A stretch of 64,000 nt of DNA from Candidatus Neptunichlamydia sp. (lineage in GTDB: Bacteria; Chlamydiota; Chlamydiia; Chlamydiales; Simkaniaceae): NCBI GenBank assembly GCA_965233865.1, contig OZ247587.1, positions 640,001-704,000 on the forward strand, written 5' to 3'. This document shows, one piece after another, positions 1 to 64,000 of this stretch. The notes below the pieces were generated by a model that was not told the DNA's origin, ran no database searches, and worked only from the letters and a program-made list of their open reading frames with translations. The position numbers and the translations under genes were made by a program. How positions within the stretch are numbered: the first letter of the stretch is position 1; every line of letters begins with the position of its first letter.

Positions 1-496
1 ACTCTTTTGAGCTGCATTTCCCCCAGCGCCCTCTAACGATTGGTACTCGAAGGGCCTTTACCAACGTGGCTGTTTCCTTCCTAAGTTCTTTTTCTGATTC
101 AGTCATCATTCTGAGCTGAGCCTTCAAAGACTCTTGCTCTCCTTTTCTTTCTTTTTCAATTGACTGCATCCCCTTATCTAGTCTGCCGAGCGACTCCTGA
201 ACCGGTTTTAAAACATGCTCGATCGATTCTTGCCTTTTCTCCAAGTCTCCCTTTGCTTTCTCCTGAAACTTCCCTAGCGTCTCTTTAGCTAGCTGCAAAA
301 ATGAAAAATTACTCTTCTCAAGGGCTTCACTTGACAGTGCTTTAAATGCCAGAGAGAGCTTCTCTTGCGCTGATTTGATATCCGCAGAGGTCTCTTCCCG
401 AGCTTTTAAATAAATATTTTCTTCCCGCACCTTCTGCAACTTTAAGTAAAAGAATACGGCTAAGGCTGCCGGAACGACTGCAATTAAATATTCCAT
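1..496 (-). CDS. rmuC: DNA recombination protein RmuC, N-terminal part (runs off window start)
   Basis: Hand translation from ATG at 496: MEYLIAVVPAALAVFFYLKL...coiled coil...LKPVQESL...LVKALRVPIVRGRWGEMQLKR; N-terminal TM segment plus RGxWGE motif. Confidence 0.85.
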   Translation of the reverse strand, partial: MEYLIAVVPAALAVFFYLKLQKVREENIYLKAREETSADIKSAQEKLSLAFKALSSEALEKSNFSFLQLAKETLGKFQEKAKGDLEKRQESIEHVLKPVQESLGRLDKGMQSIEKERKGEQESLKAQLRMMTESEKELRKETATLVKALRVPIVRGRWGKCSSKE

Positions 497-823
497 GACT
501 CTATTTAAGCCTATGAAGTGATAAATCTCCAGAAAGCTTTCTCTTTTTATTGCTCCCATGTTCGCATTTTCTCCATAAAAACTCATTTGGTAGAAGGCAA
601 TGGAACACCTTAACTTCGGTACTACCAATCCTGCGCAAAACTGATCCTTTCAACACATTCCTGATACATTTCGTTGTCCAAAAAAGAAAGCACCTTCGCT
701 ATTGAAAGTTGCTATCTTCCAGTAGAATTTTCCTTATTGCACGCCTTGGGATGGTTGTGTTTTTTTTTATAGATAATTCTTAAATGAGTGTTGGCAACAA
801 TAAAAAAATAAGTACAGCGAAGA

Positions 824-1657
824 CTAATTTTTCTCATCGTCAATCTCAAAATCAACGAGGGTCTTTGCCTTTTTACCAGCAATAAGACGAATTAGAGTGA
901 GAACACATCCGATAAAGATATAACCTACGGAGCATACAACGAGCACAACAGGCAAGAAGTAAAAAATTCCGAAGAAGATAAAGATGGCGATCAAAACGGT
1001 AAAAAGAATGAGGTGGAAAGAAGGAACCCGGAAGTGAAGGCTTTTTAGGCTGGGAAACTTCCATTTGCTCACCATAAGATAGCCAAGAAGAATCATGACA
1101 CATGTCAGGGTAATCGCCCGCACAGCATAGGACAAGTTAAACCACTCTTTTGCGAAGGTAGAATGGAGAAAGAGATTCACCGAAATCGCTGCTGCTGCAG
1201 AGGCAGGAATAGGAAGTCCCGTAAAGTTCTTTTTATAAGCATTACTTGCCTCTTTGTCTGTCTTAAGCTCATGTGCTTTTACATTAAAGCGGACAAGGCG
1301 GAGAACTCCGCAAATCGTATAGAGCATTGCTCCGACAACTGCAAAAAACGAAAGACTCGTTGCTGGCTCAAGTGAAAGGCTTTTTAGGAACAGAACTGAC
1401 GGCGCAACCCCAAAGGAAATAGCATCAGCCAAAGAATCAAACATTGAACCAAATTCACTTTCTGCCCGAATGATTCGCGCAACGGCACCATCTAATAAAT
1501 CTGCAAACGCAGCGAGCAGAAGTAGAAGGGCTGACGAATAAAGCAATTCGTAAGTTCCAACTCCAGGCTCTGTCATATTTGTCTTAAAAATAACAAACAG
1601 ACCACATGAAAGGCCAAACGCAGTAATGATATTAGGCAAAAGGTAAAATTGTTTCAT
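824..1657 (-). CDS. pssA: CDP-diacylglycerol--serine O-phosphatidyltransferase
   Basis: LPNIIT start; CDP-alcohol phosphotransferase motif DLLDGAVAR...SEFGSMFDSLAD; RLVRFN and FTGLPIP. Confidence 0.9.
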   Translation of the reverse strand: MKQFYLLPNIITAFGLSCGLFVIFKTNMTEPGVGTYELLYSSALLLLLAAFADLLDGAVARIIRAESEFGSMFDSLADAISFGVAPSVLFLKSLSLEPATSLSFFAVVGAMLYTICGVLRLVRFNVKAHELKTDKEASNAYKKNFTGLPIPASAAAAISVNLFLHSTFAKEWFNLSYAVRAITLTCVMILLGYLMVSKWKFPSLKSLHFRVPSFHLILFTVLIAIFIFFGIFYFLPVVLVVCSVGYIFIGCVLTLIRLIAGKKAKTLVDFEIDDEKN

Positions 1658-1783
1658 GTCGCTATTTTACCAAAATAAATAGTTTTTGGCGATTCGAATA
1701 TTGCAAAAACCAAGATCTATCATTTCTGTTAAAAAAAGGATGTGTTGAATAAGTCATTTTTCAACAAGCCGATTCTTTTTTAG

Positions 1784-2509
1784 GGTTCTGTTGCAAAAAC
1801 CTTCATCTCCAAATAGGAGCTTACACTTTATTGGATTTCCCCTTTCTAGGCAGCTAAGCCTCTGACCTCGAAGAGGTCTTCAATAAATATTTTTATCTCT
1901 CGGGCGTTTGCATCCAAGATATCATCAATTTGTCCTTTGAAAATCATGTGCATGGCTTCAATGCCTGCAATGGTGTTTCTTGCTGTCTCTAGACTCTTAT
2001 ATCCCATCGCACACCTATGTTGCCTCTTAATTAATCTGTGGTCTTGTTCTAGTAAGTTATTGAGGTATTTGATCTGACGAAGTTTCGTTTTTTCAGGAAA
2101 CCCTTTATTTCTTCTCATTACATTGAATGCTGGAGGGTAGGAAGCACATTTGTCGACATTTTTCCTTTCACTTTGATATAGCTTTCATCAACACGCCATG
2201 AATCATTAGGCTTTACTACAAACGACTTAATTTTCTTCCTGATTTCGGATCCATATTTCTGAACCCATCGATAGATGGTTGTGTGATCAATACTCAATCC
2301 ACGCTCATTTATCATCTCTTCCAAATTTCTATAGCTGAGGTTGTAACGTAAATACCATCGAACGCAAAGTAATATGATTCCTGCTGAATAATGGCGCCAC
2401 TTGTAATGGATGTTGATGATTCATTTTTTCTTCCTGCTTTGATTGCGATAAGATCAAGCATAGATTTTAAATGATTTTTCATCGAGAACGCATTTTTTGC
2501 AACATTACC
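1784..2509 (-). mobile_element. IS6-family element, defective
   Basis: Terminal inverted repeats GGTTCTGTTGCAAAAA (1784) and reverse complement GGTAATGTTGCAAAAA (ends 2509); transposase fragments YKWRHY..ILLCVRWYLRY, WRVDESYIKVKG, YLNNLLEQDHR. Confidence 0.9.
1846..2424 (-). pseudogene. IS6 transposase, frameshifted and internally deleted
   Basis: Frameshift after MNHQHP; KVKGK joins directly to DKCASYPPA in another frame, so the YLYRAVD segment is missing. Confidence 0.85.
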
Positions 2510-2649
2510 ACCTAACAGATCCCTCATCTGGAAAAAATTAAAAGATCTTAACTTTACAATTCATAATACACTTGTCTTCTTTGCGTTGAAAATTTCCAGA
2601 TTTTTTTTTTGCTTTTTGTGTCAGTTTTTTGTAGACTTCTAGATCTTGA

Positions 2650-2698
2650 CTACAATATATAGTGTATTAAAGTGAGTGTAGAGTACCAGATGTTGTAG
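2650..2698 (+). promoter_or_regulatory. Tandem NrdR boxes upstream of nrdA
   Basis: CTACAATATATAGTGT (2650-2665) and GTACCAGATGTTGTAG (2683-2698) resemble the NrdR consensus acaCwAtATaTwGtgt, 33 bp apart. Confidence 0.75.
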
Positions 2699-2761
2699 AA
2701 TAGGTTAGTTTACTGAAAATCTAAATTATTAGGAATTTTGTTCCAAAATCGAGGTGTTAAT

Positions 2762-5700
2762 ATGGTGAAATCAGAGTCTAAAGCTCGCAATAGTTCTAAA
2801 GAAATGCTCAGCTCCGTCAAAAAAGAAATCATTGAAGGAAGTATCGCGGCCGGTGAAAGTACTTTCACTGTTGTTAAAAGGAATGGAACGATTGTTCCTT
2901 TCCGAAAAGAGCGAATCTTTAAGGCTATTGAATCGGCGCTTCGTGACACAAAAAAAATCGATAAAGAAATTCCCCTTACGGATGATCTCAATGAAGTTGC
3001 TAAACAGGTCACCCATCAAGTAGTGGATCAGCTTTTTGAGCTAGCGTCGAAAAACGTCTCCCTAACAGTTGAAGGAATCCAAGATTTTGTCGAAGTCGCT
3101 CTGATGAAAAATGGTCACCATGATGTTGCTCGTGATTACATCATCTACAGGGACCACCACAAAGAATTAAGAGGGGATGACCCTCGCAATATAAATGTGG
3201 TTCGCCGAGATAGTGAGACCCCTGTACGCTTTAATCCGATTAAGATCGCTGCCTCAATTGAAAAGATCTTTAGGCGGTTAAACCAAATTGAAGGACAGAC
3301 TCCCGATGACATCATTTCGATTGTCAATACCCTTTCTCAGCAAGTTGTTGGAGAAGCTGTTCACCTAGCAAAGACTGATGAACTTCACATTCACAATATT
3401 CAAAACCTCGTTGAAGAAGCTCTCATGGAAGCTGGCTATTTTCAAGCAGCAAAGGGCTATATCCTTTACCGCGCAGAGAAAGGACAGCAAACTGCTGCAA
3501 CGGCTCCTTCAAAAAGAAAAAAGCGCCGCAAAGCAAAAGATGGCGAGAGAAAATTCGAGCTTCAAACGCAGGATGGTGAGCAAAAGTCCATTACTGAAAC
3601 TGAGCTCCTTGATCGCCTTGATCACGCATGCCGCGGGTTTGAAAAAATTGCAAAATCAGAAGAACTTTTAGAAAGTGCCATCCTCAATTTCTATGAAGGA
3701 ATTAAGGAAAATGAAGTTGACCAAGCACTCATTATATCAACCAAAGCAAAGATCGAAAAAGATCCAATTTTTTCCAAAGTTGCAGCACGCCTTCTTCTTG
3801 GTAAGCTCTATCGAGAAACACTTGAAATAGACACTCTTGACCATGACTTAGAAAAAAGACATCTTGTTTACTTTAAAGAGTATATTGCCAACGGCATCAA
3901 ACTTGGCCAGATCTCTCCTGAACTTGCCAAATTCGACCTTGATGCTCTTGGAAAAGCGATGAAGCTAGACCGAGATGACAAATTTCAGTACTTGGGATTG
4001 CAAACCCTTTATGATCGCTATTTTATTCATGAGAACCAGCGCCGCCTAGAAACACCCCAAATTTTCTGGATGCGTGTCGCTATGGGGCTTGCGATGAATG
4101 AAAAAGATAAAACCAAGCACACGCTTGAGTTCTACGAAGCTCTTTCAAAACATGACTATTTGTCAGCAACGCCTACTCTGTTTAACTCAGGAACAACCCA
4201 CTCCCAACTTAGCTCTTGCTATCTCTCCACGATTATGGACGATTTAGAGCATATTTTTAAAACCATTTCTGATGACGCGCAACTCTCAAAATGGGCGGGA
4301 GGACTTGGAAACGACTGGTCTAATGTTCGAGGAACAGGATCCCGCATCAAAGGAACCAACGGACAGAGTCAGGGGATTATCCCCTTCCTTAAAGTGGCAA
4401 ATGACACGGCTGTAGCTGTCAATCAAGGTGGAAAACGCAAAGGTGCTATGTGCGCTTACCTTGAAACCTGGCATATCGATATTGAGGACTTCATTGAGCT
4501 TCGAAAAAATACTGGAGATGAACGGCGCCGTACTCATGACATGAATACCGCAAACTGGATCCCCGACCTCTTTATGAAACGAGTGAAGGAAAATGGAACA
4601 TGGACTCTCTTCACTCCCAATGAAGTGAGTGATCTTCATGATCTATATGGACAAGCGTTTGAAAAACGGTATCTTGAGTATGAAAAAATGGCTGATGAAG
4701 GAAAAATTCTCCTTTGGAAGCGGGTCGAATCCCTTCAACTCTGGAGAAACATGCTGAGCATGCTTTTTGAAACAGGTCATCCATGGATTACTTTCAAAGA
4801 CCCTGCGAATATTCGCTCCCCTCAAGACCATGTCGGTGTTGTCCACAGCTCAAACCTTTGCACTGAGATTCTTCTCAACACATCGAAAGAAGAGACTGCA
4901 GTCTGTAATCTTGGTTCGATCAACCTAGCTGAGCACGTGACAGAAAAGGGTCTCGACGAGAAAAAGCTCGCGAAAACAATCCAAACAGCAATCCGGATGC
5001 TTGATAATGTCATTGATGTAAACTTTTACCCGATTCCTGAGACTAAAAATGCCAATATGGCTCATCGGGCAATTGGCCTAGGCCTCATGGGGTTTCAAGA
5101 TGCGCTCAACATTTTAAGCCTTAGCTACGCTAGCCACGAAGCGGTTGAATTTGCCGATCGTAGCATGGAAATGATCTCTTACTATGCGATTCTCTATTCT
5201 AGTGAGCTAGCGAAAGAGAGAAACCCTTATCCAAGCTATAAGGGTTCGAAGTGGGAACGGGGTCTTCTTCCAATCGACACGATTGATCTTTTAGAAAAGG
5301 AAAGAGGGGAAAAGGTAGAAATGGACCGTTCTTCTTCAATGAACTGGGAGAAAGTGCGAGAGTCAATCCGTAAACATGGAATGCGTCATAGCAATGTGAT
5401 GGCAATTGCCCCTACAGCAACCATTGCAAATATTGCAGGGGTCACACCATCCATTGAGCCCAATTATAAGAATCTTTATGCAAAATCAAATCTCTCAGGA
5501 GAGTTTACATTCTCTAACTTCTACCTTGTTAATAAGCTCAAGGAGCTTAATCTCTGGGATGATGAGATGACCGACGATCTTAAATACTTTGATGGATCGG
5601 TTCTTGAAATCGGACGGGTCCCTGAAGAATTAAAGAAACAATTTCTCACCTCTTTTGAAATTGATCCTGAGTGGATCATCGAATGCGGATCCCGCCGCCA

Positions 5701-5992
5701 GAAATGGATTGATCAAGCGCAATCGCTCAATCTTTACCTGGCAGAGCCAAGCGGAAAAAAACTCCATAGCATGTATCTATTTGCATGGAAGAAAGGCTTA
5801 AAAACAACATACTACTGCCGCACACTTGGAGCCACACAGATCGAGAAATCAACTCTCGATATTAACAAACGTGGCCTTCAGCCACGATGGATGAAGAATG
5901 AGTCACCTTCTGCTAGAATAAAGCTTGATCGAGATGCAGGGCCTGCAGTCCCTGTATGCAATCTTGAAGAAGGTTGTGAAAGCTGTCAATAA
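2762..5992 (+). CDS. nrdA: Ribonucleoside-diphosphate reductase alpha subunit with multiple ATP cones
   Basis: ATP cones (VVKRNG, VVRRDS, degenerate third), [30 protein letters not shown]-terminal CESCQ; ATG at 2762 preferred over TTG at 2738. Confidence 0.97.
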
Positions 5993-6003
5993 TAAGGAGA
6001 ATA

Positions 6004-7029
6004 ATGATGCAAGAAAATACAAAAGCAAAAGCTAGAGCAAAGCGGCTCATCAACTGTACAACTGTTGATGTAAACCAACTTATGCCCCTAAAATATGACT
6101 GGGCATGGGAACACTACCTCAATGGATGTGCCAATCACTGGATGCCCACAGAGGTTCCTATGGGAAAGGATATCGAGATTTGGAAATCAAATCAGCTATC
6201 TGATGAAGAGCGTCTTCTCATTATGAGAAACCTAGGTTTCTTCAGTACTGCTGAAAGTCTCGTGGCAAACAATATCACCCTTGCAATCTATAAGTACGTC
6301 ACGAATCCTGAGTGTCGCCAGTATCTATTACGTCAGGCCTTTGAAGAAGCAATCCATACTCATACTTTTCACTATATCGTTGAATCACTCAATCTCGATG
6401 AGAGTGAGGTCTTTAATATGTACAATGAGATCAAAGCAATCCGCGATAAAGACGAGTTTGAGATGAAATTGACTGAAGAGATCCTCGCAGGAAACTTCGA
6501 TACTTCAACTTTAGAAGGAGCACAGAAGTTCCTTGAAAACCTCATTGGATTCTACATTATTATGGAAGGGATTTTCTTTTATAGCGGTTTTGCAATGATC
6601 CTTTCTCTACATCGTCAAAATAAGATGACTGGAATCGGAGAACAGTTCCAATATATCTTGCGTGATGAGACAATCCACTTAAACTTTGGGATCGATCTAA
6701 TTAATGGAATCAAAGAAGAAAACCCCGAGCTTTGGTCCCCAGATTTTCAGGACTACACGATAGGGAAAATCTGCGAAGCTGTAGAGCTTGAGATCTGTTA
6801 TGCAGAAGAGTGTCTTCCTAAAGGAATCCTGGGTCTTACCGCACCGATGTTCCGCGAGTATACACAATACATCGCAGACCGCCGCCTAGAGCGCATTGGA
6901 CTTAAAACCCAGTACAACTCCAAAAACCCTTTTCCTTGGATGAGCGAAACCATCGATTTAGGAAAGGAGAAGAACTTCTTTGAAACTCGCGTGACCGAGT
7001 ATCAATCCTCTTCTACCCTAACATGGTAA
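6004..7029 (+). CDS. nrdB: Ribonucleotide reductase beta subunit, class Ic (Mn/Fe) type
   Basis: EAIHTHTF has Phe at the radical-Tyr position, first ligand is Glu (STAES), [25 protein letters not shown]. Confidence 0.95.
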
Positions 7030-7032
7030 ATT

Positions 7033-7058
7033 AAAGGGCTCCTTTTGGAGCCCTTTTT
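7033..7058. terminator. Rho-independent terminator, probably bidirectional
   Basis: AAAGGGCTCC-TTTT-GGAGCCCTTT perfect hairpin with T tail, between convergent nrdB and the DAHP synthase gene. Confidence 0.85.
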
Positions 7059-7193
7059 ATATCTAATTACAGAATTTTTAAGCACTTTCCTATTAAAAAG
7101 AATGTTAAGGACGAATACGGTTCACGCATAGAGTGGACGGGAATGTTCGATCAATCGACTTTCACTGTCCTTGTATCGGAAAGATCTTTTTTA

Positions 7194-8195
7194 TCAGCGA
7201 ATAAGATGATGGGTAGGGAGAGATTGGTAAGCCCAGAGGATGAGCTCCTCTGTTGTTTTCCAGTCAAGGCAGGGGTCTGTGATCGAAAGAGCATTACCCC
7301 CTTGAAGATGGCTCTCGAGCATCATCCCCATAATGAGATGGTTTCCTTCTCTAATTTGCTCCAATATTGAGCAGAAGGCAAGTTGTTGCTTTTTTGGGTC
7401 TTTTTGAGAGTTTCCATGGGCACAATCAATCATAAGGCGAGAGTTGAGACCATAGAGGCGTTGTTTATGGACTGCTTCTGAAATCGCTAGATGGTCGTAG
7501 TTGGAGGCATTTTGAGATCCCCTCAGAACAAGGTGAGTATGAGGGTTTCCCGAAGTTTTTAGAGAACAGATTTGCCCCTCAGAATTAATCCCTATGGAAG
7601 CTTGTGGATGGCGTGCTGCAAGGGCCCCGCATATTGCATTATCAAGGTTGCCATCGGTTTCATTTTTGAAGCCCATTGGCATGGGAAGATGAGATGCCAT
7701 TTGACGATGGATCTGAGAAGTAGAGGTTCTTGCACCAATTACCCCCCACGTCACTAAATCTTCATTATAGGGAGTTAAGGCGGGATCGAGAAACTCCGTA
7801 GCGATGGGGATCTCCATTTCATTAAGTTTTAAAAGAAGTTCTCGGGATGTAAAAAGTCCTTTTTCTATTTCGTAGCTTCCATCAAGAAGGGGATCATAAA
7901 GGAAACCTTTCCACCCAAACTGTGTCCGGGGTTTTTCTAAGAAAACTCGCATAATGAGGAAAATGCGTTCTTTTACTTTATTTGAAAGCTCTTTAAATCG
8001 GGTGGCGTATTCGATTGCGATATCGACATCGTGTATCGAGCAAGGGCCTGCAATGACAATCAGGCGATCGTCCTCCCCACTAATGATATGTTCTGCAGTG
8101 CGACGAAGCTCAGAGACACTCTTTTTCCCTTTTGTATTCAAAGGAAGACTTGAATGAATATTTCCAGGGGTTGTAAGGGGCGTTAAAAATGACAT
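7194..8195 (-). CDS. 3-deoxy-7-phosphoheptulonate (DAHP) synthase, class I (AroF/G/H-like)
   Basis: GPCSIHD, EKPRT..GWKG, IGARTSTSQIHR, LVLRG, DCAHGNS, SITDPC. Confidence 0.92.
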   Translation of the reverse strand: MSFLTPLTTPGNIHSSLPLNTKGKKSVSELRRTAEHIISGEDDRLIVIAGPCSIHDVDIAIEYATRFKELSNKVKERIFLIMRVFLEKPRTQFGWKGFLYDPLLDGSYEIEKGLFTSRELLLKLNEMEIPIATEFLDPALTPYNEDLVTWGVIGARTSTSQIHRQMASHLPMPMGFKNETDGNLDNAICGALAARHPQASIGINSEGQICSLKTSGNPHTHLVLRGSQNASNYDHLAISEAVHKQRLYGLNSRLMIDCAHGNSQKDPKKQQLAFCSILEQIREGNHLIMGMMLESHLQGGNALSITDPCLDWKTTEELILWAYQSLPTHHLIR

Positions 8196-8435
8196 TATTC
8201 TTTCCTAATAAACTTTAAGGCTAGCATAAGTATAAATATTATGGATAGCATTCGTCAAAAACTTTTACTTCTTTGTAAAAAGAGTAGAGCTCCTTGCCTT
8301 TTTTACTATCGAGACTCGAGAGTGTTTATCTTCCTGCGTTTGAAGTCGTGCAGGAGATAAATTATGAAATGGAAAAGAATGGAGGGACCGTATATAGTGT
8401 TACGGAGACCTTTTTGAGAACAGACTAATAGATCC

Positions 8436-9836
8436 ATGGAAAAACTGCAATATATTATTGATATCCTTAATGGCTGTATTTGGGGCCCTCCTTTACTCAT
8501 TCTTCTGGTCTTTGTAGGGATCTATCTAACGATTCGTACCCGGGCGATTCAGTTTCGTTATCTCATCTATGCTCATAAGCTGGCGTTTAGTCGCCATGAT
8601 GACGATGCGGAAGGTGACATCAGTCATTTTCAAGCTCTAATGACAGCCTTGGCAGCCACCATTGGTATCGGTAGTATTACAGGCGTTGCTACAGCGATTG
8701 CAATTGGTGGGATGGGAGCCCTCATTTGGATGTGGGGAGCCGCTCTTTTTGGAATGGCTACCAAATATGGAGAGGCAATTCTCGCGATTAAGTATCGGGA
8801 AACCGATGAGTTGGGTGAAATGTGTGGTGGACCCATGTATTACCTTCAAAAAGGGTTGAAATGGAAGTGGCTTGCAGCAGTATTTGCCATTCTTGGCGCT
8901 ATTACGGCGATAGGAACAGGGAATATGGTTCAGGCAAACTCAGTTTCTCTTGCCCTTCAAGATCTGTTTAATATTACTCCAATTTGGTCGGGCCTAGGTC
9001 TTATGGTTCTTGTGGGAGGTGCTTTGATTGGGGGGATTAAGAGTATTGGAAAGGTTGCTGGCATCTTGGTCCCTGCTATGGCAGCCTTTTATATTATTGG
9101 AGGGATTGTCATCATTATTTTGAGGATTGAAGAAATTCCTGCAGCCTTTGCTCTTATTTTTCGATCAGCATTCCAGGGACAGGCAGCCGTTGGAGGATTC
9201 GCCGGCGCTACGATAATGATGGCGGTACAAATGGGAATTTCCCGCGGAGTATTTTCAAGTGAAGCAGGGCTAGGCAGCTCTCCGATTGCAGCGGCTGCAG
9301 CAAAGACAGACACTCCTGGAAGACAAGCTTTAGTTTCAATGTGTAGTGTGTTTATCACAACGGGGATTGTCTGTACAATTACTGGGCTAGTGATCGCTGT
9401 TTCAGGCGTTCTTGGCGAACCAGGACCGGATGGAAAAATGCTTGATGGCTCTGCGATGGCTCTTAGAGCTTTTGATAGTGTTATTCCTTACGGGGGGCTT
9501 ATTGTTACAATTGCCCTTATCCCCTTTGCTTACTCCACAATACTTGGGTGGGCATACTATGGGGAAAAGTGTCTTGAGTATTTTTTTGGATACCGAGTGA
9601 CGAAACTGTACCGCGTTATTTATACCTTGGTTGTTGTTCCAGGTGCAGTTCTTGGCCTCAAACTCATTTGGGGATTTGCAAATATGATGAATGGTCTTAT
9701 GGCATTTCCTAACTTGATAGGCCTCTTTTTTTTGGCGGGGGTAATCGCTAAGGAAACACACTTCTTTGAGCGCTTACTAAAGAAAGAAAAGCAAGAACGT
9801 GCTCTCAAAAAAAAGCAGCGTCGTCTTAATAACTAA
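8436..9836 (+). CDS. Sodium:alanine/glycine symporter (AGCS family)
   Basis: Multi-TM; FQALMTALAATIG, GGPMYY, RGVFSSEAGLGS, GWAYYGEKC. Confidence 0.92.
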   Translation: MEKLQYIIDILNGCIWGPPLLILLVFVGIYLTIRTRAIQFRYLIYAHKLAFSRHDDDAEGDISHFQALMTALAATIGIGSITGVATAIAIGGMGALIWMWGAALFGMATKYGEAILAIKYRETDELGEMCGGPMYYLQKGLKWKWLAAVFAILGAITAIGTGNMVQANSVSLALQDLFNITPIWSGLGLMVLVGGALIGGIKSIGKVAGILVPAMAAFYIIGGIVIIILRIEEIPAAFALIFRSAFQGQAAVGGFAGATIMMAVQMGISRGVFSSEAGLGSSPIAAAAAKTDTPGRQALVSMCSVFITTGIVCTITGLVIAVSGVLGEPGPDGKMLDGSAMALRAFDSVIPYGGLIVTIALIPFAYSTILGWAYYGEKCLEYFFGYRVTKLYRVIYTLVVVPGAVLGLKLIWGFANMMNGLMAFPNLIGLFFLAGVIAKETHFFERLLKKEKQERALKKKQRRLNN

Positions 9837-10171
9837 TTCATTTACTTTTCACTCTCTTCAATGGTGATCAGAAAGAGCTAATGAAGATTTTTTCTGATCC
9901 TAAATAAAAAATTATCTTATCCGCAGCTATTTATACAACAAAGCCATAGAAAACTATGATTTTGACAAATTATCTAAAAGCGGAAGAGGACATAGATTTA
10001 TTTTCTAAGAGTTCCCCCTAATGCATTTTAATTATGCTTATTCCATTTCAATTTGCTTTTCGATGAGAATCCCAGTTGAAACGTAATAATTAAAAAGCCT
10101 TTTTCTTATCATTTCAATCCTGGAATCTCATAAGAGTATCTGCGGCCAAGAAAAGAAAGAGTAAGGTCTAT

Positions 10172-10313
10172 AGAAAAGCTTGAAATGGGTGAAGACATCA
10201 AACTTGCTGGAATCAATGTTCCCTACGATCTTCAAAAAGAGCCTGATGTTATTTGCAACACTGAAAAAATGACAGCAGAACTCTGTGCTCAAAAAATTTT
10301 GAAGCAAATATAA
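10172..10313 (+). pseudogene. Adenylyl-sulfate kinase (CysC-like) C-terminal remnant
   Basis: Hand translation EKLEMGEDIKLAGINVPYDLQKEPDVICNTEKMTAELCAQKILKQI* resembles the CysC tail (GEIKNFTGIDSPYEAP..PELVLDT...EECVEQIL); upstream sequence is decayed. Confidence 0.55.
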
Positions 10314-13219
10314 TGTGTTTTAAGTATAATGGGGGAATGAAAAATGCAACATCAAAGACAATTGGCGATCGATACCGCGATTATGTTTACACCAAAATTT
10401 TTCCTCTAGAAGAACTTCAAATGGTTCTCTATGAGCTAACACATGAACCTACCGGTGCAAGGGTGGTTCATTTAGAGGCTGATGATCCTGAAAATCTTTT
10501 TTGTTTATCCTTTCAAACGCTTCCGAATGACTCGACTGGCGTCGCTCATATTTTAGAACACACGGTGCTATGTGGTTCCAAGAAATTCCCTGTGAAGGAT
10601 CCTTTTTTCTCCATGGCCCGTCGTAGCTTAAACACCTTTATGAATGCGATGACAGGAGCCGATTTTACCTGTTATCCCGCCGCTTCTCAGGTAGAAAAAG
10701 ACTTCTACAATCTTCTTGAAGTTTACCTTGATGCTGTCTTTTATCCCGAACTCAAAGAAATGAGTTTTTTGCAAGAAGGACACAGACTTGAACTGGATAC
10801 AGACCTCACACACAAGGGCGTGGTCTATAATGAGATGAAAGGAAGCCTCTCCAATCCTGAAACAAGACTTTGGCACGAACTAACAAAGTATTTAACCCCT
10901 GATTTAACCTATTCGTTTAACTCAGGGGGAGAACCGGAAGAGATTCCTAATTTAACTTGGGAACAGCTCAAAGCATTCCATGCGACTCACTATCACCCTA
11001 GCCGCTGCGTCTTCTTCTTTTATGGAAATCTCTCCCTTGAAAACCATTTAGACTTTGTTGCAAAAAATGCTCTTAAAGACGTGAAAGAACTTCCCCCTCT
11101 TGAAAAGATACCCAAACAAAAACGGTTCAAAAAACCGCAAACGCGTGAAGGGAAATATCCTGGAGAAAATGGCCAACAGTTCGTATCATTTTCTTGGCTC
11201 ACCTGCTCAATAGACAATCAAGAAGACGCACTTGCACTTGCGCTCATCGACTCGATTTTGATGGAAACCGATGCCTCTCCCCTAAAGCATGCACTTCTAA
11301 AATCAAAGCTCTGCACCCAAGCCGATGGGTACCTTGATACCGACATGAGTGAAATCCCCTACGTTATTATTTGTCGTGGTTGCGGCGCTGGCAGTGCTGA
11401 GAAGCTCAAGCAAGTCGTTTTAGATACTCTAGAGAATCTAAAGATCAAATCAACGCAAATTGAAGCGGCAATTCATCAATTAGAGTTTTCTCGATTAGAA
11501 ATTACAGGAGACTACGGTCCCTTCGGGCTAACTCTCTTTATGCGCTCCATTCTTGCCATGCAACATGGATGCCCCGCTGAAAATGCCTTAACGGTTTACA
11601 GCCAATTTAAAAAACTGAGCCTTCTCGTCAAAGATCCAAATTTTCTTCCGAAAATCATCCGGAAATATTTCCTCGACAACCCCCACTTTTTGACCCACAT
11701 TTTTTCTCCCGATAACACCCTAGAAAAGAGAGAACAAGAGGAAGAAAAAAAACGCCTCAAAACGATCGAACAAACGCTCACAAAAAAAGACCACGATGCA
11801 ATTAAAAAACAGACCAAAGCTTTAGAGAAATATCAAGAAAAAATAGAATCCCAATCCCTTGATTGTCTCCCTAAAATTAGCATGGAAGACGTCCCTAAGG
11901 AAGTCACAGATTTTTATCTCGAACATGAGAAAATTGAACAGCTTACTATCTTTCACCACGAGTGTTTTACCAATCATATCGTTTATGCACGAATGCTTTT
12001 TGACCTTCCGCAGATAGCGTATGAAGACCTTCCATACCTTCAGCTATTGATTTCCATTCTCCCAGAACTTGGATCAGGAGGAAGAGATTACCGCGCTAAC
12101 CTTGACTATATCAACTTGTACCTAGGAGACTTTGGAACATCCTTAAGCCTTTATCCACAGATCGATAATCCAAATCATCTAAGACCCGCTTTTGGATTCA
12201 AGGGAAAGGTCCTTAATCGAAATCTTTCAAAACTATTTTCACTCTTTTCAGATGTTTGTATGACTCCCGATTTGAAAGATAAAGGCCGGATCAAAGAATT
12301 GATCCTCCAAATTCACACCTCCCTTGAGAACCGTCTCACTAAAAGTGCCATGACTTATGCCATTCAACGCTCAAATAGAATATTCTCTTTGACACCCTTT
12401 ATTAGCGACGCACTAAATGGCCTTTCATATTTTCAGTTCGTTAGAAAAATTGCTAAGGACATCGATAAGCACCTCCCCTATCTCATTGAAAGATTTTTGC
12501 AACTAAGAGGAAGTTTATTTCATTTTACGTCGCCTCACCTAATTCTTAGCTGCGATAAGGATCAGTACAAAATGCTATCCAAAGAAAAGTTTTTCGATCT
12601 CTCGAGCCTCCCCTCAAAACCCTTTATACCTTGGGAAGGTTATTCACTCCCCAGCTCAGGAACATCAGAAGCCCGCACCATCTCATCACCCGTTGCATTT
12701 TCTTCTCTAGGAATGAAAACAGTCACCCACTCACCAGTTCTATCGGTATCCACCGACATTATGGAGAATACCTTTCTCCATAAAAAACTAAGGGAGCAGG
12801 GAGGGGCCTACGGCGGCGGTGCGAATTATAATCCCCTAACAGGAAGCTACTACCTCTATTCCTATAGAGACCCTCACATCTCCTCAACATTTGAGACCTT
12901 TCTCGAAGGAATTACTCAAATCGCCAAGGGAAAATTCACTGAGCGAGATCTCACCGAAGCAAAGCTTGGAATTCTCCAGGATGCTGACTCTCCCATTTCT
13001 CCAGGTAGCCGAGCAAGTGTTGCCTATTCTTACTTCCGCGAAGGCCAAACCAAGCAATCTCGAGAAGAGTTCCGTGATCACCTTTTAAGTGTCACTAAAG
13101 AAGAGGTGAAAAAAACTGTTAAAGAGAAGCTTGATCCCTCGAGTGGAATCAAGGCCACATTTGCTGGTGATACGCTCTTAAAAAATGAAAATCCGGGCCT
13201 AAAAATCGAACCTATTTAA
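10313..13219 (+). CDS. Insulinase-family (M16C, presequence protease-like) zinc metallopeptidase
   Basis: Inverted HxxEH motif (GVAHILEHTVLCGS), NTFMNAMT, GVVYNEMKG, REQGGAYGG, SYRDP; start could be ATG at 10337. Confidence 0.92.
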   Translation: MCFKYNGGMKNATSKTIGDRYRDYVYTKIFPLEELQMVLYELTHEPTGARVVHLEADDPENLFCLSFQTLPNDSTGVAHILEHTVLCGSKKFPVKDPFFSMARRSLNTFMNAMTGADFTCYPAASQVEKDFYNLLEVYLDAVFYPELKEMSFLQEGHRLELDTDLTHKGVVYNEMKGSLSNPETRLWHELTKYLTPDLTYSFNSGGEPEEIPNLTWEQLKAFHATHYHPSRCVFFFYGNLSLENHLDFVAKNALKDVKELPPLEKIPKQKRFKKPQTREGKYPGENGQQFVSFSWLTCSIDNQEDALALALIDSILMETDASPLKHALLKSKLCTQADGYLDTDMSEIPYVIICRGCGAGSAEKLKQVVLDTLENLKIKSTQIEAAIHQLEFSRLEITGDYGPFGLTLFMRSILAMQHGCPAENALTVYSQFKKLSLLVKDPNFLPKIIRKYFLDNPHFLTHIFSPDNTLEKREQEEEKKRLKTIEQTLTKKDHDAIKKQTKALEKYQEKIESQSLDCLPKISMEDVPKEVTDFYLEHEKIEQLTIFHHECFTNHIVYARMLFDLPQIAYEDLPYLQLLISILPELGSGGRDYRANLDYINLYLGDFGTSLSLYPQIDNPNHLRPAFGFKGKVLNRNLSKLFSLFSDVCMTPDLKDKGRIKELILQIHTSLENRLTKSAMTYAIQRSNRIFSLTPFISDALNGLSYFQFVRKIAKDIDKHLPYLIERFLQLRGSLFHFTSPHLILSCDKDQYKMLSKEKFFDLSSLPSKPFIPWEGYSLPSSGTSEARTISSPVAFSSLGMKTVTHSPVLSVSTDIMENTFLHKKLREQGGAYGGGANYNPLTGSYYLYSYRDPHISSTFETFLEGITQIAKGKFTERDLTEAKLGILQDADSPISPGSRASVAYSYFREGQTKQSREEFRDHLLSVTKEEVKKTVKEKLDPSSGIKATFAGDTLLKNENPGLKIEPI

Positions 13220-13477
13220 CGTGAGTTTGATTTTAAAATACCACATAGTCAGAAACTTAAGTGGTAATTAAAGATTGTATCAATGAGAGCACGTTTATAA
13301 GGCATGGTTTTGTCATAAATATTTATTAGGAGGAATAACATGAGGATAGTTAATAACCCCTCTTGAAGCTTTTTGTGCCATTGATTGTCATGTCTAAATG
13401 ACAGCCACTTTGACTTTAAAAAATGCGTGTAGTAAACTCCTTGACGATACTTACATTAATAGAAAGGTAGGTCATTT

Positions 13478-16400
13478 GTGCTAAATGTACAGCCCTCGAC
13501 ACATTTTAAAACGCCGCAAAACCTCCAAGCCCCCTCTAGTGACCACTCATGTGGTTATAGCTCTTTAGAAAGCTCCTCATCCACTTCTCCGCTTTCAAGA
13601 CCATTACCTTTAAGGCTCCCAAAAGCAAAATACCAAAAACTGTTTGCTGGTAGATCACATGAACCTCAAAAAAGACTAACTGCCAACAATAAACACATCC
13701 GAATCCTACAAACACAAATCAACAAAAAAATCCAAGGTAGCTATTTTTTCACTCCAGGGAAGCAAGAAGACGATCACTTCCAGAAAGTCTTCATAGATTT
13801 TTTCCGTGGCCTGCGTGGTGGAGAAACCTTGGTAAATTCTGCAGGAGAATCTTTAGCCAGGGGATTTGTTACTTATGATGATGTCTGCAATATCTATACA
13901 ACCGAACCAATAAAGGATGATGACAATGGATCATGGGATTTTTCAACCATCTATTCTCCGACTGACCAACTGATTGAAGAACTCAGCCAAATTCTTGAAG
14001 AAGAATACGGCCTCAAAGGACAGTTTCTTAAATCTTTGAGTAAATCCGGACAAAAAATTGGCAATGCGTTTCAACTCGAGACTCGCGACACCTGCCTTCG
14101 AGAGTTCCCTATCTTTCCCAGGGTATTCCCCCGTTGCATAGATACCTTGAAGGGGATATTTAGCAGCCTTTTGATAGAAGAATGGCTAAAGCAAGACATC
14201 GAAGAAATAAAAATCTATCTCAACGAAATTGACTACATAGATCGACGTGTACCTGGTTGTGAAGAGCTAAACAATGCAATCACTTTATGGACAACAGCAA
14301 AGCACTACGCTCAACAGCAACAGCAAAGAGACATCGCTCTTAAAACAAAACACAAAAATGAGCTAAAAGATGACCTATGTGGTACTGCAATCTCTGGGGG
14401 ATTATCTTTTGTAACGGGCAATCCAAGCTTCGTTATTGGGAAAGCCGCTCAAACAATAATGAACTCTCTTGGCAATAAGATCGACCCTGAAGGAAGAGAC
14501 AAGAGAATACAAGTTCTCAAAATATTTGGGGGTGTTGGACTTGGAAGCACTCTTGGGGGCAACACTTGGGACCTTGGAACAGCTTTAGGAGTAGATTTAC
14601 TCGACCTTGTGACTAAGTCAGAAAAAACAGAAAAATCTGAAAGCGCTCTTAGAAACTTAAGCGGATCTGTACTCAAAGGCGTATTAACCAAAGATAAAAA
14701 GAAGCTCATCTGCCAAATACTCAGTTGTAGCGTAGCTGAAGCAGTGAATCAGCTTCCAGAGACTGATGAAAAAACATCGCTAGAGATGCGCATTGCACGG
14801 GCACTTTTAACAAATAGCGACATGCAATCTCACTACATCAATCAGTACGTAGACAAAAAGTTCAAAAAAGCTCCCAAGCAAACCTTAAGTGACGAAACTG
14901 CGGCAAAAGACCCTAATATTAGCAAGCCATCACAAGAAATAGAGATGCACGACCAGGCCCTTTACTTAAGACTAGTGGAAGAACAAAAGCAAAACAATCT
15001 CGCATTAAAGAAAGTTACTGAGAAACTAAATAACCCCCATTACTCAGAGTTTGGAAGCGCCGCAAATACACTGATAGAGAAAGAAGCTGGTGTTAAAGAA
15101 GCTCAGAAAAAATACGATAAAAAGCTCGCTATAGAGCGCAAAGTATTTGGACCAAGGAAAGAAATAAAAGCAGAGAAAAAAACAAAAAGCGCCAATAAGA
15201 ATCTTAAAAAAGCCAGTGGAGAAAAAGCTGTTGTTGACCAATTCATAAGCAACACAAGTAATGAAATCTCTAAACTACAAAAGAAGATATCAAGCAATAT
15301 TCAAGCACAAGCTGAGGCTAGCGCTCCCAAACACATAATCCCTCCAACGCCAGAGCTAAAAGCTCCTTTTGCTAAATCATCAAAAAAGACCAAGAACCAT
15401 CATGTGGCCTATTTCGATATGCAAGGGCAAAAACAGAGTCTTGGAAAATACAAAACAGCAGGAGATGCGAACCTTATCTCTGGAGCTTGGTCTCATTTTG
15501 AAGTCATTTCAAAAAACCTAGAGATGCGCTGTTATGCAGCCCAAGAGCAGCTTGTCTCTCAAGGAACACACGTAGATAACATTCCAGAAAGGCCAAAGCT
15601 AGAAAAGCCGCAATTCTCTGGAAATGACGCTTCTAAAAACCACCAAAAGATCCAAAAAACTCGCATACAAAATCAGAAAAAAGTAGAACAATACCTCACA
15701 CAGCTTGGAGATCTCTCTATAACGCCACTAGAAAAAACTGGCTTGACCAAAGGAGACATAAATCGTATAGCACGCGATATGACTCCAACAGCAAAGGATC
15801 CTAAAGAGCATGGCGTCTTCTATAAAGCATGGAGACTTCCAAAAAAAGGACTCGATAAAACAACAAACTTCTTAAAAAAGATAGGATTTACTGGAGAAAT
15901 AACAGTAGCCAATATGGACCTCTATAAAATGAAAGCTCTTAACCTTAGTGATCGCTATCTTCCAAAAGAAGCTCCAGTAAAAGCAATACCAATACCTAAA
16001 TACGGATGGGAACAACTTCAAGATCATCACCAGCAAGTCATAGCAAAGATTCTTGAAAAAAAGACAGTAGCACAAAAAGCACCCTCTAGAGCGCTAAATT
16101 ATGGTAAAGTATTTGGAAATGGTGTTGCTAATGGAGTACAGCTGCCTCCGACAGACCTCAATCATCTTGGTCGAAACAACGAACTTCCACGAGTAATTAT
16201 TCCTCAAAGGCAAATGCAAGTAGCAAGATTTTCTGGTTCTATGGAATTTGCCTTGATCGATGCAGAACGACAGTCAAAATTTGTAATGAGAGCCGCAAAT
16301 TCCGTAAAAAATGTTGCCGTTAATGACTTCACAAAAAGCGTTCCAAAAGGTAGTACTAAAGTTCTACGAGGCATCTGCACTTTAATGCTTCCAGATATGT

Positions 16401-17428
16401 CTGATATCCCAGGAGCAGAATGTCCAAAAAAGCACCTTAGAAAATTCTCCAACAATGCTCTATTCAAGTATGACAAGCTTGTACATATCAAGGATCCTCA
16501 TTCTTTCGTTGCAAAAGCTGGAGAGTTCGTTGGTGAGGTAATCTCTCTTGGAGGCATTGGCAGAGTGGCCAGAGTCGCAGAAGGCATCAGCATCCTCGGA
16601 ATGGCCAGTGAAGGCGGCGTAGTAGGCCTTGTTATGGCAGAAGTTCATGGAACAAATAAAATCTCTGGGGTAGCGTTTGGTTTTGGTGGAGGAGCCGTCG
16701 CAGGGTCAATACCTATAGCGTTTAGAGCGCTGAAGCCTATGAGAGCCACTAGCCCACTGCAGGATAGGGCCCTGAATCTTTCTATATCAAGAAATGAAGC
16801 AGGCATGCAGCTACTAGAAAACCGCGCTCTGCGATGTGGATTTGTAAGTGATAAAACTGTTGAGAATCTTGCTGGTAGAGAAATCGCCTATATAAAACCC
16901 TTCGAGATGTTATACGTTAAAAAAGGTCCAAAGCTTGAGTGGTGGAAGGCTGCAAGCCCAAAGATTGATCATCTTAAGCGAATAGCTAAAACACCAAAAA
17001 AATTTTATGGTTCCCTGACAAGAGAGTTTGGATCCCAAAATTTATCAGAACTTCAGATTCGCAGGGTCTTGGACTATTCTGGATTTAAGTCTTTTGAGAA
17101 TCCAAAGTATTTTCCTGCTCAATATGTAGCAGAGTTTGCAAAGAAAAATGCAGGTATTGTTTTTAGAAAACCTGGGACCATATACAAAGAAAACATCCTC
17201 ATCAGAATCTGCTCAGGTCTGCGTAACGAGAATCCAGTGACTGCAATTATTGAGGGTAAACAGATGAATGGTACGATGAGGCAACAAACGCATTATGTGG
17301 TTCAAACAAAGGGAAATTTAAAACGTACAATTGATGATAGATGGGTTAGAGCAGATGCTCTTAACAAGGAAAATCAAGCACTAACACATATTCCATTGAG
17401 CGAATATCAATTTAAGGGGTGGGAATAA
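13478..17428 (+). CDS. Large hypothetical protein, polymorphic-toxin/effector-like
   Basis: 1316-aa ORF; Ser-rich N-terminus, glycine-zipper hydrophobic segments, Lys-rich coiled coil, C-terminal ..RQQTHYVVQTKG..THIPLSEYQF; start uncertain. Confidence 0.6.
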   Translation: MLNVQPSTHFKTPQNLQAPSSDHSCGYSSLESSSSTSPLSRPLPLRLPKAKYQKLFAGRSHEPQKRLTANNKHIRILQTQINKKIQGSYFFTPGKQEDDHFQKVFIDFFRGLRGGETLVNSAGESLARGFVTYDDVCNIYTTEPIKDDDNGSWDFSTIYSPTDQLIEELSQILEEEYGLKGQFLKSLSKSGQKIGNAFQLETRDTCLREFPIFPRVFPRCIDTLKGIFSSLLIEEWLKQDIEEIKIYLNEIDYIDRRVPGCEELNNAITLWTTAKHYAQQQQQRDIALKTKHKNELKDDLCGTAISGGLSFVTGNPSFVIGKAAQTIMNSLGNKIDPEGRDKRIQVLKIFGGVGLGSTLGGNTWDLGTALGVDLLDLVTKSEKTEKSESALRNLSGSVLKGVLTKDKKKLICQILSCSVAEAVNQLPETDEKTSLEMRIARALLTNSDMQSHYINQYVDKKFKKAPKQTLSDETAAKDPNISKPSQEIEMHDQALYLRLVEEQKQNNLALKKVTEKLNNPHYSEFGSAANTLIEKEAGVKEAQKKYDKKLAIERKVFGPRKEIKAEKKTKSANKNLKKASGEKAVVDQFISNTSNEISKLQKKISSNIQAQAEASAPKHIIPPTPELKAPFAKSSKKTKNHHVAYFDMQGQKQSLGKYKTAGDANLISGAWSHFEVISKNLEMRCYAAQEQLVSQGTHVDNIPERPKLEKPQFSGNDASKNHQKIQKTRIQNQKKVEQYLTQLGDLSITPLEKTGLTKGDINRIARDMTPTAKDPKEHGVFYKAWRLPKKGLDKTTNFLKKIGFTGEITVANMDLYKMKALNLSDRYLPKEAPVKAIPIPKYGWEQLQDHHQQVIAKILEKKTVAQKAPSRALNYGKVFGNGVANGVQLPPTDLNHLGRNNELPRVIIPQRQMQVARFSGSMEFALIDAERQSKFVMRAANSVKNVAVNDFTKSVPKGSTKVLRGICTLMLPDMSDIPGAECPKKHLRKFSNNALFKYDKLVHIKDPHSFVAKAGEFVGEVISLGGIGRVARVAEGISILGMASEGGVVGLVMAEVHGTNKISGVAFGFGGGAVAGSIPIAFRALKPMRATSPLQDRALNLSISRNEAGMQLLENRALRCGFVSDKTVENLAGREIAYIKPFEMLYVKKGPKLEWWKAASPKIDHLKRIAKTPKKFYGSLTREFGSQNLSELQIRRVLDYSGFKSFENPKYFPAQYVAEFAKKNAGIVFRKPGTIYKENILIRICSGLRNENPVTAIIEGKQMNGTMRQQTHYVVQTKGNLKRTIDDRWVRADALNKENQALTHIPLSEYQFKGWE

Positions 17429-18459
17429 TGATACCTGAGCCTGATAAGTTGGAAGAAGAAGAGAAAAAGGAACTTAGGGAATTTTACCCTTTATTCATAG
17501 CTGAAAAAATTATTGAATTAACTCCAGAGATTAATGAACAACCACGCACAAAGATTACAGATTTCTACCCTCTATGCACAGCAATCTGGAAAATTTCCAA
17601 CGCAGAATACCAAGAGCGCTTCTGGGTAAGGCAAGAGCCTCCTATGTTGCATGCAGATAACTATATGGAAACGCTTGAAACTTTTCTATCTAATGGAGAG
17701 GCTGTTCTTTTGGCTAATGATGCTGAAAGAATTTCTATGACACCCAAGCAACGCGAGATGCTGCAGAAGCTATATGATATAGTCGATGATTTTGATGGGG
17801 ATGGTGATACACCAGACGATTCTGGATACGGCTTTAACGATTCTGCAATCATTGCTGACTATAGGTGGCATAAGATCCAAGCCTACGCCAAGCTCGTTTA
17901 TGAAGAGATCACCGGAGAAGACCTCGATGAATGGGAAAGATCGCGTCCTCCAAGAGCAAAGCGCCCTGAGATAAAGCAAAGAGACGCAACAACAGAAGAG
18001 ATTCGTGCAGAAGAGAAAAAAATCTACCCAACCTTCCTAATTGAACAATTTAAAAGCCGTCAGACTATTCCTGAGACGAGTCTTTATCATTACCTGATCA
18101 ACATGTATTTAGAAATTTGGACAGTATCTAACCAGGGATACCAAGAGCGTTTTTGGGTTAGGAAAGAGTTTCCTCTATACGATGAAGAAAATTGCATGAA
18201 AACGTGTTCTAGGTATCTATGTGATGTGGTGACAGTGATACGTGGTGCTGAAGATAACAAGCTTGATGTGACAATGAAGCAATGCTCTATGCTCAAGAAG
18301 CTCTCTGAAATGATCAAAAATTTCAAAAAAGATCCTAATAGGCCAGATGATCCAGGGTATGGTATTAATGATAGTGAAATTATTGCCTGTGAAAAGTGGC
18401 AAGAAATAAGAGACTATGCCAAGTGTGTCTATGAAGAGCTAACAGGAGAAAAGTCTTAG
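17428..18459 (+). CDS. Tandem-duplicated domain protein, candidate immunity protein
   Basis: ATG overlaps upstream stop (TAATG 17426-17430); two copies of IWxxSNxxYQERFWVR...KQxxMLxKL...PDDxGYGxNDSxIIA..W.xI..YAKxVYEExTGE. Confidence 0.6.
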   Translation: MIPEPDKLEEEEKKELREFYPLFIAEKIIELTPEINEQPRTKITDFYPLCTAIWKISNAEYQERFWVRQEPPMLHADNYMETLETFLSNGEAVLLANDAERISMTPKQREMLQKLYDIVDDFDGDGDTPDDSGYGFNDSAIIADYRWHKIQAYAKLVYEEITGEDLDEWERSRPPRAKRPEIKQRDATTEEIRAEEKKIYPTFLIEQFKSRQTIPETSLYHYLINMYLEIWTVSNQGYQERFWVRKEFPLYDEENCMKTCSRYLCDVVTVIRGAEDNKLDVTMKQCSMLKKLSEMIKNFKKDPNRPDDPGYGINDSEIIACEKWQEIRDYAKCVYEELTGEKS

Positions 18460-18513
18460 CTTCGGAGATCTCCAAGACGAGTACAAAGACTCTGTTTTAT
18501 CTCGGGTATGTTA

Positions 18514-19338
18514 GGTTGTGTTGAGAAATTTCCATAAATGGTGCAAGCTGACTTCCTGAAGAAGGAGATCTATATGCTATACCCGCATAAAATAAATGAC
18601 CACGCCTGGTCGAAACTTTACGAATATCTGAGTAATTACCCCAAAATACATACAAATAACAAAGAGAAAACTCGTTGCTTTGTAGAGGCTGTATTTTGGA
18701 TTGCCAAGAGTGGAGCACAATGGCGTTTGCTACCAAAGGAATATGGAGACTAGAATGCCGTCTATCATCGTTTTGCAGACTGGGCTGAACATGGTGTGTG
18801 GTACAAGATGCTCTACTATTTTTCAAATGATCCAGACATGGAATATATTATGATCGACAGTACAGTCCTCCGCGCTCATGCCTGTGCCGCAGGAGCCAAT
18901 AAAAAAAAACCGGAGGTCAAGACGAGCAGGCCTTAGGTCGGTCCTGCGGAGGTTTTACGACTAAAATCCATAGTATCTGTGATGCATTAGGTAATCCACT
19001 TGATTTTATTTTAACAGGTGGTCAAGCAGCTGATTGTCATCAAGCTATTCCTTTGCTCAAAGGTAGGGATTACAAAGGCTACGACAGCAATGCAATCATT
19101 GATCATGTAAAGAGCATCGGAGCTGTTGCCATCATTCCCTCAAAGAAAAATCGCATTGATCATCGAGAGCATGATAAAGACATATATAAAGAACGACACA
19201 AAATCGAATGTTTATTTGGCTTCCTCAAACATTATAGACGATTGTTTTCTCGGTTCGAGAAGTTAGCATCAAGGTTCAAGGCATTCCTTCATTTTATCGC
19301 GGCTCTCCAATGGTTAAAGTAAATTTCTCAACACAACC
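18514..19338 (+). mobile_element. IS5-family element, copy 1 (defective)
   Basis: 18-bp perfect IRs GGTTGTGTTGAGAAATTT flanked by TA; orfA (SGAQWRLLP, MIDST) has TGG>TAG at 18751; orfB has an 18-bp deletion relative to copy 2. Confidence 0.93.
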
Positions 19339-19359
19339 TATTCCTCCTAATAAATATTT

Positions 19360-19510
19360 ATGACAAAATCATGCTTTGTAAGCGTACTATCATTCAGACA
19401 ATCTTTGATCAGCTCAAAAATATTTCTCAATATTAAACACTCTAGACACCTCTCTCCAACCAATTTTTTAGCCAATTTAATTGCTGGGTTAACGGCCTAC
19501 TTTTTACAAG
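19360..19510 (+). pseudogene. IS982-family transposase C-terminal remnant
   Basis: Reads DKIMLCKRTIIQTIFDQLKNISQ / KHSRHLSPTNFLANLIAGLTAY across a frameshift. Confidence 0.7.
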
Positions 19511-19716
19511 TAAAAAAAAATGTCGATTAACGTCGAAAAATTACCACTTAAGTTTCTGACTATATGATATTTTAAAATTGAATTTACGTTATTATAGGAC
19601 CCGTTTAAGAATAAATTGTCTATTTGACTTAAGCGAGCCGCAGAAAAATGAGTCCTTAGGGTTTTCTAAAAAATACTCTTTGAGTTAAGCTCAGAAATTA
19701 ATTTAGGAGTTTAAGA

Positions 19717-21162
19717 ATGCGTCATTTTTTATCTGGAATTGTTTTAATTATCTGCTTACTTTCTACACAAATTGAAGGGAAAGAAACGGGAGCAAGTGAC
19801 TCCATAGCTTACGGTAAGCGGTATCCAAGTTATAAAAATACCCCAGGAAAAACTTTTTCGCAGCCGTTCATTGAAGTTGCCAAAGGATGTATTCCTTCTG
19901 TGGTCTTTATCAGAGCAGAAGGAGGAATGAACAATGAATCTAACCAAATGTTCAATGATGACTTCTTTAATCACTTTTTTGGTGGACCTCCAAAACGTTC
20001 CCAACAACCTCAAGTAAGCCAAGGTTCAGGGTTTATTATTTCGAAAGAAGGCCATATTATGACCAACCTTCATGTCGTGAGAGGGGCAAAAAAGCTAACT
20101 GTATCACTTCAAGATGGTACAAACCGTCAAGTATCGGCAACTTACATCGGTGGAGATAGCCATACCGATATTGCAGTGATTAAACTTGATGATACATATG
20201 GAAATAATTATCCCTCTTTGGAATTAGGAGACTCTGATGATTTAGAAGTTGGTGAATGGGTTGTTGCAATTGGAAACCCTTTCTCTTTAGAAGCAAGTGT
20301 TTCTGCTGGAATTATCAGCGCAAAAGGACGTCAAGGACTCCAAATTACGGACTACGAAGATTTCATTCAGACAGATGCAGCCATTAACCCAGGGAATTCC
20401 GGTGGGCCTCTAATTGACCTCGATAAAAAAGTTGTGGGCATGAACACTGCGATTGTTTCCCAATCAGGAGGCTACATGGGAATTGGTTTTGCCATTCCGA
20501 GCAATATTTTGGTGAATATCAAAGAGCAGCTAGTTGAAAATGGTGTAGTCACTCGGGGGTTCCTAGGAGTGTCACTGCAACCTATCGATAGCGACCTTGC
20601 TGAAGCGTTTAGAACAAGTACTACTCAAGGAGCACTTGTTGTCGATATCGTTGAAGGATCTCCTGCCGAAGAAGCAGGGCTCCAACAAGGTGACATTATC
20701 ACAAAGATGAACGAAATGCCTGTGAAAGGACCTGGACAGTTGCGCAATGATGTTGTACTTCTTCCTCCAGGCACTAAGGTGAATCTTACAATCAATCGCA
20801 ATGGTAAAACAATGAATCTACCGGTTACTTTGGGAACCTTCGGGGCAAATACCTTAGTGTCTAGCACAACCGCTTCCCAGTACCTTGGATTCTCTGTTGA
20901 CAACCTCACGAATCATAACATTCAACAGTACAAATTCAATCAAGAGGACAAAGGAGTCGTTGTTGTTACGGTTGAACCAAATACACCTGCCGATCAAGCA
21001 GGGATCAAACCAGGATTCCTCGTGATGGCCGTAAATCATCAAAAGGTCGCCACTGTCACTGAGTTTAATGAATCTCTCCAGAATGTGAAGCCAGGAGAAC
21101 GAATTCTTCTTCTGATGCGCCAAGGGCAAGTCATGAAGTTCTACACTCTTAAGGCTCAATAG
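19717..21162 (+). CDS. htrA: Periplasmic serine protease HtrA/DegP
   Basis: Signal peptide, GSGFII, TNLHVV, TDIAVIK, QTDAAINPGNSGGPL, two PDZ domains. Confidence 0.95.
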   Translation: MRHFLSGIVLIICLLSTQIEGKETGASDSIAYGKRYPSYKNTPGKTFSQPFIEVAKGCIPSVVFIRAEGGMNNESNQMFNDDFFNHFFGGPPKRSQQPQVSQGSGFIISKEGHIMTNLHVVRGAKKLTVSLQDGTNRQVSATYIGGDSHTDIAVIKLDDTYGNNYPSLELGDSDDLEVGEWVVAIGNPFSLEASVSAGIISAKGRQGLQITDYEDFIQTDAAINPGNSGGPLIDLDKKVVGMNTAIVSQSGGYMGIGFAIPSNILVNIKEQLVENGVVTRGFLGVSLQPIDSDLAEAFRTSTTQGALVVDIVEGSPAEEAGLQQGDIITKMNEMPVKGPGQLRNDVVLLPPGTKVNLTINRNGKTMNLPVTLGTFGANTLVSSTTASQYLGFSVDNLTNHNIQQYKFNQEDKGVVVVTVEPNTPADQAGIKPGFLVMAVNHQKVATVTEFNESLQNVKPGERILLLMRQGQVMKFYTLKAQ

Positions 21163-21263
21163 GGATTTTCATGAGAAAAATGGTGAGATCTTGTAGACTT
21201 TTTAAAGAGTCTTCTTCTATTTTTTTACGGCCACCGGATTCCATTTCATAGAGGCGGTTTAAT

Positions 21264-21743
21264 CTATCCTGCATTGACATTTTCTTTCTTGCTTATTTCT
21301 TTAAATACTTTTGTTATTTTTTGTAGATGCTCGACTACTCCCTCTAATGGAACGCACTCTGATATTTCATTTTTATATATTCTGCTTTTACAAACTGGGC
21401 AGCCTATTCCATTGCCTTGATCTACTGTTTGTCTACTTGATACAAGCGATCTGATTGTTTCTCTATTTAAAACATGCCCACATTTAAACACTCCTGGGAT
21501 GTTGTCCAGATTAAAAGGCTCCATAGTCACAGGGTCCAACGCATCAGGAGGAAGTTCCTCGCATAATGGCCTGAGTTCTTCTACTATCCCATCATTCTTT
21601 ATCTTGCTGGCCTTTACATCACGAACCTCAGATTCTTGAAGTTTCAATTGATCTCGCATTTCAGCTTCCTGCGTTTCAAGCTGCTGTCTGACAAATTGTT
21701 CAAAGTAAATAGTGTTTGATTGTAGACTTAATATGGCTGTCAT
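21264..21743 (-). CDS. Coiled-coil + RING/U-box-like protein (paralog 1, no partner gene)
   Basis: LRPLCEELPPDALDPVTMEP...CGH...CPVC; ATG at 21743 preceded by a TATAAT element shared with paralogs. Confidence 0.8.
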   Translation of the reverse strand: MTAILSLQSNTIYFEQFVRQQLETQEAEMRDQLKLQESEVRDVKASKIKNDGIVEELRPLCEELPPDALDPVTMEPFNLDNIPGVFKCGHVLNRETIRSLVSSRQTVDQGNGIGCPVCKSRIYKNEISECVPLEGVVEHLQKITKVFKEISKKENVNAG

Positions 21744-21933
21744 CTTGTTTATCCTCTTACCTTTATTATAACATACTCTGCACGGAATCATTGAATGAAA
21801 TCGTTCAAAATCAAAAATATTTTAGACCTTCGTTTCATAAAAATTCAACGCTTGCTGTTTACTGGATTTATATTTGCTGGTAAAGCTACAAAGGGATAAA
21901 ATGAGAATTAGACGAAAACAATGGATGATAATC

Positions 21934-22248
21934 ATGGACTGGACGCAAGCACTTACTGTTATAGGAGTTTTCATTGGTGGGTTTATCTACATGATGAACA
22001 AAATAGACGCAAATAAGAAAGACACTGATACAAAAATGGAGTCTCATCAAAAAGAAAATAACACACGCTTTAATGGCATAGAAAACCGTTTAACTGCCAT
22101 GGAAGTTGAAGTTAAAAACATCAATCAAAGAATCGATGACTTTAAACATGAAACAAGCCAAAGACTCTCTACGATTGAAGGGTATCTAGTCCCAAAGAAG
22201 GTATTTCACTTTGAGGAAAATAAAGACGAAGAACCCAAAGAGAACTAA
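21934..22248 (+). CDS. Small protein with N-terminal TM helix and coiled coil
   Basis: MDWTQALTVIGVFIGGFIYMM then heptad-rich RFNGIENRLTAMEVEVKNINQRID; start approximate. Confidence 0.65.
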   Translation: MDWTQALTVIGVFIGGFIYMMNKIDANKKDTDTKMESHQKENNTRFNGIENRLTAMEVEVKNINQRIDDFKHETSQRLSTIEGYLVPKKVFHFEENKDEEPKEN

Positions 22249-22372
22249 GACATCTATCATGCTAACTGATAATGAAATGCTACAAAAACTTCAGGAATCT
22301 TTAGAGCTAAGATTCGATGATCAGAAGGATTTATTTCTGTACGAATGCCCAAAAAATAGCAATCAGCTTTTG

Positions 22373-22813
22373 CTATTTACTCTCTGAAGAATTTTCTATC
22401 TCAGGAAGCTCATTTCTATGATGATCTAGGGCTTCTTTTTTGATCTTTTTAACAGCTTCTTTCCAGGTTGGTCTATTCAAGAATTTAATGCTTTCAACAT
22501 AGGCATCAGCTTTATCAAGCTCTTCAGCAAATTTGTAATATCTAAAGGGAGGCTGCACTTTTACTCTATGATCCTTGGAAATACTATAGACGATATTACG
22601 AAGCTCTATCCCAACATGCGGCACCTTGATTTTTACTGTGCTTTGAGCTATCCACTTTGATTTCACTTTGCTGTAGGGATAAATCTCTAGGACTTCTGTT
22701 TCCTCCATAATTGAAGCCTCTTCAGCTGTGGATGGTGCTTCATTAGCTTTTTCCTTTTTCTTTCGTTTAATTCTCTCTTTTGCCGTTTCTGCGACTGTGC
22801 TCTCTTGAGTCAC
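22373..22813 (-). CDS. Hypothetical protein, weakly SpoVG-like nucleic-acid-binding
   Basis: Last gene of the 4-gene minus-strand cluster; VKIKV..GIELRNI....V.VQPP.R......Y...IKF pattern loosely like SpoVG. Confidence 0.45.
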   Translation of the reverse strand: MTQESTVAETAKERIKRKKKEKANEAPSTAEEASIMEETEVLEIYPYSKVKSKWIAQSTVKIKVPHVGIELRNIVYSISKDHRVKVQPPFRYYKFAEELDKADAYVESIKFLNRPTWKEAVKKIKKEALDHHRNELPEIENSSESK

Positions 22814-22856
22814 TTTTTTACCCTGTTACTCCACTGTAAATTTTTAGTTGTAAGTT

Positions 22857-23201
22857 CTAATCATAATCTTTGAATTGCGCTCTATCTGACAATGCTTTTG
22901 GTCGTTTGAAACTTCTTGGCAGTACAGAATCTCTACTACTGAAGTTCATAGATTTCGCAACTTTAGGACGAGCTTCTTTGGCTATAATAATATTGCCTTC
23001 AAGATTTGCACTATCAAGTCTTCTGATTGCTAGTTTTGCTTCGGAATCTACCAGCATTGTAACAAATCCAAAGCCACGGGATACTTGCGTTTCATGATCT
23101 ACGATGACTTTTGCGGACAATACTTTTCCATATATGCTGAAGAGTTCTTTGAGTTGAGATGATGTTACGCTTAAGGGGAGGTTTTTTACGAATATATCCA
23201 T
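22857..23201 (-). CDS. RRM (RNP-1) RNA-binding protein
   Basis: RNP2 IFVKNL and RNP1 RGFGFVTM, C-terminal EARPK. Confidence 0.92.
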   Translation of the reverse strand: MDIFVKNLPLSVTSSQLKELFSIYGKVLSAKVIVDHETQVSRGFGFVTMLVDSEAKLAIRRLDSANLEGNIIIAKEARPKVAKSMNFSSRDSVLPRSFKRPKALSDRAQFKDYD

Positions 23202-23212
23202 GCTTTATCCTT

Positions 23213-23728
23213 TTAAACTTCGCTATTAATCATCCTTATGGCCTTGAGGTACCTTCCAAAGTGAGCTTTTTGTAGATAATTTAAGAGCTTTCTTCTTGCA
23301 AAGACATATCTTACTAAGAGCGCTCTCATGCTTAAGAACTCCTTAGTTTCTTTATCAACGCCATGCATGTCTATTTCTAATCTTTGAATTTTTTCGGTAT
23401 ATACGCCAATTTCCACGTCGCATGAAGCATTGTCCTGAGGAGATGTTTGCCACCGTTTGATGATGTCGCGCATGTCAACGATGTCAATACTATCAACCGT
23501 GCTTGATTTATTAGAAAGAGGCTTGCTTTTCTTGACTCTACTCGGAGGGACAAAATTTCGGATGGTTTTTTCGCAGTAGAAATTCTTGCCACTTACTTTC
23601 TTGCTTGGTTGAAAAACTCTTCTAGAAAGATAGCCTTTGAATAAATCTATAGAACAGCCAATGATCTGCGCTGCTTGCTTGGTGCTGATTAACTGACTTG
23701 TTTGTTGCGATTGTGTTTTCTCTGACAA
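23213..23728 (-). CDS. HTH DNA-binding domain fused to ribosomal protein S15-like domain
   Basis: LISTKQAAQIIGCS (excisionase/MerR-like HTH); C-terminal DNASCDVEIGVYTEKIQRL...RRKLLNYLQK....RY...I matches uS15; likely TTG start at 23728 after AAGGAG. Confidence 0.7.
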   Translation of the reverse strand: MSEKTQSQQTSQLISTKQAAQIIGCSIDLFKGYLSRRVFQPSKKVSGKNFYCEKTIRNFVPPSRVKKSKPLSNKSSTVDSIDIVDMRDIIKRWQTSPQDNASCDVEIGVYTEKIQRLEIDMHGVDKETKEFLSMRALLVRYVFARRKLLNYLQKAHFGRYLKAIRMINSEV

Positions 23729-23771
23729 GCTCTCACTTCTCCTTCTTAAAAAAGAAAGATACTTCCATAAA

Positions 23772-24512
23772 TCACGGTTTAGGAACAAGCTTTTCGTAAG
23801 CTGTCTTTGCAGCAATTTGCTCGGCTTGCTTTTTTGAGGTGCTTTCTCCTGTAGAGAGGTTATCGTCATTGAGGGTTAATTTTACTTTGAACATTGGAGC
23901 ATGATCAGGGCCGCTTCGTTCTGCGAGTGTGAAGATTAGTTGTCCCATACGATTTTTTTGGCAAAACTCATTCAAGAGGCTTTTCCAGTTCTTTTCAGCG
24001 AATTCTAAGGAATCCTCCAGCTCAATATTGAATTTATCAAGAAACATGTTGTGTATTGGCTCTAGAGATTTCCCAGCGTCGAGATATACAGCAGTTAGGA
24101 TTGCCTTAAAACATTTTCCTTTGAATGGAGCGATCTGTGCATCTGGGTTGATTAAGCCATGAGGGCATTGATATAGGTAGTGATTAAAAACCTGAAGTTT
24201 GTCGATGTACTTAACACAAGCATCGTTGCTAATATGCTTCGTTAGCATGGTGTTTTTTATGGACTTGTCTGCAGAGTGATGGTTCGCTTCGATATAGTCT
24301 GCGATAGCAAGCTGCAAAAGATAGTTTCCACGCCATACGAAATCTTCATTGGTTTCTCCGTCGTCGCTGACCATCCCCACCAAAGGAAAGCTAGAGTCCA
24401 TAAATGCTCTTGTTAGTAGATCCGTATCGTTGAATTTATGAGAGAGAGACTTTTCGATATTAGGAATGTTTTTCTGAAGGCTTGAGACCATTTGTATTGC
24501 TAGATTTGTCAT
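23772..24512 (-). CDS. RNase III-like protein with degenerate active site and intact dsRBD
   Basis: LSHKFNDTDLLTRAF; signature NEDFVWRGN (vs NERLEFLGD); GKCFKAILTAVYLD (vs ADxxEAxxGAxYLD); dsRBD KSLLNEFCQK..GPDHAPMF..SKKQAEQIAA. Confidence 0.85.
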   Translation of the reverse strand: MTNLAIQMVSSLQKNIPNIEKSLSHKFNDTDLLTRAFMDSSFPLVGMVSDDGETNEDFVWRGNYLLQLAIADYIEANHHSADKSIKNTMLTKHISNDACVKYIDKLQVFNHYLYQCPHGLINPDAQIAPFKGKCFKAILTAVYLDAGKSLEPIHNMFLDKFNIELEDSLEFAEKNWKSLLNEFCQKNRMGQLIFTLAERSGPDHAPMFKVKLTLNDDNLSTGESTSKKQAEQIAAKTAYEKLVPKP

Positions 24513-24701
24513 AAGAGGGGCCTTTTATTTTGTTTTGGGTGAAAGATTAACACAAAGAGAAATTTTGGGGAGATCTCCAAAAAACAAGGCTCAGATTTGC
24601 GCTGTGTTGCGCTGTTGGAGACTTAGAGTTGTGTTGGGATTGCGAGAAGATAAATCAGCTTAAAACGTGATTAAATGAGAATATGCGTGTTTAAGTATAA
24701 T

Positions 24702-24738
24702 TAGTTGGGATTTGGAAGGCTTTAATGTGAATTTAGTT
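24702..24738. repeat. Cassette downstream repeat, copy 1
   Basis: TAGTTGGGATTTGGAAGGCTTTAATGTGAATTTAGTT, 35/37 identical to 28032-28068. Confidence 0.85.
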
Positions 24739-24755
24739 AAAGTTTACGAAAAATA

Positions 24756-25937
24756 TCAAGTTCCAAAGTGACTATTGAAGGTGTTAAATAATTCTGGTCT
24801 ATTTGCAAAGCGCCCTTGTCCAATAAGAATATCTCGAAGTGATTCATTTACTTGTTCTCCATCATCATCAAATTGGGGGTAATCGTCCTCAATTATTGAT
24901 TTAATAAACCCTTTCCCACGCAACATATGACCTGGATGGAGATTTGCATAGTTTTCAACTGTGTCTTGGAAGTTTTCCTCCCCAAGACCTGAATTTATTC
25001 CAATATGACCGAGACGAGGACGTTTACCAAATTCTCTCCTAGCTGCATTCTCGTCATTTTCTATATTTCTGGCCTCTTCTAGGTCTGAATATAATGATGG
25101 AATTCCAGATGGATGAATCATTGGCAATGGAATAGATCTTCTGTTTATGGACTCTTGAGGATCTTTTAAAAAGGCTCTTTGATGGCCGTGTTCATGAAGC
25201 AAGTCATCTACAGTTCTTGGTTGTTTACCATAGAACGTACGTCCTTCATAATCATGACGCATTCTTGTGGAATCTTCTGATTCTTCCTCGTCACTAGGAA
25301 ATAAAAGTTCACCGCTATTAAGTTGTGATTGAGTAAATGGTGCCTTCTTTCCAGGAGGTTCGTATATCTCTAGATGATGTAAGGGCTCCGTTCCGTATCC
25401 AGTAACCATGTCTTTTTGCTCGAATTGTCCATCTGCTCCTTGCTTAACTCCGAAACCAAACCTATTACTGTGCGAGAATGGTAGCTTTGATTTTTGATGT
25501 TTTTCTATGTCATCCAGTAAAACTTTAAAATAACTTGGAGCTCCCTTAGATGCTATTCTTGCATCTTCCATAATCGCGTCTTTATCTTCAGAATCACCAC
25601 TAAAATCAAATAAGGATTCGTATCTATCTGTCAATACGTCTGAGAGGGAGCGCTGAGATGGTAATGGAAACTTCGCCTGCCTAGCTGGGAGGCCTCCTGT
25701 ATTGAAAGTATAGTTTAACTCCTTGGAATCTAAAGGAAATTTTGATTGACGTGTGGGGACTGATTCTGGACCAACATGCACGACATTTTTTCTTATTGGG
25801 CGTGAAGAGTCCACGTAGACTACATTTTCCCTCACTCTTTGAGGGGAATCAACGTAAACTACACTTTCTCTTTTTGTACCTTTTTTTTGCATTTTCAGGT
25901 TCAAGCGCTGCTGCTTTCTTCTTCGGTTGTGCTTCAT
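24756..25937 (-). CDS. HExxH zinc metallopeptidase-like protein (NleD/M91-like)
   Basis: LLHEHGHQ followed by EEARNIENDENAARREFGKRPRLGH; repetitive basic N-terminus; overlaps the upstream RING gene. Confidence 0.6.
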   Translation of the reverse strand: MKHNRRRKQQRLNLKMQKKGTKRESVVYVDSPQRVRENVVYVDSSRPIRKNVVHVGPESVPTRQSKFPLDSKELNYTFNTGGLPARQAKFPLPSQRSLSDVLTDRYESLFDFSGDSEDKDAIMEDARIASKGAPSYFKVLLDDIEKHQKSKLPFSHSNRFGFGVKQGADGQFEQKDMVTGYGTEPLHHLEIYEPPGKKAPFTQSQLNSGELLFPSDEEESEDSTRMRHDYEGRTFYGKQPRTVDDLLHEHGHQRAFLKDPQESINRRSIPLPMIHPSGIPSLYSDLEEARNIENDENAARREFGKRPRLGHIGINSGLGEENFQDTVENYANLHPGHMLRGKGFIKSIIEDDYPQFDDDGEQVNESLRDILIGQGRFANRPELFNTFNSHFGT

Positions 25938-26388
25938 TATTTTTTACCGTTTTTTTAAAAATTTTTGTTACTTTTTCAAGATGTTCTACTGTTTCATCAA
26001 ATGACTGATCATACAAGAAAAAATAGCCTCTTGTTTCTGTTCGACAAACTGGACAAGGTATCATGTCGTCTTTTGCCAACCCCATTGATTTTGCAACACT
26101 AACAGCCGTTTCAGAGCTTAATGAATGGCTACAACGCATCACTAAAGGAGTTCTCATCGGTTCATATGTCACTGGATCTAAAGCACAGTCAGGCAATTCT
26201 TCACAAAGTGGTCTTAGTTCTTCTACGATTCTATTATTCGTTATATTCTTAGCTTGCACTTCCCCCATCTCAGCTTCCCGTTCTTTTAGTTGGTCTCGCA
26301 TTTCGGATTCTTGTGTTTCCAGCTGACTACGCATGGCATTTTCAAAATAAGAAATGGTTCTCGTTGGTGTAATTGCTATGGATGACAT
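25849..26388 (-). CDS. Coiled-coil + RING/U-box-like protein (paralog 2)
   Basis: LRPLCEELPDCALDPVTYEPMRTP...CSH...CPVC; AAGGAG RBS; basic C-terminal extension. Confidence 0.8.
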   Translation of the reverse strand: MSSIAITPTRTISYFENAMRSQLETQESEMRDQLKEREAEMGEVQAKNITNNRIVEELRPLCEELPDCALDPVTYEPMRTPLVMRCSHSLSSETAVSVAKSMGLAKDDMIPCPVCRTETRGYFFLYDQSFDETVEHLEKVTKIFKKTVKNNEAQPKKKAAALEPENAKKRYKKRKCSLR

Positions 26389-26405
26389 GTTGTTCTCCTT
26401 GGGGT

Positions 26406-27431
26406 TTAACCTGCAAAAGCTGTGTTATAGCCTAGCCTAGTTGGTTGTATCTGTTCTCCCCTTTCATCATTCTCTTGAATTCCTTGAAATGTTTTCATCA
26501 CATCTTCTAACCAGCTTTTTGAGAATTTCCCATCGCCTTTTACTGAGCTCCAAAGAGAGCGTACTGGGTAATTATTTCCTTTTCTCGTTATAAAAACATG
26601 GTCTTCTGGCCTATCTTCATTGGCAAAAACAGTTGTCCCATCTGGAAGATCAAAATCTTGTAATTTATTATAGTCGATTTCGCCACGATTTCCAGGCGGA
26701 TTTAAAACATCTATAAGCCTTTCACCATAGGAAAGGCTGTATTTTCCAGGTTCTGTAGCTCTTTGAAGGCGTTCTTGTACTTCTTCTTTTTTCAGCTTGC
26801 CTCTTGAGATTAAGTCATAGCAAACCCCTTCAGCACAGTTCATCGTCTTTGGTTTTGAGCCTTTTTCGCTGTTATGGTCACTTCCATACTCGTCTGTAAC
26901 CCACCTTCCAAACGGTCTGGAGGAATAATCTTCATGGTCAGCAATAGGACCCCAGGCTACGTTCTTGTAATATTCAGAGTCATCTGGGTTTGTGAATGGT
27001 GTTCCTGGTTCTGATTCTCTTGAAGAGATTTGATCAAAAAGTCCTTCTTCAAACTCTCTATATTGCGGTTGTAGAGCAGAATGCAAACTCTGACTATCTG
27101 GAATCTGATCAAACATTTCCTCTTCTAACCCTCTGAATCGAGGTAGAGTCTGTAATAGATTTATTTGAGAATCTTCTAGCTCTAAGCTAGCATCATATCC
27201 ATATGGAAAACCAATATTACGGTTTGGTTCCTCATCTGAATCATAGTCCGGTGCATTTTTTGTAGGCATGGGTGTTTTATAGATAGTTGAAGTAGGTCGA
27301 AGAGGTGGAGGAGGTACTGGCCTGTATGAATATTCTCTAAGAGTTGCCATCCACTTTGCCATATCAATAGGCTGGTCTCCCATTTCTGGATCATATCTAG
27401 CAAACTGCTTTTTTCTATAATTACTCGGCAT
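26406..27431 (-). CDS. Papain-like (Cys-His) domain protein
   Basis: MNCAEGVCYDL...PDGTTVFANEDRPEDHVFITRKG..PVRSLWS; paralog of 28073-29083; start overlaps the end of RING paralog 3. Confidence 0.6.
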   Translation of the reverse strand: MPSNYRKKQFARYDPEMGDQPIDMAKWMATLREYSYRPVPPPPLRPTSTIYKTPMPTKNAPDYDSDEEPNRNIGFPYGYDASLELEDSQINLLQTLPRFRGLEEEMFDQIPDSQSLHSALQPQYREFEEGLFDQISSRESEPGTPFTNPDDSEYYKNVAWGPIADHEDYSSRPFGRWVTDEYGSDHNSEKGSKPKTMNCAEGVCYDLISRGKLKKEEVQERLQRATEPGKYSLSYGERLIDVLNPPGNRGEIDYNKLQDFDLPDGTTVFANEDRPEDHVFITRKGNNYPVRSLWSSVKGDGKFSKSWLEDVMKTFQGIQENDERGEQIQPTRLGYNTAFAG

Positions 27432-27822
27432 ATTTTTTAAAGATTCCGCTTATTTTTTTAAAAATTTCCACACAACCTTCTATAGGAATATATGGGTAAA
27501 GCATGTTGATTGTTGTTGAGGAGTTGCAAGATGGGCATTTTATTAAATCCTGCTTGTATAGCTTTTGTGTTTTAGCAATGCTCACAACTGTAGAAAGATT
27601 CAATGCGTGACCACACCTATATACTATACTTCTGTCTAAAGGCTCAAAAGTAACAGGGTCCAACGCGTCTGGAGGTAGTTCTTCGCACAAAGGCCTTAGT
27701 TCTTCAACAATCTTGCTATCTCTTGTCTGTCGTTCTTTATATCTCTCTTCAAACAATTCATCAATCGACATTGTTTGTGTTGCGACAGTAGTGCTGTTTT
27801 TTGGTGTGATTGATATGCTCAT
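27421..27822 (-). CDS. RING/U-box-like protein (paralog 3)
   Basis: LRPLCEELPPDALDPVTFEPL...CGH...CPSC; ATG at 27822 with AAGGAG RBS. Confidence 0.8.
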   Translation of the reverse strand: MSISITPKNSTTVATQTMSIDELFEERYKERQTRDSKIVEELRPLCEELPPDALDPVTFEPLDRSIVYRCGHALNLSTVVSIAKTQKLYKQDLIKCPSCNSSTTINMLYPYIPIEGCVEIFKKISGIFKKYAE

Positions 27823-28020
27823 CTTGTTCTCCTTGTGTCTATTATAACACATTTTGCACTGAATCGTAGCATGAATTCTTGTGTTTTTAAAAAATTTTTC
27901 ATGTAGAAATGCAGGGAGTATATCATGATAGGAATAACACGTATTTTGAATTTTTGATTCGTGCGCAAATCCGCCTGACCAAGAATAAAAAAAGAATGCT
28001 TTTTAGGGGTGGCCCCCTTT
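27820..28020 (-). repeat. Cassette upstream repeat (201 bp) with promoter and RBS, copy 1
   Basis: Ungapped match to 29521-29721 with about 19 mismatches by hand count; contains TGtTATAAT and AAGGAG on the minus strand. Confidence 0.9.
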
Positions 28021-28031
28021 TTAAGGGTAAC

Positions 28032-28068
28032 TAGTTGGGATTTGGAATGTTTTAATGTGAATTTAGTT
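28032..28068. repeat. Cassette downstream repeat, copy 2
   Basis: 35/37 identical to 24702-24738; ends 4 bp from the stop of 28073-29083. Confidence 0.85.
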
Positions 28069-28072
28069 CAAA

Positions 28073-29083
28073 TTATCGCATTTGTTGAAGAACAGGATCT
28101 GCAAAGGCTGTGTTGTAGCGAAGAGTTGTTTCTTTTCCATCCATTCCTTTCTCTTTGTAAAATTCATCTACAACGTCTTTTAGCCAACTTCGGGAAAAAT
28201 TACCGCTTCCCCGGTTTTTACTCCATAAAGAACGTACTGGATTACTCTCTCCAGTTCTTGTCATAAAAACATGGTCTCCTGGACTTTCGTCGTTTGCAAA
28301 TATAACAGATCCAGCAGGAATATTGTGTTTTCCAGATTGCACGTCATCATAGCTAACGGTTTTTCGAGTATCCTTAGGGTCAAGCACACTTAATAGACTG
28401 TCTGAATATGCGCGACCGACCGTTGGTCTCTTTTCTCCCCCCGGAAAATCAGCCGTAAGCCTTTCTCTGAGCTTTTCTTTATCTAGTTTTTCTCTTGAAA
28501 GAAGGTCGTAGCAAACACCTTCATAGCAATTCATCTTATTCGGTTTGTAATCGGAGTTTCCGTGAAGCCAGTCAGCAAATTGAGTTTGTTCTAGTCGGTC
28601 CGTGTTAATTGGCTCCCATTCGAGATTGTTGTAATATAGAGCTTCATCGGGTGGGGTTTCGCTTCTTTTTTGAAATGGGATTTTTCTTACGTCTTCTTGA
28701 AGATCTTCGGGACGGTAACGTCTTGCTGAACTAGATTTTGATCTTATGTTTTTGGGGAGTCCCCTTAAGTCTTCTTGTAAATCTTCGGGACGGTAACGTT
28801 CTTCCCCTAACCTTGAGTTTCTTGCTTCATATTCTGTTGTATATAAAGGCTTCATTGCTTTTTCGTATTCAGTCTCTACAGGATCGCCAGGGCGATAGTT
28901 TTGAAGCGCGTCCCTAAGTGAGACTTTATTTTCCCGTGCATCTTTTGCTCGTTGGTACATGTCTTTAAGGGTTACTTCGTCTATCTTGCCTTGTTCGTAG
29001 AGTCGGCCAAGACTACTAAGAATGCTCTCTTCTTCGCTTTCTAGATCTAGTGGTTGTTTAAGAGGATCAATGTAGTAGCTCAT
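28073..29083 (-). CDS. Papain-like (Cys-His) domain protein
   Basis: MNCYEGVCYDL...PAGSVIFANDESPGDHVFMTRTG..PVRSLWS; internal RYRPEDLQED x2; ATGA overlap with RING paralog 4. Confidence 0.6.
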   Translation of the reverse strand: MSYYIDPLKQPLDLESEEESILSSLGRLYEQGKIDEVTLKDMYQRAKDARENKVSLRDALQNYRPGDPVETEYEKAMKPLYTTEYEARNSRLGEERYRPEDLQEDLRGLPKNIRSKSSSARRYRPEDLQEDVRKIPFQKRSETPPDEALYYNNLEWEPINTDRLEQTQFADWLHGNSDYKPNKMNCYEGVCYDLLSREKLDKEKLRERLTADFPGGEKRPTVGRAYSDSLLSVLDPKDTRKTVSYDDVQSGKHNIPAGSVIFANDESPGDHVFMTRTGESNPVRSLWSKNRGSGNFSRSWLKDVVDEFYKEKGMDGKETTLRYNTAFADPVLQQMR

Positions 29084-29523
29084 GTGTTCTTCGCAAATAC
29101 CTTACTTATTTTTTCAAAAATTTCAACGCAGCCCTTTAGACTTACAGAAACAAAAAAATCATTTAGAACGGATTTATTCTTACATACCGGACAACTCATT
29201 AGGTCTTGTTGGCATAAATTGCTAGCCTTCGCAATAGCGACTATTGTCGAGGAATTTATAGTGTGACCACATCCATACGTTGCTGGCTTATAAAGAGGCT
29301 CCATGGTCACAGGGTCCAATGCATCATTAGGAATCTCCTCACAAAGTGGTCTCAACTCTTCTACAATCTTGCTGTCTCTTGCCTTTTCATACTTAAGCTC
29401 TCTTACTTCAGCTTCTCGTTCTTTTAATTCTGCTCGCGCTTCGGATTCTTGCGTTTCGAGCTGATCTCTGACAAATTGCTCAAAGTACATCGTGTTGTTT
29501 TGAATGCTTAATATGACGGACAT
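29080..29523 (-). CDS. Coiled-coil + RING/U-box-like protein (paralog 4)
   Basis: LRPLCEEIPNDALDPVTMEPLYKP...CGH...CPVC; ATG at 29523 with AAGGAG RBS. Confidence 0.8.
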   Translation of the reverse strand: MSVILSIQNNTMYFEQFVRDQLETQESEARAELKEREAEVRELKYEKARDSKIVEELRPLCEEIPNDALDPVTMEPLYKPATYGCGHTINSSTIVAIAKASNLCQQDLMSCPVCKNKSVLNDFFVSVSLKGCVEIFEKISKVFAKNT

Positions 29524-39144: not shown

Positions 39145-41439
39145 ATGAACTTTTACATCGAACCTTCAGTTATTGAAAAATATCCAGAATTGAAAGTGGG
39201 AATCCTTATTTTAAAGGGGATTGAAAACAAAGGGAATGCTGAAGAAATCTCAGAGCTTATGGATGCCACCTTTGGGAAAGTAAAGGCTCACTTTGAAGGA
39301 AAAGAACTCACGAAAGAGCCAAAAATTGCTGACTGGCGAGAAGCTTATAAAGCATTCGGATACAAACCCTCCTCTTACCGATGTTCCGCTGAAGCTCTAC
39401 TGCGACGGGTTATTGGAGGTAAAGAACTCCCGAGCATCAATCCTGTTGTCAACTTATATAACCTTATTTCTGTAAAGTATAGCCTCCCTGCAGGAGCGGA
39501 TGATCTGGACCATATCGATGGCGATATTCGACTTGCTATAGCAAAAGGAGGAGAACCTTTCACAACCCTAGGATCCCGCGAAGAAGCAAAAGCTCAAGAG
39601 GGCGAAATCATTTACCGCGATGATGCCGAAATCTTGTGTAAAGCGTGGAACTGGAGAGAGTGTGATAAGTCTAAAATCACCGAAGAGAGCAATAATATCT
39701 CTCTTGTTATCGAAGGGCTCGAGCATACGCGCCCAGGTGAAGTTGTAAAGGCGTTAAAAGAGCTCAGCACACTCATTCAAAAATATTGTAGCGGAAAAGC
39801 AGAGCTTTATTATCTAGATAAAGAGATTTCTAAAATGTGCGACGCTTCAAATCTTGAGAATCGCATGGTCGCTGTTGATATTCCTGAACCTGCCTACCAC
39901 TCCCACGAGTCATTCAAAACGCGTAAACAAAAGCTTAAAGAAATTCGCAATATGGGAGTGAATCCTTACCCCCATAAGTACGAGCCGACCCATCAAATGC
40001 ACGCCCTGCAAGACAAATACGAAGCCTCGGCCGTTGGAGATAGTGAAACAGCGAGCGCTGGAACAACCGACCTTGTTCGGGTTGCAGGCCGTCTTGTTCT
40101 CTTCCGCGCCATGGGGAAAAATGCATTCAGCCAAGTCCAAGATGAAACCGGGCGAATCCAAGTCATGTTTAACAAAGATCAGACCGAAGTCATCGGTCTT
40201 CCATCTGGAGAATCCCCACTTAAGTTCATTGAAAAAAAGCTTGATCTTGGAGATATTATCGGCATCGAAGGACACTCCTTCCGTACCCAGAAAGGAGAAT
40301 TGACCATCTTTGCAAAAAAAGTCATTCTCCTGTGTAAAACCCTTCTCCCTTTACCTGACAAACATGCCGGACTCGCCGACAAAGGGACTCGCTACCGAAA
40401 AAGATGGCTCGATTTAATTACAAACCCCGAAGCCGTTAAGAGGCTAAAAACACGAAGCTTTCTTGTGTCAAAAATCCGCCGCTATATGGAAGATCTTGAC
40501 TTCATAGAAGTCGAGACCCCAGTCCTTCAAAACATTTATGGCGGTGCAGAAGCACGTCCCTTTGTTTCAGAGCTCAACGCTCTCCACCAGACGATGTATT
40601 TGCGTATTGCCATTGAAATTTCACTAAAAAAGCTCATCGTTGGAGGACTCTCTCGCGTTTTTGAAATTGGAAAAGTCTATCGGAATGAAGGCATCGACCG
40701 GACGCATAACCCTGAGTTCACCATGCTCGAGTCCTATGCAGCTTATTGGGATTATAATGACGTGATGACCATGACTGAAAATCTATTTGCCTACCTCGCT
40801 AAAGAGCTATACGGAACAACTGAAATTGGAATGCGTAAGGATAAACAAGGAAATGAACATCCTATCGATCTGAAAACTCCTTGGAATCGACTCTCGATGA
40901 AAGATGCCATTAAGAAATATGGAAAAGTTGACCCTGATAAACTTTCAGATAGCGACATGAGAGCAAAACTCAAAGGAAAGATTGAAGATGCAAAACTTAA
41001 AAATGCTCCTCGTGGAAAACTCATTGCATTTCTCTTTGAAGAATTTGCAGAACATCATCTAATTCAGCCCCATCATATCATCGACCATCCCATCGAAACC
41101 ACTCCCCTCTGTAAACTCCATCGCGACCCTAAGCTCCGCGAAGAAAAATTTGTCGAACGCTTTGAATCCTTCATCCTCGGTTATGAGTTTTGCAATGCTT
41201 ACTCAGAGCTCAATGACCCTGAGCTTCAGCGACAGCTCTTAGAAGATCAAAACAATCTCCGAGAAGGAGGCGATGACGAGGCAAATCCCATGGATGAAGA
41301 GTTTATTGAAGCAATCTGTCAAGGGATGCCTCCAACTGGGGGGCTTGGGATTGGAATCGACCGCCTTGCTATGCTCTTTACTGACGCTTTTTCTATCCGC
41401 GATGTCGTCTATTTCCCTATGATGCGCCCCGAAGAATAG
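39145..41439 (+). CDS. lysS: Lysyl-tRNA synthetase (class II) with N-terminal B3/B4 editing-like domain
   Basis: N-terminal WREAYKAFG..SAEALLRRV..LPSINPVVNLYN..DLD (B3/4); then OB fold, YRKRWLDL, YRNEGID.THNPEF, GMPPTGGLGIGIDRL. Confidence 0.93.
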   Translation: MNFYIEPSVIEKYPELKVGILILKGIENKGNAEEISELMDATFGKVKAHFEGKELTKEPKIADWREAYKAFGYKPSSYRCSAEALLRRVIGGKELPSINPVVNLYNLISVKYSLPAGADDLDHIDGDIRLAIAKGGEPFTTLGSREEAKAQEGEIIYRDDAEILCKAWNWRECDKSKITEESNNISLVIEGLEHTRPGEVVKALKELSTLIQKYCSGKAELYYLDKEISKMCDASNLENRMVAVDIPEPAYHSHESFKTRKQKLKEIRNMGVNPYPHKYEPTHQMHALQDKYEASAVGDSETASAGTTDLVRVAGRLVLFRAMGKNAFSQVQDETGRIQVMFNKDQTEVIGLPSGESPLKFIEKKLDLGDIIGIEGHSFRTQKGELTIFAKKVILLCKTLLPLPDKHAGLADKGTRYRKRWLDLITNPEAVKRLKTRSFLVSKIRRYMEDLDFIEVETPVLQNIYGGAEARPFVSELNALHQTMYLRIAIEISLKKLIVGGLSRVFEIGKVYRNEGIDRTHNPEFTMLESYAAYWDYNDVMTMTENLFAYLAKELYGTTEIGMRKDKQGNEHPIDLKTPWNRLSMKDAIKKYGKVDPDKLSDSDMRAKLKGKIEDAKLKNAPRGKLIAFLFEEFAEHHLIQPHHIIDHPIETTPLCKLHRDPKLREEKFVERFESFILGYEFCNAYSELNDPELQRQLLEDQNNLREGGDDEANPMDEEFIEAICQGMPPTGGLGIGIDRLAMLFTDAFSIRDVVYFPMMRPEE

Positions 41440-41626
41440 CCTGAGAAAAAGCGATAACGGACAGTTTTTGTTATTTTCGATTTAGGATTCTTGAGAGTGT
41501 TTACTCAAAGAGCATTATAATTTAAGTTGTTTATTATTTATGAGTTAAGTCAAAACTTTCACATCCTGTCATATATGGATATTTTTTATCCTAGAATTTC
41601 TGAAAATTCCTCTATGCAAATTGCTC

Positions 41627-41812
41627 CTACTTTTCTTTTAAAATTTTTTGCCCATTCATTCTTTTGGTTAACACTCTCCCTTCTTTATACGTATGCTCAT
41701 CATACCGAATGGCTGCTTTCTTACTTTTTCTCCCAGGAATTACTAGAGTAATCCTTTTCTCTACTAAGATTTTTCTAAATGGATCACTATCATATCCTCT
41801 GTTAGCAAGCAA
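41627..41812 (-). pseudogene. IS5-family transposase fragment
   Basis: LANRGYDSDPFRKIL...VIPGRKSKK..IRYDEHTYKE. Confidence 0.75.
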
Positions 41813-42047
41813 AAAACTACAACAGAAACTAACTATAGCTAAAATATTTCTTTCTAGTTATACTTTTTTGAATGATATATTCGCTAGATTTTAAAAAACT
41901 TAGCGATCCAAAATAAAACGCTTCAGACATTCTTAGTGCCATGAAGATGACTAGATACTTAAAATCACATGGTTTTTCCTATTTATAACTATATCTAGCC
42001 TGCACGCTGCTAACTTTCTTCTTGATTCAAGGATACGATATTCTACG

Positions 42048-42359
42048 TTGGAAGGAGCAAATTTTGCAGAAATCATTAAGTGGATTAAAGAATTTGATGA
42101 TAAGGACCCCCTTCTAAAAGAAATCCAAAATATATGGCAGGAGAGTCAGGATGATCTGAACAAGGCAGTAGAAACTGTATCCGAAGCTGTTAAGAATCTT
42201 AAAGAAAAGGGTTTTATCGTTATTCCAGGAGGATGGAAATCAGATCCATTTGGTCATGCAATGCTTTATATGTTTCAAAAAGCAGAAATCGACGCTTTGC
42301 GGGAGCCTTATTTAATCAGGAAACAAAAGAAGACTACAAGAAGTTTAGTAGAAACCTAA
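42048..42359 (+). pseudogene. Fragment of a larger hypothetical protein next to the IS3 remnant
   Basis: PGGWKSDPFGHAMLY motif; no convincing start; adjacent to IS scars. Confidence 0.35.
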
Positions 42360-42391
42360 AAAAAGAGGTCACTTGTGCTTTTTTCAAAGAG

Positions 42392-43016
42392 TGATCTTCC
42401 CCCGAAAAATAGGACAATTATGATATAGACTTCTCGAACTTAAAGAGGAGTAAAAGCAAATGAAAAAATTCAATGATGAATTTAAAGGGAATGCGGTCAA
42501 GTTAGTGAGAGAGGAGGGACTGAAGATAGAAGAGGTAGCAAGTGATCTGGGTATAGGTGTTTCTACGCTAAAAGTATGGCTCAGTAAGCATGACCATGGT
42601 CGATTGATTAAGACTGAGAAGCAGGCAAGGGAAATCTTAAAAAAGGCCATGGGCATTTTCTCCTCGATGTCAAAAGCAAATACAGAGCTATGAAGAAATT
42701 GAGAAAGGAATTTCCCATAGAGAAAATGTCGCAAGTCTTTGGAGTGACAAGAAGCGGGTACTACCGCTTCGTGTCATCTCCAAAAGGGAAAAGAGTTCAA
42801 GAAAAAGAGAAGCTTACCGAGGAAGTAGAACAGATTTTTTATGAGCACAAAAAACGATATGGAAGCCCAATAATTTTTATGGAACTGAAGGAAAAAGGGG
42901 TGCACTGTAGTGAAAAGAGAGTTACTAACTCTCTGAAGAAGAACAATTTAGTTGCAAAACAAAGAAAGAAAAGGAAAGAAGTTAGTAGTAAAAGAGAAGA
43001 AGCCGAACTTGCTTAA
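42392..43016 (+). mobile_element. IS3-family remnant (IRL, shortened orfA 42460-42693, truncated orfB 42690-43016)
   Basis: IRL TGATCTTCCCCCGAAAAATAGGACA; orfA FNDEFKGNAVKLV..VASDLGIGVSTL..W; orfB GVTRSGYY, KRYGSP; no integrase core. Confidence 0.85.
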
Positions 43017-43328
43017 CTAGAATTTTACGGCAGATTTTACAAATGCTTTGATCCCGAAGCAAATCTCCTTCTTGCCATTTTCCATAACATATGAGGAGTG
43101 GAAAACATCAACAGAAGAAATTAAACACCAGCTTACCCGTCTTTTAAACAAACAAAATGTTCAGAAGCTTGAAAAAAATGAGTTACCTTTTATTTGCAAA
43201 GAAAAGTGTCACCATCTTTCAAAAGACCAAGCACAGTATATTATGGAAAAATTTATACCAATCATAACAGCTGCAAAAAAGGTGTTGAAGATGTGATCTA
43301 ACAAGGAAGTGTTTATAGTGCTTTAAAT

Positions 43329-44738
43329 TTAAACCACTATAACTCGAGATCCTTCTGGGCTGTCTTCGATTTGATAACCTTGAGAGTGGATGTAGTCTCT
43401 TTGCTTATCAGCCTCGGGCCAGTCTTTATCTGCGCGCGCTGTTTGCCTCTTCTCGAATGCTTCTTGAACATTTGTGGGGATGGAAAGCCTCTCCTCTTTC
43501 AATGGAAGGACACCTAAAACAGCATCGAGTTCTTCAAGAAAGATGAGAATATCTTGAGCCTCATCAAAGGAGATTTTTGAAGCGTCAACAAGAGCATTGA
43601 TAGGTTTGATCATATCAAAAAGTGCAGCTAGTGCAGCTGAGATATTGAGATCATCGCTAAGAGATTCATTAAAGGTTTGACGGGCCTTTTCGATCAAAAC
43701 CTTAGCGGAATTGCCAGCAGGGGCATTTGCAGTGCGGAGGCGGCGGATAAACTCACGGAGACGGTTTAACGTGTGGCGAGAGGCTTCAATCCCTTCAAGT
43801 GTGAAGTTGAGTTGAGTTCGATAGTGGGTTGACAGGAGGAGATAACGCACTTCCACGCCCGTATAGCCTTTATCAAGAAGATCGCGGAGTGTATAAAAAT
43901 TCCTAAGGCTTTTGGACATTTTTTTTCCATTCACAATGAGATGCTCAGCATGAATCCAATGCCGGACAAAATGCTTTCCTGTGCATCCTTCGGACTGCGC
44001 AATTTCATTTTCATGATGAGGGAAAATATTATCAACTCCACCAACGTGGATGTCTATGGTTTCTCCAAGAAGCTTTGTTGCCATTGCAGAGCACTCAACG
44101 TGCCAGCCGGGGCGTCCTTTTCCAAAGGGACTCTCCCAAAAAACATCGCCATCTCTTTCTTCATCGTAGGGTTTCCAAAGGACAAAATCAGAGGCTGATT
44201 TTTTGTCATACTCATCGTCAGAAACGCGCTTGGAAGCTCCCTTTTGGAGGGTATCGAGCTTGAGGTGGGAAAGGCGTCCATATGAGGGAAAGTTTTTAAT
44301 GCTATAGTAGACCCCTCCATCCTTTCCTTGGTAGGCATACCTCTTTTCAATCAGAGCTGCAATCATTGTGATCATTTCAGGGATGTAGTCGGTTGCCGGT
44401 GAGTAAATTTCTACGGGCTCAACATTCAGAGTTTTAAGATCTTCAAAAAAAGCGTCTTTATAGATCTGTGTATGCTCAGCAAGAGGAATTCCTTTTGCCT
44501 TTGCAGCAAGGATGGTTTTATCTTCGACATCGGTGAGGTTCATGACCTGTTTTAAAGGAAAACCAAAATACTTAAGCGAGCGGCGGAGAAGGTCTTCAAA
44601 AACGTAGGTACGAAAGTTGCCAATATGAGCATAGTTATAGACAGTAGGGCCGCAGGTATACATTTTGAGGGTATCTTCCCCTTCACAAAGGGAGATCTCT
44701 TCTTTTGTACGAGTTTCGGTATTAAAGATTCTAAGCAT
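43329..44738 (-). CDS. cysS: Cysteinyl-tRNA synthetase
   Basis: YTCGPTVY, HIGN, GRPGWHVEC, FPHHENE, KMSKS. Confidence 0.97.
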   Translation of the reverse strand: MLRIFNTETRTKEEISLCEGEDTLKMYTCGPTVYNYAHIGNFRTYVFEDLLRRSLKYFGFPLKQVMNLTDVEDKTILAAKAKGIPLAEHTQIYKDAFFEDLKTLNVEPVEIYSPATDYIPEMITMIAALIEKRYAYQGKDGGVYYSIKNFPSYGRLSHLKLDTLQKGASKRVSDDEYDKKSASDFVLWKPYDEERDGDVFWESPFGKGRPGWHVECSAMATKLLGETIDIHVGGVDNIFPHHENEIAQSEGCTGKHFVRHWIHAEHLIVNGKKMSKSLRNFYTLRDLLDKGYTGVEVRYLLLSTHYRTQLNFTLEGIEASRHTLNRLREFIRRLRTANAPAGNSAKVLIEKARQTFNESLSDDLNISAALAALFDMIKPINALVDASKISFDEAQDILIFLEELDAVLGVLPLKEERLSIPTNVQEAFEKRQTARADKDWPEADKQRDYIHSQGYQIEDSPEGSRVIVV

Positions 44739-47469
44739 GCATTTCCTCAATCAGTTCTCGAATCTTTCTGAGCTGAATTTTTCCAGTACCTGTCATGGGG
44801 ATTTTATTGATTTTATAGACTGCTGCAAGTTTGATAATCCGTGCAAACCCAGCCTCTTTAAGAACACCGTTAGCCACATCTTTTTCAAAATCAAAGGTCG
44901 TGAAAAGAACGAGCGTGGGTTTATCTCCCTCTTTAACACCAACTGCAAGCTGTGGCTCCTCTGCATCTGCTTTGATAAGTTCATGTTTAAGCGCATACGC
45001 TGTGATGGCCTCTTCGAGTGCCACCAAACTTACCATTTCTCCTCCAATTTTGACAAAGCGCTTGAGACGCCCGCCTAAAATAAGAGATCCATCTGGCGCA
45101 ATATGTCCAAGGTCACCACTCCGATACCATTTCTTCCCGTCTACTTCTACAAAAGGATTTGGAGCATTTTTGCCAAAGTAACCCTTAAAAACATTGGATC
45201 CTCGAATGCAAATCTCTCCTTGTTGATCGCTCGGAATTCTCTCATCGGTTTCGGGATTAATCATACAAAGCTCAACTCCAGGAGCTGGTTGCCCAACACC
45301 AACGCGAGGGATCCCTTGCCTGTTAATTGTGACAAAGGGAGAACACTCCGTAATCCCATACCCTTCAATCATCTCTTTGTTTCCCCCGAGTCGTTTCACA
45401 TATTCAAAGAGCTCAGGTGTAGCCTTTTCAGCACCAGAAACAAATAGACGAACACTTTTAAGCTGCCGGGGTGTTGCCACTCGAAAGAGGTTGCGATAGA
45501 AGCTGGGAGCACAGCAGAGAATAGTAATCTTTCGATAGAAACAGTCACGGGCCATTCCATGAGAGTCAGTCGGATCAGGTGCATAAAAGACGCGCACACC
45601 TGCTAAAATAGGAAAAAGCCCTGTTGCCGAAAACCCGAAAGAATGGAAAGGAGGAAGAACCCCATATAGAATGTCTTCTTTATAAAAATCCGTACATTGC
45701 AAAGCCTCGCGTTCATTGCTCAGGATATTCTTATGAGAAAGCGGCACTGCCTTAGGATAGCTTTCAGTTCCACTTGTAAAAAGGATCACGGCTGGGTCGT
45801 TTTCCTTGATATTTTGGAGTGCAAATTTTTTGTAGAGAACGGCTTTCTTCTTGCGAGCAAAATAGAGACCTAAAAGCTTGTTCCAAACAGAAACCCCCTG
45901 ACGAAAGTCCTCTAAGAGAACCAAATTTTCTTCAAGGTCCCCAAGCTCTAAAGCATCGACACGCTCTAAAAATCGGCGAGAACTAAGAACCGTTTTAAGT
46001 CCTAATAACTCTTTCGAAAAATTAATACTCCTCTCTCCTGCTGTCCAATTAAGCATCACAGGAATCTTGCCAGAAAAAAGGATGCTCAAGATAATAAGGT
46101 TGCAAGCCATTGTTGAGGGAAGGAGAACTCCTATATATTTGTCAGGCATCTCTTGAAGTTTTCGTGCGATGACAATGATCCCTAATTTGATTTCTTGGTA
46201 ACTCATGATTTTACTCACTTCATCACTGCAAGCCATCGATTTTCCCATACGGCCAGCTGTTTCAAGGAAACACTCTGGAATTGTCTTTCCCTCTGGAAAT
46301 TTCACGTTGGGGCGGAACTCTTCTTTAGGCCATTCATAATGCTTTAGATTCGTCGTATCGATCTTGGGTTTGCTCACACTCCCTTCAACAACAAGAAGAA
46401 GAATATCATAAACGGTTTTCAATGCGCCCGGCTGCGTCGCTTCGACATCGAATCTTTGATCAATAAAAGCATGGATGCTAGCCAAATCCAAAGAATCAAG
46501 ACCGAGATCTCGGGAAAGGTCCATTTCTTCCGTAATTTCTTTGACCCCTGACATCTTTTTTAGCTCTTGATAGAGCTTACTGCGGATATGATCAGGAACG
46601 TCGAGTTCCTTTTTTTCCTGCGGTTTTTTTTCTTCTTTAAGAATGGTGGGCACGACTTTTGAAAAACAACTATATGAAACCAAGCGAAGAGGTTCTGACG
46701 TGACGGTTTCCCCGGATTCAAGAGTGTATTTGTTATACCAATTTTCGAGATATTGATTGAGCTCAAGGCGAGTTCTTCCCTTAGGAAAATCAGTTGGAGC
46801 TCGTTCAAACTCTATTGTGACTTTCCGTCTTGGGGTGTAAAAGATCCAATTTTTTAGGATGATCTTTATTCCTTCTCTGAGCCCTTTCCAAAAATCAGGT
46901 GACTTCTCACTAAGCGCACAAGAAAAGGAGCTCCCCCACAATCCGTTGGTGCGGACCAAAACAACCTTTGTTTCAGGAGAGGAGTTTAGCAGGGAGTGAA
47001 TAAAAGAATTTCCCCCAATGTTTTCATGCCCTTCTCTTTTCAGATGACCCGAAGGATAAATGAGAAAGTTCTCCCCTTTTTTAAGTTCATTTGCAATCGT
47101 GTCTAAACACTTTCCCGCCTGTCGAATCTTCCAAGAGTTGGCAGAAAGTTCAAAGTTAGGCATCGGAAGAGCCCGGATAATGTCCATAAAAAAGCGCGCG
47201 CCACGCAAATAGTAAAAATGCTCGATCACAAGCGCACGGGGATGAAACTTTCGTGCCAAGAGGCTATAGATCGCGATGGGCTCTATTTCTGCAGGATGGT
47301 TCGGAAGAAAAAGGTTCCCCTTTTTTCCCTTCAAAAGATCGAGCCCTTTCACCTCAATTTTATATCTCAGAGAGAGGAGCCTCAAGAGCAAGTAAGATCC
47401 GATCCAAATAAGTACTTTTCGCATTCTAGCCATCATAGCAGGAAGCGGATATAAGAGACTATTATTCAA
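44731..47469 (-). CDS. aas: Acyltransferase / acyl-ACP synthetase (Aas-like)
   Basis: NHPAEIE acyltransferase-like motif, ACP-like LGLDSLD, AMP-binding FTSGTESYPK, YGITE, YRSGD, KIGGEMVSL. Confidence 0.9.
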   Translation of the reverse strand: MNNSLLYPLPAMMARMRKVLIWIGSYLLLRLLSLRYKIEVKGLDLLKGKKGNLFLPNHPAEIEPIAIYSLLARKFHPRALVIEHFYYLRGARFFMDIIRALPMPNFELSANSWKIRQAGKCLDTIANELKKGENFLIYPSGHLKREGHENIGGNSFIHSLLNSSPETKVVLVRTNGLWGSSFSCALSEKSPDFWKGLREGIKIILKNWIFYTPRRKVTIEFERAPTDFPKGRTRLELNQYLENWYNKYTLESGETVTSEPLRLVSYSCFSKVVPTILKEEKKPQEKKELDVPDHIRSKLYQELKKMSGVKEITEEMDLSRDLGLDSLDLASIHAFIDQRFDVEATQPGALKTVYDILLLVVEGSVSKPKIDTTNLKHYEWPKEEFRPNVKFPEGKTIPECFLETAGRMGKSMACSDEVSKIMSYQEIKLGIIVIARKLQEMPDKYIGVLLPSTMACNLIILSILFSGKIPVMLNWTAGERSINFSKELLGLKTVLSSRRFLERVDALELGDLEENLVLLEDFRQGVSVWNKLLGLYFARKKKAVLYKKFALQNIKENDPAVILFTSGTESYPKAVPLSHKNILSNEREALQCTDFYKEDILYGVLPPFHSFGFSATGLFPILAGVRVFYAPDPTDSHGMARDCFYRKITILCCAPSFYRNLFRVATPRQLKSVRLFVSGAEKATPELFEYVKRLGGNKEMIEGYGITECSPFVTINRQGIPRVGVGQPAPGVELCMINPETDERIPSDQQGEICIRGSNVFKGYFGKNAPNPFVEVDGKKWYRSGDLGHIAPDGSLILGGRLKRFVKIGGEMVSLVALEEAITAYALKHELIKADAEEPQLAVGVKEGDKPTLVLFTTFDFEKDVANGVLKEAGFARIIKLAAVYKINKIPMTGTGKIQLRKIRELIEEMHA

Positions 47470-47758
47470 ATTTTTATTTTACTCTAAAAATCATAAGAAG
47501 TTGATTTTAATAGAAATAAATAATAATTACAAATTAATATAGTTGATAAATAAATATAACGTTTATAACATTAAATAATAATCGTTAATGTTATTAATTA
47601 AATTAAATGACAGCATTTTAGCCAACGAGCTCGAGATAACAGAACCGCAGATTTAGAAAATAAGGAGATCGAGTCTTTAAGGAACATTAATTTGACGCGA
47701 AAATACTTTTTTGAGTAATCAACTATGATTACATTTTAAACAAACAAGGAGTAGCATT

Positions 47759-47986
47759 GTGAAAATTGATGGAACAAGAGAACCAATCCGACCTAATACC
47801 GCTCAAACCATGGGTCATGGTTCAGATCAGACAAAAGGTGTTAGTAGTCAGGGGATGGCTAGCAATATAGAAAATATGAAGATTTTTGCTACAAATCAAA
47901 AGCCTCATGATTGGGATATTATTGATAAAGCAAGTAATCCTGGCGCTAATCAAACCGACGCCATGAGAAAGGCCATGCTTAGCTAA
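47759..47986 (+). CDS. Small hypothetical protein
   Basis: 75-aa ORF with AAGGAG RBS upstream of the GTG start. Confidence 0.5.
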   Translation: MKIDGTREPIRPNTAQTMGHGSDQTKGVSSQGMASNIENMKIFATNQKPHDWDIIDKASNPGANQTDAMRKAMLS

Positions 47987-49538
47987 TCTCATTAATCCGC
48001 CAAGACCACTCTCCGCTCTCCCTACGTTCTTCAGACTTAGGGATGCGGAGCATGACATTTACATCTAAGCTCGCAACTCGCGCACCATTTTTTGACATAT
48101 CTACAATTTCAAACTGAGTTTGACCATTCACCACAAACTCCCCTCCTTCTATAGTAAGAGAAATAGGAGCTTGCATTCCCCTTATTCCCCGTAGCATCAA
48201 GTCGCCTACTTCGAAGCTTTTCTGGAGTTCCAAAAATGGCTGTGAATAAATTTGTACCTCAAGCTGATTCATAATACGCTTAGCAGTATCTTCAGATAGC
48301 CGGTGGGTTTCGGTAAGCTCTTTATAGATTTGGTCAATCGTGTAAGGATAACCATCCCGTCCCACTGTGCCGTCATAGGAATGTCCATTCATCGTCAATC
48401 CATTTGCATAATTGCGCTTAAGCTGAGAGATTATCTTTTCCATTGACATGGTGCAATTATTTTTAATCATCTTGTCTGAATAAACAGTATACAATCTCCC
48501 TCGTAAGGAAGTTAGAATTGCTTTATACTCCCCAAGGGTTTGAGCAAGTTCCGGAAGGAAAACCGCAGGTTGCTCTTCACGCTTGTCAACAATCACCTCT
48601 TTCACTCTTTTTATCTTCTGAATTGCAAGAGTATTTTCTTTTGCAAGCGATAGTAAAAGCTCTGCGATACAAAGCGCTGGATGAATACGGTATCTAATTG
48701 GTTCCGTTCCTTTAAGCTGCAAGGTTGGAGCTTGAACACTGCCCATAATCGCCTCGAGTTTTTTAGGAGAGATTTCCTTCCCGTATATCTCGAAGAGGTG
48801 CATAAGATCCGTCGTCATATTCTGCCCTCCACCTCGATCAAAATCATCCTTGCATCCAGTATTTATATACTTGATGGGATAGTCTGTCTTAAGACCCTCA
48901 CGTTGATAATAATAGAGGAGCATGATAAACATTTGCCATTCAGTCGTCTTTTTCTCTTCTGATAATCCCCCATAAATATCGATTCGATCTTGATTCACAT
49001 CGATACGGCCTTCAAAGAACCCCTGATGAATGAACTCGCAGATCTCTCTCATTTTTTCTCTGTATTTTTCGCGATGTTTGAGACGTAAAGGGAGACGGTT
49101 GAGGCGACACCCTTTGGTCTGGTAGAAGGAGTCGATAAGCCGAGCTTTCAACTCTTCAAAAGTCCCTGCTCCTTCTTTAAAAAGGGTATTTTCAATAGCA
49201 TCGAATACTCCTCTTGCAGGAACGATTACCATTTTTTGATCTTCTTTATTAACAAGTCGGGAAGGACCAATTCGAAGATCTTGTCCAGACTGTTTTGTAA
49301 AGGGGACTATTGCAGCCATGCTAGCAGCAAGATAAGCAATAGATGCAGCTGAGTAGGAAAGAGTCGCTCTCTGATTTTCCTTAAAGGGAGTGATTATTTT
49401 TTTAGTCCTTTTTTGCGCAAGCTCGATAGTAAACCGCGTGAGGGACATCAGCGCAGCTGTAACTACAACTGTCTGAAACACTTTTCGAAAACAAATTTGA
49501 TGAAAATGCGCAGGAACCCGATTTTGTACCACTTGCAT
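47979..49538 (-). CDS. Hypothetical protein with CX5R phosphatase-like motif
   Basis: INTGCKDDFDRGG in a 519-aa ORF. Confidence 0.55.
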   Translation of the reverse strand: MQVVQNRVPAHFHQICFRKVFQTVVVTAALMSLTRFTIELAQKRTKKIITPFKENQRATLSYSAASIAYLAASMAAIVPFTKQSGQDLRIGPSRLVNKEDQKMVIVPARGVFDAIENTLFKEGAGTFEELKARLIDSFYQTKGCRLNRLPLRLKHREKYREKMREICEFIHQGFFEGRIDVNQDRIDIYGGLSEEKKTTEWQMFIMLLYYYQREGLKTDYPIKYINTGCKDDFDRGGGQNMTTDLMHLFEIYGKEISPKKLEAIMGSVQAPTLQLKGTEPIRYRIHPALCIAELLLSLAKENTLAIQKIKRVKEVIVDKREEQPAVFLPELAQTLGEYKAILTSLRGRLYTVYSDKMIKNNCTMSMEKIISQLKRNYANGLTMNGHSYDGTVGRDGYPYTIDQIYKELTETHRLSEDTAKRIMNQLEVQIYSQPFLELQKSFEVGDLMLRGIRGMQAPISLTIEGGEFVVNGQTQFEIVDMSKNGARVASLDVNVMLRIPKSEERRESGEWSWRINEIS

Positions 49539-49738
49539 AAGCCAACCTTAATTGGAATGAGATTATATAGAAACAATACATAAAATAAAAATGGAAACAT
49601 AATTTCATATGTTATCGTTGTTTAAAATATCATTTAAGAACCAGTAAAAGTTCTTAAGGGGTGTACCTTAGTTACCTAAATTCTGGACGAGAGTATAGCC
49701 CAAAAAATTATTAATATGAACAGTTAAAGTTTTAGTTA

Positions 49739-50161
49739 TTATTTCTTTAAAAGATCTATCACACGAAGGTATAGCCTGCGCTCTTCTTCAAAGGTGACAT
49801 ATTCGAGTATTTCATTGATAGGAAGCCACTTACCTTCGGAAATTTCCTCTACTTGAAGAGTGTAGTTAGAAGTCACTTCAGCGAGGTAAAAACGAACGGT
49901 TTTATCTACAAGAATCCCCTCATAATGGAATTGGTACTTTTCAACAACATAAGGCGTATCAAGATAACGGATTACATCCATCCCCGTTTCCTCTTTGAGC
50001 TCACGCTCAGCAGCCTCTTTTGGAGATTCTCCTTTCTCTTTGTGTCCCTTAGGGAAGGACCAATGCCCTCCATTGAGATGGCAGACAAGAAAGACTTCCC
50101 AACAGCCTGCACGACATATAAGGGGGACAATCCCGAAACAATAACTCTTAAGCGGTTTCAC
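49739..50161 (-). CDS. NUDIX hydrolase (Ap4A hydrolase-like)
   Basis: WSFPKGHKEKGESPKEAAERELKEETG Nudix box; likely GTG start at 50161 overlapping the fabF end. Confidence 0.9.
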   Translation of the reverse strand: MKPLKSYCFGIVPLICRAGCWEVFLVCHLNGGHWSFPKGHKEKGESPKEAAERELKEETGMDVIRYLDTPYVVEKYQFHYEGILVDKTVRFYLAEVTSNYTLQVEEISEGKWLPINEILEYVTFEEERRLYLRVIDLLKK

Positions 50162-51410
50162 AAGGGCCAAAGATGACAACAGAGTTGTGTCCACCAAACC
50201 CAAAGGAGTTTGAAATTCCCGCTTTGACATCAAAATCCTCGGCTTTACCCCTAACAATATTGAATCCTTCAAGTTCTTCTTCAGGATCTTTAAGATTGAG
50301 GTTTGGATGGAGCTTCTTTGTTTGAATGGCTTTGATCGTTGCAATCGCCTCAACGCCCCCAGCAGCCCCTAGACAATGACCCGTCATTGATTTAGTGGCG
50401 TTCATCTTTATCTCTTTGACCTGATCACCAAAGACAGTGCGTATTCCACGTACTTCACAGAGATCGCCCACTGACGTCGCTGTCGCATGGGCATTGACGT
50501 AGTTGATATTTTTTTTGTCGATGTTGGCATCCTTGATAGCTGTCTCAATACAGCTAGCCACCCCTGATCCATCTTCGCGTGGACTTGTAATATGATAAGC
50601 ATCGGTAGAAACCGCGCCACCCAAATACTCCGCAAGAATCGTTGCTCCACGCTTTTTAGCATGCTCATATTCTTCAAGGACAAGAACACCAGCTCCCTCA
50701 CCTACAACGAAACCGTCACGAGACTTGTCCCATGGACGAGAGGCTCCTTCTATGTCGCTGTTTCGCTCAGAAAGCGCTTTCATCACAACGAATCCAGCAA
50801 CTCCGATTGGATTAATTGGCGCTTCACTTCCCCCGCAAACCATAAGATCCGCATCTCCCCGCTCAATGTGTTGTGCTGCAGAAACGATCGAATAGTTTGC
50901 TGTTGCGCAGGCAGTCGAAATTGAATAGGTCGGGCCAGTAAATCCTAGGTCTATGGCTAAGAGGCCGCCCCCCATGTTAGTGATGATATAGGGAACAAAG
51001 AAGGGGGTAATCCGATTAAATCCTTTATCGAAAAGTGTCTTATTTCCTTCGAAAAATATCGACATCCCTCCCATTCCAGAACCAACAAGAACACCACAAC
51101 GAGACTTATCAAGTTTTTCAAGCTCTTTGCCTGTCAAACCTGCGTTTTCTAAAGATTTTTTACCTGCAACCATTGTGTAGCGAATAAAAGGGTCTACGCG
51201 ACGCGCTTGCTTTTTGTCCATGTGCTCGCTAACTTCAAAATCTTGAACCGATCCTGCAAAACGCGTAGGATAATCTTCGCATGGAAATTGGGTAATAGGA
51301 GTAATTCCACTTTTTCCTTCTAAAAGACTTTGATAGAAGTGATCAACATCAGTTCCAAAACAGGAGACAATTCCCATTCCTGTCACAACAATACGGCGCT
51401 TTTTACTCAC
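50148..51410 (-). CDS. fabF: 3-oxoacyl-ACP synthase II
   Basis: RRIVVTGMG, STACAT, NAHAT, KSMTGHCLGAAG, NSFGFGGHN. Confidence 0.96.
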   Translation of the reverse strand: MSKKRRIVVTGMGIVSCFGTDVDHFYQSLLEGKSGITPITQFPCEDYPTRFAGSVQDFEVSEHMDKKQARRVDPFIRYTMVAGKKSLENAGLTGKELEKLDKSRCGVLVGSGMGGMSIFFEGNKTLFDKGFNRITPFFVPYIITNMGGGLLAIDLGFTGPTYSISTACATANYSIVSAAQHIERGDADLMVCGGSEAPINPIGVAGFVVMKALSERNSDIEGASRPWDKSRDGFVVGEGAGVLVLEEYEHAKKRGATILAEYLGGAVSTDAYHITSPREDGSGVASCIETAIKDANIDKKNINYVNAHATATSVGDLCEVRGIRTVFGDQVKEIKMNATKSMTGHCLGAAGGVEAIATIKAIQTKKLHPNLNLKDPEEELEGFNIVRGKAEDFDVKAGISNSFGFGGHNSVVIFGPCETA

Positions 51411-51774
51411 TTTTCACCTTAGAGTTTAAATCTACATCTATCACCTTGCCCTCAGGCCATAGGCGTTCTAACTGATACTTTTGCCGCATATCGGGAAGGA
51501 GGAGATGAATAACCACTTGGAAGTAATCGAGAACTACCCAATCTCCAACTTGCTGCCCCTCAATATGAACCGGTTTTTCTCCCTCATCTCGCATGATATG
51601 CTGAATCTCAGTTGCAAGCGCGGATACATGCCGATCCACATTTCCATCTGCAATGATGACGTAATCAGTGATCGACGAAATGCCCCGTACATCTATAGCG
51701 ATGATATTGGTCCCTTTTTTGTCGTGAATCGCCTGCGCGATTTGCTGAATTATGTGTGAAAGATCTTTAACCAT
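51403..51774 (-). CDS. rsfS: Ribosome silencing factor
   Basis: DKKG.NI..IDV, WVVLDY, YQLERLW. Confidence 0.92.
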   Translation of the reverse strand: MVKDLSHIIQQIAQAIHDKKGTNIIAIDVRGISSITDYVIIADGNVDRHVSALATEIQHIMRDEGEKPVHIEGQQVGDWVVLDYFQVVIHLLLPDMRQKYQLERLWPEGKVIDVDLNSKVKSE

Positions 51775-52375
51775 ACGGTGAAGAGTATATAGTATTTTGA
51801 TGAATGTAGTCTAGCACTTTTCCTTGAACTAAATGCCCACAATATAGCTTTTTTTTGAGTCTCTCCCGAATCTCACTACTACTTACGTCCATTGCAGGAA
51901 TTTTGCACATCCCCTGTTCAATTTTTAATTTGATTTTTTCCGAAAGTTGATTTAATTTTTTAGTATCAAAACCACGCCTTACCCCTACCAGGGGAGATGC
52001 TTTTTCGAGAAGCCTGTCGATATCTTTCCATTCTCCAAACTCACACGCGGTATCTTCAGCAACAATCAGATAAAGATTTCCTTTGATTTCCTGAAGAGTA
52101 TCGATTGTGAAGGAAGGTGCAGGACGCTGAATTTCCCCATCATAAGGATCGCAGTCAGGAACATCTTCAAGGGCGAGTCGCAACATGTTGAGGCGGTGAT
52201 TTGCAGCTGCCTCAGGTGGGGTAGCCCCCTTTGATGGAGATACATTTGCAGGACAAAAAAGAACCTGGTCTAGATCTTTTAGTTCCATAATACGCATGGC
52301 CAAATTGAGGTGGCCTATATGAATCGGATCAAAAGTTCCCCCAAAAAAGCCAATTTTTTTTAGATGATTTCCCAT
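51767..52375 (-). CDS. nadD: Nicotinate-nucleotide adenylyltransferase
   Basis: GGTFDPIHIGH, SFTIDT, VSSSEIR. Confidence 0.9.
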   Translation of the reverse strand: MGNHLKKIGFFGGTFDPIHIGHLNLAMRIMELKDLDQVLFCPANVSPSKGATPPEAAANHRLNMLRLALEDVPDCDPYDGEIQRPAPSFTIDTLQEIKGNLYLIVAEDTACEFGEWKDIDRLLEKASPLVGVRRGFDTKKLNQLSEKIKLKIEQGMCKIPAMDVSSSEIRERLKKKLYCGHLVQGKVLDYIHQNTIYSSPYG

Positions 52376-53004
52376 GAATGCTCCTTAGAAACCTTAAGAA
52401 GTTTTGAGTTAGGATTAACAGCTACGGGACTTCCAGCTGACTCCAAAAACGGAAGGTCGAGGTCACTATCCGAATAAGCAGTCACCTTTGCAGAAGATGT
52501 TTTTAAACGGTCGGTCAGTTGCTCCATGCAAACAGCTTTTCCAGCTCCAAGAAGAATTGATTCAATGGCATTAAAATTTCCCTTTTCATCCACGCTATAG
52601 TTCGAAGAATACCATTCATTCACTCCTAAGTACTCAGCAATGGGCCCTACGACAAAAGAAGGTCCATTTGACAAGATTACGGTATAATGTCCCTCATGCT
52701 GTGCACGACGAAGACGATCGAAGGTAGGTAAATAGAGAAAACGATAAAAGTCTTTTTTCAAGAATGCAGTCACCTCGTCTTGTACGAGCTGAAGAGGAGC
52801 CCCCTTTAAAAATTTTTCGAATACTTTCTGGTGTAGTTCCGTCAGGCTTAAGTTAAGAAAATAATGACGGGCAGAGTAGAACAGCGCCTCAATGAGTGAG
52901 ATAGGATGATAGAACCCTCTCGATATCAAATAACGATAAAAGAGGAGGCTGGAGTTCGAGCGGACCAACGTGTGGTCAAGGTCAAATGCACTGATCTGTT
53001 TCAA
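52360..53004 (-). CDS. HAD-IB family hydrolase
   Basis: FDLDHTL motif I; AYSDSDLDLPFL...AVNP. Confidence 0.88.
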   Translation of the reverse strand: MKQISAFDLDHTLVRSNSSLLFYRYLISRGFYHPISLIEALFYSARHYFLNLSLTELHQKVFEKFLKGAPLQLVQDEVTAFLKKDFYRFLYLPTFDRLRRAQHEGHYTVILSNGPSFVVGPIAEYLGVNEWYSSNYSVDEKGNFNAIESILLGAGKAVCMEQLTDRLKTSSAKVTAYSDSDLDLPFLESAGSPVAVNPNSKLLKVSKEHSWEII

Positions 53005-53013
53005 TGGTCGATA

Positions 53014-54552
53014 CTAGACTAGTTTTTCTTCAAGATTTTCGAGCGCTTCCACCTCCCTATCAAGATGGATCTTGGCGCTATCATAAAGCTCACGATAAGT
53101 CATTGCCTTTTCAAAGTCAAGGTTAGACCCTCCCATTTCTTTTCGATAATCCTCAACCTGCCTTTTGATCACTTCAACGTGAGATGTTCTTTCCTCGTAG
53201 AAGGCTTCTAAAGCATCTCCCCCTAAAATACCTTCTTTTTTATTAAAAATAAAGCTACGAAGGCTTGCAAAATCTCTTTCAAATTTGTGAATTTCAACTG
53301 CGGAAAGGTTCAATAATTCGTAAGATTTTTTCAGCTCTTCTTCTCTCTTTTCTAAGTCTTCTAAAGCTGTCTCGCTCTCATTTTTGATCCATTGAGTAAG
53401 CTTTTCCTTTAGATCATCAACTTCTTTTAAAGCCGCTGCTTTTTTCTCATCAACTTTAGCTTTGAGTTGATCGAGAACCCCACTGCGAGCTTTTTGAATG
53501 CGATCTTTCAAAATTTTTATATGATCACGACTTAGCGCAGCTCCTTTCATTGCTTCCTGAAGAGCATTTGACTCTCCTAGAACTTTGGACCTCTCTTGAT
53601 TTTCTGAATTTGCGCAAAAAGCTTCAAAAGCCTCGACTTTAGGAAGAAGCTCATCAAAATTCTTCTTCTGCTCTTCAAACCGCTCACCCATCTCAGCGCG
53701 CCGCTCAGTCTCCTTTTCCTTAATTTTGTCCCATCCTTCACTGAGTATTTTTCGCGATTTTGTAAAAGCTTGGGTGTTCAAGGTTAGAATCTTTGCAAAG
53801 CCTTGAAAAGTTTTGATCTCATTTCGAATGACATAGTAGGGAGCGTCGTATTTATCTCCTTTTTCAGGAAAACGTTTCTTTACAAAAGCTTCCACATCTG
53901 CAATAAATGCGTCACTAATTGCTTTGACCAACTCTTTCCGTTTTGGGAAAATCTGATCTCCTAACTTGGAAAGACGCTTTAGGATTTTATTCTTATGGCT
54001 TATTCTCATATCGATTGCCAAGATTTCCTTTCGCAAAGAATCAAGGCGGGAGATTAAGGTCTTTAATAGGGAAAGTTCTCTCTGAACGGAGAGATACTCC
54101 TCCTCTTTGATCTCGAGAGTTTCTACATCTTTAGGGAAAACAACCGAGGCTATCTGCTCCGCTAAGCGGCCGTAATGATCTAAATCAGCTTCTAGAGCTT
54201 CAATTGCAAGTTCTACTTGTTCAACAGAAAATGCTGCTTGTTCGTCTTTGATCTCTTTTAAACGACGTGCTTCATCTCCAAGCTCAGCGTACTCAGCCCA
54301 GAGATGGTTCCGTTTAATCGGATTCATCTGCTCTTTAAAAAGAGGACCACAGAGTTTTTTGACATCCCAAAAATCCTTCAGGGTAACCCCATCAGGTTTC
54401 GAAAGAACTGATCTCATGAAATCGAGGGCAAGCCGTACCTTATCTTCTATCTCTTTAGCAGATTCAAAAGACTCTCGAAATCCTTTGAATTCTTCCGATT
54501 CCATTGGAGGCTTTTTCTCTTTTTCTTTTTTTTCAGTATTTTCTGTTTCCAT
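53014..54552 (-). CDS. Coiled-coil hypothetical protein
   Basis: 512-aa helical, charged ORF within the miaA-rsfS-fabF cluster. Confidence 0.75.
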   Translation of the reverse strand: METENTEKKEKEKKPPMESEEFKGFRESFESAKEIEDKVRLALDFMRSVLSKPDGVTLKDFWDVKKLCGPLFKEQMNPIKRNHLWAEYAELGDEARRLKEIKDEQAAFSVEQVELAIEALEADLDHYGRLAEQIASVVFPKDVETLEIKEEEYLSVQRELSLLKTLISRLDSLRKEILAIDMRISHKNKILKRLSKLGDQIFPKRKELVKAISDAFIADVEAFVKKRFPEKGDKYDAPYYVIRNEIKTFQGFAKILTLNTQAFTKSRKILSEGWDKIKEKETERRAEMGERFEEQKKNFDELLPKVEAFEAFCANSENQERSKVLGESNALQEAMKGAALSRDHIKILKDRIQKARSGVLDQLKAKVDEKKAAALKEVDDLKEKLTQWIKNESETALEDLEKREEELKKSYELLNLSAVEIHKFERDFASLRSFIFNKKEGILGGDALEAFYEERTSHVEVIKRQVEDYRKEMGGSNLDFEKAMTYRELYDSAKIHLDREVEALENLEEKLV

Positions 54553-54611
54553 GACACCTGTAGGGTTTCCGCTCAGGCAAATATAAAGGAAACACTATTT
54601 ATAGTGAAGGC

Positions 54612-55625
54612 TTAATATCGACTTTCATAGTCTTGGAGGATCATTTCAAGAGCTTTTTGATACCCATGAATATCAAGATCAACCCACCTGAAGAGGGGTT
54701 CCCTTCTAAACCAGGTAAATTGCCTTTTTGCATAGCGTCTAGAAGCTTTTTTAAACTCCCAGACGAAATGCTCCCAGTCTTCATCGCTTTGAGGAGAATC
54801 AATAAATTCGATACATTGTCGGTACCCAATTGCCTGCGCTGCAGATAGGTTCTCTCGAAGGCCCAGTTCAAGAAGTCCTTCTACCTCTTCAATAAATCCT
54901 TGTACCATCATCTCATCACAACGCATCTCAATTCTCGAAAAAAGAATATCTTTAGGGAAATAGGTAAACCAGCACCGAAAATCAAAGTCTTTGGGACGGC
55001 TTGGAACATTTCTTTTTGGAAAGTCACTCACTCGCTTTCCCGTCAAAGTCATAATTTCAAGCCCTCGGATAATCTTATGCTTGTCGCGATGGTTGATCGT
55101 CTGTCCATATTCCGGATCGATCAAGCAAAGCTTTTCATAAAGAGCTTCAGTTCCAAATTTTTCTATGTCTTCTTCAAGCTTTTGACGCACTTCAACTGAT
55201 GCCGGAGGCCCTTGTGGAGGACCATAGAGCAGAGCATGTAAATAAAAACCGGTTCCTCCCACCACAACCGGAACGTGTCCCCTAGCCAAAATTTCTCGGA
55301 TAGAGTCTGTTGCTCGTTCATAAAATTGAGCAACATTAAAGGACTCGGCAAGATCACAAATATCAATCAAATGATGCGGAAATTCTACCCGCTCTTCTAA
55401 GCTGGCTTTCGCTGTACCAATATCCATCCCACGATAAACCTGAACCGAGTCGGCAGAAACAAGCTCCCCACCTAAAATTCGCGCCATTTCAATCGATAGA
55501 CGAGTTTTCCCGCTTGCTGTAGGACCTGAAATCACAATCACACGATTGCTCGGCTGGATAGAGTCAATTTTTCTACGGGATGGGGCAGGTTGATGAGCAG
55601 ACTCATCCACGAGATCACTTCTCAA
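54612..55625 (-). CDS. miaA: tRNA dimethylallyltransferase
   Basis: GPTASGKT, SADSVQVYRGMDIGTAK, VGGTGFY, AIGY, YAKRQFTWF. Confidence 0.96.
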   Translation of the reverse strand: MRSDLVDESAHQPAPSRRKIDSIQPSNRVIVISGPTASGKTRLSIEMARILGGELVSADSVQVYRGMDIGTAKASLEERVEFPHHLIDICDLAESFNVAQFYERATDSIREILARGHVPVVVGGTGFYLHALLYGPPQGPPASVEVRQKLEEDIEKFGTEALYEKLCLIDPEYGQTINHRDKHKIIRGLEIMTLTGKRVSDFPKRNVPSRPKDFDFRCWFTYFPKDILFSRIEMRCDEMMVQGFIEEVEGLLELGLRENLSAAQAIGYRQCIEFIDSPQSDEDWEHFVWEFKKASRRYAKRQFTWFRREPLFRWVDLDIHGYQKALEMILQDYESRY

Positions 55626-55645
55626 TGAATTACTTCTATTTCTAT

Positions 55646-55993
55646 TTAGTTTGAAAAAGCTTGGAGTGCTTCTTGCTCAGTTGGAAAAATCTGGATGATC
55701 CTTTCGAATCCTGCCATTTTAATGATTTCTATTACCTCTTCACCGACAGAGCAGAGATGGAGCCCACCCGATCCTTTGAGTTTTTTTGTTGTAGATAAAA
55801 GAAGGCGCATTCCAGCACTACTCAAGTAATTTACCTTGGCAAAATCAAGCAGAAGTTTTGTTTTTCCACCTTCCACCTGCTCCACAAGTTTTTTCTCAAG
55901 TAACGGGGCCGATGCAGCATCTAAACGCCCTTCAACGCGAACCAAAGTAATCCCCTGGTCCTCTTCAATCTGTATATTTAATCCAACGGTCAT
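55646..55993 (-). CDS. STAS-domain anti-sigma factor antagonist (RsbV-like)
   Basis: GRLDA, YLSSAGMR phosphorylation motif; ATG at 55993. Confidence 0.88.
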   Translation of the reverse strand: MTVGLNIQIEEDQGITLVRVEGRLDAASAPLLEKKLVEQVEGGKTKLLLDFAKVNYLSSAGMRLLLSTTKKLKGSGGLHLCSVGEEVIEIIKMAGFERIIQIFPTEQEALQAFSN

Positions 55994-56059
55994 CGAAACA
56001 ACTCTCTTATTTGACCTCAGGATACCGCGGCTCAACTATTTTGTAAACAGATCTGGATA

Positions 56060-56158
56060 TTATTGAACAATTTTTAGCCGCATTTTGCGACCAAGACGTG
56101 CTGCAACAGTCACCGCAATTTGACGAAGTGCTTTAATGATCTTTCCTTATCTTCCTAC
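56060..56158 (-). pseudogene. KhpA-like KH-domain protein remnant
   Basis: Hand translation VGR*GKIIKALRQIAVTVAARLGRKMRLKIVQ*; stop inside the GxxG loop. Confidence 0.6.
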
Positions 56159-56303
56159 CCGTTTTCTCTTGTATTCCCTTACGATTAAATTTATGAATTT
56201 ATTTTTCGCGAATGGTATTAGTCTGTCTAGCAAAATATCGGAGAGCTATTAATGAGCTCGCTGATCCAACTAGAGCTACTTAAGTAACTGCCAGCACTAG
56301 AAC

Positions 56304-57418
56304 TTAAATTTTAATCTTAAGATAAATCCAATTCGAAAGCTTTGGAAAAACAGAAGAATGATGCTTACCAAAATTTATCTTTTCATAAACTTTATCTCCG
56401 TTAATTTTTTGCCCTTGATAATCATAGTTTATCCCATAGATTGCAGCAGCATCAATATCCTCAAAAATTTCATTGCATGAAGGACAGAGTGATGTAGCGC
56501 AAATTTTATTCAGGTTGATGTTCCCTGTCCCTTTATGTATCCAAAGTCTTTTAGGGAAATTTTGGCACTCAATGTGTTGACAACGCCCTAATATATATAG
56601 TCCTAATTTATATTCTTTTGGAAAATTATTTCTTTCTCTGTCTTCTGAATCTAATGATTCTTCGTCTGTTGAACCATCGAAGTAATTACAAGTCCTTTGG
56701 TAGCACTCTACCTGTCTAATTTGATGTTTTTTTTCAGAGTGTCTGCTAAGCTCTTGAGCAGTATCAAAGGTAATTTTTGCTTCTTTTTGAAATATAAACT
56801 CTCTAAGGCCTTGGTCTGTTATGGAAGCCTTTTCCATCCTTTTCGTTTGCAAGTGTGTATAACCAGGATATCTTCTAGCGCCAAACCATCGCTTTTTTAA
56901 AAGGGTGTAACCAGAAAGAGCAGCTGCTTGAACAATATTGTAAGCATATCCTTGGTAAAAAGCATTTTTTTGACCAGGTTGTATTAGTGTTATATGAATA
57001 CAATCACTATCTCGTTGGATTTTTCTGCAAGAGCTAAAAAAATCCCTAATAATTTCTGGAAGAGTTTAGCCTTTTAGGTCTTGCCCGTCATGAGGGCAAT
57101 TCCAGTAAATTCTAAAAAATACATACATTTAAATTGTTGATAGTGATGGAGTTTTGTGCCATCAACCCCCAGGACAACTTTTACGCCATTTGCTGCCAAT
57201 TTCTTAATATTACACAAAATCCTTGGATGCTAAAGGTCTCTATATGCCTTAATTTCTGTTGCAATAATCGAGTACCTAAGGAACCCTTGACTAGATTTTT
57301 CAAGCTGTTTTTGAACAAAAGATAATCCGTAAGAAAAATCCCCCTCTCCGATAAACAGCCTGGTTTTAGCGGTATTATTATAAAAAACATTGGAAATTCT
57401 ATAAAACTCTATAGACAT
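56304..57418 (-). pseudogene. Fragmented DUF2431 (BMT5-like Rossmann) domain gene with Cys-rich C-terminal domain
   Basis: Pieces in different frames: RLFIGEGDFSY..IIATE, GVDGTKL, RIYWNCPHDG, YPGYTHLQTK..LREFIFQK, then C..C...CPSC. Confidence 0.65.
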
Positions 57419-57636
57419 TTTAAGGAACCTTTTACTAGAGATTGAAATCAGAATTAATAGTGCACTCTAAATAAACCCATTGATCCAAATTATGAAAAAA
57501 ATTCTTGCTTCACAACAGACCTTATTTAAATTCAAGTAAGCTCCCCTTTGTGTGTCCAGATAGGTTTATTGCCTATATTACATTCTGCATTTTTGCAAGC
57601 AGCCAGTACATATAGCCCAGTACAGCGCAGAGAGCT

Positions 57637-57808
57637 TATGATAAGCATCTCTATAAATTGAGACATCTTGTAGAAAATGCTTTTTTACATTTGAAGCGAT
57701 GGAGAGGAATTGCTACACGCTATGCTAAGCACACATCTTCTTTCTTGGCTGCGGTTCAGATCAGATGTTTGGCTTTATGGGTAGAAATCTCGTGACTACA
57801 CTATCTAG
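57637..57808 (+). pseudogene. IS5-family transposase C-terminal remnant
   Basis: YDKHLYKLRHLVENAFLHLKRWRGIATRYAKHTSSFLAAVQIRC...*, followed by an IS-end-like sequence ending in CTAG. Confidence 0.8.
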
Positions 57809-57999
57809 GAGCTCTGCTATCAAAATCTATAAACTCTGAGCATTCTAAATCAACAAATGAGAGTGTTGCCATGGTTCCACCCCTTAATCTAGGATTCATT
57901 TGAATAGTGCTATCAGGCATGATGTTGTAACTGGCGAAGAGTTGCAAAAAGCTTCCTAGAAGAAGACAAATAGTGGGAATTGGAAGGAATGCCTGTTTT

Positions 58000-58281
58000 T
58001 TAAAAAGTAAGCTCTTTTATCTCTCCTATTTTTGTCTTACCCCTTTTTTCTAGATCCAAAGAAAGCGTTCTTTCCACGGTTTTCATGAAAATTTTAAATG
58101 AAGGTCTCCTTGATAAGGAGTCATTATTATTGGTTTCCTCAACATAAGAAACGTTCCTATTCCTGGGAGTTAAAAAACTATATAATCCCGGTTCTTGCGG
58201 AGGATATTTCCCATAATTGTCATTTGGTCTATACTCCATAGATCTTCCCATAGGAAAAGAGATCTTGTTTATAGAGTTCAT
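58000..58281 (-). pseudogene. Possible degenerate GIY-YIG nuclease-like ORF
   Basis: PQEPGLYSF.....VSYVEETN...LSRR resembles GIY...YIG.T.NL..R with G>E. Confidence 0.35.
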
Positions 58282-58633
58282 AAGCTCCCCTTTTAAGTTA
58301 AGTCGAACGGATGTTCTAAATCATGATGATTTATTTTCCAATTTTTTTTTGATATATATATCGTTTTGCCCCCTCTTACAGCAGCTAAGGCTAATATAAA
58401 TTTAAGACCAGATGAATATGGTAGTGTTCTCTTGCGCGCAATTAGAAAACACTACCCTGTTTGGGTACCTTAAGTATTATAGACGATTATTTTCTCAACT
58501 TTTATGTAATTGAAATTCAAAAATCACTCACATCCAAAACATTACATTATGCGTTAATTATTAATAATTTAAAACATGTTTTTTTTGAAGAAATATAGTG
58601 AAGATGTAGGTAGAATGAGCTTAAGGGGGACCC

Positions 58634-59200
58634 ATGGTTGATATCCATCCAATCCCAGATTCTGAGATGCCCGGAACAACACCAAAGGCTAGCGCCTCAA
58701 ACTTTCAAAGTGAAGCGTTTGGAGATAAGGCTAACGCCTTCTATTCCTGGTATCAGTCAATCCGTCAGCCAAATTCTCCAGTCGAGGGATACCATGGATT
58801 GCAATATATTATGAATATATCTGAGCAAGAAACTGCAACTAAAGAGGAAGGAACCCTCGCTGCTGAAAAACTCAGTCAATTAATGGAAGAGATCGATGAA
58901 GGAACCCAAACCCTCGACAAAATTCCTCATGAAGTAGAAAAGATCGTCGACAGTCTCATTAACCAAAATGCAAAGAGCCGAATCGTGATGCAAGCAACTA
59001 AAATCCAGATTTCTGTCAATCTTTCCGAATCTAATACACCTGAAGAAATCCATCAGGTAATAAACTCTCTTCTTGGAAGAGTCACAAAGGAGATGCCACA
59101 TATTAAGGCTGAAGAAATTAGCCGCACTCTTCAGGATGCTATTGACCATCCAGAAGGGTCTAAGAGTCTTCTGCAGAAGGTTCTGTCACTCTTGAATTAA
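58634..59200 (+). CDS. Hypothetical protein
   Basis: 188-aa ORF with AAGGGGGA RBS; Pro/Ser/Thr-rich N-terminus, helical body. Confidence 0.7.
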   Translation: MVDIHPIPDSEMPGTTPKASASNFQSEAFGDKANAFYSWYQSIRQPNSPVEGYHGLQYIMNISEQETATKEEGTLAAEKLSQLMEEIDEGTQTLDKIPHEVEKIVDSLINQNAKSRIVMQATKIQISVNLSESNTPEEIHQVINSLLGRVTKEMPHIKAEEISRTLQDAIDHPEGSKSLLQKVLSLLN

Positions 59201-59277
59201 ACATTGCTTAGTGATCTCTCCCCGTGCCCAATGTAAAATTAAAGAAAATATTTACATATTAATACGTTAGCCCTGTC

Positions 59278-61086
59278 TTATTTTCGAGAGGAAGACTTTC
59301 TCTGAGTCTCATTGAGTACTTTCTTTCTAAGACGGATATGATTGGGAGTCACCTCAACAAACTCATCATCTTGTATGAAATCAATTGCCTGCTCAAGAGT
59401 AAGTACTGTTGGTGGAGTGAGTGTCAAACTTTCATCTGTGCCTGAAGCACGAACATTTGTGAGTTGTTTTTCTCGAGTGATATTAACGACTAAATCATTA
59501 TCTCGGCTATTTTCGCCGATAATCATGCCTTCGTAAACATCGTCACTCGGTTTTACAAAAATTGTTCCTCGGCTCTGCAGATTAAAACAGGCATAACCGG
59601 TTACTTTCCCCTGATTCATGGAAATGAGGGCTCCATTTTTTCGACCTGCAATCTCCCCTCGGTAGGGACCATACGAATCAAAAACTGAAGTTAGAATTCC
59701 CAGTCCACGTGTCACTGTTAAAAAATCATTTCGATATCCAATAAGACCTCGGGTGGGAAGGGAAAATTCTAGAGTTGTAATATTGTGCTCGTTCGTGTGG
59801 AAGTTTAGCATCTCCCCCTTACGACGGTTGATCTCTTCAATAACCGTACCGGAGAATTCTTCGGGAACTTCGATATGCGTATGCTCAATCGGTTCTTCTT
59901 TGTTCTCTTTCAGAATCACTCGAGGCTTTGAAACAAGAAACTCATATCCTTCTCGACGCATCCCTTCAATAAGGATCGAGAGATGCAGCTCTCCCCTTCC
60001 TGCAACTTGAATCGCATCTTCTCTTCCTTCAACCTCTTCAACATTTAAGGAAATATTGGATTTCTTTTCATGAAGGAGGCGCTCACGAATTTTATTCATC
60101 GTGACATACTTTCCATCTCTTCCTACAAAAGGGCCAGAGTTCACTGAAATTTCAACTGATAGAGTAGGCTCCCCAAGTTCAATCAATGGAAGCTGCTGCA
60201 TATGATTAGGATTGCAAAGAGTATCCCCAATCATCACGTTGGGGGAACCAGAAATACTTACAATATCCCCTACTCCAGCTTCTTCAAGTTCCACTTTCTT
60301 GAGACCATGATATCCATCAATCCGTGTCACTTTATGTTGGGTTGGATGCCCACTCTTCTCAATCATTGTGAAGGAATCTCCTTTTTTGACGATTCCTTCA
60401 AGGATTCGGCCTGTCGCCTGCCTTCCCAAGAAATCACTATGAGAAATAGTGCTTGCCTGCATCAAAAAAGGAACTTCTAAATTCCCAGGAGGGTGAGGAA
60501 CTTTTTCAATCACCAAATCAAATAATGGTTTCATGTTCTCTTTAGGATCCCCTTCATTGAGGAAAGCATATCCTCCAATTGCAGAAGCATAGCAGTAAGA
60601 GAAGTCGAGCTGCTCATCGCTCGCTCCTAATTCTACAAAAAGATCGAATGTTTTATTGAGAGCATTTTCAGGATCAGCGTGAGGCTTGTCAATTTTATTC
60701 AAAACAACGATAGGATTGATCCCCATCCTTAACGATTGAGAAAGGACAAAACGCGTTTGGGGCATCGGTCCCTCAGCAGCATCGATAATCAGTAGGACGC
60801 AATTGACCATCCCTAGAACCCGCTCTACCTCTCCTGAGAAATCCGCGTGTCCCGGAGTGTCAATGATATTAATCTTGCATTTATCAACAAATAAACTCGT
60901 ATGTTTTGCAAAAATCGTGATCCCACGCTCTTTTTCAAGCTCGTTGGAGTCCATTGCCCTTTCAGGTATGGCTTCATTTTCTCGAAATATCTCAGCTTGT
61001 GCCAAGAGGCAATCGAGAAGTGTTGTTTTCCCATGGTCAATATGGGCAATAATCGCAATATTACGAATCTTTTCTGGAGGATACAT
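59278..61086 (-). CDS. typA: Translational GTPase TypA/BipA
   Basis: IRNIAIIAHIDHGKTTL, DTPGHADF, GRGELHL, EVTPNHIRLRK. Confidence 0.96.
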   Translation of the reverse strand: MYPPEKIRNIAIIAHIDHGKTTLLDCLLAQAEIFRENEAIPERAMDSNELEKERGITIFAKHTSLFVDKCKINIIDTPGHADFSGEVERVLGMVNCVLLIIDAAEGPMPQTRFVLSQSLRMGINPIVVLNKIDKPHADPENALNKTFDLFVELGASDEQLDFSYCYASAIGGYAFLNEGDPKENMKPLFDLVIEKVPHPPGNLEVPFLMQASTISHSDFLGRQATGRILEGIVKKGDSFTMIEKSGHPTQHKVTRIDGYHGLKKVELEEAGVGDIVSISGSPNVMIGDTLCNPNHMQQLPLIELGEPTLSVEISVNSGPFVGRDGKYVTMNKIRERLLHEKKSNISLNVEEVEGREDAIQVAGRGELHLSILIEGMRREGYEFLVSKPRVILKENKEEPIEHTHIEVPEEFSGTVIEEINRRKGEMLNFHTNEHNITTLEFSLPTRGLIGYRNDFLTVTRGLGILTSVFDSYGPYRGEIAGRKNGALISMNQGKVTGYACFNLQSRGTIFVKPSDDVYEGMIIGENSRDNDLVVNITREKQLTNVRASGTDESLTLTPPTVLTLEQAIDFIQDDEFVEVTPNHIRLRKKVLNETQRKSSSRK

Positions 61087-61194
61087 CCCACTATCCTACT
61101 AAGATTTCTCTAATAAAATCAACTATAAACCTATGCCAATAATAAATTGCTTGAAATTTGACAATGTTAGGGAAAAAATCTAGGGTGAGGGTCT

Positions 61195-64000: not shown

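Follow-up and report, generated by a model that had tools for sequence, protein, structure and literature searches.

Four genes for proteins with predicted nucleic-acid-binding folds in a mobile island of Candidatus Neptunichlamydia, and their relatives beside conjugation genes

In a repeat-rich part of the genome of Candidatus Neptunichlamydia sp., four genes whose products resemble RNase III, ribosomal protein S15, an RRM protein and SpoVG lie side by side. Where did this set come from, and is it a working unit or a chance gathering? The window analysed here is a 64,000-nt stretch of this genome (G000, 1.83 Mb). Its ORF listing contained the four co-oriented genes, named A, B, C and D, on the minus strand at 22373-24512 (Table 1).

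Cluster layout and genomic setting

The initial annotation had described co-oriented genes with short gaps, and the A/B, B/C and C/D gaps were exactly the 43, 11 and 43 bp it gave. A ribosome-binding site preceded each of A, B and C. The TTG start of B was set by homologues of 169-171 aa together with AAGGAG 10 nt upstream; a 218-aa ORF from the first ATG was rejected, as it overlapped A and had no support from homologues. The terminator scan found no minus-strand terminator-like site inside the cluster. Judged from this layout, the four genes are probably co-transcribed.

Upstream of A, the nearest ~110 nt were conserved in an alignment with both loci of the congener G011. A promoter-like TTGATA-18-TAAATT was present at 24759-24730, and such sites were not enriched over shuffles (6 observed, 8.1 expected). 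The 243-nt region upstream of A showed no significant RNA fold on either strand (z −1.55 and −1.53), no Rfam family matched anywhere in the window, and Rfam search and folding gave no structured RNA candidate near the cluster.

Table 1. Features in and around the four-gene cluster, in window positions.
Feature	Position	Strand	Basis or remark
IS copy, left	18512..19340		DDE_Tnp_1_2
Stretch identical to second copy	21792..24719		Second copy inverted, G000 185692-189776
Gene E, convergent, 124 aa, membrane/coiled-coil-like	21874..22248	+	ORF; weak Pfam matches
Weak hairpin and T-run just 3' of D	22350..22376	-	By eye; not called by terminator scan
Gene D, Lys-rich N-terminal motif and SpoVG-like core, 146 aa, GTG start	22373..22813	-	AF2, PDB fold comparison
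Gene C, single-RRM protein, 114 aa	22857..23201	-	Pfam RRM_1
Gene B, winged-HTH and S15-fold fusion, 171 aa, TTG start	23213..23728	-	Pfam, AF2, Foldseek
Gene A, pseudo-RNase III with dsRBD, 246 aa	23772..24512	-	Pfam, PDB match, alignment
Region upstream of A	24513..24755	-	Proximal ~110 nt kept in congener G011
Serine recombinase (resolvase)	29757..30299	-	Pfam Resolvase 7e-38 and HTH_7
IS copy, right, inverted relative to left one	30469..31315		DUF4096

The genes had been taken as accessory, not housekeeping. In agreement with this, canonical rpsO (1715324-1715566) and rnc (about 945.9-946.6 kb) were both found outside the cluster. The proposed mobile island beside a resolvase was borne out as well. 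A second copy of the cluster, 475 kb away, was 100% identical over 2.9 kb and did not differ in any of E, D, C, B, A or their gaps; the 76 alignment columns that differed between the two copies (substitutions and gaps) lay in the flanks only. The resolvase gene, 5.2 kb upstream of the cluster, also adjoined an A-B pair in G011 and a D-like remnant in the genome G008. The IS occurred in about 17 genomic copies of about 848 bp, and the region around the cluster was a mosaic of repeats. Cassettes of small RING/U-box-like and larger uncharacterised proteins stood on both sides and were repeated many times genome-wide. Gene E, inside the identical stretch, recurred at several U-box cassette loci and is therefore probably part of those cassettes and not of A-D. 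No relaxase, TraD or coupling-protein gene was adjacent to the cluster in the window, where the nearest mobile genes were the IS copies and the resolvase.

The four proteins and their families

Protein A resembled bacterial class 1 RNase III (Rnc) in its length, in its RNase III domain with one dsRBD and in its RNA-contact motifs. Solved bacterial RNase III chains from the PDB matched it full-length (residues 9-242, E 1.5e-13), and its identity to the genome's own rnc product was 27%. The dsRBD was intact (Pfam dsrm, E 1.6e-19) and retained the GPxH and KKxAEQ motifs. The scores of the enzyme models remained below their cut-offs, at 21.4 bits against 35 for Ribonucleas_3_3 (PF14622) and 95.3 bits (E 3.6e-27) against 166.25 for the NCBIfam model TIGR02191. 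The metal-binding carboxylates of RNase III are E40, D44, D107 and E110 in Aquifex numbering, according to PMC3867540. In A these columns read V/N/K/K, so that all four carboxylates were replaced. The replacement was invariant across the family: 22/22 aligned rows read V, M or I, then N/K/K, while the canonical RNase III rows of the same alignment (3/3) retained all four. Going by sequence, A is homologous to RNase III and, by its carboxylates and family scores, is predicted not to be a functional enzyme. Replacement of the essential glutamate by lysine gives the classical binding-only mutant of E. coli RNase III. Catalytically inactive point mutants are in use as dsRNA binders, and A is a natural counterpart in architecture.

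The A family comprised 28 clusters with 56-89% identity, and canonical enzymes stood sharply apart, scoring at most 81 bits. Members were present in 2/400 genomes of the phylum and 2/39 of the family. A profile scan of the genome contigs with the alignments of A and of D confirmed no further copies of either. Among viral contigs, the A alignment gave one weak partial match and the B alignment none; in PHROGs, A alone of the four proteins matched, to an unnamed family. A dN/dS near 1 had been named as an argument against the initial annotation. The ratios relative to the G011 orthologues were well below 1 for both A (0.047) and B (0.143), which indicates purifying selection.

Protein B shared with ribosomal protein uS15 the four-helix fold and a Pfam Ribosomal_S15 (PF00312) score of 39.2 bits, above the cut-off of 31; S15 was found in 6/6 family members. 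The HTH part of the annotated HTH-S15 fusion was detected at the family level (HTH_17 in five of the six members, MerR_1 in four), and the window's own B matched no HTH family at E <= 1. In its AF2 model (pLDDT 78.5), residues 13-57 formed a winged HTH and residues 83-170 four helices, and Foldseek aligned the model with S15 chains at a TM of about 0.8-0.85 and an rmsd of about 2.3. B differed from uS15 in the fused N-terminal winged HTH, which brings it to 171 aa compared with 89 aa for the genome's stand-alone rpsO, and in its score for the S15 equivalog TIGR00952 (45.8 bits, below the cut-off of 63.65). In an alignment with canonical S15, the α1-α2 loop was partly kept and the α2-α3 loop was changed, with a short insertion; this change may have removed 16S rRNA-contact residues. 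The G011 homologue is named '30S ribosomal protein S15' in one source, which is probably a mis-annotation.

The B family was small, with 4 clusters in 5.8 billion proteins and full-length members in 3/400 phylum genomes. Truncated copies also occurred in this genome, and at 1.22 Mb B was accompanied by none of A, C and D. Searches of PLSDB plasmids by tblastn with B and with D gave no match. The Foldseek matches of B included S15 within the Cas12k-TniQ-TnsC recruitment complexes 8bd5 and 8rdu. S15 in these complexes (compare PMC9798831) offers a precedent for a mobile element that uses S15. Here, in contrast, the element carries its own, HTH-fused S15 paralogue.

Protein C was a canonical single RRM (Pfam RRM_1, PF00076, E 8e-19), as annotated, with RNP2- and RNP1-type motifs readable in the translation. 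In its single RRM with both motifs and in its short tail it was like the small bacterial RRM proteins of the NCBIfam family Rbp_regulator (NF058537, 'RNA-binding regulator'), from which it differed in a score of 83 bits, below the cut-off of 100, and in its linkage to the D family. Three further RRM genes were present elsewhere in this genome; C and the RRM gene at ~213 kb were tied to D-family genes.

Protein D matched no Pfam and no NCBIfam family. Among 5.8 billion proteins its own family formed 9 clusters, in which the motif KERIK-x-KKKE was invariant, and the wider superfamily, aligned from 93 clusters, occurred in 9/39 family genomes. A degraded D-like remnant in the locus L027 was excluded from one of the alignments. 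The AF2 model had a mean pLDDT of 62.9 and a core at 70-86. Among 48,161 PDB chains the best fold match of this core was SpoVG (2i9z_A), with Z 6.6, rmsd 5.0 and 85/87 residues aligned, compared with Z 5.4 for the next-best chain. Foldseek on the model ranked SpoVG seventh (E 0.66) and returned nothing at E <= 0.001. The SpoVG sequence model matched 0/9 D-family members and nothing in the genome at E <= 10; the D-family profile matched no PDB sequence. Pfam SpoVG gave weak matches, below the cut-off, in 2/70 superfamily representatives (E 0.008-0.015), and a SpoVG-domain cluster appeared at rank 13 in an Atlas search. Complex prediction for the D core and the RRM yielded no usable answer (score 0.00, mark 0.32). 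The suggestion of a SpoVG-like protein had a weak fold match and no family membership on its side, and we liken the modelled core to SpoVG only tentatively. D differs from SpoVG, a nucleic-acid-binding regulator of Firmicutes and others, in its extra Lys-rich N-terminal extension, in the absence of sequence-level membership and in its mobile-element context.

Partial sets beside transfer genes

Conservation of the gene order, proposed as a check on the annotation, was found in part. The complete A-B-C-D order was seen in this genome only, and sub-sets were linked elsewhere. An A-B pair was present at two loci of G011, with one A copy frameshifted. On the metagenome contig L040, at 36-46% identity, D and B were accompanied by a pair of RRM-like genes and one D-like gene. 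D-like genes adjoined RRM genes at ~213 kb in this genome and in G011. On contigs from other samples, B was accompanied by different sequence in place of A and C-D, a weak observation at 80% likeness. The patchy spread of A, B and D among genomes is typical of accessory genes.

A recurrent order of TraD, DsbB-like, D-like and then RRM, or an RRM remnant, lay beside relaxases. Over the nine D-like loci scanned (L030 of G140 was left out, its match having 7 stops), a DsbB-like gene stood beside the D-like gene at seven, TraD (PF06412) at six and ArdA at one. In the genome G003, a single 11-kb stretch held, in this order, an RRM remnant and D-like, DsbB-like, TraD, relaxase, PDDEXK, Xis-like, B-like, RecD-like helicase and coupling-protein-like genes; the B-like gene there had neither A nor an intact RRM gene with it. 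Overall, relatives of B, C and D were found near relaxase, TraD or coupling-protein genes in G003, G011, G024 and elsewhere in this genome. In these genomes D-like, RRM and B-like genes hold positions like those of the accessory or 'establishment' genes found near the relaxase on conjugative plasmids (ArdA, SSB, PsiB and similar), which are small genes for nucleic-acid binding or anti-defence in relaxase-flanking operons. The protein families differ, and the window's cluster is detached from transfer genes.

Because sub-sets recur beside relaxase, TraD and coupling-protein genes, we read the cluster as what remains, in condensed form, of the accessory genes of conjugative elements. The same setting bears on the RNA-directed, post-transcriptional module that had been suggested, with dsRNA protection, control of the neighbouring effector cassettes or interference with RNA-based defence as its possible roles. 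Accessory paralogues with RNA-binding folds are present, as that suggestion holds; since B, C and D have their relatives in a DNA-transfer region, however, the targets may be DNA, single-stranded or structured, no less than RNA.

Origin and possible role of the cluster

We propose, at a probability of roughly one half, that four neofunctionalised proteins that bind nucleic acids are encoded here as one compact and probably co-transcribed set. The set would come from the conjugative-element accessory, DNA-transfer-proximal gene pool of this chlamydial family, would later have been moved by reshuffling into islands rich in IS copies and resolvases, and would most likely work within the bacterial cell, where it would act on the nucleic acids of the element itself or on its expression. 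From their folds, each of A-D would bind nucleic acids, and the four may act jointly on their targets. A might pair as an RNase III-like dimer and hold dsRNA uncut; RNA duplexes would thereby be shielded or sequestered, or the host RNase III would meet a competitor. B would contact DNA through its winged HTH, and its S15-fold domain could hold structured RNA or DNA or oligomerise. C, through its RRM, and D, through its SpoVG-like core and Lys-rich tail, may bind single-stranded RNA or DNA. Several observations count against the proposal: the complete order was seen in this genome only, no transfer gene adjoins the cluster in the window, the putative U-box-like effector cassettes around it fit a host-directed role equally, D matches SpoVG only weakly, the window's own B matches no HTH family, no structured RNA candidate turned up nearby, and the families also show decay, as in the frameshifted A of G011 and the truncated B copies of this genome.

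The main rival is that the four proteins are secreted effectors against the eukaryotic host, with A binding host or bacterial dsRNA and blunting RNAi or dsRNA sensing, the Lys-rich motif of D serving as a nuclear localisation signal, and B and C binding host nucleic acids. Besides the recurrent flanking cassettes, KERIK-x-KKKE speaks for this, as it is invariant in D subfamily 1 and missing from the conjugation-linked D-like subfamily. So does the dsRBD of A, for which TIGR04238, a model of viral proteins that bind dsRNA, gave a match as well (E 7e-10); viruses are known to suppress RNA silencing with dsRBD proteins that do not cleave. The operons with relaxase, TraD and coupling-protein genes, however, place the relatives of B, C and D in a bacterial cytoplasmic context, the closest proteins to A are class 1 RNase III enzymes of bacteria and not eukaryotic proteins, and the HTH of B is of the bacterial excisionase/MerR type. 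We regard host-directed effectors as unlikely. It is also rather improbable that the adjacency has no joint meaning, with four unrelated cargo genes gathered by IS- and resolvase-driven shuffling and kept or lost independently. The repeat mosaic fits this, as do the varying partner sets (A-B only in G011, B-like without A or intact RRM in G003, B alone at 1.22 Mb here) and, weakly, the contigs with other sequence around B. Against it, the divergent contig L040 once more brings B, RRM and D-like genes together, and D-like and RRM genes recur in a third architecture. Since the families of B and D are so rare among known proteins, such repeated adjacency would be hard to obtain by chance; moreover, all four proteins are predicted nucleic-acid binders, and the gaps are tight, with ribosome-binding sites.

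An anti-defence or defence system, abortive-infection or toxin-antitoxin-like, appears very unlikely. The D-like gene beside the anti-restriction gene ardA at one locus would suit it, as would the enrichment of anti-defence functions among plasmid genes near the transfer origin that is described in PMC11541004, and RNA processing that depends on RNase III could be blocked by a catalytically dead relative of the enzyme. However, PADLOC models matched 0/4 proteins at E <= 0.01, A-D have no nuclease, toxin or NTPase domain, and no defence system was identified nearby. Within the conjugative-element reading, a bolder and distinctly doubtful version would make the four genes an undescribed kind of 'establishment' kit, for which RNA-binding folds had been captured from housekeeping proteins. 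In it, a naturally dominant-negative RNase III would keep the recipient's RNase III away from RNA duplexes of the element, and the HTH-S15, RRM and SpoVG-like proteins would assemble on a structured RNA of the element or on the single strand being transferred and so control early gene expression.

In the open-licence literature that was searched, neither a family of bacterial pseudo-RNase III proteins nor an HTH-S15 fusion nor SpoVG/RRM genes on conjugative elements were described. Where SpoVG was mentioned together with conjugative terms, only the spoVG ribosome-binding site was in use.

The analysis defines three protein families that were unnamed or mis-named: a conserved bacterial RNase III predicted to be catalytically dead, a fusion of HTH and S15, and a SpoVG-like family that has no Pfam model. 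It ties them to the conjugative elements of obligate intracellular bacteria, in which little is understood of gene transfer. Studies of bacterial dsRNA sequestration would have a natural tool in the dead RNase III. If A-D act together, this would show that mobile elements recruit ribosomal and RNA-processing folds as nucleic-acid-handling factors of their own.

Cluster layout and genomic setting

Genes A (RNase III-like with a dsRBD), B (HTH-S15 fusion), C (RRM protein) and D (possibly SpoVG-like) formed a tandem, co-oriented row on the minus strand. The longest ORF of B began at an ATG within A. The TTG start was preceded by AAGGAG 10 nt upstream, homologues of 169-171 aa started there, and in the congener G011 the part upstream of this start lay in a different frame. 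With these starts and the GTG start of D, the gaps of 43, 11 and 43 bp proposed in the initial annotation were reproduced exactly. A purine-rich ribosome-binding site stood before each of A, B and C, and a scan of the minus strand within the cluster found no terminator. Promoter-like sites were not above shuffle level (6 seen, 8.1 in shuffles), and a weak hairpin with a T-run was read by eye 3' of D.

Coordinates of the cluster genes and surrounding features in the window
Feature	Position	Strand	Description
A	23772-24512	minus	ORF
B	23213-23728	minus	ORF; TTG start at 23728
C	22857-23201	minus	ORF
D	22373-22813	minus	ORF; GTG start
IS copies	18512-19340 and 30469-31315		IS4/IS5-type, ~848 bp, two ORFs (DUF4096, DDE_Tnp_1_2)
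Small RING/U-box-like genes	21264-21791, 25849-26388, 27421-27852, 29080-29553		expanded family, common motif EELRPLCEELP, many genome loci
Stretch upstream of A	24530-24706		78-82% identity at ~1.206 and ~1.758 Mb, 98% at 1.224 Mb of the source genome
Two large ORFs	13478-18459	plus	1316 and 346 aa, no Pfam family, directly before left IS copy
Class II aminoacyl-tRNA synthetase	39100-41439	plus	779 aa, tRNA-synt_2 and OB fold; N-terminal B3/4 domain, an unusual fusion

The source genome is a single contig of 1.83 Mb. It carries canonical rpsO and rnc elsewhere, a check that the initial annotation had called for, and the cluster copies are not the housekeeping genes. The cluster was enclosed by two inverted copies of an IS present about 17 times in the genome (96-100% identity among copies), with a resolvase nearby and repeated cassettes of small RING/U-box-like and larger unknown proteins around it. 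Each RING/U-box-like protein was paired with a larger one of 393, 341 or 336 aa, and the cassettes recurred at ~180-190 kb, 660-672 kb, 1.21-1.23 Mb and 1.26-1.29 Mb.

Window positions 21552-25650 were repeated in inverted orientation at 185692-189776 of the source genome. Between the two copies, 21792-24719 showed zero base differences, and all 76 differing alignment columns fell in flanking genes; the four-gene form has recently been duplicated or homogenised. Additional copies of B were present at 1.223 Mb (altered C-terminus, other neighbours) and at 1.268 Mb (a fragment). The stretch upstream of A was found with B even where A was missing, and may represent a common promoter or leader.

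A conserved pseudo-RNase III family

In A, the Pfam dsRBD was strong (E 1.6e-19) and the RNase III domain scored 21 bits, below its cut-off of 35. Aligned with bacterial RNase III of solved structure (E 1.5e-13), A matched along its full length, and it showed 27% identity with the rnc product of its own genome. The signature read NEDFVWRGN as compared with the canonical NERLEFLGD, and the second catalytic stretch was KCFKA as compared with D-x-x-E. The metal ligands of Aquifex RNase III are E40, D44, D107 and E110, the last being essential, as given in the review PMC3867540; the equivalent positions of A are occupied by V, N, K and K.

When 5.8 billion proteins were searched through a word index, an A family of 28 clusters emerged (56-89% identity), below which the scores dropped cleanly to canonical enzymes (≤81 bits). 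We aligned the window's A with 21 of the clusters and 3 canonical enzymes. The catalytic columns held V/M/I, N, K and K in 22/22 family rows, and the carboxylates were kept in 3/3 canonical rows. Since the catalytic residues were replaced in every family row, the substituting residues themselves being invariant, and the dsRBD motifs were retained, the sequence of A places it in a conserved family of pseudo-RNase III proteins. It is predicted to bind dsRNA without cutting it.

The partner proteins B, C and D

The S15 domain of B scored 39 bits in Pfam (cut-off 31) and was present in 6/6 B-family members; the NCBIfam S15 score of 45.8 was below the cut-off of 63.65. HTH_17 was detected in 5/6 members and MerR_1 in 4/6; the window's own B matched no HTH family at E ≤ 1, yet could be aligned with the other members. 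Its AF2 model (pLDDT 78.5) showed a winged HTH (13-57), a disordered linker and four helices (83-170), which superposed on S15 chains with TM ~0.8-0.85 and rmsd ~2.3 Å. By their PDB titles, the matched entries include the Cas12k-TniQ-TnsC recruitment complexes 8bd5 and 8rdu, a precedent for the use of S15 by a mobile element. Compared with the 89-aa rpsO product of the same genome, the alpha2-alpha3 loop was different and contained an insertion. The B family comprised just 4 clusters in the 5.8-billion-protein collection, one of them carrying the source name '30S ribosomal protein S15'.

C carries one canonical RRM (Pfam E 8e-19), with 83 bits to the NCBIfam 'RNA-binding regulator' (below the cut-off of 100). 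D matched no Pfam or NCBIfam family. All members of its family of just 9 clusters shared an invariant N-terminal KERIK-x-KKKE and a conserved core, with a variable acidic linker between them. The AF2 model of D was mediocre overall (pLDDT 62.9), with four strands and a C-terminal helix in the core (70-86). Against 48,161 PDB chains, SpoVG 2i9z_A was the top match (Z 6.6, rmsd 5.0, 85/87 residues aligned; runner-up Z 5.4), and in Foldseek SpoVG ranked 7th (E 0.66).

With a profile built from 18 D and D-like sequences, 93 representative clusters, mostly of 95-130 aa, were retrieved from 1.84 billion proteins. Weak SpoVG matches (E 0.008 and 0.015) came from 2 of the 70 clusters scanned; other families did not recur meaningfully. 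An Atlas search placed a SpoVG-domain cluster at rank 13, which is a lead only. Two results speak against SpoVG: the genome gave no SpoVG match at E ≤ 10, nor did the D profile match among PDB sequences. A SpoVG-like fold is a likely but putative assignment for D.

Distribution, conjugative context and interpretation

A-family genes (E ≤ 1e-35) occurred in 2/400 scored phylum genomes and 2/39 family genomes, namely the source genome and G011. Full-length B-family genes were found in 3/400 phylum genomes (the same two and G003); the other 387 genomes matched by B gave canonical rpsO only (65-73 bits). The D superfamily was present in 9/39 family genomes, and a single D protein as query matched 7/401 phylum genomes. 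Compared with G011, dN/dS was 0.047 (A) and 0.143 (B), with dS > 1.2, values that indicate purifying selection on the cluster components; ~110 nt upstream of A were also conserved.

Two G011 loci carried A, then B, then an unrelated 541-550-aa protein, with transposases flanking both and a resolvase at one; one A copy was frameshifted. Within the genus, B is often accompanied by A, and the complete four-gene form is specific to the source genome. Contigs from other samples had B with different sequence replacing A and C-D, as at 1.22 Mb (80% likeness, a weak observation). Such variable partner sets would suit a chance adjacency of the four genes, which we consider improbable, as the linkage recurs on L040, a divergent metagenome contig. 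There, homologues of D (46% identity, Lys-rich motif present) and of B (36%) share one orientation with a pair of short RRM-like genes and a further D-like gene, and the order B, RRM, D-like is seen again at low identity. The RRM-like pair, two overlapping ORFs of 72 and 76 aa at 1548-1987 of L040, appeared to be degenerate RRMs without the usual RNP1 aromatic residues.

Members of the D-like subfamily (about 120 aa) are without the N-terminal motif. At the 9 loci scanned, they followed a DsbB-like gene in 7 and TraD (PF06412) in 6, with an RRM gene next downstream in 2 and ardA adjacent in 1. A single 11-kb stretch of G003 comprised, in this order, an RRM remnant, D-like, DsbB-like, TraD / relaxase, PDDEXK / Xis-like, B-like, RecD-like helicase and coupling-protein-like gene. 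The source genome contained at least 6 such remnants of the transfer region of a conjugative element. These remnants (relaxase, small TraD, DsbB-like, D-like, RRM) lay at ~213, 222, 270, 615, 1095 and 1463-1468 kb, with a full-length-looking relaxase at 1.46 Mb only. For a 69-aa open frame in another genome (G008:C56:12506-12697), the match was confined to the Lys-rich N-terminus of D; a degraded D-like gene and a split resolvase lay 3 kb away.

We trace B, C and D to the accessory genes that lie close to the transfer genes on conjugative elements in this chlamydial family. The neighbouring genes and the NLS-like motif of D would fit host-directed effectors, which seems unlikely to us, and an anti-defence role is very unlikely. 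Each kind of domain in the cluster is already known; no description of the pseudo-RNase III family, the HTH-S15 fusion or the D family was found in open-licence literature, and the cluster is best placed among accessory genes of conjugative elements. Most economically, it would be an element-encoded module of predicted nucleic-acid binders in the bacterial cytoplasm. In it, A would bind dsRNA, B, with its S15-type domain, would be a DNA-binding regulator, and C and D would bind single strands; the module may act on RNA or on the transferred DNA strand.

Follow-up and report, generated by a model that had tools for sequence, protein, structure and literature searches.

The window analysed here, namely the whole 64,000-nt stretch of the Candidatus Neptunichlamydia sp. 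contig, carries on its minus strand a gene for an RNase III paralogue that has lost nearly all of its catalytic residues (hereafter, dead RNase III). The genes and features of this locus are as follows.

23772..24512, minus strand: coding sequence of the dead RNase III paralogue (P0001), with an ATG start and 246 aa, from the ORF list and its translation
24018..24455, minus strand: RNase III-like domain, residues 20-165 (PF14622, 21.4 bits, cut-off 35)
24324..24350, minus strand: degenerate signature motif NEDFVWRGN, residues 55-63 (DNA reading and PDB-chain alignment)
24102..24119, minus strand: GKCFKA, residues 132-137, with the invariant C134 between K133 and K136 (DNA reading and PDB-chain alignment)
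23787..23987, minus strand: dsRBD, residues 176-242 (Pfam dsrm, 70.6 bits)
24513..24755, minus strand: upstream intergenic region, with a part (24530-24647) that is repeated at three further genomic sites (blastn)
23213..23728, minus strand: downstream gene of 171 aa with TTG 23728 as its start, in which an excisionase/MerR-type HTH and an S15-like domain are fused (Ribosomal_S15, 39.2 bits, cut-off 31)
22857..23201, minus strand: RRM-domain protein of 114 aa, the third gene of the cluster (RRM_1, 8e-19)
22373..22813, minus strand: fourth same-strand ORF, 146 aa, with no family match and 100% identical in the second copy
21552..25650, no strand assigned: duplicated segment of 4.1 kb, with an inverted second copy at G000:C1:185692-189776

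An earlier, sequence-only reading of this DNA had described a full-length RNase III-like ORF, which is borne out by the ATG start and the 246-aa translation on the minus strand, and both of the motifs that it named (NEDFVWRGN and GKCFKA) were found again by direct reading of the DNA. One RNase III domain is followed by one dsRBD, and this domain order is the class-1 architecture, for which a length of about 220-250 aa was taken as the criterion. The alignment with TIGR02191 spans model positions 2-219 of 219 and scores 95.3 bits, under the equivalog cut-off of 166.25. When the comparison with Pfam HMMs that the earlier reading proposed was run, the nuclease domain was also under the curated cut-off of PF14622 (21.4 vs 35 bits), and the dsRBD was well above that of dsrm (70.6 vs 23 bits). 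The AF2 model of dead RNase III has a mean pLDDT of 86, and its best fold matches are the bacterial RNase III structures 1o0w and 2ez6; in the ESM Atlas, furthermore, residues 1-170 fall in generic RNase III clusters (0.91-0.92). The N-terminal 14 residues are conserved in the family and form a helix in the model.

The active site was examined by HMMER alignments with the RNase III chains of C. jejuni (3n3w), T. maritima (1o0w), and A. aeolicus (2ez6), in which V59, N63, K133, and K136 of dead RNase III correspond to E41, D45, D114, and E117 of E. coli RNase III, respectively. These four columns are occupied by E (39/39), D (39/39), D (31/39), and E (39/39) in canonical RNase IIIs, and by V/M/I, N, K, and K in 18 members of the dead family. 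Loss of these four acids had been noticed by eye and is confirmed by the alignments with the PDB chains and the 39 canonical sequences, but its extent had been understated; namely, the equivalents of E65 (K83; E in 39/39 canonical sequences) and E100 (L120; E in 27/39) are gone as well. Among the seven conserved acidic residues that a section of a review describes (PMC8708148), six are replaced (E41V, D45N, E65K, E100L, D114K, and E117K), and the equivalent of E38 alone is kept, as E56. Also within the signature motif, W60 stands at the position of E. coli F42, and the equivalent of L43 is R61, which is invariant in the dead family.

In the mutant table of that review (PMC8708148), E117K, E117A, and E117Q each abolish cleavage by RNase III with binding retained, in agreement with the earlier statement that E117K binds without cleaving, and E117 is described as bridging both Mg ions in part of another review (PMC3867540). 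The two-metal catalytic site is predicted to be unable to form in dead RNase III. Since the carboxylates holding Mg are replaced, with lysine in two cases, cleavage by the RNase III mechanism is very probably impossible, as judged from the sequence together with the published mutant data. Dead RNase III is, in other words, a natural RNase III pseudoenzyme. The same substitutions occur in E. coli rnc70 (E117K, corresponding to K136) and in A. aeolicus E110K/D44N (D44N corresponding to N63); these mutants bind dsRNA without cleavage, according to the mutant data in PMC8708148, and their structures 1rc7 and 2ez6 rank among the top fold matches of dead RNase III. Those are laboratory point mutants of an active enzyme, however, whereas the dead family is a natural lineage with six acids replaced and a remodelled domain at 21% identity to canonical enzymes.

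The dsRBD motifs had been read as kept, and this is corroborated by a match to Pfam PF00035 (dsrm) with 1.6e-19 and 70.6 bits over profile positions 1-66 of 66 and by residues in common with canonical enzymes. Indeed, K177, G201, H204, and F208 are invariant across 57 family and canonical rows, and K227, A230, E231, Q232, A234, and A235 are nearly so. The RNA-contact regions are present, i.e., K/N-E of helix 1, the GPxH loop, and the KKxAE start of helix 2; the position of A. aeolicus Q157, placed by eye, is N181. In terms of identity, the family dsRBD is at 0.38 to canonical enzymes, near the 0.43 among canonical enzymes themselves. With the catalytic residues nearly all lost and the dsRBD kept, dead RNase III would probably bind duplex RNA and leave it uncut, as far as can be judged from the sequence.

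We found 27 relatives of dead RNase III, at 56-89% identity. In all of the 28 aligned rows of the family, N55, E56, F58, W60, R61, G62, and N63 are invariant, as are K131, K133, C134, F135, and K136, so that the replaced positions N63, K133, and K136 are 28/28, which chance does not explain. For the gene and its congener copy, dN/dS is 0.047, and the remaining measurable pairs have 0.05-0.10 (overall 0.047-0.099). Purifying selection on the dead RNase III gene is thus strong, and the gene is not decaying; the proposal of a selected gene holds, with these dN/dS values and with the replaced positions fixed family-wide. Within the family, the nuclease-like domain is more conserved (pairwise identity 0.69) than the dsRBD (0.64). 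Its identity to canonical enzymes is 0.21, compared with 0.43 between canonical enzymes; the domain was remodelled and has since stayed constant. The idea that the nuclease domain has reversed its charge globally is ruled out by the mean net charge, which is -4.1 in the family and -2.7 in canonical enzymes; as the domain has no overall gain of positive charge, tighter RNA binding in the valley is not implied.

The source genome also has a normal rnc adjoining radA (231.2 bits to TIGR02191), in which NERLEFLGD and FEAIIGA are intact, and dead RNase III is therefore supernumerary. The 4.1-kb duplication is 98.2% identical over 4104 nt (blastn, window versus genome), and the 741-nt dead gene is nucleotide-identical in both copies. 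Two other G000 loci have a 567-nt segment in place of the dead gene, and one of the two dead-gene copies in genome G034 is broken; copies of the gene are dispensable. Upstream of the gene lies a sigma-70-like site at 24759-24730, and such sites are no commoner than in shuffles; counts from the promoter and terminator scan around the gene were likewise not above shuffles, and the 261-nt upstream region gave no stable fold (z -0.96). Among 400 scored Chlamydiota genomes, canonical rnc was matched in 379, and the dead family was found in two (the source and one congener, scoring over 143.4 bits against the profile). In the tree, the family forms a single clade with a support of 100 and a long stem (1.24); it groups with chlamydial Rnc, with weak support for this grouping (SH-aLRT 86) and a warning of long-branch effects. 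In a library of 1.84 billion proteins, furthermore, the top-scoring canonical matches were chlamydia-like Rnc. Dead RNase III descended from a bacterial rnc, probably a chlamydial one, as these sequence comparisons suggest. Public annotation pipelines label members of the dead family as "ribonuclease-3"; as a functional statement, this label is probably wrong.

Other members of the dead family were found on recurring metagenomic contigs of 27.8-34.2 kb. One of these carriers, of 30,170 bp, is circular, with an exact terminal overlap of 123 bp and a second contig spanning the junction at 100% identity. The carrier contigs encode primase, PolA, MT-A70, DUF3987, ParA, and ClpX-like genes as well as DnaJ/LRR proteins, and, among the 120 matches listed for the element ClpX, all of the 14 with an organism name are chlamydial. 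The dead gene is thus cargo of circular plasmid-like elements of about 30 kb from marine Simkaniaceae-type chlamydiae, and in the source genome it sits in two chromosomally integrated remnants of such elements. No family member was found by tblastn in PLSDB plasmids (17 records, all at no more than 28% identity and canonical rnc where annotated) or in INPHARED phages (2 records at 22.7%), nor was one confirmed by a pattern scan of GTDB genome contigs, and a scan of IMG/VR for dead RNase III gave one partial match of 35%. In PHROGs, the sole match of dead RNase III was to a generic family of RNase III-like proteins without a name (phrog_28637, 59.8 bits), and no capsid or terminase was found among the element ORFs scanned, with one weak match to a scaffold-like coiled coil.

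As to the neighbouring genes, the longest ORF of the HTH-S15-like gene extends to 23869, and its homologues begin near TTG 23728 and carry HTH_17; a separate canonical rpsO is present in the source genome. The 146-aa ORF had no match in Pfam, PHROGs, or PADLOC. In two of the three dead-family clades, the dead gene forms a tight operon with the HTH-S15-like and RRM proteins. At L040, L043, and L042, the S15-like gene and the dead gene are separated by RRM genes, and at L040 the dead gene is the last of six genes in an operon whose starts and stops overlap and whose first gene encodes a bacterial HTH protein. At L034, the dead gene is alone beside a divergent Xre-type HTH gene, and G041 has HTH-S15-like genes without dead RNase III; the partnership with S15-like and RRM proteins is hence not universal. 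Complex prediction of dead RNase III with its S15-like neighbour scored 0.00 (mark 0.32), which has no bearing either way. PADLOC gave no defence-system match for the dead gene or its neighbours in the window and an HTH match (mad1) for the S15-like protein of L040. A candidate RNA target was not found: there was no Rfam match in 20500-27000 of the window at E up to 1, only short imperfect pairs when inverted repeats of at least 16 nt were searched near the dead gene (window, L040, and L038), and no long hairpin or stable leader. Eight public sequencing runs hold the gene, and none is recorded as RNA. Several ORFs near the dead gene are multi-copy and have U-box/RING-like features resembling host effectors.

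Taken together, we favour, with moderate confidence, dead RNase III as a non-cleaving dsRNA binder that is encoded by a mobile element and competes with the host RNase III. The protein would act within the bacterial cell, would probably be a homodimer as its ancestor was, and would bind duplex RNA uncut through the intact dsRBD and the remodelled, strongly constrained valley. Duplexes so bound, such as sense/antisense pairs of the element, might be occupied or shielded from the host RNase III, and in many elements the protein would be co-expressed with the HTH-S15-like regulator and small RRM proteins.

Dead RNase III might instead form a heterodimer with the active Rnc of its host, acting as a dominant-negative poison or making Rnc a single-strand nickase, as has been proposed for the KREN/KREPB pairs of the trypanosome editosome. 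RNase III functions as a dimer, dsRNA is nicked by artificial heterodimers in which one subunit is dead, and KREPB proteins provide noncatalytic partners, as stated in parts of PMC3867540, PMC6800513, and PMC9508840; an active Rnc is, furthermore, encoded in the same cell, chlamydial Rnc are the nearest canonical relatives of the family, and F42W, the equivalent of W60, is listed as functional in E. coli RNase III (PMC8708148). The nuclease-like domain is, however, only 0.21 identical to canonical enzymes, and the signature helix, which forms part of the subunit interface according to the same source (PMC8708148), is rewritten with the invariant R61 in place of L43. The gene is also carried from host to host by a plasmid, and this speaks for a homodimer that is self-sufficient; we regard heterodimerization as possible but unlikely. 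A more elaborate reading, of which we are doubtful, is that a plasmid-borne system for RNA duplexes has dead RNase III as its specificity subunit, in the form of either a strand-selective nickase with the host Rnc or a three-part RNA-recognition module with the S15-like and RRM proteins. If so, the nickase would be a bacterial counterpart of the endonuclease pairs in trypanosome editosomes, the module would control replication or maintenance of the element via sense/antisense duplexes, and the invariant W60-R61, N77-H78-H79, and K131/K133/C134/K136 would be no wreckage but a new surface for recognition.

A secreted effector, released into an amoeba or another eukaryotic host, sequestering dsRNA and blunting RNAi or dsRNA sensing as viral dsRNA-binding suppressors do, would suit an organism that is an obligate intracellular chlamydia as judged by its relatives, a surrounding region rich in multi-copy U-box/RING-like ORFs, elements with DnaJ/LRR proteins, and RRM and dsRBD as domains common in eukaryotes. 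Type III signals are, however, usually variable and disordered N-termini, and that of dead RNase III is conserved and helical; its gene descends from a bacterial, probably chlamydial, rnc and belongs to a translationally coupled operon headed by a bacterial excisionase/MerR-type HTH protein. A passage of a 2017 article (PMC5570926), moreover, reported host-RNA-binding effectors as unknown. The effector is hence improbable, and the L040 operon and the conserved helical N-terminus support an intrabacterial role.

We consider it quite improbable that the dead domain is an RNP scaffold, a module that binds protein or rRNA as mL44 does and acts on (pre-)ribosomal RNA alongside the S15-like and RRM proteins. 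Mitoribosomal mL44 chains are strong fold matches, and in two of three clades the neighbouring gene encodes a genuine S15-fold domain, but this pairing is absent in L034, and the S15-like proteins differ, by eye, in the loop for rRNA contact, which in canonical S15 presumably carries the rRNA-contacting H/D/S residues. The remodelled valley (N77-H78-H79, H118, K131, K133, C134, and K136) might also be a metal-independent active or ligand site, given that conservation of the nuclease-like domain exceeds that of the dsRBD and that new invariant His/Lys/Cys residues lie in regions aligning with RBM3 and the old active site; this is highly improbable, being without precedent in the RNase III fold, and the divergent member P0124 carries NHP and KTTCFK, so that H79 and K133 are not universal. 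Finally, a decaying, functionless rnc duplicate, which the broken or replaced copies might suggest, has virtually no probability: all nine of the full-length loci examined have an intact frame, the substituted positions do not vary, and a decaying pseudogene is ruled out by the dN/dS of about 0.05.

As an RNase III fold without the catalytic carboxylates and under purifying selection, dead RNase III fits the class of noncatalytic RNase III-like proteins, which are known from eukaryotic organelles. Its fold also resembles that of mitoribosomal mL44 (MRPL44), likewise RNase III-like with a dsRBD and noncatalytic (Foldseek E 1.6e-10 to 1e-9); the matched mitoribosome chain c is presumably this catalytically inactive mL44, which differs in being an integral ribosomal protein of eukaryotic organelles at 17-18% identity. 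ColE1 Rop/Rom and F-plasmid FinO are small plasmid proteins binding antisense/sense RNA complexes that host RNases would process; their likeness to dead RNase III is a functional analogy only, as the folds are unrelated. Canonical chlamydial Rnc has the same fold and is the probable ancestor, but its active site is intact and its gene adjoins radA. Maize chloroplast RNC1, also of the noncatalytic RNase III family, acts by RNA binding, as noted in parts of PMC8708148 and PMC3867540; it is likened here by fold family, being eukaryotic and plastid-targeted with two inactive RIIIDs. Trypanosome KREPB4-10 have degenerate RNase III domains under selection and are thought to pair with active partners, according to parts of PMC5648035, PMC6800513, PMC9508840, and PMC3867540, but are mitochondrial, with PUF or zinc-finger architecture and no dsRBD.

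A full-text literature search gave no description of a dead RNase III occurring naturally in bacteria or on plasmids, and the listed papers on noncatalytic, degenerate, or pseudo RNase III, judged by title and abstract, deal with trypanosome editosomes or Dicer or are the two general reviews of RNase III. Nicholson's review of 2013, in a passage on the family, still asked whether members of the RNase III family act noncatalytically (PMC3867540). In conclusion, the dead family appears to be a compact two-domain protein evolutionarily fixed in a "bind but do not cut" state, and it could serve as a natural reagent for dsRNA capture. Because an active paralogue is present in the same cell and the carrier is a defined mobile element, it becomes testable whether, and how, bacteria and plasmids use RNase III decoys.

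Dead RNase III (window 23772–24512, (−); ATG start, 246 aa) has lost six of the seven conserved acids of RNase III, among which D114 and E117 (E. coli numbering) are changed to lysine. These acids are, in the account of PMC8708148, exactly E38, E41, D45, E65, E100, D114 and E117, and the motifs can be read straight from the DNA. The residues were mapped by aligning the protein with HMMER to RNase III chains of known structure and by a 57-row alignment (18 family members and 39 canonical, i.e., ordinary catalytic, enzymes); the four replacements noticed in the sequence-only reading were thereby confirmed and extended to E65 and E100.

Residues at the conserved acids: dead RNase III; family (n = 18); canonical enzymes (n = 39)
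E38: E56 (kept); E 18/18; E 30, Q 9
E41: V59; V/M/I; E 39/39
D45: N63; N 18/18; D 39/39
E65: K83; K/M/R; E 39/39
E100: L120; L/V/M/Q; E 27/39
D114: K133; K 18/18; D 31/39
E117: K136; K 18/18; E 39/39

According to PMC8708148, E117K/A/Q variants still bind dsRNA but are dead in cleavage, and PMC3867540 describes both Mg ions as coordinated by E117 and catalysis as driven essentially by two metals. Given these published data and the loss of six acids, we infer that dead RNase III would be unable to cleave by the RNase III mechanism.

The rest of the protein is well preserved in its frame and its dsRBD, as had been claimed from the sequence alone: the dsRBD occupies the C-terminal third (residues 176–242; Pfam dsrm, 1.6e-19, 70.6 bits with a cut-off of 23). 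The RNase III domain in the N-terminal two thirds is weakly matched, falling below the cut-off in the proposed alignment to the Pfam HMM (PF14622, 21.4 bits; cut-off, 35), and the whole protein scores 95.3 bits against the NCBIfam RNase III equivalog (cut-off, 166.25). An AlphaFold2 model (input alignment of 57 sequences; mean pLDDT 86) gave bacterial RNase III chains as its top Foldseek matches (E 2.5e-13 to 1e-12), including T. maritima 1o0w and the A. aeolicus mutants 2ez6 (D44N) and 1rc7 (E110K), followed at E ~1e-10 by mitoribosomal chains, which we take to be mL44.

When 5.8 billion clustered proteins were searched, 28 relatives with 56–89% identity were found, a few of which are fragments and the best of which is labelled Candidatus Neptunichlamydia sp. 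REUL1 at NCBI; below them, the scores drop abruptly to canonical RNase IIIs with ≤30% identity. In an alignment of the window protein and 27 relatives (fragment P0027 left out), N55, E56, F58, W60, R61, G62, N63, N77, H78, H79, K131, K133, C134, F135 and K136 are invariant. When 1.84 billion representatives were searched with a profile, no sequence bridging the family and the canonical enzymes was hit; the family is represented there by a single cluster at 50% identity (P0016, 455 bits), by the divergent P0124, which is a fragment of 203 aa (234.6 bits), and by one dsRBD fragment, with multi-dsRBD proteins and canonical RNase IIIs (≤130 bits) ranked below. P0124 reads NESLVWLGN and KTTCFK, keeping V, N and the second K with K133 changed to T.

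Both domains are under strong constraint, and the suggestion that the gene is selected was borne out by the invariance of the substituted N63, K133 and K136 and by dN/dS (Nei–Gojobori), which is 0.047 between the source genome and its congener G034 and 0.048–0.099 in the remaining pairs whose synonymous sites are not saturated (L034/L035, L036/L038, L036/L040 and L038/L040, all metagenomic loci); in most deeper pairs, synonymous sites are saturated. Mean pairwise identity inside the family is higher in the dead nuclease domain (0.69) than in the dsRBD (0.64). Between family and canonical proteins, it is 0.21 for the nuclease domain, against 0.43 among canonical enzymes, and 0.38 for the dsRBD. 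By these identities, the nuclease domain has been remodelled and since kept constant, the dsRBD simply being still canonical.

As for origin, 11 of the first 13 full-length canonical matches in the 1.84-billion search have at least 48% identity to chlamydial Rnc. A maximum-likelihood tree was built from 92 rows (11 from the family, 33 that are chlamydial or resemble chlamydial ones, and 48 others), with the chlamydial loci thinned to every second and the "other" sequences to every third. The family is monophyletic in it (SH-aLRT 100), and its stem has a length of 1.24 substitutions per site. Its placement on the chlamydial side has a support of only 86 and drew a program warning about long-branch attraction. 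An origin from a chlamydial rnc is likely but not secure.

The source genome (1.83 Mb, one contig, 41% GC), to judge from its relatives that of a Simkaniaceae chlamydia, also has an active rnc, with which dead RNase III coexists; this normal gene adjoins radA and encodes 235 aa (231 bits) with intact NERLEFLGD and FEAIIGA. The dead RNase III gene is present twice, both copies being identical over all 741 nucleotides, as part of an inverted duplication of 4.1 kb (window 21552–25650 and C1:185692–189776 of the genome contig, 98.2% identical). Two further loci keep the same flanks but carry an unrelated 567-nt segment in place of window 23827–24529. The window copy is bracketed by two copies of an IS with about 17 near-identical copies across the genome. 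The features concerned are as follows:

C1:1223527–1224093 and 1758408–1758973: 567-nt replacing segment, boundaries identical at both
Window 18512–19340 and 30469–31315: IS of ~847 bp, DDE_Tnp_1_2 / DUF4096, IS5-like
Window 29757–30299: resolvase gene, near the dead RNase III gene
Window 21264–21791, 25849–26388 and 26406–29553: multi-copy ORFs with U-box/RING-like cysteine patterns, no Pfam assignment

The replacing segment carries a 107–116-aa ORF on the other strand, and a third, partial copy lies at C1:1285893–1286330. The U-box/RING-like families recur at 180–190 kb and 1.21–1.29 Mb, 72–97% identical in nucleotide sequence, and resemble effector families that have expanded. Directly upstream of an IS copy are two large ORFs (window 13478–18459, (+); 1316 and 346 aa) without Pfam match. 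Also, window 39100–41436 (+) encodes a 779-aa class II aminoacyl-tRNA synthetase (tRNA-synt_2 core and anticodon OB) that begins with a B3/4 domain at its N-terminus; B3/4 is a domain of PheRS beta, which makes the fusion unusual.

Dead RNase III often shares an operon with RNA-binding partners. In the window, three same-strand ORFs lie downstream, namely the two below and a third of 146 aa with no family match:

Window 23213–23869, (−): HTH-S15-like protein, excisionase/MerR-type HTH and C-terminal S15-fold domain
Window 22857–23201, (−): stand-alone RRM protein, downstream of the HTH-S15-like gene

The former likely starts at the TTG at 23728, 43 nt past the dead RNase III stop, and its S15-fold domain scores 39.2 bits (Ribosomal_S15; cut-off, 31). 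The true rpsO is elsewhere (113 bits), and the genome has four S15-like paralogues at 37–41 bits, the window's and those at C1:187609–188115, 1222919–1223419 and 1268463–1268858; the NCBI label "30S ribosomal protein S15" on one relative is probably wrong. Gene order is dead RNase III, S15-like in the window and G034, followed by RRM in the window; S15-like, RRM, dead RNase III in L042; the same with orf81 before dead RNase III in L043/L038; and HTH-S15-like, RRM, RRM, orf106, orf168, dead RNase III in L040, where the six have overlapping starts and stops. Among 12 loci compared (L036/L037 and L038/L043 being near-identical pairs), a same-strand S15-like gene is within 2 kb in nine (L004, L005, L036–L038 and L040–L043) and missing in three, namely L039 (the other end of a circular contig), L035 and L034. 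In L034, whose sequence extends 650 nt upstream and 1.6 kb downstream of the dead RNase III gene, the only neighbour is a divergent gene for an Xre-type HTH protein. The linkage is therefore optional and found in two of three family clades. HTH-S15-like proteins also occur on circular elements, as do small stand-alone RRM proteins (72–114 aa; tandem pair at L040:8745–9184), and in another genome, G041, which lacks dead RNase III, two HTH-S15-like genes, both diverged, are found next to a RecD-like helicase.

Dead RNase III is carried on a plasmid-like element. With the family profile against 401 Chlamydiota genomes (400 scored), high-scoring matches were found only in the source genome (two copies, 445 bits) and G034 (one intact copy, 439 bits; a second split by a stop codon); all the remaining matches (≤143 bits) are canonical rnc, the only such gene in the 13 other same-genus genomes of that sample. 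No family member was hit in PLSDB plasmids, INPHARED phages or IMG/VR, or when 185,579 species genomes were scanned with a pattern, and ten metagenome loci have one. L043 and L039 are opposite ends of a single 30,170-bp contig, between which the gene is split; because the ends overlap by exactly 123 bp and an independent 12.9-kb contig spans the junction at 100% identity, the molecule is circular, about 30.05 kb. The remaining carrier contigs cluster at 27.8–34.2 kb. The sequenced parts examined encode the following:

Replication: DUF927 primase; PolA with proofreading exonuclease; DUF3987 and Toprim-DUF3987 helicase-primases
Other: MT-A70 methyltransferase; ResIII helicase; ParA; Xre and excisionase-type HTH proteins; ClpX-like ATPase; DnaJ/LRR proteins

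The element (L043 and L039; L040) further codes for an HPr-like and a SocA/Panacea-domain protein, and its ClpX is a second one. In about two thirds of the circle, no capsid or terminase was found, with one weak scaffold-like coiled-coil match, and by gene content over that part the element appears plasmid-like. It is apparently chlamydial: all 14 organism-named ClpX matches among the 120 listed are chlamydial (56–59% identity). In the source genome, the PolA, Toprim-DUF3987 and DUF3987 genes of the element have homologues that have diverged, that of DUF3987 lying 3 kb from the second dead RNase III copy.

How dead RNase III acts can be approached from these results. Probably a homodimer inside the bacterium, it would bind duplex RNA without cutting, and the bound substrates would be shielded from, or contested with, host RNase III; we are evenly divided on this reading. 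Functional analogies for such plasmid-encoded shielding are Rop of ColE1 and FinO of the F plasmid. Counting against this reading, searches for a target RNA, a hairpin or an Rfam element came up empty, the nuclease domain has no net gain of positive charge, and the copies are easily lost, as in the replaced loci and the split G034 copy. Alternatively, a heterodimer with host Rnc might poison or nick; artificial RNase III heterodimers do nick and noncatalytic KREPB partners are a precedent, both as described in PMC3867540, but we regard this as unlikely. It is quite improbable that the protein is secreted as a sponge for host dsRNA, and very doubtful that it forms an mL44-like RNP scaffold together with the S15-like protein. 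New chemistry by the invariant His, Lys and Cys residues is hardly to be expected, and the chance of junk is practically nil, as the low dN/dS and the invariant residues contradict a functionless copy.

RNase III proteins that act noncatalytically are well established from eukaryotic organelles (PMC8708148, PMC3867540), and no natural bacterial or plasmid example was found in the non-subscription literature searched. Like the organellar proteins, dead RNase III would be an RNase III family member without catalysis, but one that is bacterial and apparently plasmid-borne. If it indeed shields duplex RNA, the most plausible substrates would be duplexes made by the element itself.
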